Notes under the pieces: model-generated
Told to the model about the DNA's origin: nothing
Databases searched by the model: none
The model's input: only the letters and a program-made list of their open reading frames with translations
Source of the DNA: an uncultured virus (IMG/VR IMGVR_UViG_3300022689_000310)
Taxonomy: Duplodnaviria > Heunggongvirae > Uroviricota > Caudoviricetes
Reading direction: 5' to 3' (one strand)
Length of the DNA stretch: 55,403 bases
IMG/VR virus record: IMGVR_UViG_3300022689_000310
Translations under genes and position numbers: made by a program
Shown here: positions 1 to 55,403 of the stretch, one piece after another
Numbering within the stretch: position 1 is the stretch's first letter
How the letters are laid out: each line of letters starts with the position of its first letter

Positions 1-375
1 CTTATTTAAATTTAACTCCCCTATCTCTTTTTTCCATATATCTCCATCTCCATTATTTATCTTATTTATATTCTTCCATATTTTTCCTATTTCTTTATAT
101 CTTCTTATCTCTTCTTTACTTAATTCTATCTCTATCTCTACTCTTGTATCTTTCCTTAATATCTCATGAGGATTGAAATATGGCCAATTATAATCATTTA
201 AAGTTTTACTCTTATATAATGCCATTTCTATAGCTAAACATAGACACTCTAATATCTTTGTTTTACCCCCTCCATTTCCCCCTTTTATAAAAGTACTTTC
301 TCCATTTAATTCTATTCTTTTTATTTTTATACCTTTATAACTTTTGATTACCAGACTATGCAATTTCAATCTCAC
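1..375 (-). CDS. ABC/SMC-type ATPase, N-terminal part (runs off the window)
   Basis: Own translation from GTG at 375 after an AAGGAGG SD: (M)RLKLHSLVIKSYKGIK...FIKGGNGGGKTKILE (Walker A); frame open to base 1. Confidence 0.7.
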   Translation of the reverse strand, partial: MRLKLHSLVIKSYKGIKIKRIELNGESTFIKGGNGGGKTKILECLCLAIEMALYKSKTLNDYNWPYFNPHEILRKDTRVEIEIELSKEEIRRYKEIGKIWKNINKINNGDGDIWKKEIGELNLNK

Positions 376-1840
376 TGCCTCCTTTTTCTTATTACAAATC
401 TCTAACTAATAATATATATTTATCTAAATCAATATATCTATCTTTATATATCTCCTCTATACTTATTATATTTAATATATAATACTCTTCTCTTTTACAA
501 TTACTCTTTATTAATTTATATAAATCGTTATCTATTTCCCTTTCATCTATACACTTAATATCTTTAATAAGATCTTTGAATATATTATCATCTACTTTAT
601 TTATTAACTTTTTATATACTGTGTTTTTATTTCCATTTATAATATTTTGTATTTTATCTATCTCTAGAAATAATATTTTTATCTTCATTCTCTAATAATT
701 TCTTATCTATATTGGAAATTAGACTAATATATGTATCGGTATAAATTCTAACTCCTCTAAAATTATTTGTTCTTATATCTAATAACTTTATTCTTTCTTT
801 ATTCTCTTCATTTTGTTCTGATTTAACAGCATTAGATATCTCTTTATATCCTCTATATCTATTTGTATTTAGATATGTTCCTATATCTATACATTTGAAT
901 TTATTTCTTATCTCTTCTTTATTCTTATTTATCATTTCTTCCCCTTCTATATAATTTGATAGTATTTTTAAAGGGTAAGTTATTATAAGACTTTGTATTT
1001 TATAACCGGCTGTTATATCTATATTTATCCCTTTTTCTATAGATAAATTTAATAAGTTTTTTGAAAACCTTAACTTCATTTTATTAGTAGGTTTACTATA
1101 TATATTCTTTATTACTAATATAGAATTATAATTAATATCAAACCATTTATTTAATATAAATCTATCATTCACTTTTTCCTCTTCCTCTTCTTTTTCTTCT
1201 TTTTCTATTCTCTCTATTCAATTTTGTCCATAAATCTTCAGGTATACCTACATTTTTATCTATAACTTTAATAATTCGTTCATCAATCTTTTTATTTATC
1301 AAAGATAATACTAATAATCTAGGTAAATCTTTATGATTAAAATTTATAGAATAAGCTGTTCCATTATATATTAAATATCTTCTTTTAGAATTATTTCCTA
1401 ATACTCGATAACTATCTTCATCTTCTAAAATTCTATCTGCGATATTCCTAAGATCTATAGGAATATAAGAATCTCTTACTAAAGCTTTATTTTCCATCCT
1501 CTTAATTCTCTATTTCTTTTTTACCTTCACTGTATATATATACACTTAATTCTGTATCTTCTTCTAAATTCCATTTATCTATATTTGTTTCTATACTCAT
1601 TACTGTTTGTAATATATCAATATGTTCTTCTTTTACAAGAACTTTTCTTCTACTTTTTATTTCTATTAATGTAGATTCTATTACATCATAATCATAATAC
1701 TTTCCTTTTTCCATTAATCTTTCTTTCACTAAGAAGATTAAATTAAATGGAGTAATACTTAATAATCTTCTTTTCTTGAGATTTTCTTTATATAATAAAT
1801 CTTCTTTACCTAATAGTCCGTCCATCTTTCTATTGATCCT

Positions 1841-2350
1841 TTATTCAGTATTTATGTATTTACCTTTACCTTTACAACAATGACAATCCTTTTCTCCTTT
1901 TATAAATCTTAATCCATAACATTTATCACATAACTCCAAACTATGTACTTTTATATTATTACTCATAGTTTTTGTATATATAATCGTACCTAATCCGTTA
2001 CATCTATTACATATACTTTTTATTTCTTTACCTGTTCCAAAACATAATTTACATATATTTTCTTCTTCATTTATCTGTACTATTTCTTGGATAAATTTAT
2101 TTTTATTTCTTTCAGACCGTTTTATAATTTCTTCTATATATCTCTCTATATCTTTAAATCTACCACTTTTAATCTCTTCTAATTCTCTTGTTAATTCTAA
2201 TAATCTTTTATTATCTTCTTCTGTATATTCAGCTCCTTTTGTATCTGGATGTAACTCTTTTATCTCCCTCTTTATTCTTTCTTTTCTCTTAGACCTTTCT
2301 CTTCCCATATATACCTCTACTCTTTCTTTATACTTATTTATAATAAACAA
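1841..2350 (-). CDS. Protein with DnaJ-type zinc-finger repeats
   Basis: CKLCFGTG, CNRCNGLG, CDKCYGLR, CHCCKGKG. Confidence 0.7.
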   Translation of the reverse strand: MFIINKYKERVEVYMGRERSKRKERIKREIKELHPDTKGAEYTEEDNKRLLELTRELEEIKSGRFKDIERYIEEIIKRSERNKNKFIQEIVQINEEENICKLCFGTGKEIKSICNRCNGLGTIIYTKTMSNNIKVHSLELCDKCYGLRFIKGEKDCHCCKGKGKYINTE

Positions 2351-3103
2351 CTTAGACCATCTTTTCTATAAACATATAGAAAATATGGTCTATTCTATAT
2401 ATTAATTATATTAATTATATTAATTCTAATAATCTTTTAGTTGTACCTCCTTTACATTTAGTTTTTTCTTCATCTTTTATTTATTTTCTCTTATATCCAC
2501 CTATTCCCATTTTTATCTCCATTCATTCACTAAAGCCATTACTAATGCTATAAGACTTTCCTTATCATTTGGTAAAGAATTTAAACGATATCTTTTATTT
2601 ATATACTTTATTCCTTTTAAATTATTACTCCTCCCATTCATTTTTATATTACTTTCATTTCTTTTTAATTTATTTAATTCTTGTTTTGTATAATTTAGGA
2701 ATTCTAGAAAACTTTCTTTATTCATTTTTTACTCCTTCATATCCAGTTTATTTTTATTCTCTTTTTTAATAAAACTTAATTGGGATTCTAAAAATTTATA
2801 TGTTCTTAAGGAATTATTATCTAATGTTCCTTTTTTATAACCTTCACTCAACTCTTTATATAAAATTATTTTACATATAACACTATTAAAATAGTTACTT
2901 AAAGATACAGTTATATCTTTACTTTCTTCTATTGATATTTCATTTATTCTTTCTTTAAGACTCTCTATTATCTTTTCTATTTCTTCATCCTTCTGAAAAT
3001 ATACTATTATTTCTTCTTTTAACTTTTCTGCTTTCCTTTTTCTATTCTTAGATAAATTATTTAAAGTTGTTATTGAATATATCTCTTTAATAGCTTTCAT
3101 TAT

Positions 3104-3724
3104 TTATTTCTCTTCTATCATTCTTAATTGTCTCTGAAAATAGAATTCTCCCACACTTTGTCTAATATATCTTATTAAACTGCTTGACCATTCTATCTTA
3201 TTATCTTCAGTTTTATTTATTAATAAACTTTCATTAATAAAATCTTTTAATTCATTATCATTAATTTTATATTCTTCTAATAAATAACTTTGTATTCTAT
3301 CTATATCTAGAGAATCTATTAATAAATTATTTAATACTATAAATATTTTTATTCCCTTTGGACTTAAGTTTTTTATACTTCTCAAAAAGCTCCAACATAT
3401 AAATTTATATGGGGTTTCTATATCTATATAATTCTTTAATTCAACAGTATCTATAATTCTTTTATCTTCATTTAATAGATATGTTGTACATAATATTAAT
3501 ATTTTTATTCTTTCTATATCTTTATATTCATCTCTTTCTTCTATATAAGAATAACCTCTCAATATCATATCACTTGTATCTCTACTGAAATTCTTATAAA
3601 TAAATTCATCTGCTAATATTTTATAAAATACTTTCCATCTATTATGACATCTTTCTTGTGGAATCTTTTTTAATATTTCTTTAGGTGAATATATCTTCTT
3701 TTTTATTTCATTATCTTTACTCAC
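3104..3724 (-). CDS. Hypothetical protein
   Basis: 206-aa ORF in a tightly packed run of minus-strand genes. Confidence 0.6.
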   Translation of the reverse strand: MSKDNEIKKKIYSPKEILKKIPQERCHNRWKVFYKILADEFIYKNFSRDTSDMILRGYSYIEERDEYKDIERIKILILCTTYLLNEDKRIIDTVELKNYIDIETPYKFICWSFLRSIKNLSPKGIKIFIVLNNLLIDSLDIDRIQSYLLEEYKINDNELKDFINESLLINKTEDNKIEWSSSLIRYIRQSVGEFYFQRQLRMIEEK

Positions 3725-3824
3725 TTTACTATTATTATTATTTTGCTTCTTATTTATACTTCATATCTTATTACACTATAATTATTATTTCTACTTATAA
3801 ACTTAATTAAATATATATATAATT

Positions 3825-4079
3825 ATGGCTTGTTGTGGTAAAAGATCAGTTAGATATGTTCCCAATTCCTCCCCAAATCCTTCTAGAAGGAGAAATTCAA
3901 TATCTTCTGGTTATACATATTCTTCTAATCCTATTAATGCTCAACCCGCTCAAGTATATACTCAAAACCATACTCATACTTTTGAAGAAAGAGAAATTAC
4001 TTTATCAGGTAGAACTTATATTGTAAAGACTTGTACGGATCCCTCTTGTTCTTATAAACAAGTTGTACAGAAAAATTAA
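3825..4079 (+). CDS. Small Cys-containing hypothetical protein (MACCGKR start)
   Basis: 84-aa ORF filling the gap between minus-strand genes; non-shadow composition. Confidence 0.65.
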   Translation: MACCGKRSVRYVPNSSPNPSRRRNSISSGYTYSSNPINAQPAQVYTQNHTHTFEEREITLSGRTYIVKTCTDPSCSYKQVVQKN

Positions 4080-5029
4080 TTTGTTTTTAATATATCTTTT
4101 AATATATCTTCATCTTCCTTCTCCTTTTTTATTTCTTTCTTTTCTACTTCTTTCTTATTTGATAAGACTCCTTTAATTATAGAATCTAAATCTGGATTGT
4201 ATTTATTACCTATTAATTTTTCTCTATTAAATATTCTTTTATAAAATTCTGGAAATCTACTTTCATAAAATCTTAATAATGACTTCCTTTTATAATTATC
4301 AGAATATAAATATAAAGTACTTTTACTATCTATCTGTATACAAAATATAACTCCTAAATAACCTATTCCATCATCTTTGAATGATTCTATTTCTATAATA
4401 TCTAATACTATTTTCTTTATTCTTTTATATATATAATCATCTATATCTTTATCTTCATTTATATTTCTATACTGTGAATTTTCTATTATTTCTATGTGAT
4501 TGTAATAATTTATATACTCTTTTCTGTTTACTTCCTTTATAAATAATCTAAACGATCTTTTATATTTATATAGAAAATTTTCATTTAGTATAGATATATC
4601 TCTTTTTTTTAATAATATTTTTTCTATTTCTATCCATACGCATATTTCATAATTTAATCCAATTTTTATATTATATGTGTTTATCTTATATCTCATACTT
4701 ACATCTTTCATTACTCCTGATCTATAAGGTATGTCTGCATTATTTATAAGGGGTTTTGGATATACCTTATATAATACTCCTTCTACTTGACTTATCCCTT
4801 CTTTCTCTATTATCTCTTCTTCTTTTTTAAGATATATTTCAAATACTATATTTTCTCCTTTATCTGTATTTAAATATTTATCTATATCTATTAATTTCTC
4901 TTCCCAAATCTCCTTCCCTATAAAATAATGTCTCTTTATTGCTTCTTCTATATCTATATTAAGTAGTTTACTCTTCTTTTTCTTCCTTTTTTTTCTTTTA
5001 CCCCTATTACTAATTTTCTTTTTTCTCAT
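4076..5029 (-). CDS. Hypothetical protein with basic N-terminus
   Basis: 317-aa ORF; start overlaps the stop of the upstream ORF. Confidence 0.6.
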   Translation of the reverse strand: MRKKKISNRGKRKKRKKKKSKLLNIDIEEAIKRHYFIGKEIWEEKLIDIDKYLNTDKGENIVFEIYLKKEEEIIEKEGISQVEGVLYKVYPKPLINNADIPYRSGVMKDVSMRYKINTYNIKIGLNYEICVWIEIEKILLKKRDISILNENFLYKYKRSFRLFIKEVNRKEYINYYNHIEIIENSQYRNINEDKDIDDYIYKRIKKIVLDIIEIESFKDDGIGYLGVIFCIQIDSKSTLYLYSDNYKRKSLLRFYESRFPEFYKRIFNREKLIGNKYNPDLDSIIKGVLSNKKEVEKKEIKKEKEDEDILKDILKTN

Positions 5030-5407
5030 TTTAATTTATTAACTTTTCTTATCCATTCGTAATTTCTCTTTAAATTCTTACTTATCAATTCTTTTTTTAC
5101 TTCATTAAATATAAAACTTAATACATTTATCCAAGTTGTGTTTTTCTTTTCATATATCTCTATTGAAGGTATATATATTCCCTGTACTTTATAATAATAA
5201 TTATTTAAAAATACTAAATCGTTTCTATATTTGACTGATATACTTTCATTATTTCTCACATATCTTATTAACTCTATATCTCTTATTAATTCTAATGATA
5301 AGTCATATTTCTCTAAAGTTCTTATTATTAGTTTTTCTTTCGTTATACTCTTACCTCTTTCATTTAATATAAGTTTGATTACATTTATTAATTCGTTTTT
5401 ATTTATC

Positions 5408-5809
5408 ATGTTATTATATTTCTTTATATATATTGCTATATCTATAGTATTTGTTGAGTCATTGGCTAATCTTACTACAAGTACTCTTATATTTGATAAA
5501 TGGAGATTATTCTTAGGTAGTTTAGGAGAAAGATTGAATTTATATTCTGATGATGGTACTAATATATTAGGTTATCTTGGAGAATGTCATCTATGTACTT
5601 CTCATCAAATATCTCTCATTCTTCCTCTATTCTACTCTAATATTTTCTTGTTCCCTACTTCTTATTCTTTTATTAACTATCTTATATTATCATTAATAAT
5701 TGGTAGAGGGTCTTTTATTTTACATCTAATAATAGATCAATTTGAAAGTATAAAAATTAATTCTAACTCTACTACTTTATCTATAATAGAAAATCCATCA
5801 CAATTATAA
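5408..5809 (+). CDS. Membrane protein, DUF1360-like
   Basis: Likely start ATG 5408; hydrophobic segments flank GYLGECHLCTS (CxxC). Confidence 0.5.
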   Translation: MLLYFFIYIAISIVFVESLANLTTSTLIFDKWRLFLGSLGERLNLYSDDGTNILGYLGECHLCTSHQISLILPLFYSNIFLFPTSYSFINYLILSLIIGRGSFILHLIIDQFESIKINSNSTTLSIIENPSQL

Positions 5810-5868
5810 TTATTTATTTTTTCTCTTCAATATTTTCTTTAATCTATTAATTATATAACAAATAAAAC

Positions 5869-6656
5869 AAAGAGGGACATTTTACCATTATGTCCCTCTT
5901 TTACCAAAATCAAGCTAAGCAAGACCTTAGCCTTTAATAAAAGAGAAAGACATATATATAGATATATATCTTTCTCTTAGTACATGAGCACAAGGTATAA
6001 AAAAACTATGCTAAGCAAAGCCTTAGCCTTACTTATATATTAAGAAAGAGGAGAAGTATAAATACCTTCTCCTCCAGTCTTTTCAATTTTAAAAAAAGCT
6101 AAGCAAGACCTTAGCCTTACTTACAAAGTAAAACAGAAAGAAAGAAAGAAAAAGCAGAAGATATATATATATTTTCTCCTCTACTAATTTTGATCAAAAA
6201 AAGCTAAGCAAGATCTTAGCCTTACTTATTTCTATTATAGGAGAGGAAAGTTTTATATACTCTCCTCTACCAAGTTGGCCGGAAAAAAGAGCTAAGCAAA
6301 GCCTTAGCTTTACTTATTTAAAATATTAATTACAAAGAAATTTAAGGATATCTATTTTTTCTTTTCTATAATACAATTCTTAAGTATATTAATTTAAGTA
6401 ACGTTGAGTTCTTAAAGATAATTTTACTTAGCATATGTCTGAAGAATTTTATAGGAGAGTCCTAGAGATTTACATAATGAACTCAACCTTTTAATAAGAA
6501 AGATTTATTATACTTCGAGTACTTGTTATACTTATAGAATGATAGTCTTATACTCCTTTCAGTATATTTGAGTAAATGGGGAAAGTTTTAATACTTTCCC
6601 CAGACTTCATCCTATTTACCTAAGAAGGTGCTAAGCAGGAACCTTAGCCCTACTTA
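5869..6656 (-). repeat. Array A: six copies of a GCTAAG-N6/7-CTTAGC hairpin repeat, each paired with a variable segment and a second hairpin
   Basis: Plus-strand consensus GCTAAGCAAGACCTTAGCCTTACTTA at 5914, 6010, 6098, 6203, 6291, 6630. Confidence 0.9.
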
Positions 6657-8257
6657 TTTATAATTAATTTTATATTAGCTTTCCTTTATTATTTATTCTA
6701 TTTATCCATGAAGCTTTTATAGATTAAATTATAAATCAATTATCTTGCTGGTTCTTGACAATCTAAAGTCTATTTTATAAAGGTAATCTTTCATATAATA
6801 TATATATATAAATTCTTAAGAAGTCAGCAAGTAGAGTATAAATTTTACTTATTTATTAAATTTAAAGTTGAAGGAATATATTATAGAATATATTAATAAT
6901 AGTAAATCTTATATATAATGCATAAAATTCTTATTAATATATAGTATGGAAACAATATTTCTTTTTAATTGTTATATATATATAAAATCTTTTATTCTTA
7001 GTAAGATATTATTTATCTTATATAAAATTTTTCCTTATAAATCTATTAATAAGATTTTATATTATGAAAAAATATTATCTTTACCAGTTATAAATTTACT
7101 ATTTGATACCTTTATTTTTATCTTAATGGGATTAATCTTTATATGTTTCTATACATATAAATTTTATATTAAGTGTATATATATTAATCTTTTTAATCAT
7201 AAAGAATATCTATATTTATTGGAGTTGTTGCTTTTAATTTATCTATATATTCATTACCAATTCCTTTAGAAGGTATATCACTACCAGGTATATTAATTGG
7301 TAAATAATACACTCCATCTACTTTTATCAATTTTATCTTTAATTTAAAGTCTAAGTTAAAAGCCCAGAATGCTAATAATTCTAGTTCTTCACTAGTAACA
7401 AATAATTTGTTTAAGATTAATCTTTTAATATCTTCTTTATTATGGGGTTCCGGACAATTATTTTTTATAAAAGATTCATATAATCTAAAGTAATTCCAAG
7501 TTTCTATATTATTTATTACTGGTGCTTCTTGTGTCATAACTCTTCTATGTTTATACTATCAAACAAGTTAATTACGGATTTATTCTTTATATATTCTATA
7601 GGACAGTGTAATCTTGTTATTACTTTACTTATATGACCCCTATGTCTATTATTTGTCTTTATATCTATATATAACTTAATACCTTCAAGATTACTTACTA
7701 ATATTTTTATATCATTATTTTTATATTCAAATGCTGTAAAATCACCTGAACCTTTAGTATATAAATTTAATACACTCTCTTTGTTATTGAATTTATGTTT
7801 TAGTAAATATACCAATTGCTCTATATTTTCTATATCTTTTATATCTTCCTCCCAGATATCACTCTTTATATTATAATTAATATACTTTATTAATTTATTT
7901 ATTCTATCTATAAAGTAATTATCATCATAATTACCTTTATAACTTAACTTTTCTTCTAATACATATCTACATTTTGTATTATATGTTTCTTTAGTTAATG
8001 TCTGTTTTTTTATTATCATTATATAATATGTATATATATATATATATTAGTCTATATCAAGATGTATATTTAAGATATTACAAGCTATTTCAATAACCTC
8101 TTGACCTGCATTACTATATAAATAATATTCACCATTTTCTTCTATTATTTCACTTAATATATATCCATCTTCATGAATCATAAATGATCTTAAAGTTTTT
8201 ATATCTTCTTCATTCTTAAATGAATATATATACGGAAATTTTAATCTATTCATTTCA

Positions 8258-9286
8258 CTAATGTATTACCTTTTTCTTTGTTATCATTTCATCATATTCT
8301 TTCCTTAATTTAAATTCTAAATCATTAAATTTATGTTCAGATATATCCGAATATAAATTGTAATAAAATAATAATGAGTTTTTTGATAGATATATAGGAT
8401 TAATTTCAGTAAAATATATTAATCCATGTAGATCCATTACTTTTTTTATAATATTACCTGAATTTTTATCTTTATATGTTACTAATAGAGGTTTAAATAT
8501 ATTATCTGGTTTATATAATATTCTAACTTCTACTTCATCTTTTTCCTTTATGAATATATTTTGAGATATTTCTTTATATCCTATCTTCTTAATATATTCT
8601 AATAATCTACCTTCTGTAAAAACATATAAACTTATTAACCATTTAGGTGTGGGAAGATATCTTTCTTTACCTAAAAGTATATTTTCTATCTTACCATCTT
8701 TTATTTTTACTATCTCTTCTCTTAATTCATAAGTAACTTTCTCATAATAATCTAATCCACGATTACTATATAGATTTTCTGATAGAGAAATAGTATAGTT
8801 AATTATTCCATTTTCATTTGTTAAACTTTTATGTATCTTACAGCTTAATATATTTGTTCCTAAAAGCATTATATTTATATTAATATAAGGATTATTTATT
8901 TCTAGATATACTTTATAAGTATTATTATTATTTCTATTTTTTCCTAATGTACCATTATCATTAGAATTACTATTTAAAGTTGAAATAGACTTCTCATAAA
9001 AGAAATCTATAAATGATCTTAAATTATAAATATCCTTAGTATTAACACTAATATTTAAAGCTTTAAAACAATAATCAAAATATTTTAATATATCTTTTAT
9101 ACCCTCTATTCTTTTCTTATATATTATTGGAATACTCTCTCTATCTTTTTTATTTAAAAGTGAAGTAGAAACTTTAAAGAATTCCATAGTAGACAAATAG
9201 TTTAAATCTATTTGTCTACTTTTAAAAACTTCTGTTATATGTTTATATTGTAATTCTATATCTCCTTTCCCTATTACATTTTTCAC
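8258..9286 (-). CDS. Hypothetical protein
   Basis: 342-aa ORF with GGAGG SD. Confidence 0.6.
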   Translation of the reverse strand: MKNVIGKGDIELQYKHITEVFKSRQIDLNYLSTMEFFKVSTSLLNKKDRESIPIIYKKRIEGIKDILKYFDYCFKALNISVNTKDIYNLRSFIDFFYEKSISTLNSNSNDNGTLGKNRNNNNTYKVYLEINNPYININIMLLGTNILSCKIHKSLTNENGIINYTISLSENLYSNRGLDYYEKVTYELREEIVKIKDGKIENILLGKERYLPTPKWLISLYVFTEGRLLEYIKKIGYKEISQNIFIKEKDEVEVRILYKPDNIFKPLLVTYKDKNSGNIIKKVMDLHGLIYFTEINPIYLSKNSLLFYYNLYSDISEHKFNDLEFKLRKEYDEMITKKKVIH

Positions 9287-9651
9287 TTTTCCTCCATTAA
9301 ATTCTTTTATATCTTTCTATACTCTACAATCCTATTTGAATTTAATTATTTCTGTCGTTACCATTCTATAATATTCTTCTATAATTAGTATTTCATTTGT
9401 ATAATATTCTTCTATATTTGATATCCCACATATACCAGATATTTCTATTATTAAATCTGCTAATATTTCTATTAATAATCTTGTTTTATTACAGTAAGGA
9501 TTTAGTAATCCTAATACAAATATAAATATTGTTATATATATTTCCATACTCTCCTCTTAATTTTTTCCAATCTTTATATCTTCATATTATCTTATATATA
9601 TGTATATATGTATGTATATATTAAAATCAATTATTAATGATATATAAAATA

Positions 9652-10086
9652 TTAATGTTGAATTATAGAAACTCTAACATTAGAATCAGAATCCTTAATC
9701 CTATTAATAGATTGTGTGACTTGTCGGAGAGATTCTTGATTTCTAATTACACTAACTCTAGTTACTATATCATCAATCATAGATCTAATATAATTAATCT
9801 GTTCGTCAGAATAATTAATATGATTAAGTAATCTATCATATTGAAGTTCAATATGATTATCTGAAGAGATCCTAATACCAATTGGAGTAATTGAAGTTTC
9901 TACTCCATAATGAAAATAACTATACTGTAAAGTATCACTATTATTATTATTTAATATTTTTCTATCTACAAACTTTAAATCTTCATTAGGTCTTTCTTGA
10001 ATAATCTCCAAGAACATTTGTTTGATCTTCTCAAGATTACTTTCATTCGCTTCTAATTTTACAGATACAGTTTCAAAATGTGACAT
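9652..10086 (-). CDS. DUF1257/Ycf35-like protein
   Basis: N-terminal MSHFETVSVKL and IG-x-R...ELQYD pattern. Confidence 0.45.
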   Translation of the reverse strand: MSHFETVSVKLEANESNLEKIKQMFLEIIQERPNEDLKFVDRKILNNNNSDTLQYSYFHYGVETSITPIGIRISSDNHIELQYDRLLNHINYSDEQINYIRSMIDDIVTRVSVIRNQESLRQVTQSINRIKDSDSNVRVSIIQH

Positions 10087-10098
10087 AATTTTCCTCCA

Positions 10099-10851
10099 TT
10101 ATCCTTTTTTTGTCATTAAACTTTGGAACCAATTTATTATAAAATCTTCAAAATATATTCCTTCATTATTAGATAGTCTTCTTTCTAAGAATGCACATTT
10201 AATACCCATACCATCTAATAAAGTAGTAACATCAGATAATAAATTATTATAAATATTTATATATCTACATATTTTACTATTCAACCATCCAATTTCATCT
10301 ATATTTTCTGGTAATAAATTATATTCTTCTAAAATAGATTTTTCACTATTATTATCTTTTGTACTCAACTCTAAAACTACTTTTCCTATTAATATATCTT
10401 TATCAGGACGGTAAGTAATAAGGTTATGTAATATAGTTAAATCGTTTGATTTAAATTTAGGTTCTATTTCTCTTACAGAACTTTTATAAAAATACATATA
10501 TGCATTATATTCTTCCTCTTCTCTAAGGTAAATAGTTAATAAAGACTCTCTATCATATTTATCTAAAGAGGTTCCTTTCTCTTGTACATAATCTTGATTT
10601 AAAGGTAATAATTTAGGTAAATTATTTTCATATTTATATATAGAATTATCAGTTAATCTTTTATCTAAGGTGTATAAAGAATCCTGATAAAGAAAAAAAT
10701 CCGAACAATTAATAGCTTTATCAATAGTTTGTTTTTTATGTTCATTAAAACTATCCGAATGGATATCTTTATGATTAAGGGAACAAAAATACTTATTCTT
10801 TTTACCTACAGATTTTGCATTATGTCTACAAATCTGGCATTTACTTGTCAT
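10099..10851 (-). CDS. Hypothetical protein with N-terminal Cys cluster
   Basis: CQICRH...C...C in the first 50 aa. Confidence 0.55.
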   Translation of the reverse strand: MTSKCQICRHNAKSVGKKNKYFCSLNHKDIHSDSFNEHKKQTIDKAINCSDFFLYQDSLYTLDKRLTDNSIYKYENNLPKLLPLNQDYVQEKGTSLDKYDRESLLTIYLREEEEYNAYMYFYKSSVREIEPKFKSNDLTILHNLITYRPDKDILIGKVVLELSTKDNNSEKSILEEYNLLPENIDEIGWLNSKICRYINIYNNLLSDVTTLLDGMGIKCAFLERRLSNNEGIYFEDFIINWFQSLMTKKG

Positions 10852-10865
10852 AAATTATTCTCCCT

Positions 10866-12590
10866 TCATTCTATATTGATTGACCGAGTTATATCTTTTA
10901 TATTTAGAATCATTACATCTACAATTGGAATACCTAATAATAATAAAGATTTCCTAACTATAATATCTATCAAATAAAATATTTTTAATACTTCTATATC
11001 TATTAAATCTCCTTTAATTACTTGACTATTCTCATATAACTTATTAAATATTTTACATAATAGATATAAATAATTAGTTAAGATATGAGAATGATATTCT
11101 TCTAATACTTCATTTAATATAGATTCAAAGTTAAGTAATAAAAGTAATAATTCTTTTATATATTTATATCTAGTAGTATTTACTTCTTGATGTAAATGTA
11201 TAGATTTAGTTTCTAAGATATCTTTTATATCTTTATTATATTTATCTTTTAATTTATCATTTATACCTCTAATTCTACTCAATACATATAAGAGGTAACA
11301 AATAGTATTTCCTTCTAGACTCAATATATTTTTTATATCAAATATAAAATCTGTATTTCTATGTATAGATAAGTATTGATATTTAATAGCTCCTATAGCT
11401 ATATTTTCATTACCTGCCACTTCTATAGCTTTATTTAACAAATCTTTTATTAAAGGAGTATTTCCTTTTCTACTACTAATCTTACTATTATGTAAATCTT
11501 TTATAAGACCGAATTTTACATGTATAGGTTTACATATTTCTAACCAGTTAGCTCTTGAAGCGGTCTCAAATACAATATTCAAATGGTCTTTCTGTGAAGA
11601 ATCTACAACGTATAAAACTTCATTAAAATTTAAAGATCTTCTCTTTAGTGCTGTTAGATCTGTAGATGTATAAGTATATCCTCCATCACTCTTCTTTATA
11701 ATACTTACCATATCCTTATCTATACTCTTTATACAAATAGCATTATCACTTTCATAAGCTATATCTTTGTCTATTAATTCTTTTATTACCCCTTCAATAT
11801 CTTTTAAATACTTTGATTCTCCTATTTCTTTTAATTCTTTTGATATCCTTATTTTCTCAAATATTTCTTTATAACTTTTTCTACTTAACTCTAAAATATA
11901 ATTAAATTTATTTTGTTCTTCATTAGATTTATTTATAATCCATTTTTGTATTAATAATGTTTTATATCTACTTTCTTCTATAAGTTGTTTATCTTCTCTA
12001 CATAAGTATTTAGCTTTAGAATAATCTATTCCTATATCTTCTATACTCTGAGGTATATAATCCTTATCTTTATACTTATCGTAATAAGCTAATAGTAGAC
12101 CGAATTGAGTTCCACAATCACCTACATGATTAACTCTAGTTATATTATTACCTCTATATTCTAATAACCTTGCTATAAAATCTCCTATTAATAGAGATCT
12201 TAAATGTGCTACATGTAACGGTTTAGCTAAATTTGGACTTCCATAATCTATAAGTATTTTCTTACTATTAAAGTTTTCTATTCTATTGATTGATATTATT
12301 TTATATAAAGTATTTAATATATCTCTTATCTTCTCTTTAGTACATCTTATGGATATAAATCCTTTACCTGTAATTTCATATTCATAGCCTCTATTTTTAT
12401 TTAACTTTCCTACTATATCATTTATTATTTCACTCGGTCTTTTATTAAGTAAACTAGATAATTTGAAACCTATATTACTTTGATAATCATAGTCTTCATA
12501 TTTACTTTTTATAATATCTACTTTAATAGATATATTATATTCTTCTTGTATTACTTTACTTATCTCTTCCTTTATCTCTTTAATTATCAT
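10866..12590 (-). CDS. argS: Arginyl-tRNA synthetase
   Basis: DYQSN, SPNLAKPLHVAHLRS (HIGH), NHVGDCGTQFG, KSDGGYTY, KISSRKG (KMSKS), EGNT..YLLY. Confidence 0.95.
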   Translation of the reverse strand: MIIKEIKEEISKVIQEEYNISIKVDIIKSKYEDYDYQSNIGFKLSSLLNKRPSEIINDIVGKLNKNRGYEYEITGKGFISIRCTKEKIRDILNTLYKIISINRIENFNSKKILIDYGSPNLAKPLHVAHLRSLLIGDFIARLLEYRGNNITRVNHVGDCGTQFGLLLAYYDKYKDKDYIPQSIEDIGIDYSKAKYLCREDKQLIEESRYKTLLIQKWIINKSNEEQNKFNYILELSRKSYKEIFEKIRISKELKEIGESKYLKDIEGVIKELIDKDIAYESDNAICIKSIDKDMVSIIKKSDGGYTYTSTDLTALKRRSLNFNEVLYVVDSSQKDHLNIVFETASRANWLEICKPIHVKFGLIKDLHNSKISSRKGNTPLIKDLLNKAIEVAGNENIAIGAIKYQYLSIHRNTDFIFDIKNILSLEGNTICYLLYVLSRIRGINDKLKDKYNKDIKDILETKSIHLHQEVNTTRYKYIKELLLLLLNFESILNEVLEEYHSHILTNYLYLLCKIFNKLYENSQVIKGDLIDIEVLKIFYLIDIIVRKSLLLLGIPIVDVMILNIKDITRSINIE

Positions 12591-12613
12591 TTTTGATACC
12601 TTCTGTCTATTTC

Positions 12614-13966
12614 CTATTCGTCCAAGATATTATTTAGTTCTCTTATCCATTTATTTATATATTCTTTCTTTTCTGTATATTCTCTAAAATATATTCCATA
12701 TTGATTATCTTCATAATTAATAATTCTTTTACCATTGAAGAAATATATTCCTATTCTACTAGGATCAATATCTATTTCTTCATCTATTAACTTTAAATTA
12801 TTTATCTCTCTTAATCTCTTTATATTATATTTTCCTTCTTCTTTTAATCTATTTAAATGAATATAAATATTTAATGACTCTTTAATAGTATTACTATTCG
12901 TTGTTATTAATAACTTATTGCCATTATTATTATTTATAAATCTAATGAACAACTCTAATAACTTTATCTCATTATTAAAATAAAAGTTATATCCTGATTG
13001 ATCTAAAATTAGAAAGTTATTTATCTCTTTTATCCAATACTTAAAATATAAATATAATATTGATAATTCTTTTACTGTAGATGAACACATATCTAATGGT
13101 ATCTCTAATCTATTACATTTAAATAATACTTGAGGACTATTTGATCCTTTTATAATTATCTCTCCTCCTATTATCTCTTTTAACTTTTCTACTATTTCAT
13201 CCTTTATATATTCTTTATCTTCCCTTAAATCTCTTACTTTATATAACAATTCTTCTATAGGTCTTTTATATTTAACATTATTTTTGCTCTCTATGTATTC
13301 ATAGAAATATTTATAATATTCATTACTAGATGGTAATAGAATACTATTATCTTTATAGTTTAATAGGGTATATAGTAAAGCTTTTAAAACTAAACCTCTA
13401 ATATCATCTAAATCTTTCGTTAGTTTAATTTCTAAATAATTATCATTCTTATATAGTTCTATATTGCTATATATGTTCTCTGAAATAACTACATCTGATC
13501 TCAATATAAGTGAATTGTAACAATAATGAGATCTTAGAAACTGTAAGTCTTTTATATAAAACTCAAATGATGTATTTAAAAGAATAATATCTTTATGTAT
13601 ATTAAGAGTTATATATATTTCTTCTTCTAAGAACTTAGCAAAATCTTTTAATAATACCTGTATAGAATCTAAATAAATTCTTACATTACCTTTATTAGAA
13701 CAATAAATTTCTTCATCTCTATCATCTTTTATAATAAGTCTTTTGCTAATTTCATCTATAAATAACTTTTTCTTATAACCTCTACAAAATTTATTTATTA
13801 CATCTTTATTATAAATAGTCCAAAGTAAACAAGAAATTAAACTCTTTCCACTACTATTTAATCCAATGAATAGATATAAATCTTTATATATATCTATATA
13901 TTCTGTGTTTCCCTGAATAGGTCCTAAGTTTCTTACTAATAATTTCATCTTTTCTCCTTTATACAA
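12614..13966 (-). CDS. ABC-type ATPase (AAA_15/21-like), degenerate Walker B
   Basis: RNLGPI, GLNSSGKS, SSTVKEL signature-like motif, ILDQSG, ITTNS. Confidence 0.75.
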   Translation of the reverse strand: MYKGEKMKLLVRNLGPIQGNTEYIDIYKDLYLFIGLNSSGKSLISCLLWTIYNKDVINKFCRGYKKKLFIDEISKRLIIKDDRDEEIYCSNKGNVRIYLDSIQVLLKDFAKFLEEEIYITLNIHKDIILLNTSFEFYIKDLQFLRSHYCYNSLILRSDVVISENIYSNIELYKNDNYLEIKLTKDLDDIRGLVLKALLYTLLNYKDNSILLPSSNEYYKYFYEYIESKNNVKYKRPIEELLYKVRDLREDKEYIKDEIVEKLKEIIGGEIIIKGSNSPQVLFKCNRLEIPLDMCSSTVKELSILYLYFKYWIKEINNFLILDQSGYNFYFNNEIKLLELFIRFINNNNGNKLLITTNSNTIKESLNIYIHLNRLKEEGKYNIKRLREINNLKLIDEEIDIDPSRIGIYFFNGKRIINYEDNQYGIYFREYTEKKEYINKWIRELNNILDE

Positions 13967-15161
13967 AACTTTTAGTAAGGTTAATCATATGATCTATACG
14001 TCCTTTTCTCCTAAAAGCATCATCTAAATATTCTATAGAATTTACTGTCATTAGTGTAATAATACTCTTACCATATTCTTTTTCTAATTTAGATAATACT
14101 TGAGCTCTTGAAGAATTATCTTCTAAAAAATCTACATCATTTACTAATACACAACATTTCAAACCTTTTATATATAAACTTAAGTCTTTATATCTCTGAT
14201 AATTTAGTATTACTAATATATAACCTTTCTTTCTTAAGACTTGATCATAAAAAGAATAACACCAACAAGTTTTACCTGTTCCTGGAGGACCATATAATAA
14301 AATACCTAATCTACTTATATCTACATTTATATTCTTATAATCTATTTCATAATTATCTAACGGAAATACTTTATTTTTCTTAAACTCTTTATATTCATTT
14401 ATTCTAACTATATTCTTATCATTTGAAGCGTCTAAGACTATAGTTTCTTCTTTAGTTATTTTATTAATTAATCCTTCAAGATCAGAAGTAAATAGTACAT
14501 ATGATTTATCTAGATTTATTTCTGAATTTCCTTTATTATTACATATATTTATATTTATATGTATATTATCTATTTTAGATAATATATATTGATCCTTTAA
14601 TAATAATATGGGAGCTTTTATATCTTTTATTTTCCAATAGTTATTTCTTTCTAAACGATATAATATTTCAGTATTACAAGATTCAGATAGACTTATATGC
14701 ATTATAGTATCTATAATCAATTCACATAAGAAATTATCTATATTATCTGAACTATCACAAGATTCATCGTGACTTAATACATTTTGATTCCTTGCTGCTA
14801 AATTGATAGTTTTTGTAATATTATCTATTTCTTTCGGTTCATCTATATATATATCATAAAAATTATATACTCTATCTTTTACTTCTTCATTAGTAAAGAA
14901 TTCTATAATACTATAAAGTAAATCTTGGGATTTTATATAAGATTTTGTTAATAAAGATATTATATATATAATACTATTTATTCTTATTTTCCTTCTTCTT
15001 TCATCTGTTATATCTCTTAATATCTTGATAATTACTTCTATATAATCTATATCTGCTTCTATTTTTGTAGCTCCATGTTGTATTAAATGAGATTCACTAT
15101 CTAGTACATTATCACTTAATATTATTTGTACTGGTATATATGCTCTTCCCAATCTATACAT
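13959..15161 (-). CDS. AAA+ ATPase
   Basis: LLYGPPGTGKT, LVNDVD, TVN..LDDAFRRKGRID. Confidence 0.85.
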   Translation of the reverse strand: MYRLGRAYIPVQIILSDNVLDSESHLIQHGATKIEADIDYIEVIIKILRDITDERRRKIRINSIIYIISLLTKSYIKSQDLLYSIIEFFTNEEVKDRVYNFYDIYIDEPKEIDNITKTINLAARNQNVLSHDESCDSSDNIDNFLCELIIDTIMHISLSESCNTEILYRLERNNYWKIKDIKAPILLLKDQYILSKIDNIHININICNNKGNSEINLDKSYVLFTSDLEGLINKITKEETIVLDASNDKNIVRINEYKEFKKNKVFPLDNYEIDYKNINVDISRLGILLYGPPGTGKTCWCYSFYDQVLRKKGYILVILNYQRYKDLSLYIKGLKCCVLVNDVDFLEDNSSRAQVLSKLEKEYGKSIITLMTVNSIEYLDDAFRRKGRIDHMINLTKSFV

Positions 15162-15384
15162 TAATTATCTTTCTCCTCATTCCAACAGATTAAATAACGA
15201 TGTACACCTTCTGTTACTCTCATTAGATGTTTTTTTACCTCTTTATTTTTAGTTTGTTCTATTTCCTTACATATTTCTTCTATACACCCTATATTTACTT
15301 CTATATCTATATAAATTCCTTCCTCTTTATTTATACTATTCACCTTTATTATATTTTTTATACCTTTATTTAGTTTTAATTCCA

Positions 15385-15696
15385 TTATTCTAGACTCTCT
15401 ACATATTCTCGACTTAACATGAATAATTGAGACCTCAAACTTTTTCCTAACTCTGATAAGAGTATTGGTGGACCACTATTAGCTTTTGCACATTTAATTC
15501 TATCTTCTATATCAGCTTTCCTATTTCTGTTTATATCTTCTAGTATAATAACTCCTACTTCTTTTCCCGTTCCTAATAAACAGCCAAATCTTGTTCCATT
15601 CTCTGTTATAACTTCATATATTCTACCTTCTTCTCCTATACTTTTCTCTATTCCCAGAAATAATAAAAGTACTATTATTGATCTACTTATCTTCAT
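15385..15696 (-). CDS. Small exported two-Cys protein (paralogue family)
   Basis: Signal-like N-terminus, C...G-hydrophobic...C. Confidence 0.55.
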   Translation of the reverse strand: MKISRSIIVLLLFLGIEKSIGEEGRIYEVITENGTRFGCLLGTGKEVGVIILEDINRNRKADIEDRIKCAKANSGPPILLSELGKSLRSQLFMLSREYVESLE

Positions 15697-15716
15697 TATT
15701 TCTCTTCTTTTATTTC

Positions 15717-15980
15717 TTAATTTTTACTAAACGAATTAATATAGTTTATATATTTTCTATTCATATTTAATACACTTCTTTTCTGTTCATCTGATAATCC
15801 TTTTATATATATATTTTCTGATCTTTCTTCTAAATTGTATATACACTCTATAGATTCTTCTGTTAATGTAATTATTCCTAAATATCCATCTTCATAACAA
15901 AGATAATATCTATTTTGTAAATCCAATATAGGTACTGAATTAATTATTAAACTCAAGCTTACTAAAAGACTTTTCATCAT
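15717..15980 (-). CDS. Small exported two-Cys protein (paralogue family)
   Basis: Signal-like N-terminus, YLC..GYLGIITL..IEC..GLSD. Confidence 0.55.
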   Translation of the reverse strand: MMKSLLVSLSLIINSVPILDLQNRYYLCYEDGYLGIITLTEESIECIYNLEERSENIYIKGLSDEQKRSVLNMNRKYINYINSFSKN

Positions 15981-16735
15981 ATTGGGAATAACTCATTAAA
16001 ATCTTTATCTAATCTATCAAAAAAACCCCTTGGCCAATCTTCTATTATTCCTCCCTCTTTAATTTCTATAAACTGAATAAACCTTTTTCTATTTTTATTA
16101 AAATCTATTAATTTTACCTCCTTTATATTTAAGACTTTTCTTTTTATTTGTATCCTAATACTATTTAAAATGTGAATACTATTTGTCTCTATAAATACTT
16201 TTACTCCCCTTGAAATTAAATAACATATATATACTCCCACTTCTTTCTGTATATCTGGGTGTAGATCATCTTCTATATTTCTTATTAGAACTATATCTCC
16301 TTCATTTAGTTTTAATGTTCTATTTAGTAAAGAACATATTCCATATAAACTTTTATTCTTAAATGTTTTATTTACCTCGGATCTAGTTATCTTATAGAAC
16401 CAATTATATGTATTTTCCTGAGGTATTTCTTCATCTACCATCTGTATATTTGGTATTAGATTTAGATCTCCCTTTATTAAACTTCCTCTTCCACTATCTG
16501 TTCTATATACTATTTCTTTTCCATTAATATTTAGATTAAATATTAATGTATTTGTATAAAAATTACTTATATCTAAATCATATATCTTCTTTATATGTAA
16601 AGCTTTTAAGATATCTATAATTAGATACTTCTCTATATGATTGAACCCAGTAATTATATTTAGATTTGATAATTCTATTATTACTGGATCTTTAAATATA
16701 TTCCTCCCTTCAATCCTAATATTACTTATGCACAT
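15977..16735 (-). CDS. Degenerate ABC-ATPase with DUF3696-like C-terminus
   Basis: ITGFNHIEK (broken Walker A), EDDLHPDIQ, IETNS, DWPRGFFD. Confidence 0.7.
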   Translation of the reverse strand: MCISNIRIEGRNIFKDPVIIELSNLNIITGFNHIEKYLIIDILKALHIKKIYDLDISNFYTNTLIFNLNINGKEIVYRTDSGRGSLIKGDLNLIPNIQMVDEEIPQENTYNWFYKITRSEVNKTFKNKSLYGICSLLNRTLKLNEGDIVLIRNIEDDLHPDIQKEVGVYICYLISRGVKVFIETNSIHILNSIRIQIKRKVLNIKEVKLIDFNKNRKRFIQFIEIKEGGIIEDWPRGFFDRLDKDFNELFPI

Positions 16736-17098
16736 TTATTCTCTCCATTTCAATTCTTCTAGTATTGATTCTAATTCAGACCTCCTAATAAATATTTCGT
16801 AATTAATTTCTTTATCCCTAATACTTATACCTTTAATATATGGTTCTCCTCTATTAGTATTAAATATTTCTATGTCTTCTTTTCTATAAATAATATCATT
16901 ACTTTTATCTTCTAATAATTCATTAAATGTTTTTACCAATTCACTATCTTTTTTTATAATTCTTAATAATTTATTATTAGATAATATTATACTTTCTAGA
17001 GTAAATATTATTTTACAATCTCCATGTAGATATTTATCATACTGATGTTCATTTAATATTTCTATATACTCTTCCCATTTACTTATTTCTATTCTCAT

Positions 17099-18664
17099 TT
17101 AATTATCTTTATTAATAAAGTTTTTTAACTCTTCTATAAAACTTTCTTCATTTACATTTATTTGTTCACCTCTTTTTAAAGATTTTATCTTTATAGTACC
17201 TCTTGAAATATCTTCGGAACCTATTAGAATTAAATAATTAAATCCTGCTTTATTTAATATACCTAACTTATTTTTTAATCTAGCCTTTGTATAGTCAATT
17301 TTATTCTTTATACCATTCTTGTTTAATAAATCACTTATATATAAACTTTTAGATTCTTCTATTTTTCCTATACTTATAATTATAATAGGTTCTTTTTCTT
17401 CAGAAGAATATTTCTCACTTATAATACTTACTATCCTTTCAACTCCCATCGCCCAACCAATTCCTGGTAAGTCAGGACCCCCTAGATCTTTAATTAAGTT
17501 ATTATATCTACCTCCTCCACATAAAGTTTTTTTCTTATAAAATATCTCGAATACTGTATCAGTATAATAATCTATACCTCTTATTAATCTCGGGTTGACT
17601 GTATATTCTACACCTATATCTTTTAATACACTTTTTAATCTATCAAATCTATCTCTAGATACTGTATTGATATATTCATCTATTGTAGGTAAATCATCTA
17701 TTATACTTATAATATATTTATCTTTACTATCTAATATTCTTAATGGGTTTTTATTATATCTGGTTCTAGTTTCTATATCAAAACCCTTTTTGTATTTTTC
17801 TAAAACTTCACTTAACTTTCTATTAAATCTTAATCTATCTATATTACTCCCTATATTATTTATTTCTAATGTTATATTTTCTATTCCTAAACTTTTTAAT
17901 ATACTTATAGCTGATCTTATTACTTCTATATCTAATCTTATATCATCACTACCAATGCATTCCACCCCTAATTGGTTAAACTCCCTACCTCTTCCTCTTT
18001 GGGGTGTTTCATAACGATACATTTTTCCCATATACCAATATTTATTTACTATATCTTTACTTGTATATAAATTATTTTGTATTATTGCTCTCAATACCCC
18101 TAAAGTTCCTTCTGGTCTTAGACATAAATCTCTTCCTCCTCTATCTTTGAATTTATATATTTCCTTTGTAACTATATCCGTATATTCCCCTATATTCCTT
18201 TCATATAAATCAGGTGATTCTAAAATTGGGGTATCTATTCCTTCATATCCTGATATTTCTAATATATCTTTACTCTTTCTTCTTATATCTTCTATAACAT
18301 TAAACTCTTTATGATATATATCTTTTGTCCCCCTCACTCTTCGTATTATTTTATTAGTATTTATCTCTTCTTTATATTCTAATAATTCTTCTAGACTTTT
18401 ATCTATATATATTTCTTCATTATTAATTATATATATCCTTTTATCTTTTACTAATACATTAAAATTATCTCTACTACTTAATAATTTATATTCCTCTTTA
18501 TTTAAATAGTTTTTATTATCTTTTATTAATTCTAATACTCTATATAACTCTTCCTCCATTTCTTTTCCTTCTATTGTTAAACTTATATTCTTTATATTGA
18601 ATATACTTTCTATCTTTTTATAATAATATTTATAATTTTCTATTTCCCTACTTTCCCTCTTCAT
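17099..18664 (-). CDS. hisS: Histidyl-tRNA synthetase with ~105-aa N-terminal extension
   Basis: RGTKD, TPILE, LRPEGT, YRYETPQRGRGREFNQ, RGIDYY, GGGRY, GWAMGVER. Confidence 0.95.
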   Translation of the reverse strand: MKRESREIENYKYYYKKIESIFNIKNISLTIEGKEMEEELYRVLELIKDNKNYLNKEEYKLLSSRDNFNVLVKDKRIYIINNEEIYIDKSLEELLEYKEEINTNKIIRRVRGTKDIYHKEFNVIEDIRRKSKDILEISGYEGIDTPILESPDLYERNIGEYTDIVTKEIYKFKDRGGRDLCLRPEGTLGVLRAIIQNNLYTSKDIVNKYWYMGKMYRYETPQRGRGREFNQLGVECIGSDDIRLDIEVIRSAISILKSLGIENITLEINNIGSNIDRLRFNRKLSEVLEKYKKGFDIETRTRYNKNPLRILDSKDKYIISIIDDLPTIDEYINTVSRDRFDRLKSVLKDIGVEYTVNPRLIRGIDYYTDTVFEIFYKKKTLCGGGRYNNLIKDLGGPDLPGIGWAMGVERIVSIISEKYSSEEKEPIIIISIGKIEESKSLYISDLLNKNGIKNKIDYTKARLKNKLGILNKAGFNYLILIGSEDISRGTIKIKSLKRGEQINVNEESFIEELKNFINKDN

Positions 18665-19662
18665 TTTTATTCTCCTTTTCTCTCTATTTATTCATATCAT
18701 TTTTATTCTATTGGGATATTCTATTGGTATTTCATAAATTTCATTATTATAAAATATCACTATATCTTTCTTTATTCTTCTATCTTTTATAAATATTTGC
18801 ACTCTATATAAATTTATTAATTCTAATATATCTTCATTATTTTCTATTTGTATACTTACTGTTATTTCTTTATCTATTAATATATATATTCCTGTATATC
18901 CCTTGTATCTCTCTTTATCTTTATATTTATAAGGGGCATTATTTATACTTATAGATTCTATATTTACCCTTATTACTTGATTTGATAACCACCCATTATC
19001 TATATCTATTTTTGTACTACTTAAATATAATACTATTCCCTTTATCTCTGTGATATCTTTATACTCATCACTTAAAGTTTTAAGGGCTAAATTAATATCC
19101 ATTCATCTACCACTACCTCTATTTATCATACCCATTGGTCTATCACTACCTCTATTTATCATATCTAGTCTTTTTTGTTAGGAATTTATTATATAGTTCA
19201 TTTCTTTCTTTCTCTGTTATTCTATCTATCCTTTCTTTTGATTTATTTAATAATTTTTCATTTATATTTATTTCATATAAATCATCATACTTTTCATCTA
19301 ATAAATTTAATAAATATAAATCTTCTTCTGCTTTACTTTTATAATTTATAAGATTGTTATTAATTTCTTTTAATTCTTTATCATAATCTTCTAATACTTC
19401 TTTAGACATTATTATTAATTTATCAGACTTTTCTAATGCTTTTTCTAAACTATTTTTATAATAATTATCATTATTATAAAAATCAAGTAAAGTTACTTTA
19501 GAACTTTCCTTAATATTATTTATAGTTTCTATAGTTTCTTTTATTTTATTAACTTTAATTCTTACAGTTACTCCCTTTATATAAAAATGTATTTCTTCTC
19601 TCCTATGCATAAAAAATCTTTCTTTTAAAACACATTTTATTTCTTCATTCATAGACTTTTGT

Positions 19663-20202
19663 TCATTGTTCATTGAAACCATTTTTAGAATAATTATTTG
19701 GGTCTAAATCATCAATACTATTATTAATTAGACTATTATTAATTAGACTATAAATTGTACTCTTTTGTACTTTATCAACCTCTAAAACTTTTCTTATCTT
19801 TTTATAATTGACTTCATCTTGTGAATCTCCTAAATTCATATACTTATTATCTAACTCTTCATTTGAACATAATAATCCTTTTTCATAGAATATATTTCCG
19901 TATACTACTATACTCCCTTCATTAAGATATAATAAGTTAAAAGTAAAATAAGGATATTTACGAGATAAATATTCTATGATTGGTTCTATATCTATATATT
20001 CAGTGATAAAATTAACTGATTGTTTATTATTTTCTTTATACCAATCTATATATATTCTATTATCTATATCTAAATATTCATATCCTGATGATAGTATATT
20101 ACTAAAATTTAACTTCTCACCTTCTCCTATTTCTTTTATTAATTCATTTATTTCTGTTAATTTACCTTCTATTGTTAATCTTTGATATACAATATTAGTC
20201 AT
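19663..20202 (-). CDS. DUF1281/YubB ferredoxin-like protein
   Basis: MTN..QRLTIEG, LNF..I, LSRKYP.FTF.L.Y.NEG pattern. Confidence 0.5.
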   Translation of the reverse strand: MTNIVYQRLTIEGKLTEINELIKEIGEGEKLNFSNILSSGYEYLDIDNRIYIDWYKENNKQSVNFITEYIDIEPIIEYLSRKYPYFTFNLLYLNEGSIVVYGNIFYEKGLLCSNEELDNKYMNLGDSQDEVNYKKIRKVLEVDKVQKSTIYSLINNSLINNSIDDLDPNNYSKNGFNEQ

Positions 20203-20263
20203 CTTATTTATCCTCTTAATTAATCAAACCTCCCTAATAAATAAGGAGGTTATATTATATTTA

Positions 20264-20782
20264 TTATTGTTTTTCAGTTAATATATTATAATTATCTTTT
20301 CCTTTAATCTCTTTAAATATATATTTATTATTATTATCTTCTAATGAACTTAAATTCTTTCCTTTTAGATATATTATTGATCCTAAGTTAAAACAATTTA
20401 TAATATGGCAATTGTTTGTTATACCACAGATCTTCAATCCATTTTCTTTACTTGTGTATAACAAATCTTTTACTAACTCTTCACTTTCTTTCCAATGAAG
20501 GCATTCTCCCAAGTTATCTACTATTACGTTCTTATCTTTCTGATTACATATATCTTCTAATAATCTTTTCCTTCTACTTAAAGAATTATTCTTTAAGTCA
20601 TCTTCTTCATAATACAAATAATCTATATAATATCCAAATAATTTCTTATGCACTTCTGTCTCTAATTTCTGTCTATTAAATAGTTTAGTCTTTCCTATAT
20701 TATGTTCCCCTGTTAATAATATTACCTCATTTTCTTCTAATAGTTTTTCTAATATCTTGAGACAAGAAGTGTATTTATCCAT
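20264..20782 (-). CDS. Short P-loop ATPase-like protein
   Basis: GEHNIGKT, IVDNLGECLH, ITNN. Confidence 0.6.
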   Translation of the reverse strand: MDKYTSCLKILEKLLEENEVILLTGEHNIGKTKLFNRQKLETEVHKKLFGYYIDYLYYEEDDLKNNSLSRRKRLLEDICNQKDKNVIVDNLGECLHWKESEELVKDLLYTSKENGLKICGITNNCHIINCFNLGSIIYLKGKNLSSLEDNNNKYIFKEIKGKDNYNILTEKQ

Positions 20783-22782
20783 TATCTTTTTTCTTAATTA
20801 TTTTTTTTACTTCTGAAAAAGATTTTAACGTGATATTAAATATATGCTTCTAACCTTTCATAAATATTATCATTATCTTATTTAGGATTAGATATACAAT
20901 ATTAAATATTTCTTATTTTCTTATCCAATTTACTTTATTTATATTTCAATTTAAACTATTTATAATATGTATAAATGTAAATATAAATACCGATACACTA
21001 GAAATTGTTATAATAATTATTCCATAAATAATTGTTTCTAATGTTAAATATAAGTCTTCTATATTTTCTATATCTTTTTTTATAAACTTTAAAACATTAT
21101 TCATCTTATACTTTTTATTATTCAACCAAAGAATTTATCAAGTAGATTAAATAAAATATTATCATTAGGAGAATTTTCTTTACCTACAGTTAACTTTACA
21201 GCTAATAATTCACTTACTGAATGTATATTACATTGATCTACTTCATTAGGTATTAATCTTTGAAAAGTATAAGTAATTATAGATTCACTCATATCTACAT
21301 GTTTTATACTAAATCCTTCTCCTCCCATAAAATTTAGTAAATCAGCTAAACTACATTCATTCTTAGTTTCTATTTTTCTCCCATTTATATATACTATATT
21401 TATTTGGTCATCTTTATTTTCTTTTAATTCAACTTTTAATATAGCAAACTCATATCTTTTCTTTCTACTATTATTATCTGATTTATTCATAATAACATCT
21501 TATTCCTTAGTTAATAAATATGGAGAGGTTCATTTGACCTCCCCTATTTATTTTTCTTTTATTGTTCTATACCAAATTCTTTTAATATACAACTAACAAT
21601 ACTTCGGTGATAAATATTATCTTCTTCATAATAATAACCTTCATAATTAAAAGAATTATCTGTCACTATTCTACCTGGTGTTATATATTGAAGATTACAA
21701 TTTTCACTATCACTAACCATTATAATATATTGAATATCTATATCTAGATCTTTAAAATCTTTCCTTAATATAGAGATAATAAAATCCGGATAACATGGTA
21801 CTGTCAGTAATAAATATTCTTTATTTTCATCTTCAGAATACTTCCAATCTTGTTTAATTGAACTTCTAAGTAATTTATAAGTATCTTTCCATTCTTTTTC
21901 ACTTATAAAACGATATTGATCTATTTTATCAGGTGAATGAAAATATTTAGATTCAGGTCTTTTATATTTAATATTTAAATATTCCTCTATACTCTTTGAC
22001 CTTTGTTCATAAGTTTGACCTTCAAAAAGAAAGTCAGTTAAAACACAATTACTCTCCATTTCTTTTCTAACTTTTGATATCTTATTTCTTCTTGCTTCAG
22101 GTATTTCTATAATATCTAAATTTATATTCTTAGGTTTATATAAACATCGTTTTAATTTAATTAGATCCTCATTTCTCCGACACTTAAATTTTATTAAAGT
22201 TATCATATCCATGTAATTCTTACCTCCTTTTTTATTTCTCCTTACAGAATATCTAATATATATTCTCTACTATATATTCTCCTCCAGGATTAAATATATG
22301 TCTTCCTAAAGAATCACGTCCATAAAATACTATACTATCTATATTTAATAATTCCATTTTCAATACTTCTTTATTTATTATTGAAAATGGGTAATTATCT
22401 TTATTTTCTTTTAATAAAATTTCACTAGTCTTCATTAACAAATAAGACCATAATAAAGCAATACTTTTTGTATTTATAGGAACATATCTCTTTTCATCTT
22501 GTATATATTCATATAAATCATTTATTTTGTAAGGAGTATTAATTCTATTAAATATATGTTCTAATTCTTTATTTTTGTAGAAATCTTTTATTATCAAGTT
22601 GTATCGTTCAGATAAATAATGTATTTCTCTTATCGACTCTACGTTCATATTACTCTTAAATATATATCTATCACAGACCCCTCCATAATCTTTTGACCAA
22701 TCTCCTATTGGTAATTCTATAAATACTGTATCTTTCTCTATCATTCTTCTAAAATCTTTCTCTCTTCTTAAACATTATATTT

Positions 22783-23688
22783 TTATGTCTTTGAGAATCC
22801 CTTTATCTTTATCTTCTCATTTATTTTATCAGAAATGTTTGAATGTCTAATTAAATTTAATTCTCTCATTTTATTTATGTTATAAGTCCAAGGGACCGAA
22901 GAGATAATACAACATATAAAAGAGAATATTGAAGAAGGACTTAAGAGGATTGTATCAATATCAATATCTTGTTCATTTAACTTTAAAGATATTTTTATTA
23001 AGTTTTTCCATATTTTATCTTCTTCTAATTCTAATAAATATAAAAATACTTCTTTAGTTGTACTTATATGTAATTCTTTATTAAAATCTTTATCTAACAA
23101 AGGTGTTTTAGATTTCCAGAATTTAAATAATAAATATTGATTTATATACCTCTTGTAATTAGTTAAAGTTATTATTTTTACTGTTTCAATGTTTTTTTCT
23201 AATACTCTATTTAGACCCTCAATAAATATTTCCTCTTTATTAATACTATCCCTTAACATCTTTCTTAACTTCTTAGGTAATCTGTTAAAATGTTTTTTAT
23301 ATAGCGGTTTTGAATATGTTGTATTTATATCCTTTAATATCTTTATATAATCTATATTTATATCTTCATCTGTATAACTTATTATATTCCATAAATTCTG
23401 TATAAAAAATTGCTTTCTTTGGTTTCTTAATTTCTTTAAAGATATATTTAATTCTTCCTTTCCTTTCTTTGTTTTTGATCTTAATTCACATTCAATATAC
23501 TCTTTATCTCTTTTAAAATGACTAAAATGCGCTTTTACAATTCCTCCATTCTTCTTCTTATATCCTTTCTTTAAAAATACATTCCCTTTACAACATGGAC
23601 ATATTAATAATAAATCCTTATAAGATTCATAATTACATATCTCTGAATCTACCTCTACTAAATTTGTTATCGACCATGCTTTTTGCAC
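22783..23688 (-). CDS. CoiA-N-like zinc-finger protein (paralogue 1)
   Basis: LICPCCKGNVFLK...HFSH...C. Confidence 0.6.
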   Translation of the reverse strand: MQKAWSITNLVEVDSEICNYESYKDLLLICPCCKGNVFLKKGYKKKNGGIVKAHFSHFKRDKEYIECELRSKTKKGKEELNISLKKLRNQRKQFFIQNLWNIISYTDEDINIDYIKILKDINTTYSKPLYKKHFNRLPKKLRKMLRDSINKEEIFIEGLNRVLEKNIETVKIITLTNYKRYINQYLLFKFWKSKTPLLDKDFNKELHISTTKEVFLYLLELEEDKIWKNLIKISLKLNEQDIDIDTILLSPSSIFSFICCIISSVPWTYNINKMRELNLIRHSNISDKINEKIKIKGFSKT

Positions 23689-23715
23689 ATCTATATCCTC
23701 TTAATTAGAAACTTT

Positions 23716-24351
23716 TTATAGATATTCTTTCTTATTTAAATATCTCTTTGAAAATACTGAGTTTATCATTCCTTCTCTCTTTAATATTAATTCATTAATT
23801 ATCCACTCTAATATCTTTCTTTTATTCTTTGTACTTGTACTTATACTATTTTCTATTACTACTTTATATAATATATCTACTGTAATTTCTATAACTTTTT
23901 CTTTCTCTTCATTCTTTAAATAATATACAATTTCTATACATTCTTTGTATACATTTATACAATCTTCTATTGACTTATATTCACTTATTTTGTGTTTATT
24001 ACATTCTTGATATATATCTCTTAATATATCTAAACATTCTTCTAACTCCTCTTCATTAATTTCATCTATTAAATTTATATCATCATATATATCTACAAAT
24101 ATACTTATTATTTTTTCAAATATTTTATTCTCTGTATTTTTTGATATTATCTTTTCTTGATCTATCATCAAGTTTAATAATATATATATACATGATTCTT
24201 TGTACTCACCTTTTATGAATACTGCTCTTATCAAACAAGTTATATCTTCCTTTAAGTTTTTCTTTTCAATCCCCTTTTCATGTATCTCTAAGTATTTACT
24301 CTTTAATATCTTCTTGGAAAGATTACTTAATTCTTCATTGTTTTCAAGCAT
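23716..24351 (-). CDS. Hypothetical helical protein, paralogue of 39571..40194
   Basis: Shared C-terminal R.IL.WII.ELI...S.F...YL. Confidence 0.55.
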   Translation of the reverse strand: MLENNEELSNLSKKILKSKYLEIHEKGIEKKNLKEDITCLIRAVFIKGEYKESCIYILLNLMIDQEKIISKNTENKIFEKIISIFVDIYDDINLIDEINEEELEECLDILRDIYQECNKHKISEYKSIEDCINVYKECIEIVYYLKNEEKEKVIEITVDILYKVVIENSISTSTKNKRKILEWIINELILKREGMINSVFSKRYLNKKEYL

Positions 24352-24868
24352 TTCTTAATCCTTTCTTAAGGAAGATATAACTTTTTTTGATTCTTATTTT
24401 TATTGAATCTTAAGTTATTAATTGTTTATATTCTACTTTATCTAGTATATCTAATAATAATAAATATTCATTATATATATCATATATACATTTAAATCTA
24501 AGACTGATTATACTATTATCTTCCTTTAAAGCATTTATAGTTCTATTATCTATAATTATTCTTATATTATTAGTATTCCTATATAATATTCTACTCTCGA
24601 GAATTACTTTTCCTTTGAAATTATTTTCTTTATATTGATTATATTTGAAAATAAAACCTACTTCTTTTAGTCTTTTAATTATTATTTTTATCCATTCTGT
24701 CTCTTTTTTTATATCAAATATATATATAGCTAATAGATATTCAACTTCTACTTCTTTTTTAGAAATGTCTGCTATATTATATATCTCTACTCCCCTTGAC
24801 TTTAATATATTAATAAAAGAATTCCTATCCCCTTTTATGGATAACATTTATATAATCTCCTTCCATTA

Positions 24869-25537
24869 TTAAAGCGTTATTATTGGAGTTTTATAATATT
24901 CTTGGTTAGAATTCTTTATTAAATTAATCCAATCTTTACTACATATTAGATCTATTACATAAGCTACTAATTCACTTCCATCTATTCTGTAGAGTTTTGA
25001 ATTTAGTATGTAATGTAGAATTTCATTCCAAATAATATTACTTTGACTTTCTAATAAAAACTCTAAGATATCCATACATAAAACTGTATTTACTAATATA
25101 TTTGTTTTCCTATTTCCTTCTCTCTTGTATTTATCCATACATGTTTTTATCCATCTATTTCTGTTTGTTTCTATTCTTAAAGTATTTTTTACAAGTTCTC
25201 TCCATATATTTATATCTCCATAAGGATATCTATCTATCTTAGGTAGATTCATCATCTTTAGTAATTTATTTTTATACTTTTGTCTCCTTATACTTTTTAG
25301 ATATATCCTAAATGAAGATAGATTCTTCATCTTCTTTGCATTACAATAAATAGTTTCTTCACTACAATTATGTCTTAAAAACGGATCTATTTTATATATT
25401 TTCTTATAAAAACCTTTCACATAATGTAATTGCCCTTTACATAATGGACATATAATATTTAAATCTTTAGTAGATTTAGAATCTAAATAATTTACTTTTA
25501 AAAGTAAATTTAAATCTCTACACATCCCAATCTTCAT
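24869..25537 (-). CDS. CoiA-N-like zinc-finger protein (paralogue 2)
   Basis: IICPLCKGQL...PFLRH...C. Confidence 0.55.
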   Translation of the reverse strand: MKIGMCRDLNLLLKVNYLDSKSTKDLNIICPLCKGQLHYVKGFYKKIYKIDPFLRHNCSEETIYCNAKKMKNLSSFRIYLKSIRRQKYKNKLLKMMNLPKIDRYPYGDINIWRELVKNTLRIETNRNRWIKTCMDKYKREGNRKTNILVNTVLCMDILEFLLESQSNIIWNEILHYILNSKLYRIDGSELVAYVIDLICSKDWINLIKNSNQEYYKTPIITL

Positions 25538-25779
25538 TTTTTCCTTCTCCTATCTGTAACTCTTCTTAATTCTATGATATATATGAGACTTTACTTATAT
25601 AATATGTAGTATCTTTATCTACTTCTATTACATCTAAGTCTTCTTTACCATTTAATTTATCTCCTATTAACTTTCTTAAATGCTCAATGACTTTCTGTCT
25701 ATCATAACTACATACTATATAAGTAGAAGTTTCTGGACCATAAGTTTGTCTTACTCCAATCTCTAGTAAATATATATTA

Positions 25780-26397
25780 TTAATCATGTCTAGCAATATT
25801 CTTAAGAGTTATTGATCTATCTATTTTTGTTTTCTTATTATTATTTCTTCCAACTTTTGCCATCTTATCTACAACATTATTAAATATTTTATGTTTACTA
25901 CAATATGTTTCTTCACTATGTGATTTTATATGTTCAGTAATTATATGATGATTTTTTAATAGAGGTAGAAGTCTTTCCCATAAATCTATATGAGAATATA
26001 ATGAACCATTTGGCTTTCTCCAATTATATGAACATCTTATATAAATATCATTTATACCTCGTATAACATTTTCACTATCTATATATAAATGTACATCATA
26101 TCTTTTTCCTTCTTCTTTTATTAATCTTAATCCTTCTATAACCGCCATTATTTCCATTCTTTCAGATGTTGTATGTGTATATTTTTCTTCATTAAATATT
26201 CCATAATACCTGTTTTTATTTACAATCATTGCTGAATATCCGCCTATTCTTCTATTTGAATCATAACTACCGTCTGTATACATATATATTCTTTTATTTC
26301 TAAATAACCTATCTATTAATAAACTAAATGTTTTATTAATTTCCTCTTTTTTATTAAAACTTATATCCAACCATTTAAAATATTCTCTTAATTTCAT
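25780..26397 (-). CDS. rnhA: Ribonuclease HI
   Basis: YTDGS, TTSERMEIMAVIEGL, IDSENV, DLWERL, HIKSH, NNVVDKMA. Confidence 0.92.
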   Translation of the reverse strand: MKLREYFKWLDISFNKKEEINKTFSLLIDRLFRNKRIYMYTDGSYDSNRRIGGYSAMIVNKNRYYGIFNEEKYTHTTSERMEIMAVIEGLRLIKEEGKRYDVHLYIDSENVIRGINDIYIRCSYNWRKPNGSLYSHIDLWERLLPLLKNHHIITEHIKSHSEETYCSKHKIFNNVVDKMAKVGRNNNKKTKIDRSITLKNIARHD

Positions 26398-26748
26398 TTC
26401 ACCCTTATCCTTTTTTATAATTCTTCTAAAGCTTCCTTTAATGCGTCTTGAAATTCATTAAAACTTTTAAAAAACTTTAATTTACCTTGTTTATTATCTC
26501 CTCTATCTATATAAATTATACCTATATCTCCATCTTCCTCTTCTCTTATAGTTATAGCTATACTCCTTTTATATCCATATTCTCCTTTAGCTAATCTTTT
26601 TATATATCCTTCTTCTATATCTGTAAGGAATAACTCTCTATCTATTTTTCCTAACTTAAACCCATTTTTCTTTAAATATCTTATTAATCTCTCATTATCT
26701 TTTTTTCCTAACATTATAGAAAAGTTCATTCTTTTTTCCTTTATTTAT

Positions 26749-27114
26749 TTATTTCTCATAAATAATGGTACAAGATCCAGTTACTTCAAATAAAGTATTT
26801 TTCTCTAACTTAAACCATGCATCATCTCTCATTACAAGGATCTCTTCAGATAGTCCACTCCACCCATCTGAGCTAGTCTCTGAAAATATCTTACCAGAAC
26901 TTCTACCCTTTAAAATCTCTTTACCTCCTGAATAACAAGTAATAACTCCATCTATATTTCCAATATTTGCAGTATTCTTACTTATCGATTGTCTCATAGA
27001 GCTACAACCTACTAATATTAATAGGAAGATAAAAGATAATAAAATACTTTTAAGAAATCTATTCACATTAAATACCTCTTTTTTATTTCTAGAATTACTT
27101 AATGTATTTACCAA
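26749..27114 (-). CDS. Putative lipoprotein
   Basis: Hydrophobic stretch ending in lipobox LVGC. Confidence 0.6.
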   Translation of the reverse strand: MVNTLSNSRNKKEVFNVNRFLKSILLSFIFLLILVGCSSMRQSISKNTANIGNIDGVITCYSGGKEILKGRSSGKIFSETSSDGWSGLSEEILVMRDDAWFKLEKNTLFEVTGSCTIIYEK

Positions 27115-27771
27115 ATTACCATATCAAATGTTTCATTAACATTATCTATATATCCTTTATATATTCTTTTTCCTAATTTTGATTTAATAATTTTTTCTAT
27201 GAATTCCACATAATTATTTAAATCAATACCATATATTTTTCTACATTGTGATTCTGTTAAGAAATATTTATTATGAATATCAGAGTACATAACCATTTGA
27301 TAAATATTATTATCATCTTCTGCTTTAACTTTTCTTACTTTTATAGGCTTATCTTTTGTTTTTATACTTTCATATCTTTTTTTTAATTCCATTGTCTTTT
27401 CTCCTCAATTAATTTCTTTTTAAGCTATTTCCCTTACTATAACGTAATTTATATTTCTTTACTTCTTCTATAGCTTTCTCTTTACTTTCTTGTAAGGTAT
27501 TTAATACTATTTCATATTGTTCTTTTAAGTCTGAATATATTACTTCTTTCTCTTCAAAAGCTTCATATTGTAATAAATCATTTTCATCTAAATAACAAAC
27601 TACATAGTAAATGTTTTTCATCTTTCTTCTTTTTTATTACTTTTAAACTTTCTTTTCTTTATTAATTAATATAATTTATAAATCATTAAACTATATACAT
27701 ACTTCATGAAATAATAATAATAATATATATTAATTTATAATAAGTTAAGATCCCTTTAAAAAATTGATTAG

Positions 27772-28941
27772 AAAAGACCCCTTTTCTAATTATAATTCAA
27801 TTACCAGTTGAATCAAAAAGGGGTCTGCTGGGTAAACAAACATCATGAATCTCGGACTACCTCCAAGAGGTATTTTATTAACTTTTTAGGAAAAATCTTC
27901 TCCCTAAAATTTATTAAAGGGAGAAGATTTGACAAGGAGAATTTGTGTGTTTTATACGGGAAATGTTCCGTCTTGGACTACCTCCAAGAGGTAGTTATAA
28001 TCTTAAGAAAAAACCCCCTTTTATTTCTACAATTCGATCAAAATAGAAATTAAAAGAGGGTTAGCAAGAGCATAAAAGGCAATGATTTGTCTGACTTATT
28101 AATCAGACTATCTGGTTCTTGGACTACCTCCAAGAGGTAGAAAACCCTCCTATTATAAAGTAAATAGAAGGGCAGATGAGTTAAAAAGGAATTACAAAGT
28201 GATGTTCAATCACATATCTCGGACTACCTCCAAGAGGTAATGTAGTATTAAGAAACCCCTCTCCTTTATTTTTACAATTCAATTAAATAGAAAATAAAGA
28301 GAGGGGTACTTGGTAAACAGATTACCCAAAATCTTGGACTACCTCCAAGAGGTAAAAAATTTAGTATCATTCACATAACTTATTTCTTCTTTTTATATCT
28401 TGCATTGGTTCTAAAAATAAAACATTATTGACCAGAAACAATTCTTAATTGATTTATTTGACTATCAGTAAGTTCTTCTAAATAAGTAGGATTACCTAAA
28501 GAATAATCAATTATATCGATACAAACAACTCTTAAGTCAGGCGTTGGAGAGATAGCAGCAATACCTCCCCCATATTTTTCTAAACAATACAAATAATTAT
28601 CATTTTTATCAAGAATAGGGGAGTATAGAGAGAAATTAGAAGATACAAGTAAAGCGGTTAAAAATTTAAGTACAGTCATAGTTTTATTATATTATTTACA
28701 TTTTTAATAAAAACCTCTTTGATAATAAAATTAGATCAAGATTAAAATCAAAGAGGTTTGGGTTTCTCCTGAATCAATTAGGATCTCGGACTACCTCCAA
28801 GAGGTAAAAAGTCCCTCACTCTTAACGAGCTTGGGAGAGAACTGAACCCCTTGTTATTAAATAAATAAAAGGGGTGTCAGGATTAAGAAGGTACAAATTA
28901 CGTTCAATCAACCTGATGTCTTGGACTACCTCCAAGAGGTA
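27772..28941 (-). repeat. Array B locus 1: seven copies of a 23-bp hairpin repeat with variable segments and terminator-like hairpins
   Basis: Plus-strand TCTYGGACTACCTCCAAGAGGTA at 27850, 27971, 28117, 28217, 28332, 28784, 28919. Confidence 0.95.
28425..28679 (-). CDS. Small exported two-Cys protein inside array B
   Basis: Signal-like N-terminus; YLYC..GGIAAI..VVC..LEELTD. Confidence 0.55.
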   Translation of the reverse strand: MTVLKFLTALLVSSNFSLYSPILDKNDNYLYCLEKYGGGIAAISPTPDLRVVCIDIIDYSLGNPTYLEELTDSQINQLRIVSGQ

Positions 28942-29205
28942 GGAGATTTAATATCCCCAATATAACTTATTTTTTTCTAGCTGCTTCTTTTAATGAACTT
29001 ATTATACTAGAATTCTCTTCATCTTTATATAATTCTTTTCCTGCCATATATATTATTAATATAATTAATGGAGAGAATAATATACTTAATATATATAGAA
29101 TCCATCATATTGTTCTATTTATCATTAATCTTTTCCTCTCTTCAGAATCAATATATTCCTGTTATCTTTCTATTTTATTTTATATAAATATTAGTCCTTA
29201 TTATC

Positions 29206-30183
29206 TCATGATGTAGTTATAGATAAATAATATTGATATATATCTGTTAATTCTATATATTCACTACTTGTGAATATAATCTGAATATTATTTATATTTG
29301 CTATTTCCTTTATTTTCTGAATATAACCTATAGGTATATCTAAATCATCTATAAGTAGTACTTCATTCTTACCTAGTACTATATACATCAATATGTATAA
29401 TATTTTCTCTTGTTTTCTAGATAATACTTTATACCACTTATTATTTATCTTTATCTTTATGTTTGATATTTCATAAACTATATATTCCTTTTGTATAGTT
29501 ACTTGTTTATTTATATAAATATCCTCTATATTTAATACTTCCTTTATATAGTTAATTAATCTACTATATAAATTATCAATATTATTACTCTTTACTATAT
29601 CTATCTTTTCTAATATATGTACTCTACTTTCTTTTATATCTTCTTCACTTTTTATTTTTAATATATAGTTATAATATTTTTCTAAACTAGCTTTTGTCTT
29701 ATAAGTCTTTCTAAACTTTTTACTAGATATATTTTCTATATTGATTATATTTCCCAACTCTTTTTTTAATACTTTTACTTCATTTGGTTCTTCCAATAAA
29801 TATAATAAAGTTGCGTTGATAGATAATTTTATTTTATATTCTTTTCCTTCTATATATGTAATATCATTAGCTCTAGAAAATACCTTTTTTTTATTTACAA
29901 TTAAACATTCATTATTAATATTAAGTTTATGTTCACTTACTGAACCTTCTGAGACCTCTGAAGGTGCAATATCCTCATTCTTTATTTCTCCATTCCATTC
30001 ATATACATCATCATTTATCTCTATAATCAATTCCCATTTATAATAATTACTAAATTCACATTTATCTATTAATCCTGTACCTATTTGCTTTAGGTTATAT
30101 ATAGAATTTAATAATAAACTTTTACCTGATGCTATATCTCCATAGATACAATTCATATATTTATTAAATGAGACCGGTCCCAA
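29206..30183 (-). CDS. ABC-type ATPase; true start probably slightly upstream
   Basis: YGDIASGKS, LLIDD, IIFTS; frame stays open up to an AAGGAGGT SD near 30235. Confidence 0.7.
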   Translation of the reverse strand: MGPVSFNKYMNCIYGDIASGKSLLLNSIYNLKQIGTGLIDKCEFSNYYKWELIIEINDDVYEWNGEIKNEDIAPSEVSEGSVSEHKLNINNECLIVNKKKVFSRANDITYIEGKEYKIKLSINATLLYLLEEPNEVKVLKKELGNIINIENISSKKFRKTYKTKASLEKYYNYILKIKSEEDIKESRVHILEKIDIVKSNNIDNLYSRLINYIKEVLNIEDIYINKQVTIQKEYIVYEISNIKIKINNKWYKVLSRKQEKILYILMYIVLGKNEVLLIDDLDIPIGYIQKIKEIANINNIQIIFTSSEYIELTDIYQYYLSITTS

Positions 30184-30306
30184 TTTTATATGTCCGATAT
30201 CTATATTAAATCTTAATATTCTTATTTTCCTTACCTCCTTTTATTATGTATAGTGACTTTAAATACTTTGATTTATAGTTTTATAAAGAAATAATATTGA
30301 ACTTAT

Positions 30307-30954
30307 TTAATACTTTTCAAGTGCTATTTTGAGAGCATCATTATAAGTATGATTAAATGGAAAATATTTAGTGGGTATGTCTCCTTTCCAACTATCTTTT
30401 AATTTATAAGATTTTATAGATGTTTTAGAATCTTTACTTTCTTTATATAATAGATTTATTATTACATCTTCACTATTAATATTTCCCTCTATTATATTTA
30501 TAGTAATAGCATCCATTACTTGTAAAGAATGAGTTTCTAATACTATACTATTTTTATTATTTAGTCTTTCTACAATATAGTTAGTTAGTCTATGTATATA
30601 TTTCTCTGATAATCCCAATTCAGGATGTTCTATAGCGACTTTATTCCGAGATATATTAGATAGTTCTAATATTATAGGTATAGATAAATTAATACCTGCG
30701 CTATTTGATTGTTCAAAAATATTATTTTTCTCATCAATATTAAATATCTTTCTTATAATTGGTTGACTTTCAGGAGTTAACTCGTAAAACCTTCCTCTTG
30801 TAGTATTTAATACTTTAAAACTTTCCTTATTTTTCAATTCTCTTATCACTTCACTCTTACCTGTTGCATTATCTCCTATCAATATTGTCAAACGTTTTAA
30901 GATAATCTCATCTTCTTTATTAAATATTTTATTGATTAATTTTAAGCTTTTCAT
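30307..30954 (-). CDS. Compact ABC-type ATPase
   Basis: IGDNATGKS, SAG, IEHPELGL, LETHS. Confidence 0.75.
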   Translation of the reverse strand: MKSLKLINKIFNKEDEIILKRLTILIGDNATGKSEVIRELKNKESFKVLNTTRGRFYELTPESQPIIRKIFNIDEKNNIFEQSNSAGINLSIPIILELSNISRNKVAIEHPELGLSEKYIHRLTNYIVERLNNKNSIVLETHSLQVMDAITINIIEGNINSEDVIINLLYKESKDSKTSIKSYKLKDSWKGDIPTKYFPFNHTYNDALKIALEKY

Positions 30955-32129
30955 CTTTCTAAATTTCTTAATTACTACTTATAGATTATTATTTAATTTA
31001 TATATTTATATTTAATATTTTATCTATATCTTTTTTAAATATATCGATAGGATATTCTTTATGATTTATAACTAATGGATGAATAATTCTAATTACATTA
31101 CAATTTTCTAAAGGTATTAAATTTATTTCTTTATGTTTAAATACTTCTTTTTGTTCATTTAAGAAAGTATCTAATGATTCTTCTATAAGATTATTAGTCC
31201 TATATTTCATTTCATTAAATACATCTTCAACTTCAATCTGATATCTATTCAAATTACCATCATTATAATTTTCATACACAGATATATATGCTCCTTTATT
31301 ATATTGTCTTCTTATTAATCTTTGCCATTTCTCCAAAGTATCTAGTCTATTTGTTCCATTAAGAAAAAAGGTATATCCAGGTATAGATATACCTATATCT
31401 ATACTTTTTTCTTCAAATCTATTATATATAGTATTTCTCTTTATCAACTTAAAGTATTTAATAATATTACATTTCATATATTCTTTATTCATTCTTTAAT
31501 TTCCCATCTATTCTCTTTATAATTAAATATTATTACATCATTCCAAGGTAGAGTGAAAGCTTTAGATTTATCTATTTTTTCTTTCGATATTTCATATTGA
31601 GGACAATTCTTTTCTATATATTTTTCTACTATATCTTGATCGTTTAATAAAAATAGAATAAGAGCATTATCTGTAGTTCTTGCTTTTTCATCATTATTCC
31701 AATTTTCTTCTGTCCTTAGTAATACATTTAAATGGTCTAACAGATCTATTGTTAAATAATTTATATTCTTTTCCATACAATTTCTCTTATTAAATTAGTC
31801 TTCTAATTACTTTACAAAAGTCTCGCTTCGCTCGACACTAAAAGGGGTATCTGGTTAAATAAACTCTTTATACTTAAGACATATTAAAACTGTTTAAGTT
31901 AAGAAGGTCCCAAATATAAACATAACTGACCCCTTTATTTTTTTACTTAAATATAAATATTAATTATTCGGTCAATTTAAATTTAAAAGTATTCTAATTA
32001 CTTTATAACTAAAGTAATTTAATAAAAGAGGAGGATTAAGTTAAATTTTTTACCAGCGTTGGTTTTCTATAAAGAAGAACTTTAATTATTTAGTTGACTT
32101 TAATTCAAAAGTCTTCCAATTACTTAAGG

Positions 32130-32216
32130 CGGAGGAGATAGGATTCGAACCTACGAAGAGTATTATCTCTTAACGGTTTTCAAGACCGTCGCATTCAACC
32201 ACTCTGCCACTCCTCC
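32130..32216 (-). tRNA. tRNA-Ser(TGA)
   Basis: GGAGGAG acceptor stem, ACGGT-CTTGAAA-ACCGT anticodon arm, long variable arm, GGTTCGAATCC; CCA not encoded. Confidence 0.95.
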
Positions 32217-32256
32217 ATGTTATCTTTATTATATCATTCTCCATTCATAGTTTCAA

Positions 32257-32343
32257 CGGAGAAGATAGGATTCGAACCTACGAAGAGTTTTATCTCTTAA
32301 CAGATTAGCAATCTGCCGCATTCAACCACTCTGCCACTTCTCC
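32257..32343 (-). tRNA. tRNA-Ser(GCT)
   Basis: GGAGAAG acceptor stem, GCAGA-TTGCTAA-TCTGT anticodon arm, long variable arm, GGTTCGAATCC; CCA not encoded. Confidence 0.95.
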
Positions 32344-32436
32344 TTAATTTATAAATAATCCTTAAAAAAAAATAGAGTTATTATATTATAATAATATATA
32401 TAACTCTAATATTATTAATTTATTAACTAACTTATT

Positions 32437-34548
32437 ATGAAAACCCAATCTTATAATGATCAAGTTCGTCATGATAAAGATGGCTCACTCCCATCTTCTT
32501 CTAATTATAATATATCTTCTATAAGTAATAAAGAGCTAAATAAAATGAGCAGTACAAAAATCCTTAATAAAAAATTCACTGGTAAAATCACAGCACGCAC
32601 TTCTAAAGGTAAAGATCGTTCTCTTACCATTAGTGCTATTTTCAATAAACTAGATCTTATGGATCTTTATCTTAGAGCTATTGGTACTAATGATCAAGAT
32701 AGAATAAAAATCTCTTTAAATCTTACTGCCGACCATAAAGGTCGTACTCTTGCCCTTAAAGAAGGTTTATATTGGATTACAGAGCAAAATGTTTACTCTG
32801 ATGGTACTAAGTATACATCTTCAGAAGCTTTAGAAAAGCTTCAATCTTTAGGTATTCTAAAAAAAGTATCTCATTCTCAATATGTTAAAGGTGTTGCTAC
32901 TGAAGCAGTTGTAAATAAAGTTAAGAAATTAGCTTATATTGTAAGTGATTCTATTTGTTTTATCTTAGATAATTCTTTTTTTGATATTATTGAGTTGGCT
33001 GAAAGTATTTATTCGATCTCTACAGATAAAGTTTATTGGGAAGATCCTACTAAACAAATGATTGCTAAAATAGCTGAAAAAGCTTATCTCACTTCTCTTA
33101 ATAGAAATAACTCTGAAAAGTTTATTCGTATCACTTTCTCCCTTTCTAGAATTAAAGGAATTCAGAGTCGAGAAGGTATTACATCTTCTTTAGTTTTAAC
33201 TCTTATTGATGCTTTCCTTCCGGGTTATCAACCAGGTAGGAAACAAAAGATTTATGAAATATTACAGAAGAAATATTCTCTTGAAGAGAAAGAGTTAGAA
33301 GAAATTAGAAAACATCAAGAATATAAAGAATATCAAGAACAAGGGGTTTTTGAGCAGACGATAAATAAAGATAAGGAAACAGAAACGCTCTTGCAGAAAG
33401 AACAAGATAAGGACATGAAAGTAGAGGGGAAAGGGAAGAAGGGTAAGATGAGGGGTGAGCTAGAAAGGTTATTACAAAGGGAGATATACAGGGAGAGTCA
33501 TGACCTTCCCTGTATATCCCCATCATTTATCCATGCCCTTGAGACCTTACCTCCCGCCCAACTCCAGCCTGTCCGCTCTACCACTCCTTCTGCCCTGCGA
33601 GCGGAGTGTTCTACATATCTCAGTGAGACAATAAGTGAATATGCATCTGTGTATAATGAAGCGATAGGTTTAAATGTATTGAGATATAGATGTAGGGATC
33701 TCCAAGATGTAAGGCAAAAGGAAGTACTAAAGAGAGAAGCCCTTCCTGTGGAATATTTATTACTATCGGATAATAGTGCCCGAATGTATAGTAAGAGGAA
33801 AGATAATTTATTTTATTGTAGGAAGGATTTAAGGATAAGTGCGTTAGAAGGGATGGGATTTAAGGATGTAGACATGCAAAGTTGTCATGCCCAGATAGCG
33901 GTAAGTTTATGGGGAGAAGAGCTAAAGACGTTAAAAGAACATTTAGATAAAGGAACATTATGGAGTTATTATAAGAGCCATTTCGAGAGTAATGGTTTAA
34001 AGTTCTATAAAGGATTAATAAAAGGATTACATCATGCTAGTTTTCTTGGAGGAGGGAAGAAAGCTCAAGAGAAGATATTAAGAGGATATAATGTAAAGAA
34101 TAAAGGTAAGGAGATAAAAGAAGAAGAATGGAAGAAGATAATAAAGTGTTTTAAGGATAGTGAAGTATATAAAGAATTAAGAAAGTTATTCAGGAAGTTA
34201 AGTAAAGAATGGCATAATAAAACGATAACAACGATAACAGGGGAAAGTTTTGATGTAAGAGGATACAGAAAATATAAAGAGAATGGGGTAACTAAGAGCA
34301 ACCCCGGTAATTTATTAACAGCGATATCAGCAGTACTACAATCAATAGAAGTAACATTAATATCTTATATGATATTAAGAAGTAAAGAATTATTTGTACC
34401 AATATTATGGCAACATGATGGATTAACGATCAAGTGTTTATATAGTAATACAGTAGAATTAATGCAAGAAGCATTAGATGAATATAGTAAAAAGTTATTA
34501 GGAAGACGGATAAAATTAGTAGCTACAGATTTAGATCAAATGAAATAA
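32437..34548 (+). CDS. Family-A polymerase-like (TV-Pol-like) protein, possible replication initiator/primase
   Basis: C-terminal R-MY, DVDMQSCH (motif A), K..HHASFLGG (motif B-like), LQSIE, QHDG (motif C); no exonuclease motifs recognised. Confidence 0.6.
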   Translation: MKTQSYNDQVRHDKDGSLPSSSNYNISSISNKELNKMSSTKILNKKFTGKITARTSKGKDRSLTISAIFNKLDLMDLYLRAIGTNDQDRIKISLNLTADHKGRTLALKEGLYWITEQNVYSDGTKYTSSEALEKLQSLGILKKVSHSQYVKGVATEAVVNKVKKLAYIVSDSICFILDNSFFDIIELAESIYSISTDKVYWEDPTKQMIAKIAEKAYLTSLNRNNSEKFIRITFSLSRIKGIQSREGITSSLVLTLIDAFLPGYQPGRKQKIYEILQKKYSLEEKELEEIRKHQEYKEYQEQGVFEQTINKDKETETLLQKEQDKDMKVEGKGKKGKMRGELERLLQREIYRESHDLPCISPSFIHALETLPPAQLQPVRSTTPSALRAECSTYLSETISEYASVYNEAIGLNVLRYRCRDLQDVRQKEVLKREALPVEYLLLSDNSARMYSKRKDNLFYCRKDLRISALEGMGFKDVDMQSCHAQIAVSLWGEELKTLKEHLDKGTLWSYYKSHFESNGLKFYKGLIKGLHHASFLGGGKKAQEKILRGYNVKNKGKEIKEEEWKKIIKCFKDSEVYKELRKLFRKLSKEWHNKTITTITGESFDVRGYRKYKENGVTKSNPGNLLTAISAVLQSIEVTLISYMILRSKELFVPILWQHDGLTIKCLYSNTVELMQEALDEYSKKLLGRRIKLVATDLDQMK
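33481..33520. other. Near-perfect 40-bp palindrome, candidate replication origin
   Basis: GATATACAGGGA-GA-GTCATGAC-CT-TCCCTGTATATC, G-rich to the left and C-rich to the right. Confidence 0.5.
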
Positions 34549-34803
34549 ATAAAAAATTACACATATTTACCGGGCTTATTAGAGATGAATTCACTCGGAT
34601 ATCCATTATTTTTATAATGGATATATAAGCCCAAATTCCCATGTGTATTAATATTATATTCTCCATATTCTATTAATTGACCATTATCTTTAATAATAAC
34701 TACCATCTTAATATCTTTTTGTATTACAAACATCTTGTAATTTTTATATTTTTCATATATAATTACTTTAGATAAAACTTTTATTATATCAGTATCCAAG
34801 TCA

Positions 34804-35049
34804 TTAGATAGCAATGTCATCCACCTCTCTTTTCAATTTATCATTTAACAAATCTCTATTTATATAACCTGTAATTCTACTATTCAAATGACAAGCAATA
34901 TAACTATCATTAACTAAAGTTACGATACCTTCAGTATCACTATTAATAAGACATTTATAAGGTTGATTTGTATAAGGTTTTAATATACCTAAATATGAAA
35001 TAGTAATTAATATATACATTCCATAAGATACTTTCTTTTTATTAATCAT
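34804..35049 (-). CDS. Small membrane-anchored two-Cys protein (paralogue family)
   Basis: TM segment then YKC..EGIVTL..IAC..LLND. Confidence 0.5.
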   Translation of the reverse strand: MINKKKVSYGMYILITISYLGILKPYTNQPYKCLINSDTEGIVTLVNDSYIACHLNSRITGYINRDLLNDKLKREVDDIAI

Positions 35050-35707
35050 TTGTCAAATATATATATATATATATATATAGAATAAAGAATATTAGTAATT
35101 ATATAATTTAAATTAGGTTTTGTAAGTAGACAATTTAGATAATCTCAAAGAATAGTTTATATTGAAGAAAAGTTCAAGAGAGATCTAGATTGAGAGACCG
35201 CTTTAGAAGAAGGTCCAAACTTAGCAGTAAGAGTAATTAAATTTGTTATATCATCAAATAATGAATTAAAATCTTGATTTGGAGAGAGATAAAAAGTAGT
35301 AGAATAGGAAGAGGAATCTTGATTGATAGATGAATAAAAAGTAGTATCAGAAGAGATGTTTAAATCATTAGAAGGATATAAATCAAATGTAACTTTAATT
35401 TGTCTTACTTGAAAGGAATGATTATTTAAAGTCTCTTTGAAATTAGGACGATTCATTTCAACAGAGATAGAAGCCATAGCACCTTTGTAAAAAACTTTAG
35501 TTACAAAGTTTAATGATAATCTACTTATATCAGAAGATATAACCTTTTGATTAAAGCCATTATTTAAAAGCCATTCTTTCAAATGATTAATAAAAGTTGT
35601 AATTCCAGTAGAATCAATATAATTATATAACCAATCTTGAAGATCATTTTTTACAGTCAAATTTCATTCCTCCTTATGTAGATAAATTAAAATGATTATT
35701 ATTGTAA

Positions 35708-36133
35708 TTATTTAATATCCATTTCTAATTCTTTAATAGCCCTTTCTAATTCTTCTGAACTCATTTTTTCAGTAGATTCTATTTTCTTTTTATCAAGAGC
35801 ACCTTTAAGAATATTAATATGTCTAAGTTTTTCTTTATTAGACTGATTAATACTAATATCTTGTTCTTTATCAGTAATAATAGCTTTAATAATCTCAAAG
35901 CGTAATTTATTATCTTCTAAATTATTAGAGTGTTTTTTATTTGATAAAAGGCTATCTCCTTGTTCTTCTTCAATTAGTTTCCTAATATCACGTCCTAATT
36001 GATCTAAAGAGTCAAGACTTAAATCCCATAAATCATAAATATTAAGTCTACCAGAAATCTCAGGACTAAAAAAAGTTAATTTATTTTTAGTTGCTAATAA
36101 GAAAATGCTTTTACTATCTTTAGTATCAATCAT
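35708..36133 (-). CDS. Conserved phage coiled-coil protein
   Basis: ATKNKLTF...GRLNIYDLWDLS...LRFEIIK pattern, recalled from large phages. Confidence 0.6.
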   Translation of the reverse strand: MIDTKDSKSIFLLATKNKLTFFSPEISGRLNIYDLWDLSLDSLDQLGRDIRKLIEEEQGDSLLSNKKHSNNLEDNKLRFEIIKAIITDKEQDISINQSNKEKLRHINILKGALDKKKIESTEKMSSEELERAIKELEMDIK

Positions 36134-36144
36134 ATAATATGTCC

Positions 36145-38151
36145 TTAAAATTTAACTTTTACTACATGTTTATCATCAAGTCTACAGATTAATGTTTTAT
36201 TTGCGGTACTATTAAAACCCAAACCATTTAATTGACTACCATTATCTTCTACTTGAAGTTTAGAACTTAGAGATTCTAATACTCTCTTTCTACCATCTAA
36301 TATCTCTCTATTAAGAAAGTTATTAAAGAAAGGTTTAGTATTATCATTATTATTCTTACAACCTTTTACTATAAAGAATATATGTTTATCAGGATGATTA
36401 TTATCTTTCCAAGTATTAGGAGAAGGAAAAATCATTTTAATAGGATAGAATTTATAAGTTTCTAATCCCCAGAATTCTTCACTCTTAAGACTCTTATTAC
36501 CTTTAGAAGATTCATTTATAGAACTTACAATTCTGATACCTTTATCTCTATCATAAATAAACTTTACAACTTCAACTGTTTCTTTATTTCTCAAACGATT
36601 ATTATAATTATATTTATATATATCCCCTTTACACTCTACTTCTACAACGAACCCATATTCATTTTTAGTTCTATCAGTAAAATTATTAACTAATACTATA
36701 TATACTCCTTCTTGAGCCTTATGAGAATAAGGGAATACGATATTTTCAACAGCATCTAGACTAGCTGTATTTACATTTACATTCATATCTACATCTTGAT
36801 TAGCTCCAGTATATCTATCAAACATTTTCTGATAGTAAATTTTAGTACCATTTGGTTGAATTACATGAAGGTCATAATCACTCAAATTATTCTTCCAATT
36901 TAATCTAATTAGTATTTCACCTTCAATCTTACCTCCTTGTTTAAGTACTTTTTCTCTTATATCAGCATCACTTAATCCTTCTTTATAAGACCAAGATATA
37001 TTATTATTCCAATAAAATAATGATTTAGAATCTTTATATTTAGGAGCTATAAGACTCACTAAATTACTTTCTAATTCAGGTAATATTAGTACCTCTAATT
37101 TATTAGTACTTTTTAGATACATATTAATAAAAGTATCTATATTTACATCAGGAGTATTTTCATACTTTTTTGGATTAATAAGAATATCATTTTGTAATTG
37201 ATCGAATACATTTGAATTATTTATATTTGAGATAGAACTATCTTTATAGTAAATTTCTTCTAAAGGAATATCTTCATCATTAGCATATGTACGGTATATA
37301 GAATTCTCATATCCCAAGTCTTCTAGAGTATTTTTCAATTCATCCAATTGACTTTGAGTAAAGATTTTAAGAGGTCTATTATAGTTATAAGGATCAACAG
37401 CTTTTAAATACTTTCTAAGACTTATTTCAGTATCTCTTTTTTCTTGTATATCTTTTATCAAGATACCTACAGATGTATTCATAATTCTACATATATAGGG
37501 ATTCTTAATAGCTTTTTTCCAACAGTAAAGATCTTTTTTATTACTTTCTAAAGAAGAGTATTTATCATAAACTTCAATAAAAACTTTTAATAGAGAAATA
37601 TAAGTATCCTTTTTATGTAAGTTATTTTCTTCTAAAAGATTAATAGTATCTTGAATAATATTTTTATTTACTTCTTTAAGAGTCCTTTTTAATACATTAA
37701 ATCTATCAATCATTTCACTCTTTTTAGCATTAGCATTTAAAGAGCTATAAACTAAGGATTCATTTATATGACAATGAAGATGATAAAATCCTCCAGAGAA
37801 ATCTTTACTATATTTACTTTGTGTCGCAATAAATATATTCTTAATATTACAATTTTTAACGTATTTATTTAGTTCTAAAATAGGTTGAGAGTAAATATTA
37901 TCTAATAAAGAAATATCAATATCCCATATACTTTCTAGTTCTAAATTATCATTAATATAAACAAGACCACCTATGGATTTAATAAAACTTTTACAGGTAT
38001 TACAATTATGAACTTGTTTATGTATTACCTCAAAGTTATTTATATACTTTTCCCATAATTCATCTTTATTTATATCTACATAAAATAAATCTCCTTTTGT
38101 ATATAAATAATCAATCCTTTCTTTTACCGCATATGCTAAATCTTTAAACAA
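36145..38151 (-). CDS. Large phage protein with YfaP/DUF2135-like domain
   Basis: HNCNTCKSF; L.W...DYDLHVIQP...DVDMN...AVENI...G.Y.V.VNNF. Confidence 0.65.
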   Translation of the reverse strand: MFKDLAYAVKERIDYLYTKGDLFYVDINKDELWEKYINNFEVIHKQVHNCNTCKSFIKSIGGLVYINDNLELESIWDIDISLLDNIYSQPILELNKYVKNCNIKNIFIATQSKYSKDFSGGFYHLHCHINESLVYSSLNANAKKSEMIDRFNVLKRTLKEVNKNIIQDTINLLEENNLHKKDTYISLLKVFIEVYDKYSSLESNKKDLYCWKKAIKNPYICRIMNTSVGILIKDIQEKRDTEISLRKYLKAVDPYNYNRPLKIFTQSQLDELKNTLEDLGYENSIYRTYANDEDIPLEEIYYKDSSISNINNSNVFDQLQNDILINPKKYENTPDVNIDTFINMYLKSTNKLEVLILPELESNLVSLIAPKYKDSKSLFYWNNNISWSYKEGLSDADIREKVLKQGGKIEGEILIRLNWKNNLSDYDLHVIQPNGTKIYYQKMFDRYTGANQDVDMNVNVNTASLDAVENIVFPYSHKAQEGVYIVLVNNFTDRTKNEYGFVVEVECKGDIYKYNYNNRLRNKETVEVVKFIYDRDKGIRIVSSINESSKGNKSLKSEEFWGLETYKFYPIKMIFPSPNTWKDNNHPDKHIFFIVKGCKNNNDNTKPFFNNFLNREILDGRKRVLESLSSKLQVEDNGSQLNGLGFNSTANKTLICRLDDKHVVKVKF

Positions 38152-38584
38152 TGTGATACCCCTTTTTCTTTGTTTATCTAAAATAAATACTAATACCTAA
38201 TAGTATGGTCATACAACAGAAAGCCATATAAGTAATAATATTACAAGTTCTTTTATAATGAAAATATATCATCCAGAATTCTTTTAATTCTTTATCATAA
38301 TTATTTATATAATCAAGTTTTAATGGTCTAATCATATAATTTTCATTATCTATAAGACCGACTGCTTGCTTTTCTTTAACTATTCTATTTAATAATCTGA
38401 TAGAAGCTTTAATTATATCCTTACGCTTAAGAATAGTATTTTTATTAATAGAATCAAGTATTTCTAAATCTTCTATATCTAAATCAATTCTATATGTAAA
38501 ATCATCATTCATTGATTTCCCCCTTTCCTAACATATACATTTCAATTTATATTATCTTAAAGATAACTTAAAATAATAATTTCA

Positions 38585-39157
38585 TTAATCATCTTTAACA
38601 AACTCTCCATTTACTACTCTATTAGATATTCTTTGAATTTTGGTCTCTGAGATTTCATACCTAGGATCTATAAATATAGTTTCAAGTCCTTTCTTTTTAC
38701 TATATTTTAGTTGTTTATAAGTACCTCCATTAGAAATAGTAGGAATATAACAACCTAAACATAAACTTGCATTATCAGCCATCCATTCATTTCTTATAAA
38801 AAGTTTTCTTACTGAATATCCCCCACTATTTATTATTTTTATTTCACTTCCTTTAATATTTTCTACCTGTTTTATTATCTTCTTAAATATCTCTTTATTC
38901 TTATCACTCCATCTTTCATGATGTTCTTCAAAAGGAATAGCACATATAAGATATAAATCTTCACCTTCATTAATTAGATTTAATATATACTCAGCTGCCC
39001 ATAGATCAACTCCTAAAGCCATTCCAGATATAAATCTTCTATACCCTTTCTTTAAAGCGTACTCAGTTAATATCTGTATACCTTTATTTACATTATTCTC
39101 TAGACCGTATAAATATTTCTCTCTATGTCCAGTAAAATGGGCTGTATATCTTTTCAT
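38585..39157 (-). CDS. YspA/DUF1273 SLOG family protein
   Basis: FTGHR, FISGMALGVDLWAAE, IPF, RNEWM, GGT. Confidence 0.85.
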   Translation of the reverse strand: MKRYTAHFTGHREKYLYGLENNVNKGIQILTEYALKKGYRRFISGMALGVDLWAAEYILNLINEGEDLYLICAIPFEEHHERWSDKNKEIFKKIIKQVENIKGSEIKIINSGGYSVRKLFIRNEWMADNASLCLGCYIPTISNGGTYKQLKYSKKKGLETIFIDPRYEISETKIQRISNRVVNGEFVKDD

Positions 39158-39570
39158 TTAATTATTTATTATCTGTAATTTTATTCTTTACTCCTCAAAG
39201 TCTCTTTATTATTACTTATTTTTTTAATAACTTCATGACAATTTTCTTTTTAAATACTATAGATTTCTTTTAATCTCACTACATTCTTTCCTTCTATCAG
39301 CTTGCAATATTTATCCACTGAACTTGAATCATTATCTCCTAAATATATACAATATGTATATATATTTTTATCTATTTTTACTAATTCTATTTTTATTTCC
39401 TTATTTTCATCTAATATCTCTTTTATCTCTGTATATATATTTTTCCATATGTTTATATATATATATTTCTATATAATTATTATTATATTGATTTATTATT
39501 TCTAATAGAATTTCCTTATTTAATTTCATATCATCGGCTTAATTAATTAAAGTAGATTAGAGATAAACTT

Positions 39571-40194
39571 TTATAAATCTAATAATGGGTAATAGATTGT
39601 TTCATTTAGATAATAACTATGAAATATACTTAATGGTTCTTCACCAATAATACAATTTTGTATTAATTCTTTTATAATCCAATTTAATATAATTCTTCTA
39701 TCTTTACTTCCAACTATATATACATAACCATTCAATATACTATCTATCATTTCTATTAAAATACTTTTTCTTTTTTCTTTAGAATTGATATTTAATATTA
39801 GATCTATATATTCAATATATAACCATAAAGATTCAGTAATTGTTTGAAGATTTATTATTACCCTATCTTTATATTTAAATTTATTACTTTTTATATATTC
39901 TTTATGATATTTTAATATGTCAGAGTTATAAACTGTTAAAGGAGTTTTTATTATATTTCTAAAGATAAAATCATCTATATACTGTTCAATAATAGGTATA
40001 TTATTTATACAAATATATTTAGCTATATTAATAAATATATCTTCTATATTATCTAGATATACTTCTTCTATTTTATTTAATAAATTTATAATATCTACTT
40101 CTAAATCTCGTTCTTTATTTTCATCTTCATATAATTCTTCATATTTATTATTTAAGATATTTAATTCATCTATAAATCTGTTTATATGTTCCAT
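39571..40194 (-). CDS. Hypothetical helical protein, paralogue of 23716..24351
   Basis: Shared C-terminal motif. Confidence 0.55.
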   Translation of the reverse strand: MEHINRFIDELNILNNKYEELYEDENKERDLEVDIINLLNKIEEVYLDNIEDIFINIAKYICINNIPIIEQYIDDFIFRNIIKTPLTVYNSDILKYHKEYIKSNKFKYKDRVIINLQTITESLWLYIEYIDLILNINSKEKRKSILIEMIDSILNGYVYIVGSKDRRIILNWIIKELIQNCIIGEEPLSIFHSYYLNETIYYPLLDL

Positions 40195-40272
40195 TTTCTA
40201 ATTCCTAATTAAATCTAAAGGTGAATGGGTAATAAAACGGTCTATAAAACCGTTTTAATAATGATAAAATAT

Positions 40273-41298
40273 TTAATGTTTAAGTAAATATTTATTACTT
40301 ATAACTTTAAAACTAGTTTGATTATCATAAGTTCTAATGACTAAACCTTCTCTATTAGTTAAAGGATTCAGTATAGAAGAACCTTCAGCTAATAATAATA
40401 GCTCCTCAATAGTATCAGGAAGTTTATAGTTCTCTTCTATAATAGGTACTATATTAAGTCCCATAGAAAAGATTACTCTTTCTAATACTTTTTTATCTAA
40501 TTTCTTAGAAGTACTTATATCAAATAAGGTAAAGAAATAAATATCATTAGTATGTAATGCATATTTATTTTTATTAATACCTTCTCCTAGAAGTTCTCCT
40601 TGTATAGCGATATTATCTAGAGGTAAATTTTTCAGTTTAGATATAATATCTAAACTTTTTACAGTATCCCAATATCTATCTCTATCATTTTCTAAAAGTT
40701 CTATATTTCTAGAACAGACTCCTATTTTCCCTTCAAATTTATAAATAGTTATAGAAGAGCCATCTAACTTTTCAGTTAAATAATAACTTTTAGTTTTTAA
40801 CTCTTCATAACAGGAATATAAATTTTGTATTCTCTCTTCATCTGTTTTCTCTATATAACTTGGTATAGAACCTTTAGCTCTACTATACATTTCTTTAGGT
40901 AATGGACGTTCATATTTCCTAATACCAAGTATATCTGTTAAGTCAAAACCCTCTACCAATTTAATGTCTTTTAATTCATCAAATAAAGAAGGATTGAGTA
41001 GTAAGCCTTGTGACACTTGACCTCTTAATTTTTTAGTTTTGAGTAAATATCCTTTATAAATTTCTTTTGAGTCAGTACTATCAGAAGATTCTTTAATAGA
41101 ACTCTTATTTAAGAATTCGAATTCTGGTCTTAGAGGTAAAAGAGAGTCTATTTCAAAATAGACTCCTATATCTCCAACTTTAAATTCACCCCTTTTTACA
41201 ACTACATTCCACCCATCAATTGAAGCTAATTCAATAAGATCAGCTCCATCAATAGATTTAATATCTATTACTTTTCTAAAGCTAGCTAGCTTTCTCAT
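40273..41298 (-). CDS. RNA ligase, DRB0094 family
   Basis: RKLAS, GADLIE, YFEIDS, LRGQVSQG, KTDEERIQN, TEKLDGSS, QGEL, REGLV, SFKVISN. Confidence 0.92.
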   Translation of the reverse strand: MRKLASFRKVIDIKSIDGADLIELASIDGWNVVVKRGEFKVGDIGVYFEIDSLLPLRPEFEFLNKSSIKESSDSTDSKEIYKGYLLKTKKLRGQVSQGLLLNPSLFDELKDIKLVEGFDLTDILGIRKYERPLPKEMYSRAKGSIPSYIEKTDEERIQNLYSCYEELKTKSYYLTEKLDGSSITIYKFEGKIGVCSRNIELLENDRDRYWDTVKSLDIISKLKNLPLDNIAIQGELLGEGINKNKYALHTNDIYFFTLFDISTSKKLDKKVLERVIFSMGLNIVPIIEENYKLPDTIEELLLLAEGSSILNPLTNREGLVIRTYDNQTSFKVISNKYLLKH

Positions 41299-43049
41299 TA
41301 TTTATCTCCTTTTTTGTTAAAAATATTTATCTTTTTAGGAGTCTTAAGAGCTTGAAGATTAGGAATATGATCTTCTAAAAAGGCAATATGTTTACTCTTA
41401 ATACCAATACAATAAGCAGCATTTATATCTGCATTAATACAAAGTTTAGTCCCATTAGGATCATAATACACCTTCCCTTCTTTAGAGGTATTAATGTACG
41501 TTACATATAGACCTCTATATTTTCTATTTCCAAGAGGATTAAAATCTACTTTACTTTTTTTCTCTTTATTTTGTTTATCAGAAGAATTGTCCTCTTCGTA
41601 ATCTTCAGGATTATAAACAGGAATATCTCTATTCAGGAAACAAGATTTACTAGTATAAGATTCTTCTTGTAGTATTAATTTAATACCATATCTTTTACAA
41701 TAATAAGCTAATTTGGACTTAAAATTATTAAAAGGAATCATAACAAAGTTCTGATTATTCTTTTTACTTAAATTAATATTTGTTTTCTGTTTTTTATTAT
41801 GACCTATAATAATAGTACCAATATCTTTTTCAATACAATAAGAAATTACTTCTAAACAAGCTTTATACATATAATCTCTTAACTTACAACTTCGACTATA
41901 ACTAATATTTACTTGTTCATCAGTAAACTTTCTTCTACGTCTTTTTATATTAGAAAATTCTTTTGTTTCTGTATTATCTTCATTATGTGTTTTCATACCT
42001 TTACTGATTAACTCTTCATTCAGCTTTTTATCTTCTTGAGATTGAATAGCCGCCATCTTTTTATTATAAAAATGATTAGTAGATTTCATGCATTTTCCGT
42101 TTATAATAAAAGAAGAGTCTTTCTGACCATCAGTAAATGCTGCATAAGCTGATACGAAGTTATTTACTCCTAAATCAATACTTAATGCGTTATTTTCATT
42201 TAATCCTTTTGCTTCAATTTCATGAGCAGTAACAAAGTGTACTTTTATTACTCTCCCATTATAAGCAGGTTCGATTCTAATTAGTTTTAGTACCGTCCCT
42301 TCTTTCATTAATCTTTCTGGAAAAGGAATCTTGCAATAATTATTAGTACCCCTTCTCTTAGGAATTTTAATATAATATTTACCTCTCCCTATTTGGCCTT
42401 CTTTATATTCTTTTACCGATTTTAAGATATTAGTAGGGTCACCTATCCTAAAACAAATTTCGTTATAACCTTTTCTGGGTTTTCCTTCTTCCTCCTTTTG
42501 TCCCTTGTAATAAGGTAGTTTAACCGGTTCTTTATACTTCCCACTTAATTTCTTATTAAGTAAGGCTATATAAGATTTATAAGAGCTAAATGCTTGTTTT
42601 AATACATTATTTGAAATCACTGAAGGTAAACAAATAAAGTTTTCATCCTTTTTTACAGTGTTATAAAGTTCCTTTTCATCTATATAATTAGGAAAATTAC
42701 CTTCCTCCCTTTTTCTTTTTATGATCTCTTTTAATTCTTTATGTTCAATATCTCTTCCTAATTCTTCTTTTAATTGTTCTTTTACTTCATCTGTTAGCTT
42801 CTTTATTTCATAATCTCTTTGTCTAATAATATATAAACATCTATTAAATAGTGCACAAGATTTTCTAAATAGATCAAATAAATAATTTATTTCTTCTTGT
42901 TCTAAATATTTTAAGTCCAATGTATTTGTTTGAGTTCTATATTGAATCTCTTTAAGCTCCTTATTAGGCTCTTTACTTTCTTTTTTATCAATACTTATCT
43001 TTTGTTCACTTAATTCTACTACTTCATTATATTCATCTTCTGATTTCAT
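41298..43049 (-). CDS. tnpB: TnpB-like RuvC nuclease without adjacent transposase
   Basis: SIDLGVNN (RuvC-I), QEESYTSK (RuvC-II), RGLY, INADINAA (RuvC-III); catalytic D/E/D present. Confidence 0.9.
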   Translation of the reverse strand: MKSEDEYNEVVELSEQKISIDKKESKEPNKELKEIQYRTQTNTLDLKYLEQEEINYLFDLFRKSCALFNRCLYIIRQRDYEIKKLTDEVKEQLKEELGRDIEHKELKEIIKRKREEGNFPNYIDEKELYNTVKKDENFICLPSVISNNVLKQAFSSYKSYIALLNKKLSGKYKEPVKLPYYKGQKEEEGKPRKGYNEICFRIGDPTNILKSVKEYKEGQIGRGKYYIKIPKRRGTNNYCKIPFPERLMKEGTVLKLIRIEPAYNGRVIKVHFVTAHEIEAKGLNENNALSIDLGVNNFVSAYAAFTDGQKDSSFIINGKCMKSTNHFYNKKMAAIQSQEDKKLNEELISKGMKTHNEDNTETKEFSNIKRRRRKFTDEQVNISYSRSCKLRDYMYKACLEVISYCIEKDIGTIIIGHNKKQKTNINLSKKNNQNFVMIPFNNFKSKLAYYCKRYGIKLILQEESYTSKSCFLNRDIPVYNPEDYEEDNSSDKQNKEKKSKVDFNPLGNRKYRGLYVTYINTSKEGKVYYDPNGTKLCINADINAAYCIGIKSKHIAFLEDHIPNLQALKTPKKINIFNKKGDK

Positions 43050-43082
43050 TTTTCCTTCCTCCTATCCTTTTACAATATATAT

Positions 43083-43321
43083 ATTATTCAGTTGACTATA
43101 TCTATCTAGTCTTCTGATTACTTTTAACCTTACAAAGAAATTTCTTTAATAAGGACACTTATTATTCAGTTGACTAAGACATATAGTTTTCTAATTACCT
43201 TTTTATGAGAAAATTAGTTGATTCCTTTAGTAAGAATACTTACTATTCAGTTGCCTAGATCTATTTAGTCTTCTGATTACTTTATTATGAACTAGTTCTC
43301 ATAAGCCTCGCTTCGCTCGGC
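43083..43321 (-). repeat. Three ~44-bp imperfect-hairpin repeats (period 78/81) plus a GCGAAGC element, upstream of tnpB
   Basis: TATTCAGTTGACTA..TAGTCTTCTGATTAC variants with the CAGTTG core at 43089, 43167, 43248; GCCTCGCTTCGCTCGGC at 43305. Confidence 0.85.
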
Positions 43322-43383
43322 ACTATACGGATATCTAATTAAATAAATCCTTATACATTATAGACTCAATAAATCCTTATATA

Positions 43384-43701
43384 TCAAAGACCAGTATCTT
43401 GTACCCCTGCTAAATTTAGTACTCTATCTTTTCCATTATTTGAAAGGGTAGTAAAATATATTCTTGCATTTATTACATACGAACATATAAAGTCTTCATT
43501 CTCCTCATATCTAAAGTTCCCATTTTTATCTATTAATACTACATAACCTTCTTCCTCTTTACAAGGATAAAATTGTCCATTAATACTAATTACTCCTAAT
43601 TGATTATAAGCTTGAGCTTTTAGAAATATATTTAATAATGTATATATAATAATAGTTAAACTTAAAGTTAAATTTAATTTTTGTTTATAAGTTAGTTTCA
43701 T
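43384..43701 (-). CDS. Small membrane-anchored two-Cys protein (paralogue family)
   Basis: TM segment then YPC..EGYVVLID..FIC..TLSN. Confidence 0.55.
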   Translation of the reverse strand: MKLTYKQKLNLTLSLTIIIYTLLNIFLKAQAYNQLGVISINGQFYPCKEEEGYVVLIDKNGNFRYEENEDFICSYVINARIYFTTLSNNGKDRVLNLAGVQDTGL

Positions 43702-44076
43702 AAAATTTTCCTCCTAATTTTATCTTTTTATTACTTTTAGAATGAATTAGTTTTCATAAGCCTCTCTCCGCTCGGTACTAATTAATAAACTAGTTTCAGT
43801 TTAAAAAGGGTGTCTATTAGTATTGATACCCTCCAAAGTTAAAATCTCCACTTTCTTTCTCTTTTATAGTGACAACATTTATTACTCAGTTGACTATATT
43901 TATTTGGTCTTCTGATTACTTTTTACATATTCCTAATAATATTGATGAAGTTCATTAGAGTGTTTTTTCACTTAGCATTATAAATAAAAGAGGATATAAA
44001 CTTTATATCCTCTTATCTTTAAAGCATCTCTTCACGTAGTCTGACCTCAACAATCCCTTGAGGGATTATATTTATG

Positions 44077-44979
44077 TCATCCAAAACCTTTATTTTTTTT
44101 ATTAAATAGTTTAGTTTTCTTCTTCTTATTTAAAAGATCGTTTAAAATCAAATATCTCATGTTATAAGACCAATCTGTTAAACCTATCAAAGCTGCAAAT
44201 GAAAATGATAATTTTTTATAATCTAATATATCTCTTTTACTATGATCTGGAAAAGAGTTTTTCATTATACTCACTTTTACCAACTTATCCCATAGTTTTT
44301 TATCATTACATTCTAGTAGATATAAAAATACTTCTTTACTTACTTCTAGATGAAAATTAGTATCAAAATCATTTCTTAGTAATGAGAACTTTGACTCCCA
44401 ATATTTTAGATTATGTCCCTTAAATCTTTCTTTATCTTCAAATACTATTAATATTGTACCTAGACTTGAGTTTAATCCCTTTTGCGTTAATATTTTAACT
44501 TCTTCCTCTATACTAATATTTCTTACTATAGAATTTGTTTTTAGATTCTCTTTTATAAACTTTTTTATCTTATTAGGTAATTCATTTATTAACTTTTTAT
44601 CTTTAAATTCCCAATATATACTATCTACCTTTTTTATTTCTTCTTCAAAATCATAATCATTTCTTGTATAACTAAATATTTCCCATAAATATTCTCTAAA
44701 TAACTCTTTCCTCTGATTTCTTAACTCTTTTACTCCTAATTCTATTAGTTTATTCCCTCCTTTAGAATTTACTCTTAAACGACATTCTTCTGTCTCTTCT
44801 GTTTTCTGAAAATGTCTAAAATGAGACTTTACTTTTTTTCCTTTCCTCTTAAATTCTTTTGTTAAGTAAACTTCTTTTTTGCAATATGGACAGATTAATC
44901 CCCAATCTTTATAAGACTCATAATTACACATATTAGGTGTAATTGTTGTTAGATTATATATCGACCAGCATATATCCAT
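44077..44979 (-). CDS. CoiA-N-like zinc-finger protein (paralogue 3)
   Basis: CNYESYKD.GLICPYCK...HFRHF...EC; full-length similarity to 22783..23688. Confidence 0.6.
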   Translation of the reverse strand: MDICWSIYNLTTITPNMCNYESYKDWGLICPYCKKEVYLTKEFKRKGKKVKSHFRHFQKTEETEECRLRVNSKGGNKLIELGVKELRNQRKELFREYLWEIFSYTRNDYDFEEEIKKVDSIYWEFKDKKLINELPNKIKKFIKENLKTNSIVRNISIEEEVKILTQKGLNSSLGTILIVFEDKERFKGHNLKYWESKFSLLRNDFDTNFHLEVSKEVFLYLLECNDKKLWDKLVKVSIMKNSFPDHSKRDILDYKKLSFSFAALIGLTDWSYNMRYLILNDLLNKKKKTKLFNKKNKGFG

Positions 44980-45059
44980 TTCTTCCCCTCCTCTCTTTTC
45001 TCTTATACTCTATTTATTTTTATATCAATTTCTCGAAGATTTTTCTTTTGGTATGAACA

Positions 45060-46270
45060 CCTTATATTCAGTTAACTAGAATCTATCTAGTCTTCTGATT
45101 ACTTTTTATTAACCAGTTATCATAACCTTTGCTTCGCTCGACATAACGAAGATTCCTAGAATAGGACTATTATTATTTAGTTGACTAAATTAACTATCTT
45201 TAGTCTTCTAATTACTTTTTATGAACTAGTTATCATAAGCCTCGCTTCGCTCGGCACTATAAGGGTATCTGGTTGAATGAATATCTTTATACTTTAGTAC
45301 TATAATATTTCTATACTCTTTTACTAATATATCTTTTTTATGTTCATCTAATTCTTATTATTTTTATTGTTTTATAGCAAGCGAAAGAAGACTCCTAGAA
45401 TAGGATTATTTATTATTTAGTTGACTAAATTAACTATCTTTAGTCTTCTAATTACTTTTTATTAACCAGTTATCATAAGGCTCGCTTCGCTCGGCACTAT
45501 AAGGGTATGTGGTTGAATAAATCTCTTTATACTTTAGTACTGTAATCTTGAGGTACTTTTAATATATCTTCTTTATGTTCATCTAATTCTTATTATTTTT
45601 ATTGTTTTATAACGGACGAACAAAGATTCCTAGAATAGGACTATTATTACTTAGTTGACTAAATTAACTATCTTTAGTTTTCTAATTACTTTTTAATGAA
45701 CTAGTTATCAAGAGCCTCGCTTCGCTCGGCACTACAAGGGTATCCGGTTGAATAAATCTCTCTATACTTTAGTACTAAAATCTTAAGATACTTTCTTACT
45801 AATATATCTTCTTATCTTTATCTAACTCATATTATTACTACATTCAGTTTAATAATCAAATCTCTTTTGCTTCTTCTCTGTCATTGTTTAATAACAACAT
45901 TTATTATTCAGTTGACTAAAATTAGTCTTCTGATTACCTTATAAGGAATTAGTTATCATAAGCCTCGCTTCGCTCGGCACCATAAGGGTATCTGGTTGAA
46001 TTAACCTCTTTATACTTTAGTACTATCTATAATACTTAGATACTGTCTTACTAATATATTTTCTTTATCTTTACCTAATTCAAAGTGAAATAAGACTCCA
46101 AGAATAAGAATAATTATTATTTAGTTGATTAAGTTAATGATCATTAGTTTTCTAATTACTTTTATATTAATTATTAAGATAGATGCGTGCAGATTTAGGT
46201 TCTTTGTTTAATAACAACATTTATCACTCAGTCAACTAAATTTATCTAGTTTTATGATTACTTTTTAATA
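45060..46270. repeat. Tandem ~240-bp structured non-coding repeat block
   Basis: GCCTCGCTTCGCTCGGC cores at 45239, 45479, 45714, 45962 (partial at 45125), each preceded by the AGTTGACT..AGTCTTCT hairpin. Confidence 0.9.
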
Positions 46271-46398
46271 AACTAATTTCAGTATAACAGTTGAGTTTCT
46301 GAACTGAATCTTTTAAAGTTTGGGGAGGTTTACAGAGGGAATCAAATCCCTCTGTAAGTTTGGTAGATTTCTAAAAGTAACCCAACCTCTTTTATTTT

Positions 46399-46560
46399 TT
46401 AATTTGGAGGATAAACTATAGGATCTTCATCATCATAGTTATAAGAAGATTTAGAGTCGGTATCTTTAGAATCATATTGTGGTTCTAACCATACCATTGG
46501 ATCTCCATCTTCACTGTATAAAGTATTTTCTTCTTTTCTTTCTTTCTCATTTTCATTCAT
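46399..46560 (-). CDS. 53-aa acidic peptide (not in ORF track)
   Basis: AAGGAGA SD then MNENEKERKEENTLYSEDGDPMVWLEPQYDSKDTDSKSSYNYDDEDPIVYPPN; a hairpin follows at 46329-46357. Confidence 0.55.
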   Translation of the reverse strand: MNENEKERKEENTLYSEDGDPMVWLEPQYDSKDTDSKSSYNYDDEDPIVYPPN

Positions 46561-47336
46561 GTTTTTATCTCCTTTTCTTTATTATCTAGCTGAATAGACT
46601 ACCAATTATTTATATATCACTGTTTGAATGGTTGAAAGATTATATAAGATTCCTTCCATATTGTACTTACTTACCTTTTAAGTTTATAATTACATATTAA
46701 GATTTAATTTTTATATCTACACTATAACGTTTTTTATCTAAGCACCTATTATTTACTCTTAAGAGTAACAATTATTATATATATATATATAATCAATCTT
46801 CTGATAGTTATATTATAAGTTTGTATATAAATCTAGGGAGTAATGTAAAATACTTAATAATTATTTAGTAATCATTATTTTCTTTTCTTGAAATCCAGAA
46901 GGTAAAGTACTATCTTCATCATAGTAATCCTTAATTATTCTTTCATTAGATAATCTTAATATTCTTCTAGCTATTAAGATATCTTCATTTGTATTTAGAT
47001 GCCAATTTATTTTAGTTGGACTTAATATTCTACTTCTACTACTTCTCAAATTTTTATTAAATTTATTATTTTCAATTACTTCATTACTAGATTCTTTTAA
47101 AGCACTTATTATACTATCTATATCTTTCTTTACCAAATTCTCAGAGATATTCTCATAATAATTATGTTTATTCCTATATATATAATATCCCTTATATGAT
47201 TTATTCTTTTCACCTTCTACCCATTTTATACCTTTAAATCTTCTTAGAATTATGTTTCCTTCACTATCATAAGGTATTAAGACAATTGCTATCTTCTGCA
47301 CTTCTTATTTCTCCTTATTAATTTTAGATAATAAAG

Positions 47337-47385
47337 TAAACTGCTTTATATTCAACGTTATATTTAGTGAATATAAAGCAGTTTA
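47337..47385. terminator. 18-bp perfect inverted repeat, terminator-like
   Basis: TAAACTGCTTTATATTCA-N13-TGAATATAAAGCAGTTTA, intergenic. Confidence 0.5.
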
Positions 47386-48132
47386 TTGTGGATCTATAAT
47401 TTTATAGGACTCAGGTATAAACTATCCCAATGTAGTGGTATTTTCAACTTTATCTCTATTCATTATAGGGTAAATAAAAAACTTTGTTTTCATCTATCAT
47501 TTGTTGCCATCCAGCTATAGACCATGTTACTGTAGTCTTTAATACTTCTTCCATTTGTCCTGAGTCAAATGGTTTTAATATACCTATTGCAAATCTAAAA
47601 GGTCCTACATCTTTAGGAACTTCATTCTTTACAATAACTGTAACTTTATGTCCATTAACTAGATCTTCATATTTTCTCATATGATACATATTTATACTTT
47701 CTATATTAGTTAGATCCACAATATATTTACCTACAATATCTTTACTATTTACCATTATTCATTTCTCCTTATTTATTCTTTCTAGTTTATCTCTTCATCA
47801 AGATTAATCCCCAACTATATGTTGAGGCATTTAATTATATCTTAGTTTTATCATGAACTAGTTATCATAAGCCTCGCTTCGCTCGGCACTAAATGGATAT
47901 CTAGTTAGTAGAGTATAAAAGATTGTCTTTTTCTCCGTGATTGTTTAATAACAATATTTATTATTTAGTCGACTAAATTAGTTATTTCTAATCTTCTAAT
48001 TACTTTACTATACGTATATTTACTTGAATGTATCTCTATATACATTATCTCAAATTTTCTTTATAATAGTAATTACTGAACTCAGTAGGTTCAATTTGTG
48101 AAAGTATTTGATTAGTCTTCCAATCACTCATT

Positions 48133-48813
48133 TTATAAATCAAATATAAAAGTATTATTATCTGAATTCATTCCAAGACCTATGAATATAGTTCCTGTAT
48201 TCATATAGATACATGAATAATTTAAATGATGATGACCGTGTATCAATATTTTTGGATTTAATTTCTCTACTATAGCTGTTAAAATCTCTCTTGATCCTTC
48301 ATTAGGATGAGTAATTACTCTGTTCTGAGGACAGTCATGACTTATTACAATATCTATATTCTCTTTTTCTATACACTTAATATAATCTTTATTAGTAAGT
48401 TTTTCTTCATGCCACCAATCCATTCCAGGAGTTCTACTATTTTTATCTATAGAATCAGCTCCCCCAATATATAATATCTTTTGATTATTTAATATTTCTG
48501 TATAACCTCTTGGAATATAAAATATATTCCCCCCTTTATAATCTATTTCCATATTACTTAAAGGAGTCGGTAGAGGGGAATATTTATAAGATTGAATTAC
48601 TTCATGATTTTCATGATTACCATCTATCCAGTAGATATCTATATTATTATCTATATGATTTAGATCTTTTATGAATTGTGAATATAGATATGGAAATAAC
48701 CCAAAATCTCCTACTTGTATTATTCTGTCACATTTATTCTCTTTTGCTTTTTTTATAGCTTCTTTTAATAGTTCTATTTCACCATGTATATCTCCTAAAA
48801 ATAATATTCTCAT
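48133..48813 (-). CDS. Calcineurin-like metallophosphoesterase
   Basis: GDIHG, VGDFG, DGNHE, SHDCP, HGHHH. Confidence 0.92.
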   Translation of the reverse strand: MRILFLGDIHGEIELLKEAIKKAKENKCDRIIQVGDFGLFPYLYSQFIKDLNHIDNNIDIYWIDGNHENHEVIQSYKYSPLPTPLSNMEIDYKGGNIFYIPRGYTEILNNQKILYIGGADSIDKNSRTPGMDWWHEEKLTNKDYIKCIEKENIDIVISHDCPQNRVITHPNEGSREILTAIVEKLNPKILIHGHHHLNYSCIYMNTGTIFIGLGMNSDNNTFIFDL

Positions 48814-49379
48814 TATGTTTTTCTCCTTTCCTTTAATATGAATATAAATTTTTATTATTTATTTATCTTTAAAAGCCTTCTAATTATTTTTCAATGAACT
48901 CGTTATCAAGAGCCTCGCTTCGCTCGGCGCTTAACGGGGTAACTCGTTAAAATATGTATTTATTACTCCCCTTTTAATACAATATATTATTATTATTATT
49001 TAAATATTCAAATCTTTATCATTCCAAGCATCTAAAGCTTCTTCAAATGTAGAGAAAATTAATTCATTTTCTTCTGATTCATCTGAGACCCAAAATTTTA
49101 TTTCATTCTTAATAGGTTTTATTTCAATACCCATTTGTCTTTTTTGTCCATATTTATTTCTTGCTGATGCATTTAGTAAATAATGTCTAATAGTATAATT
49201 ATTAAACATTTCTTTAACGTCTTCTGAATTCATTAAATCTTATATATCAAAGATGAATCTATTATCTTCTGATTTTATCCCTAAATCTATATAAATACTA
49301 TTATTATTAATACAAAAATATCTACATTCTTTTGTTATATACAATTAAGATAATCTATAATATTAAGTTTTTTCTTCAG

Positions 49380-49550
49380 TCTACTAATCTATTCTTCTTT
49401 TTATCTATAGAATCTACTCCTCCTATATATAATATCTTTATATCATTTATTCTTTCTTAATAACTTCTTATCTTTCTTCCATTCTACTTAATAGAGTCAG
49501 TAGAGGGTAATATTTATAAAATTCAATTACTTTAAGATTCTCATAAAATA
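49380..49550 (-). pseudogene. Fragmentary copy of the metallophosphoesterase gene
   Basis: TTTTATCTATAGAATCTACTCCTCCTATATATAATATCTT and GAGTCAGTAGAGGG..TATTTATAA resemble 48440-48482 and 48564-48602. Confidence 0.6.
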
Positions 49551-49777
49551 TATCTCCTTTCTTTAAATAGAAATATTTATTATTTAGTTGACTTTAAAAG
49601 TCTTTTTAATGAACTAGTTATCAAGAGCCTCGCTTCGCTCGGCACTCAAAGGGTATCAGGTTGAATAAATCTCTATATACTTTAATATTACTTTATTTGG
49701 CATTTAAACTAGGGTAACTGGTGATACTAATATTTTTTATATTGAAAGATCTATTCTCGAGTTAAATCTTTTCATTT

Positions 49778-49960
49778 TTAATCTTTTTTCTCTCCACTTC
49801 CATTACATTTATCACAAGTTCTCCAATCCCCTGATCTTGTTTTTACTTGACCGCTCCCATTACATCCGTCACATGGCTCTGGTGGATCACTACTATATGA
49901 ATATCTTCCTTTTCCCCTCTTACCCCCTTTACCTCCTCTTCCACTAGGCATAATTATCAC
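49778..49960 (-). CDS. Small Gly/Arg-rich protein with two CxxCxGxG motifs
   Basis: CDGCNGSG, CDKCNGSG. Confidence 0.7.
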   Translation of the reverse strand: MIIMPSGRGGKGGKRGKGRYSYSSDPPEPCDGCNGSGQVKTRSGDWRTCDKCNGSGEKKD

Positions 49961-50599
49961 CTCTTACTCTTAATAAATTAGTTACTAAAGGTCTCGCTTT
50001 GTTCTCCACTAAAAGGGTAACTAGTTGAATATTAATCCTTTTAATATATTAAGCGAAGCGAGAGTTAAGTATCGATTATTAAAATTTTATTATTTGGTTG
50101 TAATCAATATATTTTTACATTCTTTTTGTTGAATAGACCAATAAGAATTTTTATTAAAACTTATTTTACATTCTATAGTTTTATATATAGGAAAACCTAT
50201 ATATATAAGAGTTGATATTATTATTAGAATTACAATTAGTTCTATTAAAGTTAATCTTATTTCTCTCATTTATCTAACTACATATATTTACTAATCCGTT
50301 ACCATCAGTAATATCTATATCTACTTCATTTCCTAATTTCTTTTCTATTTTCTTTATCCATTCATCTTGTTCTTTTATATATACTCCAATATATAAAATG
50401 TATTTCGTATCCTTTTTTTTCTTCTCACGTATTTCATTTAAATTATAATCTTTTTCTCCCTCCTTACATATATTCTCTAATATCTCATTATATTCTTCAT
50501 TATCATGATATACTAATATTCCTAGAGGAGTTTTTTTTATTTCTATTTTCTTTTCCATAAGTATTTCTTTAATTTAATTATGTTTTTAACTGGCCTTTT

Positions 50600-50943
50600 C
50601 ATTAATTATTAAAACTATTTTAATGAAGATTTTATATATGTTGATACATTCTCACATACTTCAATATTATACCAACCAAATGCGTCATCTACTCCTGATA
50701 ATAATCTCTTCTTATCCTCTCTTGAAAGTTTCCTCATTACTTCTCCATCTATTTTGAACTCTTTATCTTCTAAATACAAATAAGTTTCTTCATCATATTA
50801 AAGTCACTATATATTTCTTCTATTGGATCTCCCTCTTTAAATATCTTATATAAAATAAAACTTACCCCTCCTTTATATACTTTAGTATTTACTCCTCCAA
50901 ACCTTAATTTACCTTCTTCCTCAATTAAAACTAATCTTCCCAT
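50600..50943 (-). pseudogene. Frameshifted, shortened paralogue of 50988..51587 (left end approximate)
   Basis: MGRLVLIEEEGKLRFGGVNTKVYKGGVSFILY...IYSDFN, then a shift to ..YLEDKEFKIDGEV. Confidence 0.6.
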
Positions 50944-50987
50944 TTCCTTTTTTCTCCTTTTACTCTATTTATTCTATTATTAAATAT

Positions 50988-51587
50988 TCAAAATGGACGT
51001 TCTATATACTCTAAAGCTTTTATACCAATATCTCTATTTTCTATAAGTTTTATTCTTTGTTTTAAGACTTTTAAATCTTGAGATCTAAACTGCCTTTTTA
51101 CTTTTCCTTTTATTTTTAATTCTTTATCTTCTACATAAAATTTACTATCTCCTATGTATATATTAAAGTCCGTATATATCCTCTTTATATCTTCTTCTTT
51201 TCTCTCTTCATATAGAATGAAACTTATTCCTTTTTCCATACTAAAGATATTCATTTGATAATAATAATCATCTTCATGTCCTTCTTCAGTATATATATTA
51301 CTTTTTATGGGTAGAAATTTATCTTCCAATTTATTCTCTTTTACTAATCTATATATCTCATAATATAATTCTGGTCTTTCCTTAAGACCTTCTTCTAATA
51401 TTCTATATACTTCTATTTGTTCTATATCTTTTAGATTTATATCTTCATCTATCTTAATTGATATTGTATCTCTATCTTTTTTATTCAGTTTTACTATATA
51501 AGGTACTATATTCCCTTTATATACTGTAGTTTTTACTAGTCCAAACCTTAAATTTTCATCCTCTTCAATTAAAACTAATCTACCCAT
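50988..51587 (-). CDS. Hypothetical protein (MGRLVLIEE family)
   Basis: 199-aa ORF with two decayed neighbouring copies. Confidence 0.65.
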   Translation of the reverse strand: MGRLVLIEEDENLRFGLVKTTVYKGNIVPYIVKLNKKDRDTISIKIDEDINLKDIEQIEVYRILEEGLKERPELYYEIYRLVKENKLEDKFLPIKSNIYTEEGHEDDYYYQMNIFSMEKGISFILYEERKEEDIKRIYTDFNIYIGDSKFYVEDKELKIKGKVKRQFRSQDLKVLKQRIKLIENRDIGIKALEYIERPF

Positions 51588-51639
51588 ATCTTTTGATCTA
51601 CTTTATTACATTTATTCTTCTAAAAGAGCACATTGATTT

Positions 51640-51915
51640 AAAAAACCCCCTTTTTCTTAAAATATAAATACTTTAAGAAAAAGGAAGATAACTAGGCTGA
51701 ATCTAAGTCTCAGACTACCTCTGAGAGGTAAGTACGTAAGTAAATAAAACCCGCTTATAAAAAGCGGGTTGTCTACCAAGTCATACGCGATATGAATCTC
51801 AGACTACCTCTGAGAGGTATTAAGAAAACCCTTTTCTCCCTTTTATAATCTTAAAAGGGAGAAAGGTTAAAAGGAAATTCACGTGCGTTTAATCTTGGAC
51901 TACCTCCAAGAGGTT
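51640..51915 (-). repeat. Array B locus 2: three more repeat units
   Basis: TCTCAGACTACCTCTGAGAGGTA at 51708 and 51797; TCTTGGACTACCTCCAAGAGGT at 51893. Confidence 0.93.
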
Positions 51916-51928
51916 TTATTAATAAAAA

Positions 51929-52347
51929 CTATTTCTTTTTTATCTTAATCAAAGTTATGTAGATAAAATATTGTTTGTTGAGAAGTAAACTGAAATACTT
52001 TAATAAAATCTCTTTTGTACGTATTACTTTTATTTCTCCTCTTATATCTTCTATTACTTCTTCATCTCTTTCTATATCTTCTTTATGTATATATATGGGT
52101 ATAATCTTAACCACTTCTCCATTTATTTTTAATTCTTTATCTTTTATATCAAAATTATATATATTAAAGTCTGTATATATTCTATTTATATCTTCTCCTT
52201 TTTTCTTTTCTTTTCTCTTCATATAAAATAAAACTTATTCCTCTTTCCATACTAAATATATTTTCTTCTTTAGTATTACTTCTTATAGGTAAAAATTTAT
52301 CTTCATCTTAAAGTTTTATTTTCTCTAATTAAAACTAATCTACCCAT
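51929..52347 (-). pseudogene. Chimeric remnant of 50988..51587 and the 3' end of 52677..53276
   Basis: MGRLVLIREN.. then a stop; patches EDKFLPI, IFSME.GISFILY, IYTDFNIY, then IIP.YIHK.DIERDEEVIED.RGEIK. Confidence 0.65.
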
Positions 52348-52676
52348 AATTTATTCTCTTTATTTAAGTATTAATGGGACCTCCACTCTAAATAAATCCC
52401 TCTTATCCAGTTCCTCACTTAGTTTATTTACTCTATATTTTTTCTCTAATAATTTATTTATTACCTCTTCATATTCATAATTTTCACTTGGCTTTCTTAT
52501 TCTTGATATATGTACTATTACACTATTTTCGTTATTTTCTGTTGCTTCTATTAGTTTATCAAGTATCTCATTTATTTTCTTTTCATTTTCAGGAGCTCTA
52601 GCATATCCTAATTCTTCAAATGCTTTAATTGCCCCTTCAATATATGCTATGTATTTTCTCATAACTTATTTTCCTC

Positions 52677-53276
52677 TTAACTGAAATATTTTAATAATAT
52701 CTCTTTTGTAGGTACTATTTTTATTTCTCCTCTTGTATCTTCTATTACTTCTTCATCTCTTTCTATATCTTTTTTATGTATATATCTAGGTATTATTTTA
52801 ACTATTTCACCATTATAGAATCCTTCAGAACTTAATATTCCTGTATCTAATCTATAATACTCTTCTACTTTTTCATCTAATCTTTCATTTATATATCTTA
52901 ATTTCTTATGTTTTTCTTCATTTAATTCATCTATTGTTCTAATAAACTTTATTAGATTTTCTAACTCTTCCTTTACAAAATAATAATAAGTATCTCCATC
53001 ACATTCTGATAAACAACAAAATCTTTTATCTAAATAAAATACGTTTTCAGATGACCATGATTTATTTATATACTGCCTTTTCAAGTAAAAACATTCTAAT
53101 CTTTCTAATACTTCTTTGAATTCTTTATTCTTACTTGTATAACTACTTGAAAAATAATCTATATAACCTATTTCTAACTGTTCAGATATCTCCCATATTG
53201 TATGTATATCTATCTCATCTTTTATCGCTTTCTCTCTATTTATTCCTTCTATTATTTCTCTTAATCTTTTCTTCAT
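52677..53276 (-). CDS. Hypothetical protein
   Basis: 199-aa ORF; C-terminus duplicated at ~51990-52110. Confidence 0.6.
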   Translation of the reverse strand: MKKRLREIIEGINREKAIKDEIDIHTIWEISEQLEIGYIDYFSSSYTSKNKEFKEVLERLECFYLKRQYINKSWSSENVFYLDKRFCCLSECDGDTYYYFVKEELENLIKFIRTIDELNEEKHKKLRYINERLDEKVEEYYRLDTGILSSEGFYNGEIVKIIPRYIHKKDIERDEEVIEDTRGEIKIVPTKEILLKYFS

Positions 53277-54554
53277 TCTAATTACTATCTTTCATTCCAT
53301 ATATTCCTTCTGATCTTAAATATTCTTCTAATTCTTTTAAATTAATAAACTTTTTATTAAATATATATTCTCCTTTATTATTTAAATATAAATAAGTTTT
53401 ATATTGAGTCATTTCTCTTGTATTATCCCATCTTAAAATAAATGTTCCTTTCTCTTCTGTTTTTTTCTTGTTATTAAAAATTTTACCTTTGTATTCATAG
53501 ATTATTGAATCTTGGTCTTCTATTGTTAAACGTAGAGGTAGATTTATTTCTTTTACCATTAATGACATTATATATTTGATATCTTCCATTCTTATTACTC
53601 CTAATAGTTGTTTATTCTTTTATTGAATTCTTCATCTGATAAACGTTCTTTATATTCAAATTCACATAAAGCATTTGGATCTTCTATGAATTGCTCTCCT
53701 GTCTTTATATTATCTTTTAGTTTACAAAAACAAGGAGAGCCCTCTATAAACCATTTTGGATAATGACTAGGTATCATTATCCAAAAACATTCATTATCTT
53801 CTTCACTTAATCTACTTATATATACACATATCCTATTTCCTTTCTTTTTAACTACTTGAGCTTTTGTTGTCTTCATGTTATTTATATCTTTAGTTCTTCC
53901 ATAAAACTTCTGATATTTAATATATCCTTAAGATTATATTTATCTTCTTTTTCTTCTGTTAGTTTTTTAAACTCTTTATACATTTGTTCCCAAATATCTC
54001 TAGTTTTTTTATGAGTATCTGAACTTTGTTCTAGTTCTTGTAATCCTACTAAAACATCTATAAGTTCATCTACCTTTATATCCTGTGTAATTTGTCTATT
54101 GTTGTCCATTACTAATATTGCTGTTAAACCTTGAATGATCCAGATTAACTTTCCTACTTCTGTTTTATTATTCATTTTATTTATTCTCCTAAATTTTTAT
54201 TAATGTCTTATATAGTTTTTTCTAAACTTTTGTTTAAGTACTAAAAAGCTGAAACTATTATAAATCCAATCCCGTATTTATCTCTTATTTCTTTATCAAT
54301 TTTATCTACTATCTCAAATATTCCAGTCCTATTAAAATCCATTTGTATATTTAGTATATATTTATATTCTTCTCCATCTAATAATTCTTCTATATCTTTT
54401 ATATTTAATTCTTTCAATATATTTAATATTGTCTGTTTTATGTAAACTTCGTTGAAATTTATACTAAAAGAATTAATCACTAGATTAAGGGATATTTTGT
54501 TCATTCTTAATATTCCTTTTAATTACCTTTTCTTTTAAAGAATTTTAATCTAGC

Positions 54555-54947
54555 TTAGAAAAATTTAATAAATTCTTCAGGTAGTTTTATATTATCTGGA
54601 ATATCTTTACTAAACAAACTAGAAATTTCTCTCTCACTATATCCTGCTAAACCGCATCCTAATTTAGTTACTAAGAATTCTAAATTAGGATTACTCTTTG
54701 CATAATTTATTAATTCATCTATTTGTTCTTTTATTTCTTTCAAACTTACTGATCTCTTTCCTTTTCTTAAGTCTTTTGTACAAATTGCATACGTATTACC
54801 TTGTTTTCCTCTAGATTGACCATATTTTGCTCCCCATTTCATTGCTATTTTTGCTGCACCTAAACCATGTCTTCCTTGTGTATTACTCCCAAATACAAAG
54901 ATTTGATTCGAAGATAACTTATTGATTACTTTAGGTGAGGGTTCCAT
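54555..54947 (-). CDS. A1S_2505-like phage protein (macro-like fold)
   Basis: IFVFGSNTQGRHGLGAA, QGNTYAI.T, FLVTKLGCGLAGY, LPEEF. Confidence 0.85.
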   Translation of the reverse strand: MEPSPKVINKLSSNQIFVFGSNTQGRHGLGAAKIAMKWGAKYGQSRGKQGNTYAICTKDLRKGKRSVSLKEIKEQIDELINYAKSNPNLEFLVTKLGCGLAGYSEREISSLFSKDIPDNIKLPEEFIKFF

Positions 54948-55403
54948 TTTTAATATTCGTCCTTTGTTTACAATAATTTAAATCTACGATAAGGATTAAA
55001 TCCAAATGCTTTTATAGTTTTATTCGGATCATAATTCTTATAGAAAGTATCTGGCCGTTGTTCATTATCATTTCCAGTAAATAAATAAGAGTTCTTATTA
55101 AAGATAAAGTTATAGAGATATTCTTTATTATTTAATATTTCATATGAAATACCACTTGATTGATGATCTACTACACTAAAACTATCACTATACCTTCCAT
55201 CTACCTCTTCTTCTCTTAATCCTTTTAATAACGGAAATACTACATTATCAACTCCTTTATATAAAACATCTTTACAATATGTGTTCTTTTTTATAACCTC
55301 TTTTAGATTATTTATATACTTTTCTAATAATAAATTATTCTCCTCATTATTATTTTCTATTAAACTTTTACAATCTGTTAATAAGTAAGAAGCTTTATTA
55401 TAA

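Follow-up and report, generated by a model that had tools for sequence, protein, structure and literature searches.

What kind of element is a phage locus in which one and the same 23-nt hairpin precedes, over and over again, a different stretch of structured sequence? The question is raised by positions 27772-28941 of the window, by which we mean the whole stretch of DNA analysed here (55,403 nucleotides, part of a contig of 117,403 bases). The initial annotation had described seven minus-strand copies of a 23-mer, hereafter the handle, at spacings of 121, 146, 100, 115, 452 and 135 bp, and this proved exact, the copies having their low coordinates at 27850, 27971, 28117, 28217, 28332, 28784 and 28919. 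Three additional minus-strand copies were found at 51708, 51797 and 51893 (51.7-51.9 kb), two of them with a doubly compensated stem. In 100 shuffles of the window the 23-mer was matched not once, even with 3 mismatches allowed, and no handle beyond these ten was found on either strand of the window at up to 4 substitutions.

Across the ten copies, 18 of the 23 handle positions are invariant and the pairing of the 7-bp stem is kept in 70 of 70 cells. One stem pair occurs as U-A (5 copies), U-G (3) and C-G (2), the next one as G-C (8) and A-U (2); on a measure inflated by related rows, this level of covariation was matched by 3 of 500 shuffles, and slid controls were 17-54% paired. The double compensation counts as one event, common to the two neighbouring copies of units 9 and 10, and palindrome correction at the DNA level can also give a compensated stem. 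RNA stems usually change through a wobble intermediate. The U-G wobble on the minus strand, taken earlier as a sign of a minus-strand RNA, is indeed present in three of the ten handles, whereas the G-U totals over whole units (25 minus, 21 plus) do not separate the strands. When whole units were folded, the handle stem reached a probability of at least 0.8 in 8 of 10, and the minus strand gave the more stable fold in 7 of 10. An alternative 6-bp hairpin, mutually exclusive with the main stem, is conserved too and competes with it in two units. The arms make two symmetric 7-bp half-sites with a 5-bp spacer between them, the two halves are SD-like and anti-SD-like, and the handle contains UG, plus CCA in 5 of 10 copies.

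Each of the ten units consists of a handle, a unique variable segment of about 24-56 nt (with boundaries set by us) and a long hairpin of its own, in keeping with the earlier claim that a unique segment and a different hairpin follow every copy. In the long 3' hairpins the 5' arm is rich in C and the 3' arm rich in G, with a short U-run behind, and in 7 of 10 units a second small unique hairpin stands directly behind the handle. Listed in the direction of the minus strand, unit 1 (28842-28941) has its handle at 28919-28941, a segment complementary to an SD motif and start codon (with one G-U pair) and a 3' hairpin; an extra hairpin with 4 U (28807-28840) stands immediately before the handle of unit 2 (28707-28806; handle 28784-28806, a U-G variant), which continues with a short variable segment and a long 3' hairpin with U-run. 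The 452-bp gap between units 2 and 3 contains a minus-strand ORF of 84 aa (28425-28679) without Pfam, PHROG or PADLOC match. Unit 3 (28252-28354; handle 28332-28354) has a 5-bp hairpin and a long 3' hairpin. Unit 4 (28140-28239; handle 28217-28239, a U-G variant) carries a segment complementary to SD and a GTG start, related to that of unit 1, and a 3' hairpin. Unit 5 (28005-28139) begins with a handle at 28117-28139, 1 nt after the U-run of unit 4, and goes on with an 8-bp hairpin, a segment complementary to SD and a TTG start, and a long 3' hairpin. The cluster ends with unit 6 (27888-27993; handle 27971-27993), whose segment is complementary to SD and a GTG start and whose 3' hairpin has a 5' arm that is also anti-SD, and unit 7 (27772-27872; handle 27850-27872, a U-G variant), whose segment opens with the complement of ATG before a long 3' hairpin. 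In the second cluster, likewise on the minus strand, unit 8 (51822-51915; handle 51893-51915) has a segment complementary to SD and a GTG start, related to units 1 and 4, and a 3' hairpin; unit 9 (51742-51819; doubly compensated handle 51797-51819) has a segment that opens with the complement of ATG and a 3' hairpin with U-run; and unit 10 (51639-51730; doubly compensated handle 51708-51730) has a short segment and a long 3' hairpin with U-run.

Seven of the ten handles sit 0-18 nt after the U-run of the preceding hairpin, the exceptions being units 1, 3 and 8. Such distances leave no space for a normal promoter, which bears out the suspicion voiced in the initial annotation for some of the units. 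Units 1 and 3, which are the first to follow coding DNA, have in common an upstream block (minus strand, 28942-28972 and 28355-28385; repeat family D9) that includes an identical 9-mer 31 nt before the handle and is 82% identical over 57 nt; the two blocks are candidate promoters of sub-arrays 1 and 2. Because of this shared block and the seven handles lying close behind hairpins, the array is probably transcribed as three short polycistrons, i.e., units 1-2, 3-7 and 8-10. The covariation with its wobble intermediate, the stem probabilities and the closely following handles speak at the sequence level for the structured minus-strand RNA that had been claimed, in which a 5' hairpin stays constant and another part varies. 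The label of terminator fared less well: every unit does have its own long hairpin, but the U-runs after several of them hold only 3-4 U, and a simple terminator scan of the array called 2 sites, both of which are the handle itself and neither a long hairpin, so that the label is not established. Three further ideas were dropped: a sigma-70 promoter for each unit (11 sites in the scan against 11.7 in shuffles), a pseudoknot of the 5' tail with the handle loop (linkers of 0 and 1 nt were judged too short) and small peptides made from the SD-like core of the handle (no consistent frame).

The variable segments show a directional bias. On the reverse complement, 5 of 10 (units 1, 4, 5, 6 and 8) read as an SD motif that is followed after 7-9 nt by a start codon; the other five lack this pattern, and in two of these, units 7 and 9, the segment opens with the complement of ATG without an SD motif. 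With a looser SD test (SD motif, 5-11 nt, start codon on the reverse complement), framed post hoc once the pattern had been noticed, the count of 5 of 10 compares with a shuffle mean of 1.24 (P 0.0025), and these five segments present the features of trans-encoded antisense sRNAs, namely an intergenic position, structure and a seed complementary to a translation start. If wobble pairs are disallowed, 4 of 10 segments qualify (P 0.009); if two related units are removed, 3 of 8 do (P 0.03). In the sense orientation none of the ten segments has SD plus start, and among non-coding control stretches of the window the anti-start pattern occurred in 8 of 312. The reading frames implied by the anti-start segments contain no stop inside the segment.

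Some of the segments are, moreover, related to each other. The alignment between those of units 1 and 4 is significant (0 of 300 shuffles), and the segment of unit 8 aligns weakly with both, so that duplication accounts for at least some of the set; this kinship points to duplication and divergence rather than to the acquisition of spacers. The proposal of programmable guides or small RNAs (sRNAs) made in the initial annotation is thereby divided: the variable parts do resemble antisense seeds, in the five anti-start units, and the kinship of three of them argues against their having been acquired as spacers. All in all, we regard the array as real and selected, probably at the RNA level, and as modular, with antisense-like middles.

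In whose cells would such RNAs act? The window has a GC content of 24%, and the minus strand carries nearly all of its long ORFs. It contains two tRNA-Ser genes, ArgRS, HisRS, RNA ligase, RNase H, a TnpB/Cas12f-like gene and several AAA_21-type ATPases; four of its proteins strongly match phage families of unknown function. The best named relatives of HisRS and ArgRS are cyanobacterial (30-41% identity), and among 20 relatives looked up for a 703-aa gene, two clusters are labelled Planktothrix and Arthrospira. On account of these synthetase matches and labels, we read the window as belonging to an uncultured large phage of filamentous cyanobacteria; judged by its sequence, the source is probably a large AT-rich cyanobacterial phage. 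A host-type AAA protein, tried as a host marker, gave no match.

Several of these genes merit a description of their own. The phage-borne ArgRS and HisRS of cyanobacterial type lie at 10866-12590 and 17099-18664, HisRS carries an extra N-terminal part of about 100 aa, and one contig of about 210 kb contains relatives of both. The 703-aa gene (32437-34548) is the only long gene on the plus strand, with a divergent start just behind two tRNA genes; its product, without Pfam or PHROG match, is structurally near family A DNA polymerases and has 30 relatives at E below 1e-30 (29-54% identity). The TnpB/Cas12f-like gene (41298-43049, minus strand, 583 aa), whose stop overlaps the start of the RNA ligase gene, has no transposase alongside; its RuvC triad appears intact by eye, and the protein is about 150 aa longer than its relatives. 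Four degenerate-looking ATPase genes of the ABC/AAA_21 type (12614-13966, 15977-16735, 29206-30183 and 30307-30954) resemble anti-phage components (PADLOC models NsnB, AbiLi, PDC and HEC) without the partner nucleases, and may possibly be decoys. There are also three paralogous CoiA/DUF7830-like zinc-finger genes, at 22783-23688, 24869-25537 and 44077-44979.

The array is accompanied by other repeats in the window. A second array on the minus strand (5870-6660) has six units in a similar style built on a different conserved element, a 6-bp hairpin with a variable loop of 6-7 nt, a shared A-rich motif before it and often a U-run after it; the units continue with a unique segment of 15-35 nt and a unique GA-rich hairpin, and the pattern of the element had no match in IMG/VR. 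An intergenic family (31805-32125 and 43055-50049) of at least 9 copies, up to 150 nt long, has a conserved GC-rich core and includes four tandem copies at a period of about 240 nt (45170-46043); its members are candidate origin iterons or early promoters, and the core pattern had no match in IMG/VR either. Around the second cluster, 50700-53276 is a mosaic of duplicated gene pieces (e.g., 136 nt at 90% between 51988 and 52679), suggesting that the cluster was inserted into this region or duplicated with it.

We searched for targets of the variable parts at several levels. Self-targeting within the window was rejected, as none of the 70 visible gene starts matched above chance. Strong SD motifs are found at 50% of these 70 phage gene starts and at 27% of 262 host starts; since they are commoner at the phage's own starts, phage genes beyond the window stay possible targets. 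No target above chance emerged from 301 class-level and 144 family-level (Planktothrix family) cyanobacterial genomes, with the best 2-5 candidates per genome scored, nor from phages or plasmids. The 144 family genomes were searched with the whole array and four sub-regions, the segment of unit 3 being covered by one of these searches only; in the large genome searches up to 30 loci per search were inspected, and small full-depth searches likewise gave nothing above chance. Of 48 distinct best matches (from 244 fetched cyanobacterial loci), 5 cover a gene start in antisense and 1 in sense, compared with 0 of 19 control pieces; the difference goes the expected way but is not significant. A wobble-tolerant 32-letter pattern of unit 4 was found in 0 of 201 genomes, the seed common to units 1 and 4 in 1 of 151 (control 2), with no convincing gene start among at least 93 viral matches, and the seed of unit 7 in 6 of 144 genomes at three independent loci (control 2).

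Individual leads, all at chance level, are scattered over different genomes and fail to converge on a single host; genomes with one candidate site lacked sites for other units, save one genome with two. In one genome, unit 7 matches a DUF6883 gene at its start (18 of 18 positions). Unit 4 matches, again in one genome, the beginning of a gene for a small membrane protein (22 of 23) and also a site upstream of another gene (18 of 18). For unit 6, five genomes have an intergenic match of about 80% over 36-44 nt. The 5' arm of the unit 6 hairpin is the exact complement, over 19-21 nt, of a site in 39 of 144 genomes; in 15 of 15 loci inspected, this site is where ribosomes would bind ahead of an oxidoreductase gene of the nitrogenase-component-1 type, which we take to be chlN. 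We keep it as a lead only: by estimate, chance alone should give about one match of this kind, and the arm is buried in a stem.

Relatives of the handle were equally elusive. Exact and degenerate handle patterns gave 0 loci in IMG/VR, and a looser one gave at least 113 stretches, all 80 among the matches listed with a single match; in JGI metagenomes the handle yielded two single matches, both in unrelated DNA. Protein anchors led to no related viral contig, no INPHARED record and nothing in the 144 family genomes. At 2-3 mismatches the handle occurs in 30 of 121 cyanobacterial genomes, about as many as for the reversed control, and the 30 host loci inspected were coding DNA or hairpin ends like those of mobile elements; a multi-copy host match was found neither in the 121 genomes at 3 mismatches nor by BLAST in the 144. 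As far as the collections searched show, the handle appears to be lineage-restricted. The array also gave no Rfam family at gathering score (best 11-24 bits, thresholds 40-330), the only Rfam matches of the window being the two tRNAs. We found no account of such an architecture in the open-access literature, which does not imply its absence from print.

By the features tested, the array is not a CRISPR array, a TIGR array, a TnpB omega-RNA or an Rfam family. Neighbouring cas genes, whose absence had been claimed, were indeed not found among the ORFs compared (77 of 98 with Pfam, 24 with PADLOC); the TnpB/Cas12f-like gene is 12 kb away. The judgement that the segments are too long and structured for CRISPR is likewise sustained by their lengths, their structure and the hairpin that each one has: CRISPR spacers are uniform and have no internal terminator-like hairpins, whereas the periods here are 89-146 nt plus one of 452. 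Closest in outline are viral CRISPR mini-arrays and the solitary repeat units called Racrs, which mimic the CRISPR repeat of the host, have no adjoining cas genes and place a unique sequence after a hairpin repeat (PMC10651486); the present units differ in their irregular lengths and in the hairpin that ends each of them, and their handle matched no host repeat in the 121 + 144 genomes sampled, which may not include the host. TIGR-Tas arrays are also phage-borne tandem units of constant and variable parts, and the UG and CCA of the handle recall them, but the 36-nt period, the alternating edge and loop repeats and the paired spacers of 8-12 nt in fixed register described for them (PMC12045711) are missing here. 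Instead there is one repeat type only, with variable parts of 24-56 nt and no second conserved motif; no Nop-domain gene was found among the scanned ORFs, and the upstream neighbour of the array is an AAA_21-type ATPase. TnpB omega-RNA, for its part, is a long scaffold at the 3' end of tnpB with a 3'-terminal guide, whereas the shared part here measures 23 nt, the units are 9-13 kb from tnpB, and the longest handle match inside tnpB is 9 nt.

Among phage and cyanobacterial sRNAs two comparisons are instructive. The c4 RNA of P1/P7 is a structured phage antisense RNA that blocks translation by pairing around the ribosome-binding site (PMC12197685), the very mechanism that we infer here; it is one RNA with one target mRNA, whereas here there are ten tandem-style units with an invariant 5' hairpin and different putative seeds. 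NsiR1 of Nostoc is likewise a tandem sRNA from a cyanobacterium, with variants acting on the 5' UTRs of different mRNAs, but it is host-encoded, in 12 copies of which 7 are identical and each has its own promoter (PMC9045159), whereas the present element is phage-borne and its units have only 23 nt in common. The phage sRNAs covered in PMC12197685 are mostly single genes, and the cyanophage non-coding RNAs named in PMC9964418 are Rfam families, none of which matched the window.

With these observations in mind, we give an even chance to the reading that the units encode a family of trans-acting antisense sRNAs of a cyanobacterial phage, each about 75-135 nt long, co-transcribed and processed, which would share a 5' handle and block translation starts. 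The polycistrons would be cut within their AU-rich linkers, so that each RNA would start with the 23-nt handle and finish with its individual hairpin; the cutting could be done by a host nuclease (e.g., RNase E), and the RNAs released would be capped by hairpins at both ends. Cyanobacterial RNase E is described as cutting single-stranded A/U-rich sites and as maturing a CRISPR array (PMC8682795). The handle may protect the 5' end and/or bind a processing or matchmaking protein, and the variable middle would pair with a target mRNA (from a host gene or from a phage gene outside the window) across its ribosome-binding site and start codon, blocking its translation. The set would have been enlarged through duplication of units and divergence of their middles.

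A more ambitious variant deserves mention as a tentative possibility, clearly less probable than the antisense family itself. The handle might be the loading site of a dedicated protein, encoded by the phage outside the window or by the host, and the units its guides, which would amount to a new RNA-guided silencing of mRNAs at start codons with a bank expandable like a viral microRNA cluster; the second six-unit array would then possibly serve another partner. Protein loading is kept open because the near-invariance of the handle exceeds the needs of a protective stem.

Rather unlikely, in our opinion, is that the handle itself is the working part, either in multi-copy decoy RNAs that titrate a host protein (RNA-binding regulator, nuclease or defence protein) with drifting middles, or through a generic action of its SD-like and anti-SD-like halves. 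Phage decoy RNAs do exist, as AgvB (PMC12197685) and Racrs (PMC10651486) illustrate, and a handle so constant amid units that otherwise differ, the conserved alternative hairpin (suggestive of sequence-specific recognition) and genome searches that returned no targets would all suit a decoy. Titration leaves unexplained, however, why the anti-start bias runs in one direction and why every copy has a different, well-formed 3' hairpin, and no handle-like host element was found in the 121 cyanobacterial genomes at 3 mismatches beyond the reversed control.

Slightly less likely again is that the handle acts as DNA, be it a phage-specific promoter for short RNAs that start after it, the palindromic operator of a dimeric protein, or a site of protein binding without RNA role. 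Here the symmetric half-sites would find their natural use, a promoter within the handle would account for units that start right behind a hairpin, and copies of NsiR1 do have individual promoters (PMC9045159). What speaks for an RNA instead is that the variation is of the kind that RNA pairing allows, U-G occurring on the minus strand alone, that a separate promoter-like block lies upstream of units 1 and 3, and that all ten copies precede short hairpin-ended segments and none a protein gene anywhere in the 55 kb.

We consider it improbable that the units are guide RNAs, made of a 5' handle and a spacer aimed near gene starts, for a Cas complex of the host, for the TnpB/Cas12f-like protein of the window or for an unseen phage protein. 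Type V and VI crRNAs have the handle first and then the variable part, and this same order in our units, the intact-looking TnpB/Cas12f-like ORF (41298-43049) and the limited view that the 55-kb window gives of a contig of at least 117 kb lend the idea some appeal. It is weakened by variable parts that are of 24-56 nt, structured, ended by their own hairpins and partly paralogous, by a handle that matches no repeat array in the genomes searched and has no anti-repeat longer than 10 nt within the window, and by a TnpB whose closest relatives are ordinary IS605-type proteins (28-35% identity). Nor was any near-perfect, spacer-like protospacer match found in phages, plasmids or sampled genomes, which may not include the true host and co-occurring phages. 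Finally, non-functional relics, whether left behind by a miniature mobile element or produced by random duplication of a terminator region, are very improbable: a variant handle does resemble the hairpin-forming ends at several host loci, read as cyanobacterial mobile-element ends, and the window is rich in repeats, but the ten copies all have one orientation and no inverted partner, the handle is nearly invariant beside unrelated neighbours, and changes in its stem are compensated.

If the antisense reading is true, the ten RNAs, alike in their handle and different in their anti-start seeds, would form a bank and mean that a phage builds a modular silencing repertoire by duplication and re-targeting, and the array would indicate host or phage genes that are important in the infection of filamentous cyanobacteria. 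Should a protein load on the handle, the locus would in addition yield an RNA-guided repressor of a new type and, for work in cyanobacteria, a compact scaffold for knock-down.

Follow-up and report, generated by a model that had tools for sequence, protein, structure and literature searches.

A 55,403-nucleotide stretch of DNA from an uncultured virus (hereafter the window) carries ten units that, judged from their sequence, are a real, strand-specific and multicopy RNA-like cassette. Each unit consists of a near-constant 23-nt handle, a unique spacer-like segment and a long hairpin that resembles an intrinsic terminator; that the handle repeats and forms a stem, that the units favour one strand, that their hairpins look like terminators and that the segments are unrelated can all be read directly from the DNA. 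The reading preferred here, held at somewhat under an even chance, is that the units encode crRNA-like guides built on a handle that is new. It is placed ahead of four others, in the order decoy RNAs, antisense small RNAs (sRNAs), a DNA-level repeat and tandem attenuators. Counted against guides are the lack, in the sequences searched, of any target above chance and of a multicopy host repeat like the handle, the non-adjacent position of the one TnpB gene in the window, and the four segments of 40-54 nt.

The handle pattern matches ten times in the window, where shuffled sequences give a mean of 0.10 and a maximum of 1 (0/100 shuffles reach ten). Seven copies lie at 27850-28919 (locus 1) and three at locus 2. 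An initial annotation had described locus 2 as three units at 51640-51915 with periods of 89 and 96 bp, belonging to the same family as a locus about 23 kb away, and this description holds: the handles start at 51708, 51797 and 51893 in plus-strand coordinates, the nearest locus 1 copy is 22,789 bases away, and a common plan of handle, segment and hairpin, which the annotation did not spell out, is found in 10/10 units across both loci. A search of the window for more copies, allowing up to 7 mismatches, returned one chance site, two self-overlaps and no extra copy.

All ten copies lie on the minus strand, which is also the coding strand for almost all genes in the window. The initial annotation had mixed its strands: the TACC and the GGTAG loop that it named belong to the minus strand, the likely RNA strand. 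On that strand the handle comprises a 4-nt flank, a 7-bp stem and a 5-nt loop, and 18/23 of its columns are invariant over the ten copies. The 5' TACC, once thought invariant, is kept in 9/10 copies and is AACC in the copy at 51893, where the GAGGTA flank, once thought unchanged, reads GAGGTT. The stem ends exactly at the start of the unique segment (20-54 nt), which the long hairpin follows. The units occur in clusters of 2, 5 and 3, spaced 89-146 nt apart, and all ten are more stably folded than shuffles (z -2.7 to -4.8). A conserved plus-strand peptide spanning the handle was considered and rejected, as the start is absent or a stop present in several units.

At locus 2, read along the minus strand, the first unit has its handle at 51893-51915 (common stem; 5' base A, not T), followed by a 25-nt unique, spacer-like segment (51868-51892) and a long, intrinsic-terminator-like hairpin with a U-tract (51824-51867). 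The second has a handle with two swapped base pairs (51797-51819), a 26-nt segment of the same kind (51771-51796) and a 9-bp terminator-like hairpin with a U-tract (51742-51770). The third begins with a handle identical to the second, swapped pairs included (51708-51730), and continues with a 20-nt spacer-like segment (51688-51707) and a terminator-like hairpin of 19 bp, three of them G.U, followed by six U (51640-51687). Decayed tandem gene duplicates (50770-52814) surround this locus, and such duplication may be how three units arose there. For a 199-aa protein neighbouring the array, no usable relative was found.

Locus 1 is split by an 84-aa minus-strand ORF of no known family (28425-28679), which has a twin in protein P0246. 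On one side, sub-array a (28710-28941, minus) holds two units with handles at 28919-28941 and 28784-28806, segments of 43 and 24 nt, and an additional hairpin with a U-tract between the units. On the other, sub-array b (27772-28354, minus) holds five, with handles at 28332, 28217, 28117, 27971 and 27850 and segments of 24, 43, 54, 40 and 25 nt, each unit being closed by a long hairpin and U-tract.

The hairpin behind each segment is 9-20 bp long. A U-tract follows it directly in 9/10 units, and in the tenth a second hairpin with a U-tract comes next. Read on the minus strand these hairpins contain 12 G.U pairs, compared with 3 on the plus strand. At locus 2 a terminator scan called all three on the minus strand (5 calls versus 0.3 expected); those of locus 1 were missed under its short-loop rule. 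In a window-wide scan for a hairpin plus U-tract, 7/11 minus-strand matches fell within these units. A common 27-nt leader lies ahead of sub-array a (28946-28972, minus), with a twin ahead of sub-array b (28359-28385). These are the two exact-pattern copies, six more sites in the window fitting only with up to 4 mismatches, and the leader may represent the promoter of both sub-arrays. The inner handles begin 1-14 nt after the preceding terminator and have no evident promoter, so either read-through followed by processing or a set of weak promoters would be needed to express them.

The sequences of the copies support the 7-bp hairpin. Standard pairs form in 70/70 stem cells, none being broken, where slid controls give 24-45%, and the swapped arms (of the TCTCAGA/TCTGAGA type) are present at 51708 and 51797 as had been claimed; in this pair of copies, two stem pairs have both of their bases changed. 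This pattern had been presented as direct covariation evidence for the hairpin. The hairpin itself is supported, but "direct" overstates the case: the two swapped copies are neighbours and identical across 23 nt, so the double change amounts to one event, not two, within a set of ten related copies. The number of doubly changed pairs is matched by 167/500 shuffles, and the cell count, reached in 5/500, is inflated by the relatedness of the copies. One of the swapped pairs is more informative, being UA in 5 copies, UG in 3 and CG in 2. The U.G pair, which the initial annotation overlooked, occurs in 3/7 locus 1 copies, and the path from U-A through U.G to C-G is thus represented among the copies. 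As the expected intermediate, and one that on the plus strand would be a C.A mismatch, it is stronger evidence for the stem than the double change, and the G.U excess of the downstream hairpins shows a strand bias of the same kind.

A palindrome of this sort might also be kept without any RNA. Under such an explanation the units would be a DNA-level or functionless dispersed repeat, multiplied by recombination, with its symmetry kept by template switching. The double change arose only once, and template switching from one palindrome arm to the other, at the DNA level, could yield it without RNA selection; the common handle folds almost alike on both strands (-8.2 and -8.0 kcal/mol); and the window contains two further families of hairpin repeats. 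Set against these points, 10/10 copies lie on one strand, nine of them with the U-tract on that side, and uncorrected U.G pairs are tolerated in the handle as well as in the terminators, where the bias between strands is 12 to 3. Moreover, the loop and flank are near-constant (flank 9/10), which palindrome repair would not maintain. A DNA repeat is accordingly judged improbable, ranking fourth among the readings.

The first of the two other families is an array at 5900-6660 on the minus strand, in which a 7-bp hairpin occurs six times and in several cases has a U-tract. The stretches between its copies are variable and mostly contain a purine-rich hairpin, and its conserved part resembles a 3' terminator; it is possibly another small-RNA family. 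The second (31805-31878 and 43265-50049) has 8-9 copies with a GC-rich core and long AT-rich flanks, located between small ORFs, some of them in tandem units of 235-248 bp.

The handle has more than one predicted fold. The initial annotation had proposed an alternative 5' TACCTC/GAGGTA hairpin, which in isolation (-5.7 to -6.2 kcal/mol) is 2-2.5 kcal/mol weaker than the long stem (-7.9 to -8.5 kcal/mol), yet in whole-unit ensembles it dominates in 2/10 units, one of them a swapped copy, with the long stem dominant in 8/10. A pseudoknot between the 5' TACC and the loop is plausible in reduced form only: the full 4+7 bp version would leave loops of 0, 0 and 1 nt, which general pseudoknot geometry makes sterically unlikely, and the same geometry makes 2-3 bp plausible. 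Pairing between flank and loop holds in 39/40 cells and never covaries, so it is neither supported nor broken.

Two alternative handle folds, and the location of both arrays in the leaders of co-directional genes, are what might be expected of tandem attenuators, in which the handle would act as a protein or ligand switch over the following terminator and gate the downstream genes. PyrR, moreover, tops the sub-threshold Rfam matches at locus 2, at 34.5 bits versus a cut-off of 54. That said, no antiterminator was found, since pairing between a segment and the terminator arm of its unit is no better than pairing with the arm of another unit (permutation p 0.59), the handle holds <1 nt of the terminator arm in 8/10 snapshots, and five consecutive switches would be extreme. 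Attenuation is the least probable of the five readings, and a very unlikely one.

The unique segments are 20, 24, 24, 25, 25, 26, 40, 43, 43 and 54 nt long, with 6/10 in the range of 20-26 nt. Over their first 22 nt their mutual similarity does not exceed that of dinucleotide shuffles (p 0.19), although 3/45 pairs score high versus 0.9 expected (p 0.06) and a few pairs have 8-9 nt words in common. The first 20 nt are 36% G+C, versus 24% for the window. The segments are also slightly more folded than chance (p 0.04 against dinucleotide shuffles; 0.003-0.07 against base shuffles), and this folding, like the common words, is unusual for free, independently acquired guides.

An arrangement of handle, seed and terminator is frequent among sRNAs, and the units could be antisense RNAs of that kind, whose segments would pair with host or phage mRNAs, some over the ribosome-binding site, with the handle binding a chaperone. 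By eye, the reverse complements of five segments resemble a purine-rich ribosome-binding site, in some cases followed by a start codon, and there is one 20-nt exact match directly before the start codon of a cyanobacterial gene. The pyrimidine runs also resemble decayed terminator arms, however, and the start-codon match covers the distal part of the segment only and belongs to one of 128 genomes with chance-level matches. Nor does any segment pair with the window's own RNA beyond shuffles when G.U is allowed (lowest p 0.07 of 20 tests). Antisense action is thus considered unlikely, ranking third.

The window is part of a 117,403-base contig and encodes two tRNA-Ser genes, arginyl- and histidyl-tRNA synthetases (ArgRS and HisRS), an RNA ligase, RNase H, TnpB and many small ORFs without a family; this gene content suggests a piece of a large phage, with no structural gene inside the window. 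The two synthetases (10866-12590 and 17099-18664) score above NCBIfam cut-offs and are apparently phage-borne, HisRS having an N-terminal extension of ~100 aa. The sole long ORF on the plus strand (703 aa, 32437-34548) has no Pfam or PHROG family; it adjoins the two tRNA-Ser genes, and its predicted model weakly resembles family A DNA polymerases. Three ATPase-like ORFs (15977-16735, 29206-30183 and 30307-30954) show PADLOC likeness to anti-phage components (NsnB, AbiLi, HEC), and two of them are immediately upstream of locus 1.

The host is probably a filamentous cyanobacterium, a call based on HisRS, whose top named matches are cyanobacterial at ~41% identity, and on TnpB, whose named matches include four cyanobacteria but also two Bacillota. 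The top named matches of the RNA ligase, from Ignavibacteria and Bacteroidota, count against such a host. Scans for related phage DNA with the 703-aa and a 668-aa window protein found none; those with TnpB, HisRS and RNA ligase gave 3, 4 and 80 loci, each with at most two window proteins in common. A 209,968-base contig encodes homologues of both HisRS and the RNA ligase.

Every target search depends on this uncertain host call, and the genomes searched, for repeats as for targets, may not include the true host. The searches detect matches of ~17 nt or longer, not seeds of 9-12 nt, and in large sets the top few candidates were scored per genome. Within that scope, no target above chance was found in the window itself, in 301 cyanobacterial genomes per locus (two candidates scored per genome), in 121 and 111 cyanobacterial genomes for single units, in phage and plasmid collections, or in one 19-nt exact scan of viral contigs. 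Several candidates were set aside as chance: a 19/20 nt match of the segment at 51688-51707, located at a stop codon, of a quality estimated to occur ~0.4 times; an 18-nt match over the distal segment at 51771-51781 and the terminator arm, in one gene of 7/121 related genomes; and scattered 17-18/20 matches without a common flank. In the reverse direction, host spacers against 20 kb of the window gave matches in 6/251 genomes (E up to 5e-4), with 0/6 inspected loci in a repeat array.

No multicopy match to the handle with up to 2 mismatches was found in 201 cyanobacterial genomes, 36 of which have one or two scattered matches, like the control. Three spaced copies of the loop motif occur in 5/381 genomes, all of them plain tandem repeats among the matches listed. 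Rfam places two tRNAs in the window and nothing else, with 21 and 18 sub-threshold matches, none of them at its cut-off. The exact handle pattern has 3 single matches in viral contigs and 34 in metagenome contigs, none in an array context, and many of these fall in one coding motif of GC-rich genomes; the two-copy pattern led to 5 unrelated loci. A covariance model recovered the window's own units plus one match at E 0.37 in 84 viral loci, and a search for a tracr-like anti-repeat found that, outside the units, no complement to the handle in the window exceeds 10 nt.

These results bear on the possibility that the handle alone matters. The units would then be decoys, with ten copies raising the dose of a small structured RNA that sequesters a protein of host defence or regulation, in the manner of Racr or of antitoxin mimics; the unique part would be a linker and the hairpin a guard for the 3' end. 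A handle that stays near-invariant while the remainder diverges is suggestive of this, as is the failure to find targets in the window or in the 301 cyanobacterial genomes per locus, and phage RNAs that titrate Cas proteins are on record in PMC10651486. A mimic should resemble a host RNA, however, and the handle has no multicopy match in the 201 genomes, no Rfam family, and no similar array in the 381 genomes save the five with plain tandem repeats, though the true host may be outside that set. Decoys are rated doubtful, if foremost among the alternatives.

If the units are instead guide cassettes, they should have a protein partner. No cas genes lie beside the loci among 76 ORFs scanned with Pfam and 16 with PADLOC; there is only a distant TnpB with a weak Cas12f score. 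This 583-aa TnpB/Cas12f-like protein (41298-43049, minus), separated from locus 2 by ~8.6 kb and from locus 1 by 12.4 kb, has the three RuvC acidic residues and no transposon right end. In alignment it is 37-40% identical to IS605-type proteins; three of its regions carry insertions, and it has a twin of 95% identity. The closest solved folds to its predicted model are Cas12f and TnpB, and with a mean pLDDT of 58 the model confirms the family only. The stop codon overlaps the start of the next gene, and a profile from 44 related right-end regions matches just the TnpB coding part (positions 24-89 of 191), so the usual kind of guide RNA is missing from the TnpB end. The cassettes were also rejected as IS605-type omega-RNA, there being no right end or omega-RNA 3' of tnpB and no resemblance of the handle to right ends from the closest TnpB family (p 0.67).

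According to PMC10097598, the guide RNAs of TnpB and of Cas12 commonly have a pseudoknot-stem adjoining the guide, and condensation of omega-RNA is a possible origin of tracr-independent guides. These ideas make a pairing of TnpB with the handle attractive. As partner of the cassettes the window's TnpB is a candidate only, and an unlikely one; a host or phage protein from outside the window is slightly better placed, if still doubtful. It is likewise unlikely, though conceivable, that the phage domesticated a transposon TnpB nuclease, did away with its long omega-RNA and supplies it in trans with ten separately terminated guides on a 23-nt handle.

No description of a family of such cassettes was found in the literature, and the supplementary candidate tables of the Cracr study could bear on novelty. 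The closest likeness is to Cracr itself, as described in 10.1101/2024.10.29.618823: a phage-borne single hairpin handle, a spacer-like segment and a terminator, with several guides per genome. This plan, intergenic and closed by a terminator hairpin, is found in 10/10 units here. CracrVA1 combines a repeat-like handle, spacer-like sequence and a rho-independent terminator, and matures to a 19-nt handle plus a 21-nt guide with only a 10-nt match to its target promoter. A match that short would account for the absence of full-length targets here. Cracr RNAs are further characterized by a seed match with a PAM in a cas or toxin promoter; the searches here, sensitive to ~17 nt or more, gave chance-level matches lacking a common flank. 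Unlike these cassettes, for which no host repeat was found in the cyanobacterial genomes searched, Cracr handles copy known host repeats (V-A, I-B, I-C, I-E, I-F); where targets are assigned, a Cracr array has two or three spacers rather than ten units at two loci with their own terminators; and Cracr hosts belong to three other phyla, with no cyanobacterial host named in the text.

Racr (PMC10651486) is also a small RNA from phage intergenic regions, in which non-repeat sequence comes after a conserved hairpin, but it is solitary and matches a host repeat, whereas the present units form clusters of 2, 5 and 3 with no match found. Phage Cas12r (10.64898/2026.04.20.719267) uses a short handle followed by a guide, one repeat being enough, and is 564 aa versus 583 aa for the TnpB here; its gene lies 15 bp from a regular repeat-spacer array, in contrast to terminator-split units with no adjacent effector. 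TnpB omega-RNA (PMC10097598) likewise goes with a TnpB-family protein and has a stem adjoining the guide, but its scaffold exceeds 100 nt at the gene's own end, where here it would be 23 nt and in trans. TldR is nuclease-dead, whereas the TnpB here retains its catalytic residues. UG27 ncRNA arrays (10.64898/2026.09.22.753630) are phage arrays of structured, diverse units, sometimes in several intergenic regions; their units, of ~150 nt and poorly conserved in sequence, adjoin a reverse transcriptase gene, and no such gene was seen among the 76 window ORFs scanned.

Other identities were rejected. A CRISPR array is ruled out by the periods of 89-146 nt, the hairpin in each unit and the absence of adjacent cas genes. 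TIGR-Tas (PMC12045711) has 36-nt dual-spacer units, box C/D motifs and a Nop-domain protein alongside; here there is one unique segment per 89-146-nt unit and no Nop domain in the 76 ORFs. VIPR, a 5-nt periodic RNA of alternating GGY/NN, has no counterpart by eye in the aligned units, which lack a 5-nt period. No match was found in 10.64898/2026.10.21.760802 or PMC12197685 either.

As guide cassettes, the units would be small-RNA genes of a large phage, built as single-repeat crRNA-like genes. The constant folded 5' handle would be bound by a protein, the first ~20 bases of the unique stretch would serve as the guide, and the terminator would define the 3' end of the RNA. The most likely use would be to load a type V (Cas12/TnpB-like) effector, which would be steered to the DNA of the host or of a competitor, probably through short seed matches, for repression or cutting. 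Transcription, 5'-end processing of the inner handles, protein binding and guide function are all what we infer from the arrangement.

Even as decoys or antisense RNAs, the units would make up a multicopy family of phage RNAs that is new. If they are guides, they would represent a repeat-spacer-terminator format on a handle used by no reported effector, stacked tenfold in a group of phages for which the collections searched hold no close relative; they would point to an unidentified RNA-guided protein and carry crRNA-like counter-defence by phages over to a host that is likely cyanobacterial. Were the orphan TnpB the partner, it would be a compact nuclease whose guide scaffold ranks among the shortest, and condensation of omega-RNA to crRNA would become directly testable. 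A domesticated TnpB with ten guides, if true, would constitute an RNA-guided system that is multiplexed and independent of CRISPR, and a living intermediate in the transition proposed to lead from TnpB to tracr-independent Cas12.
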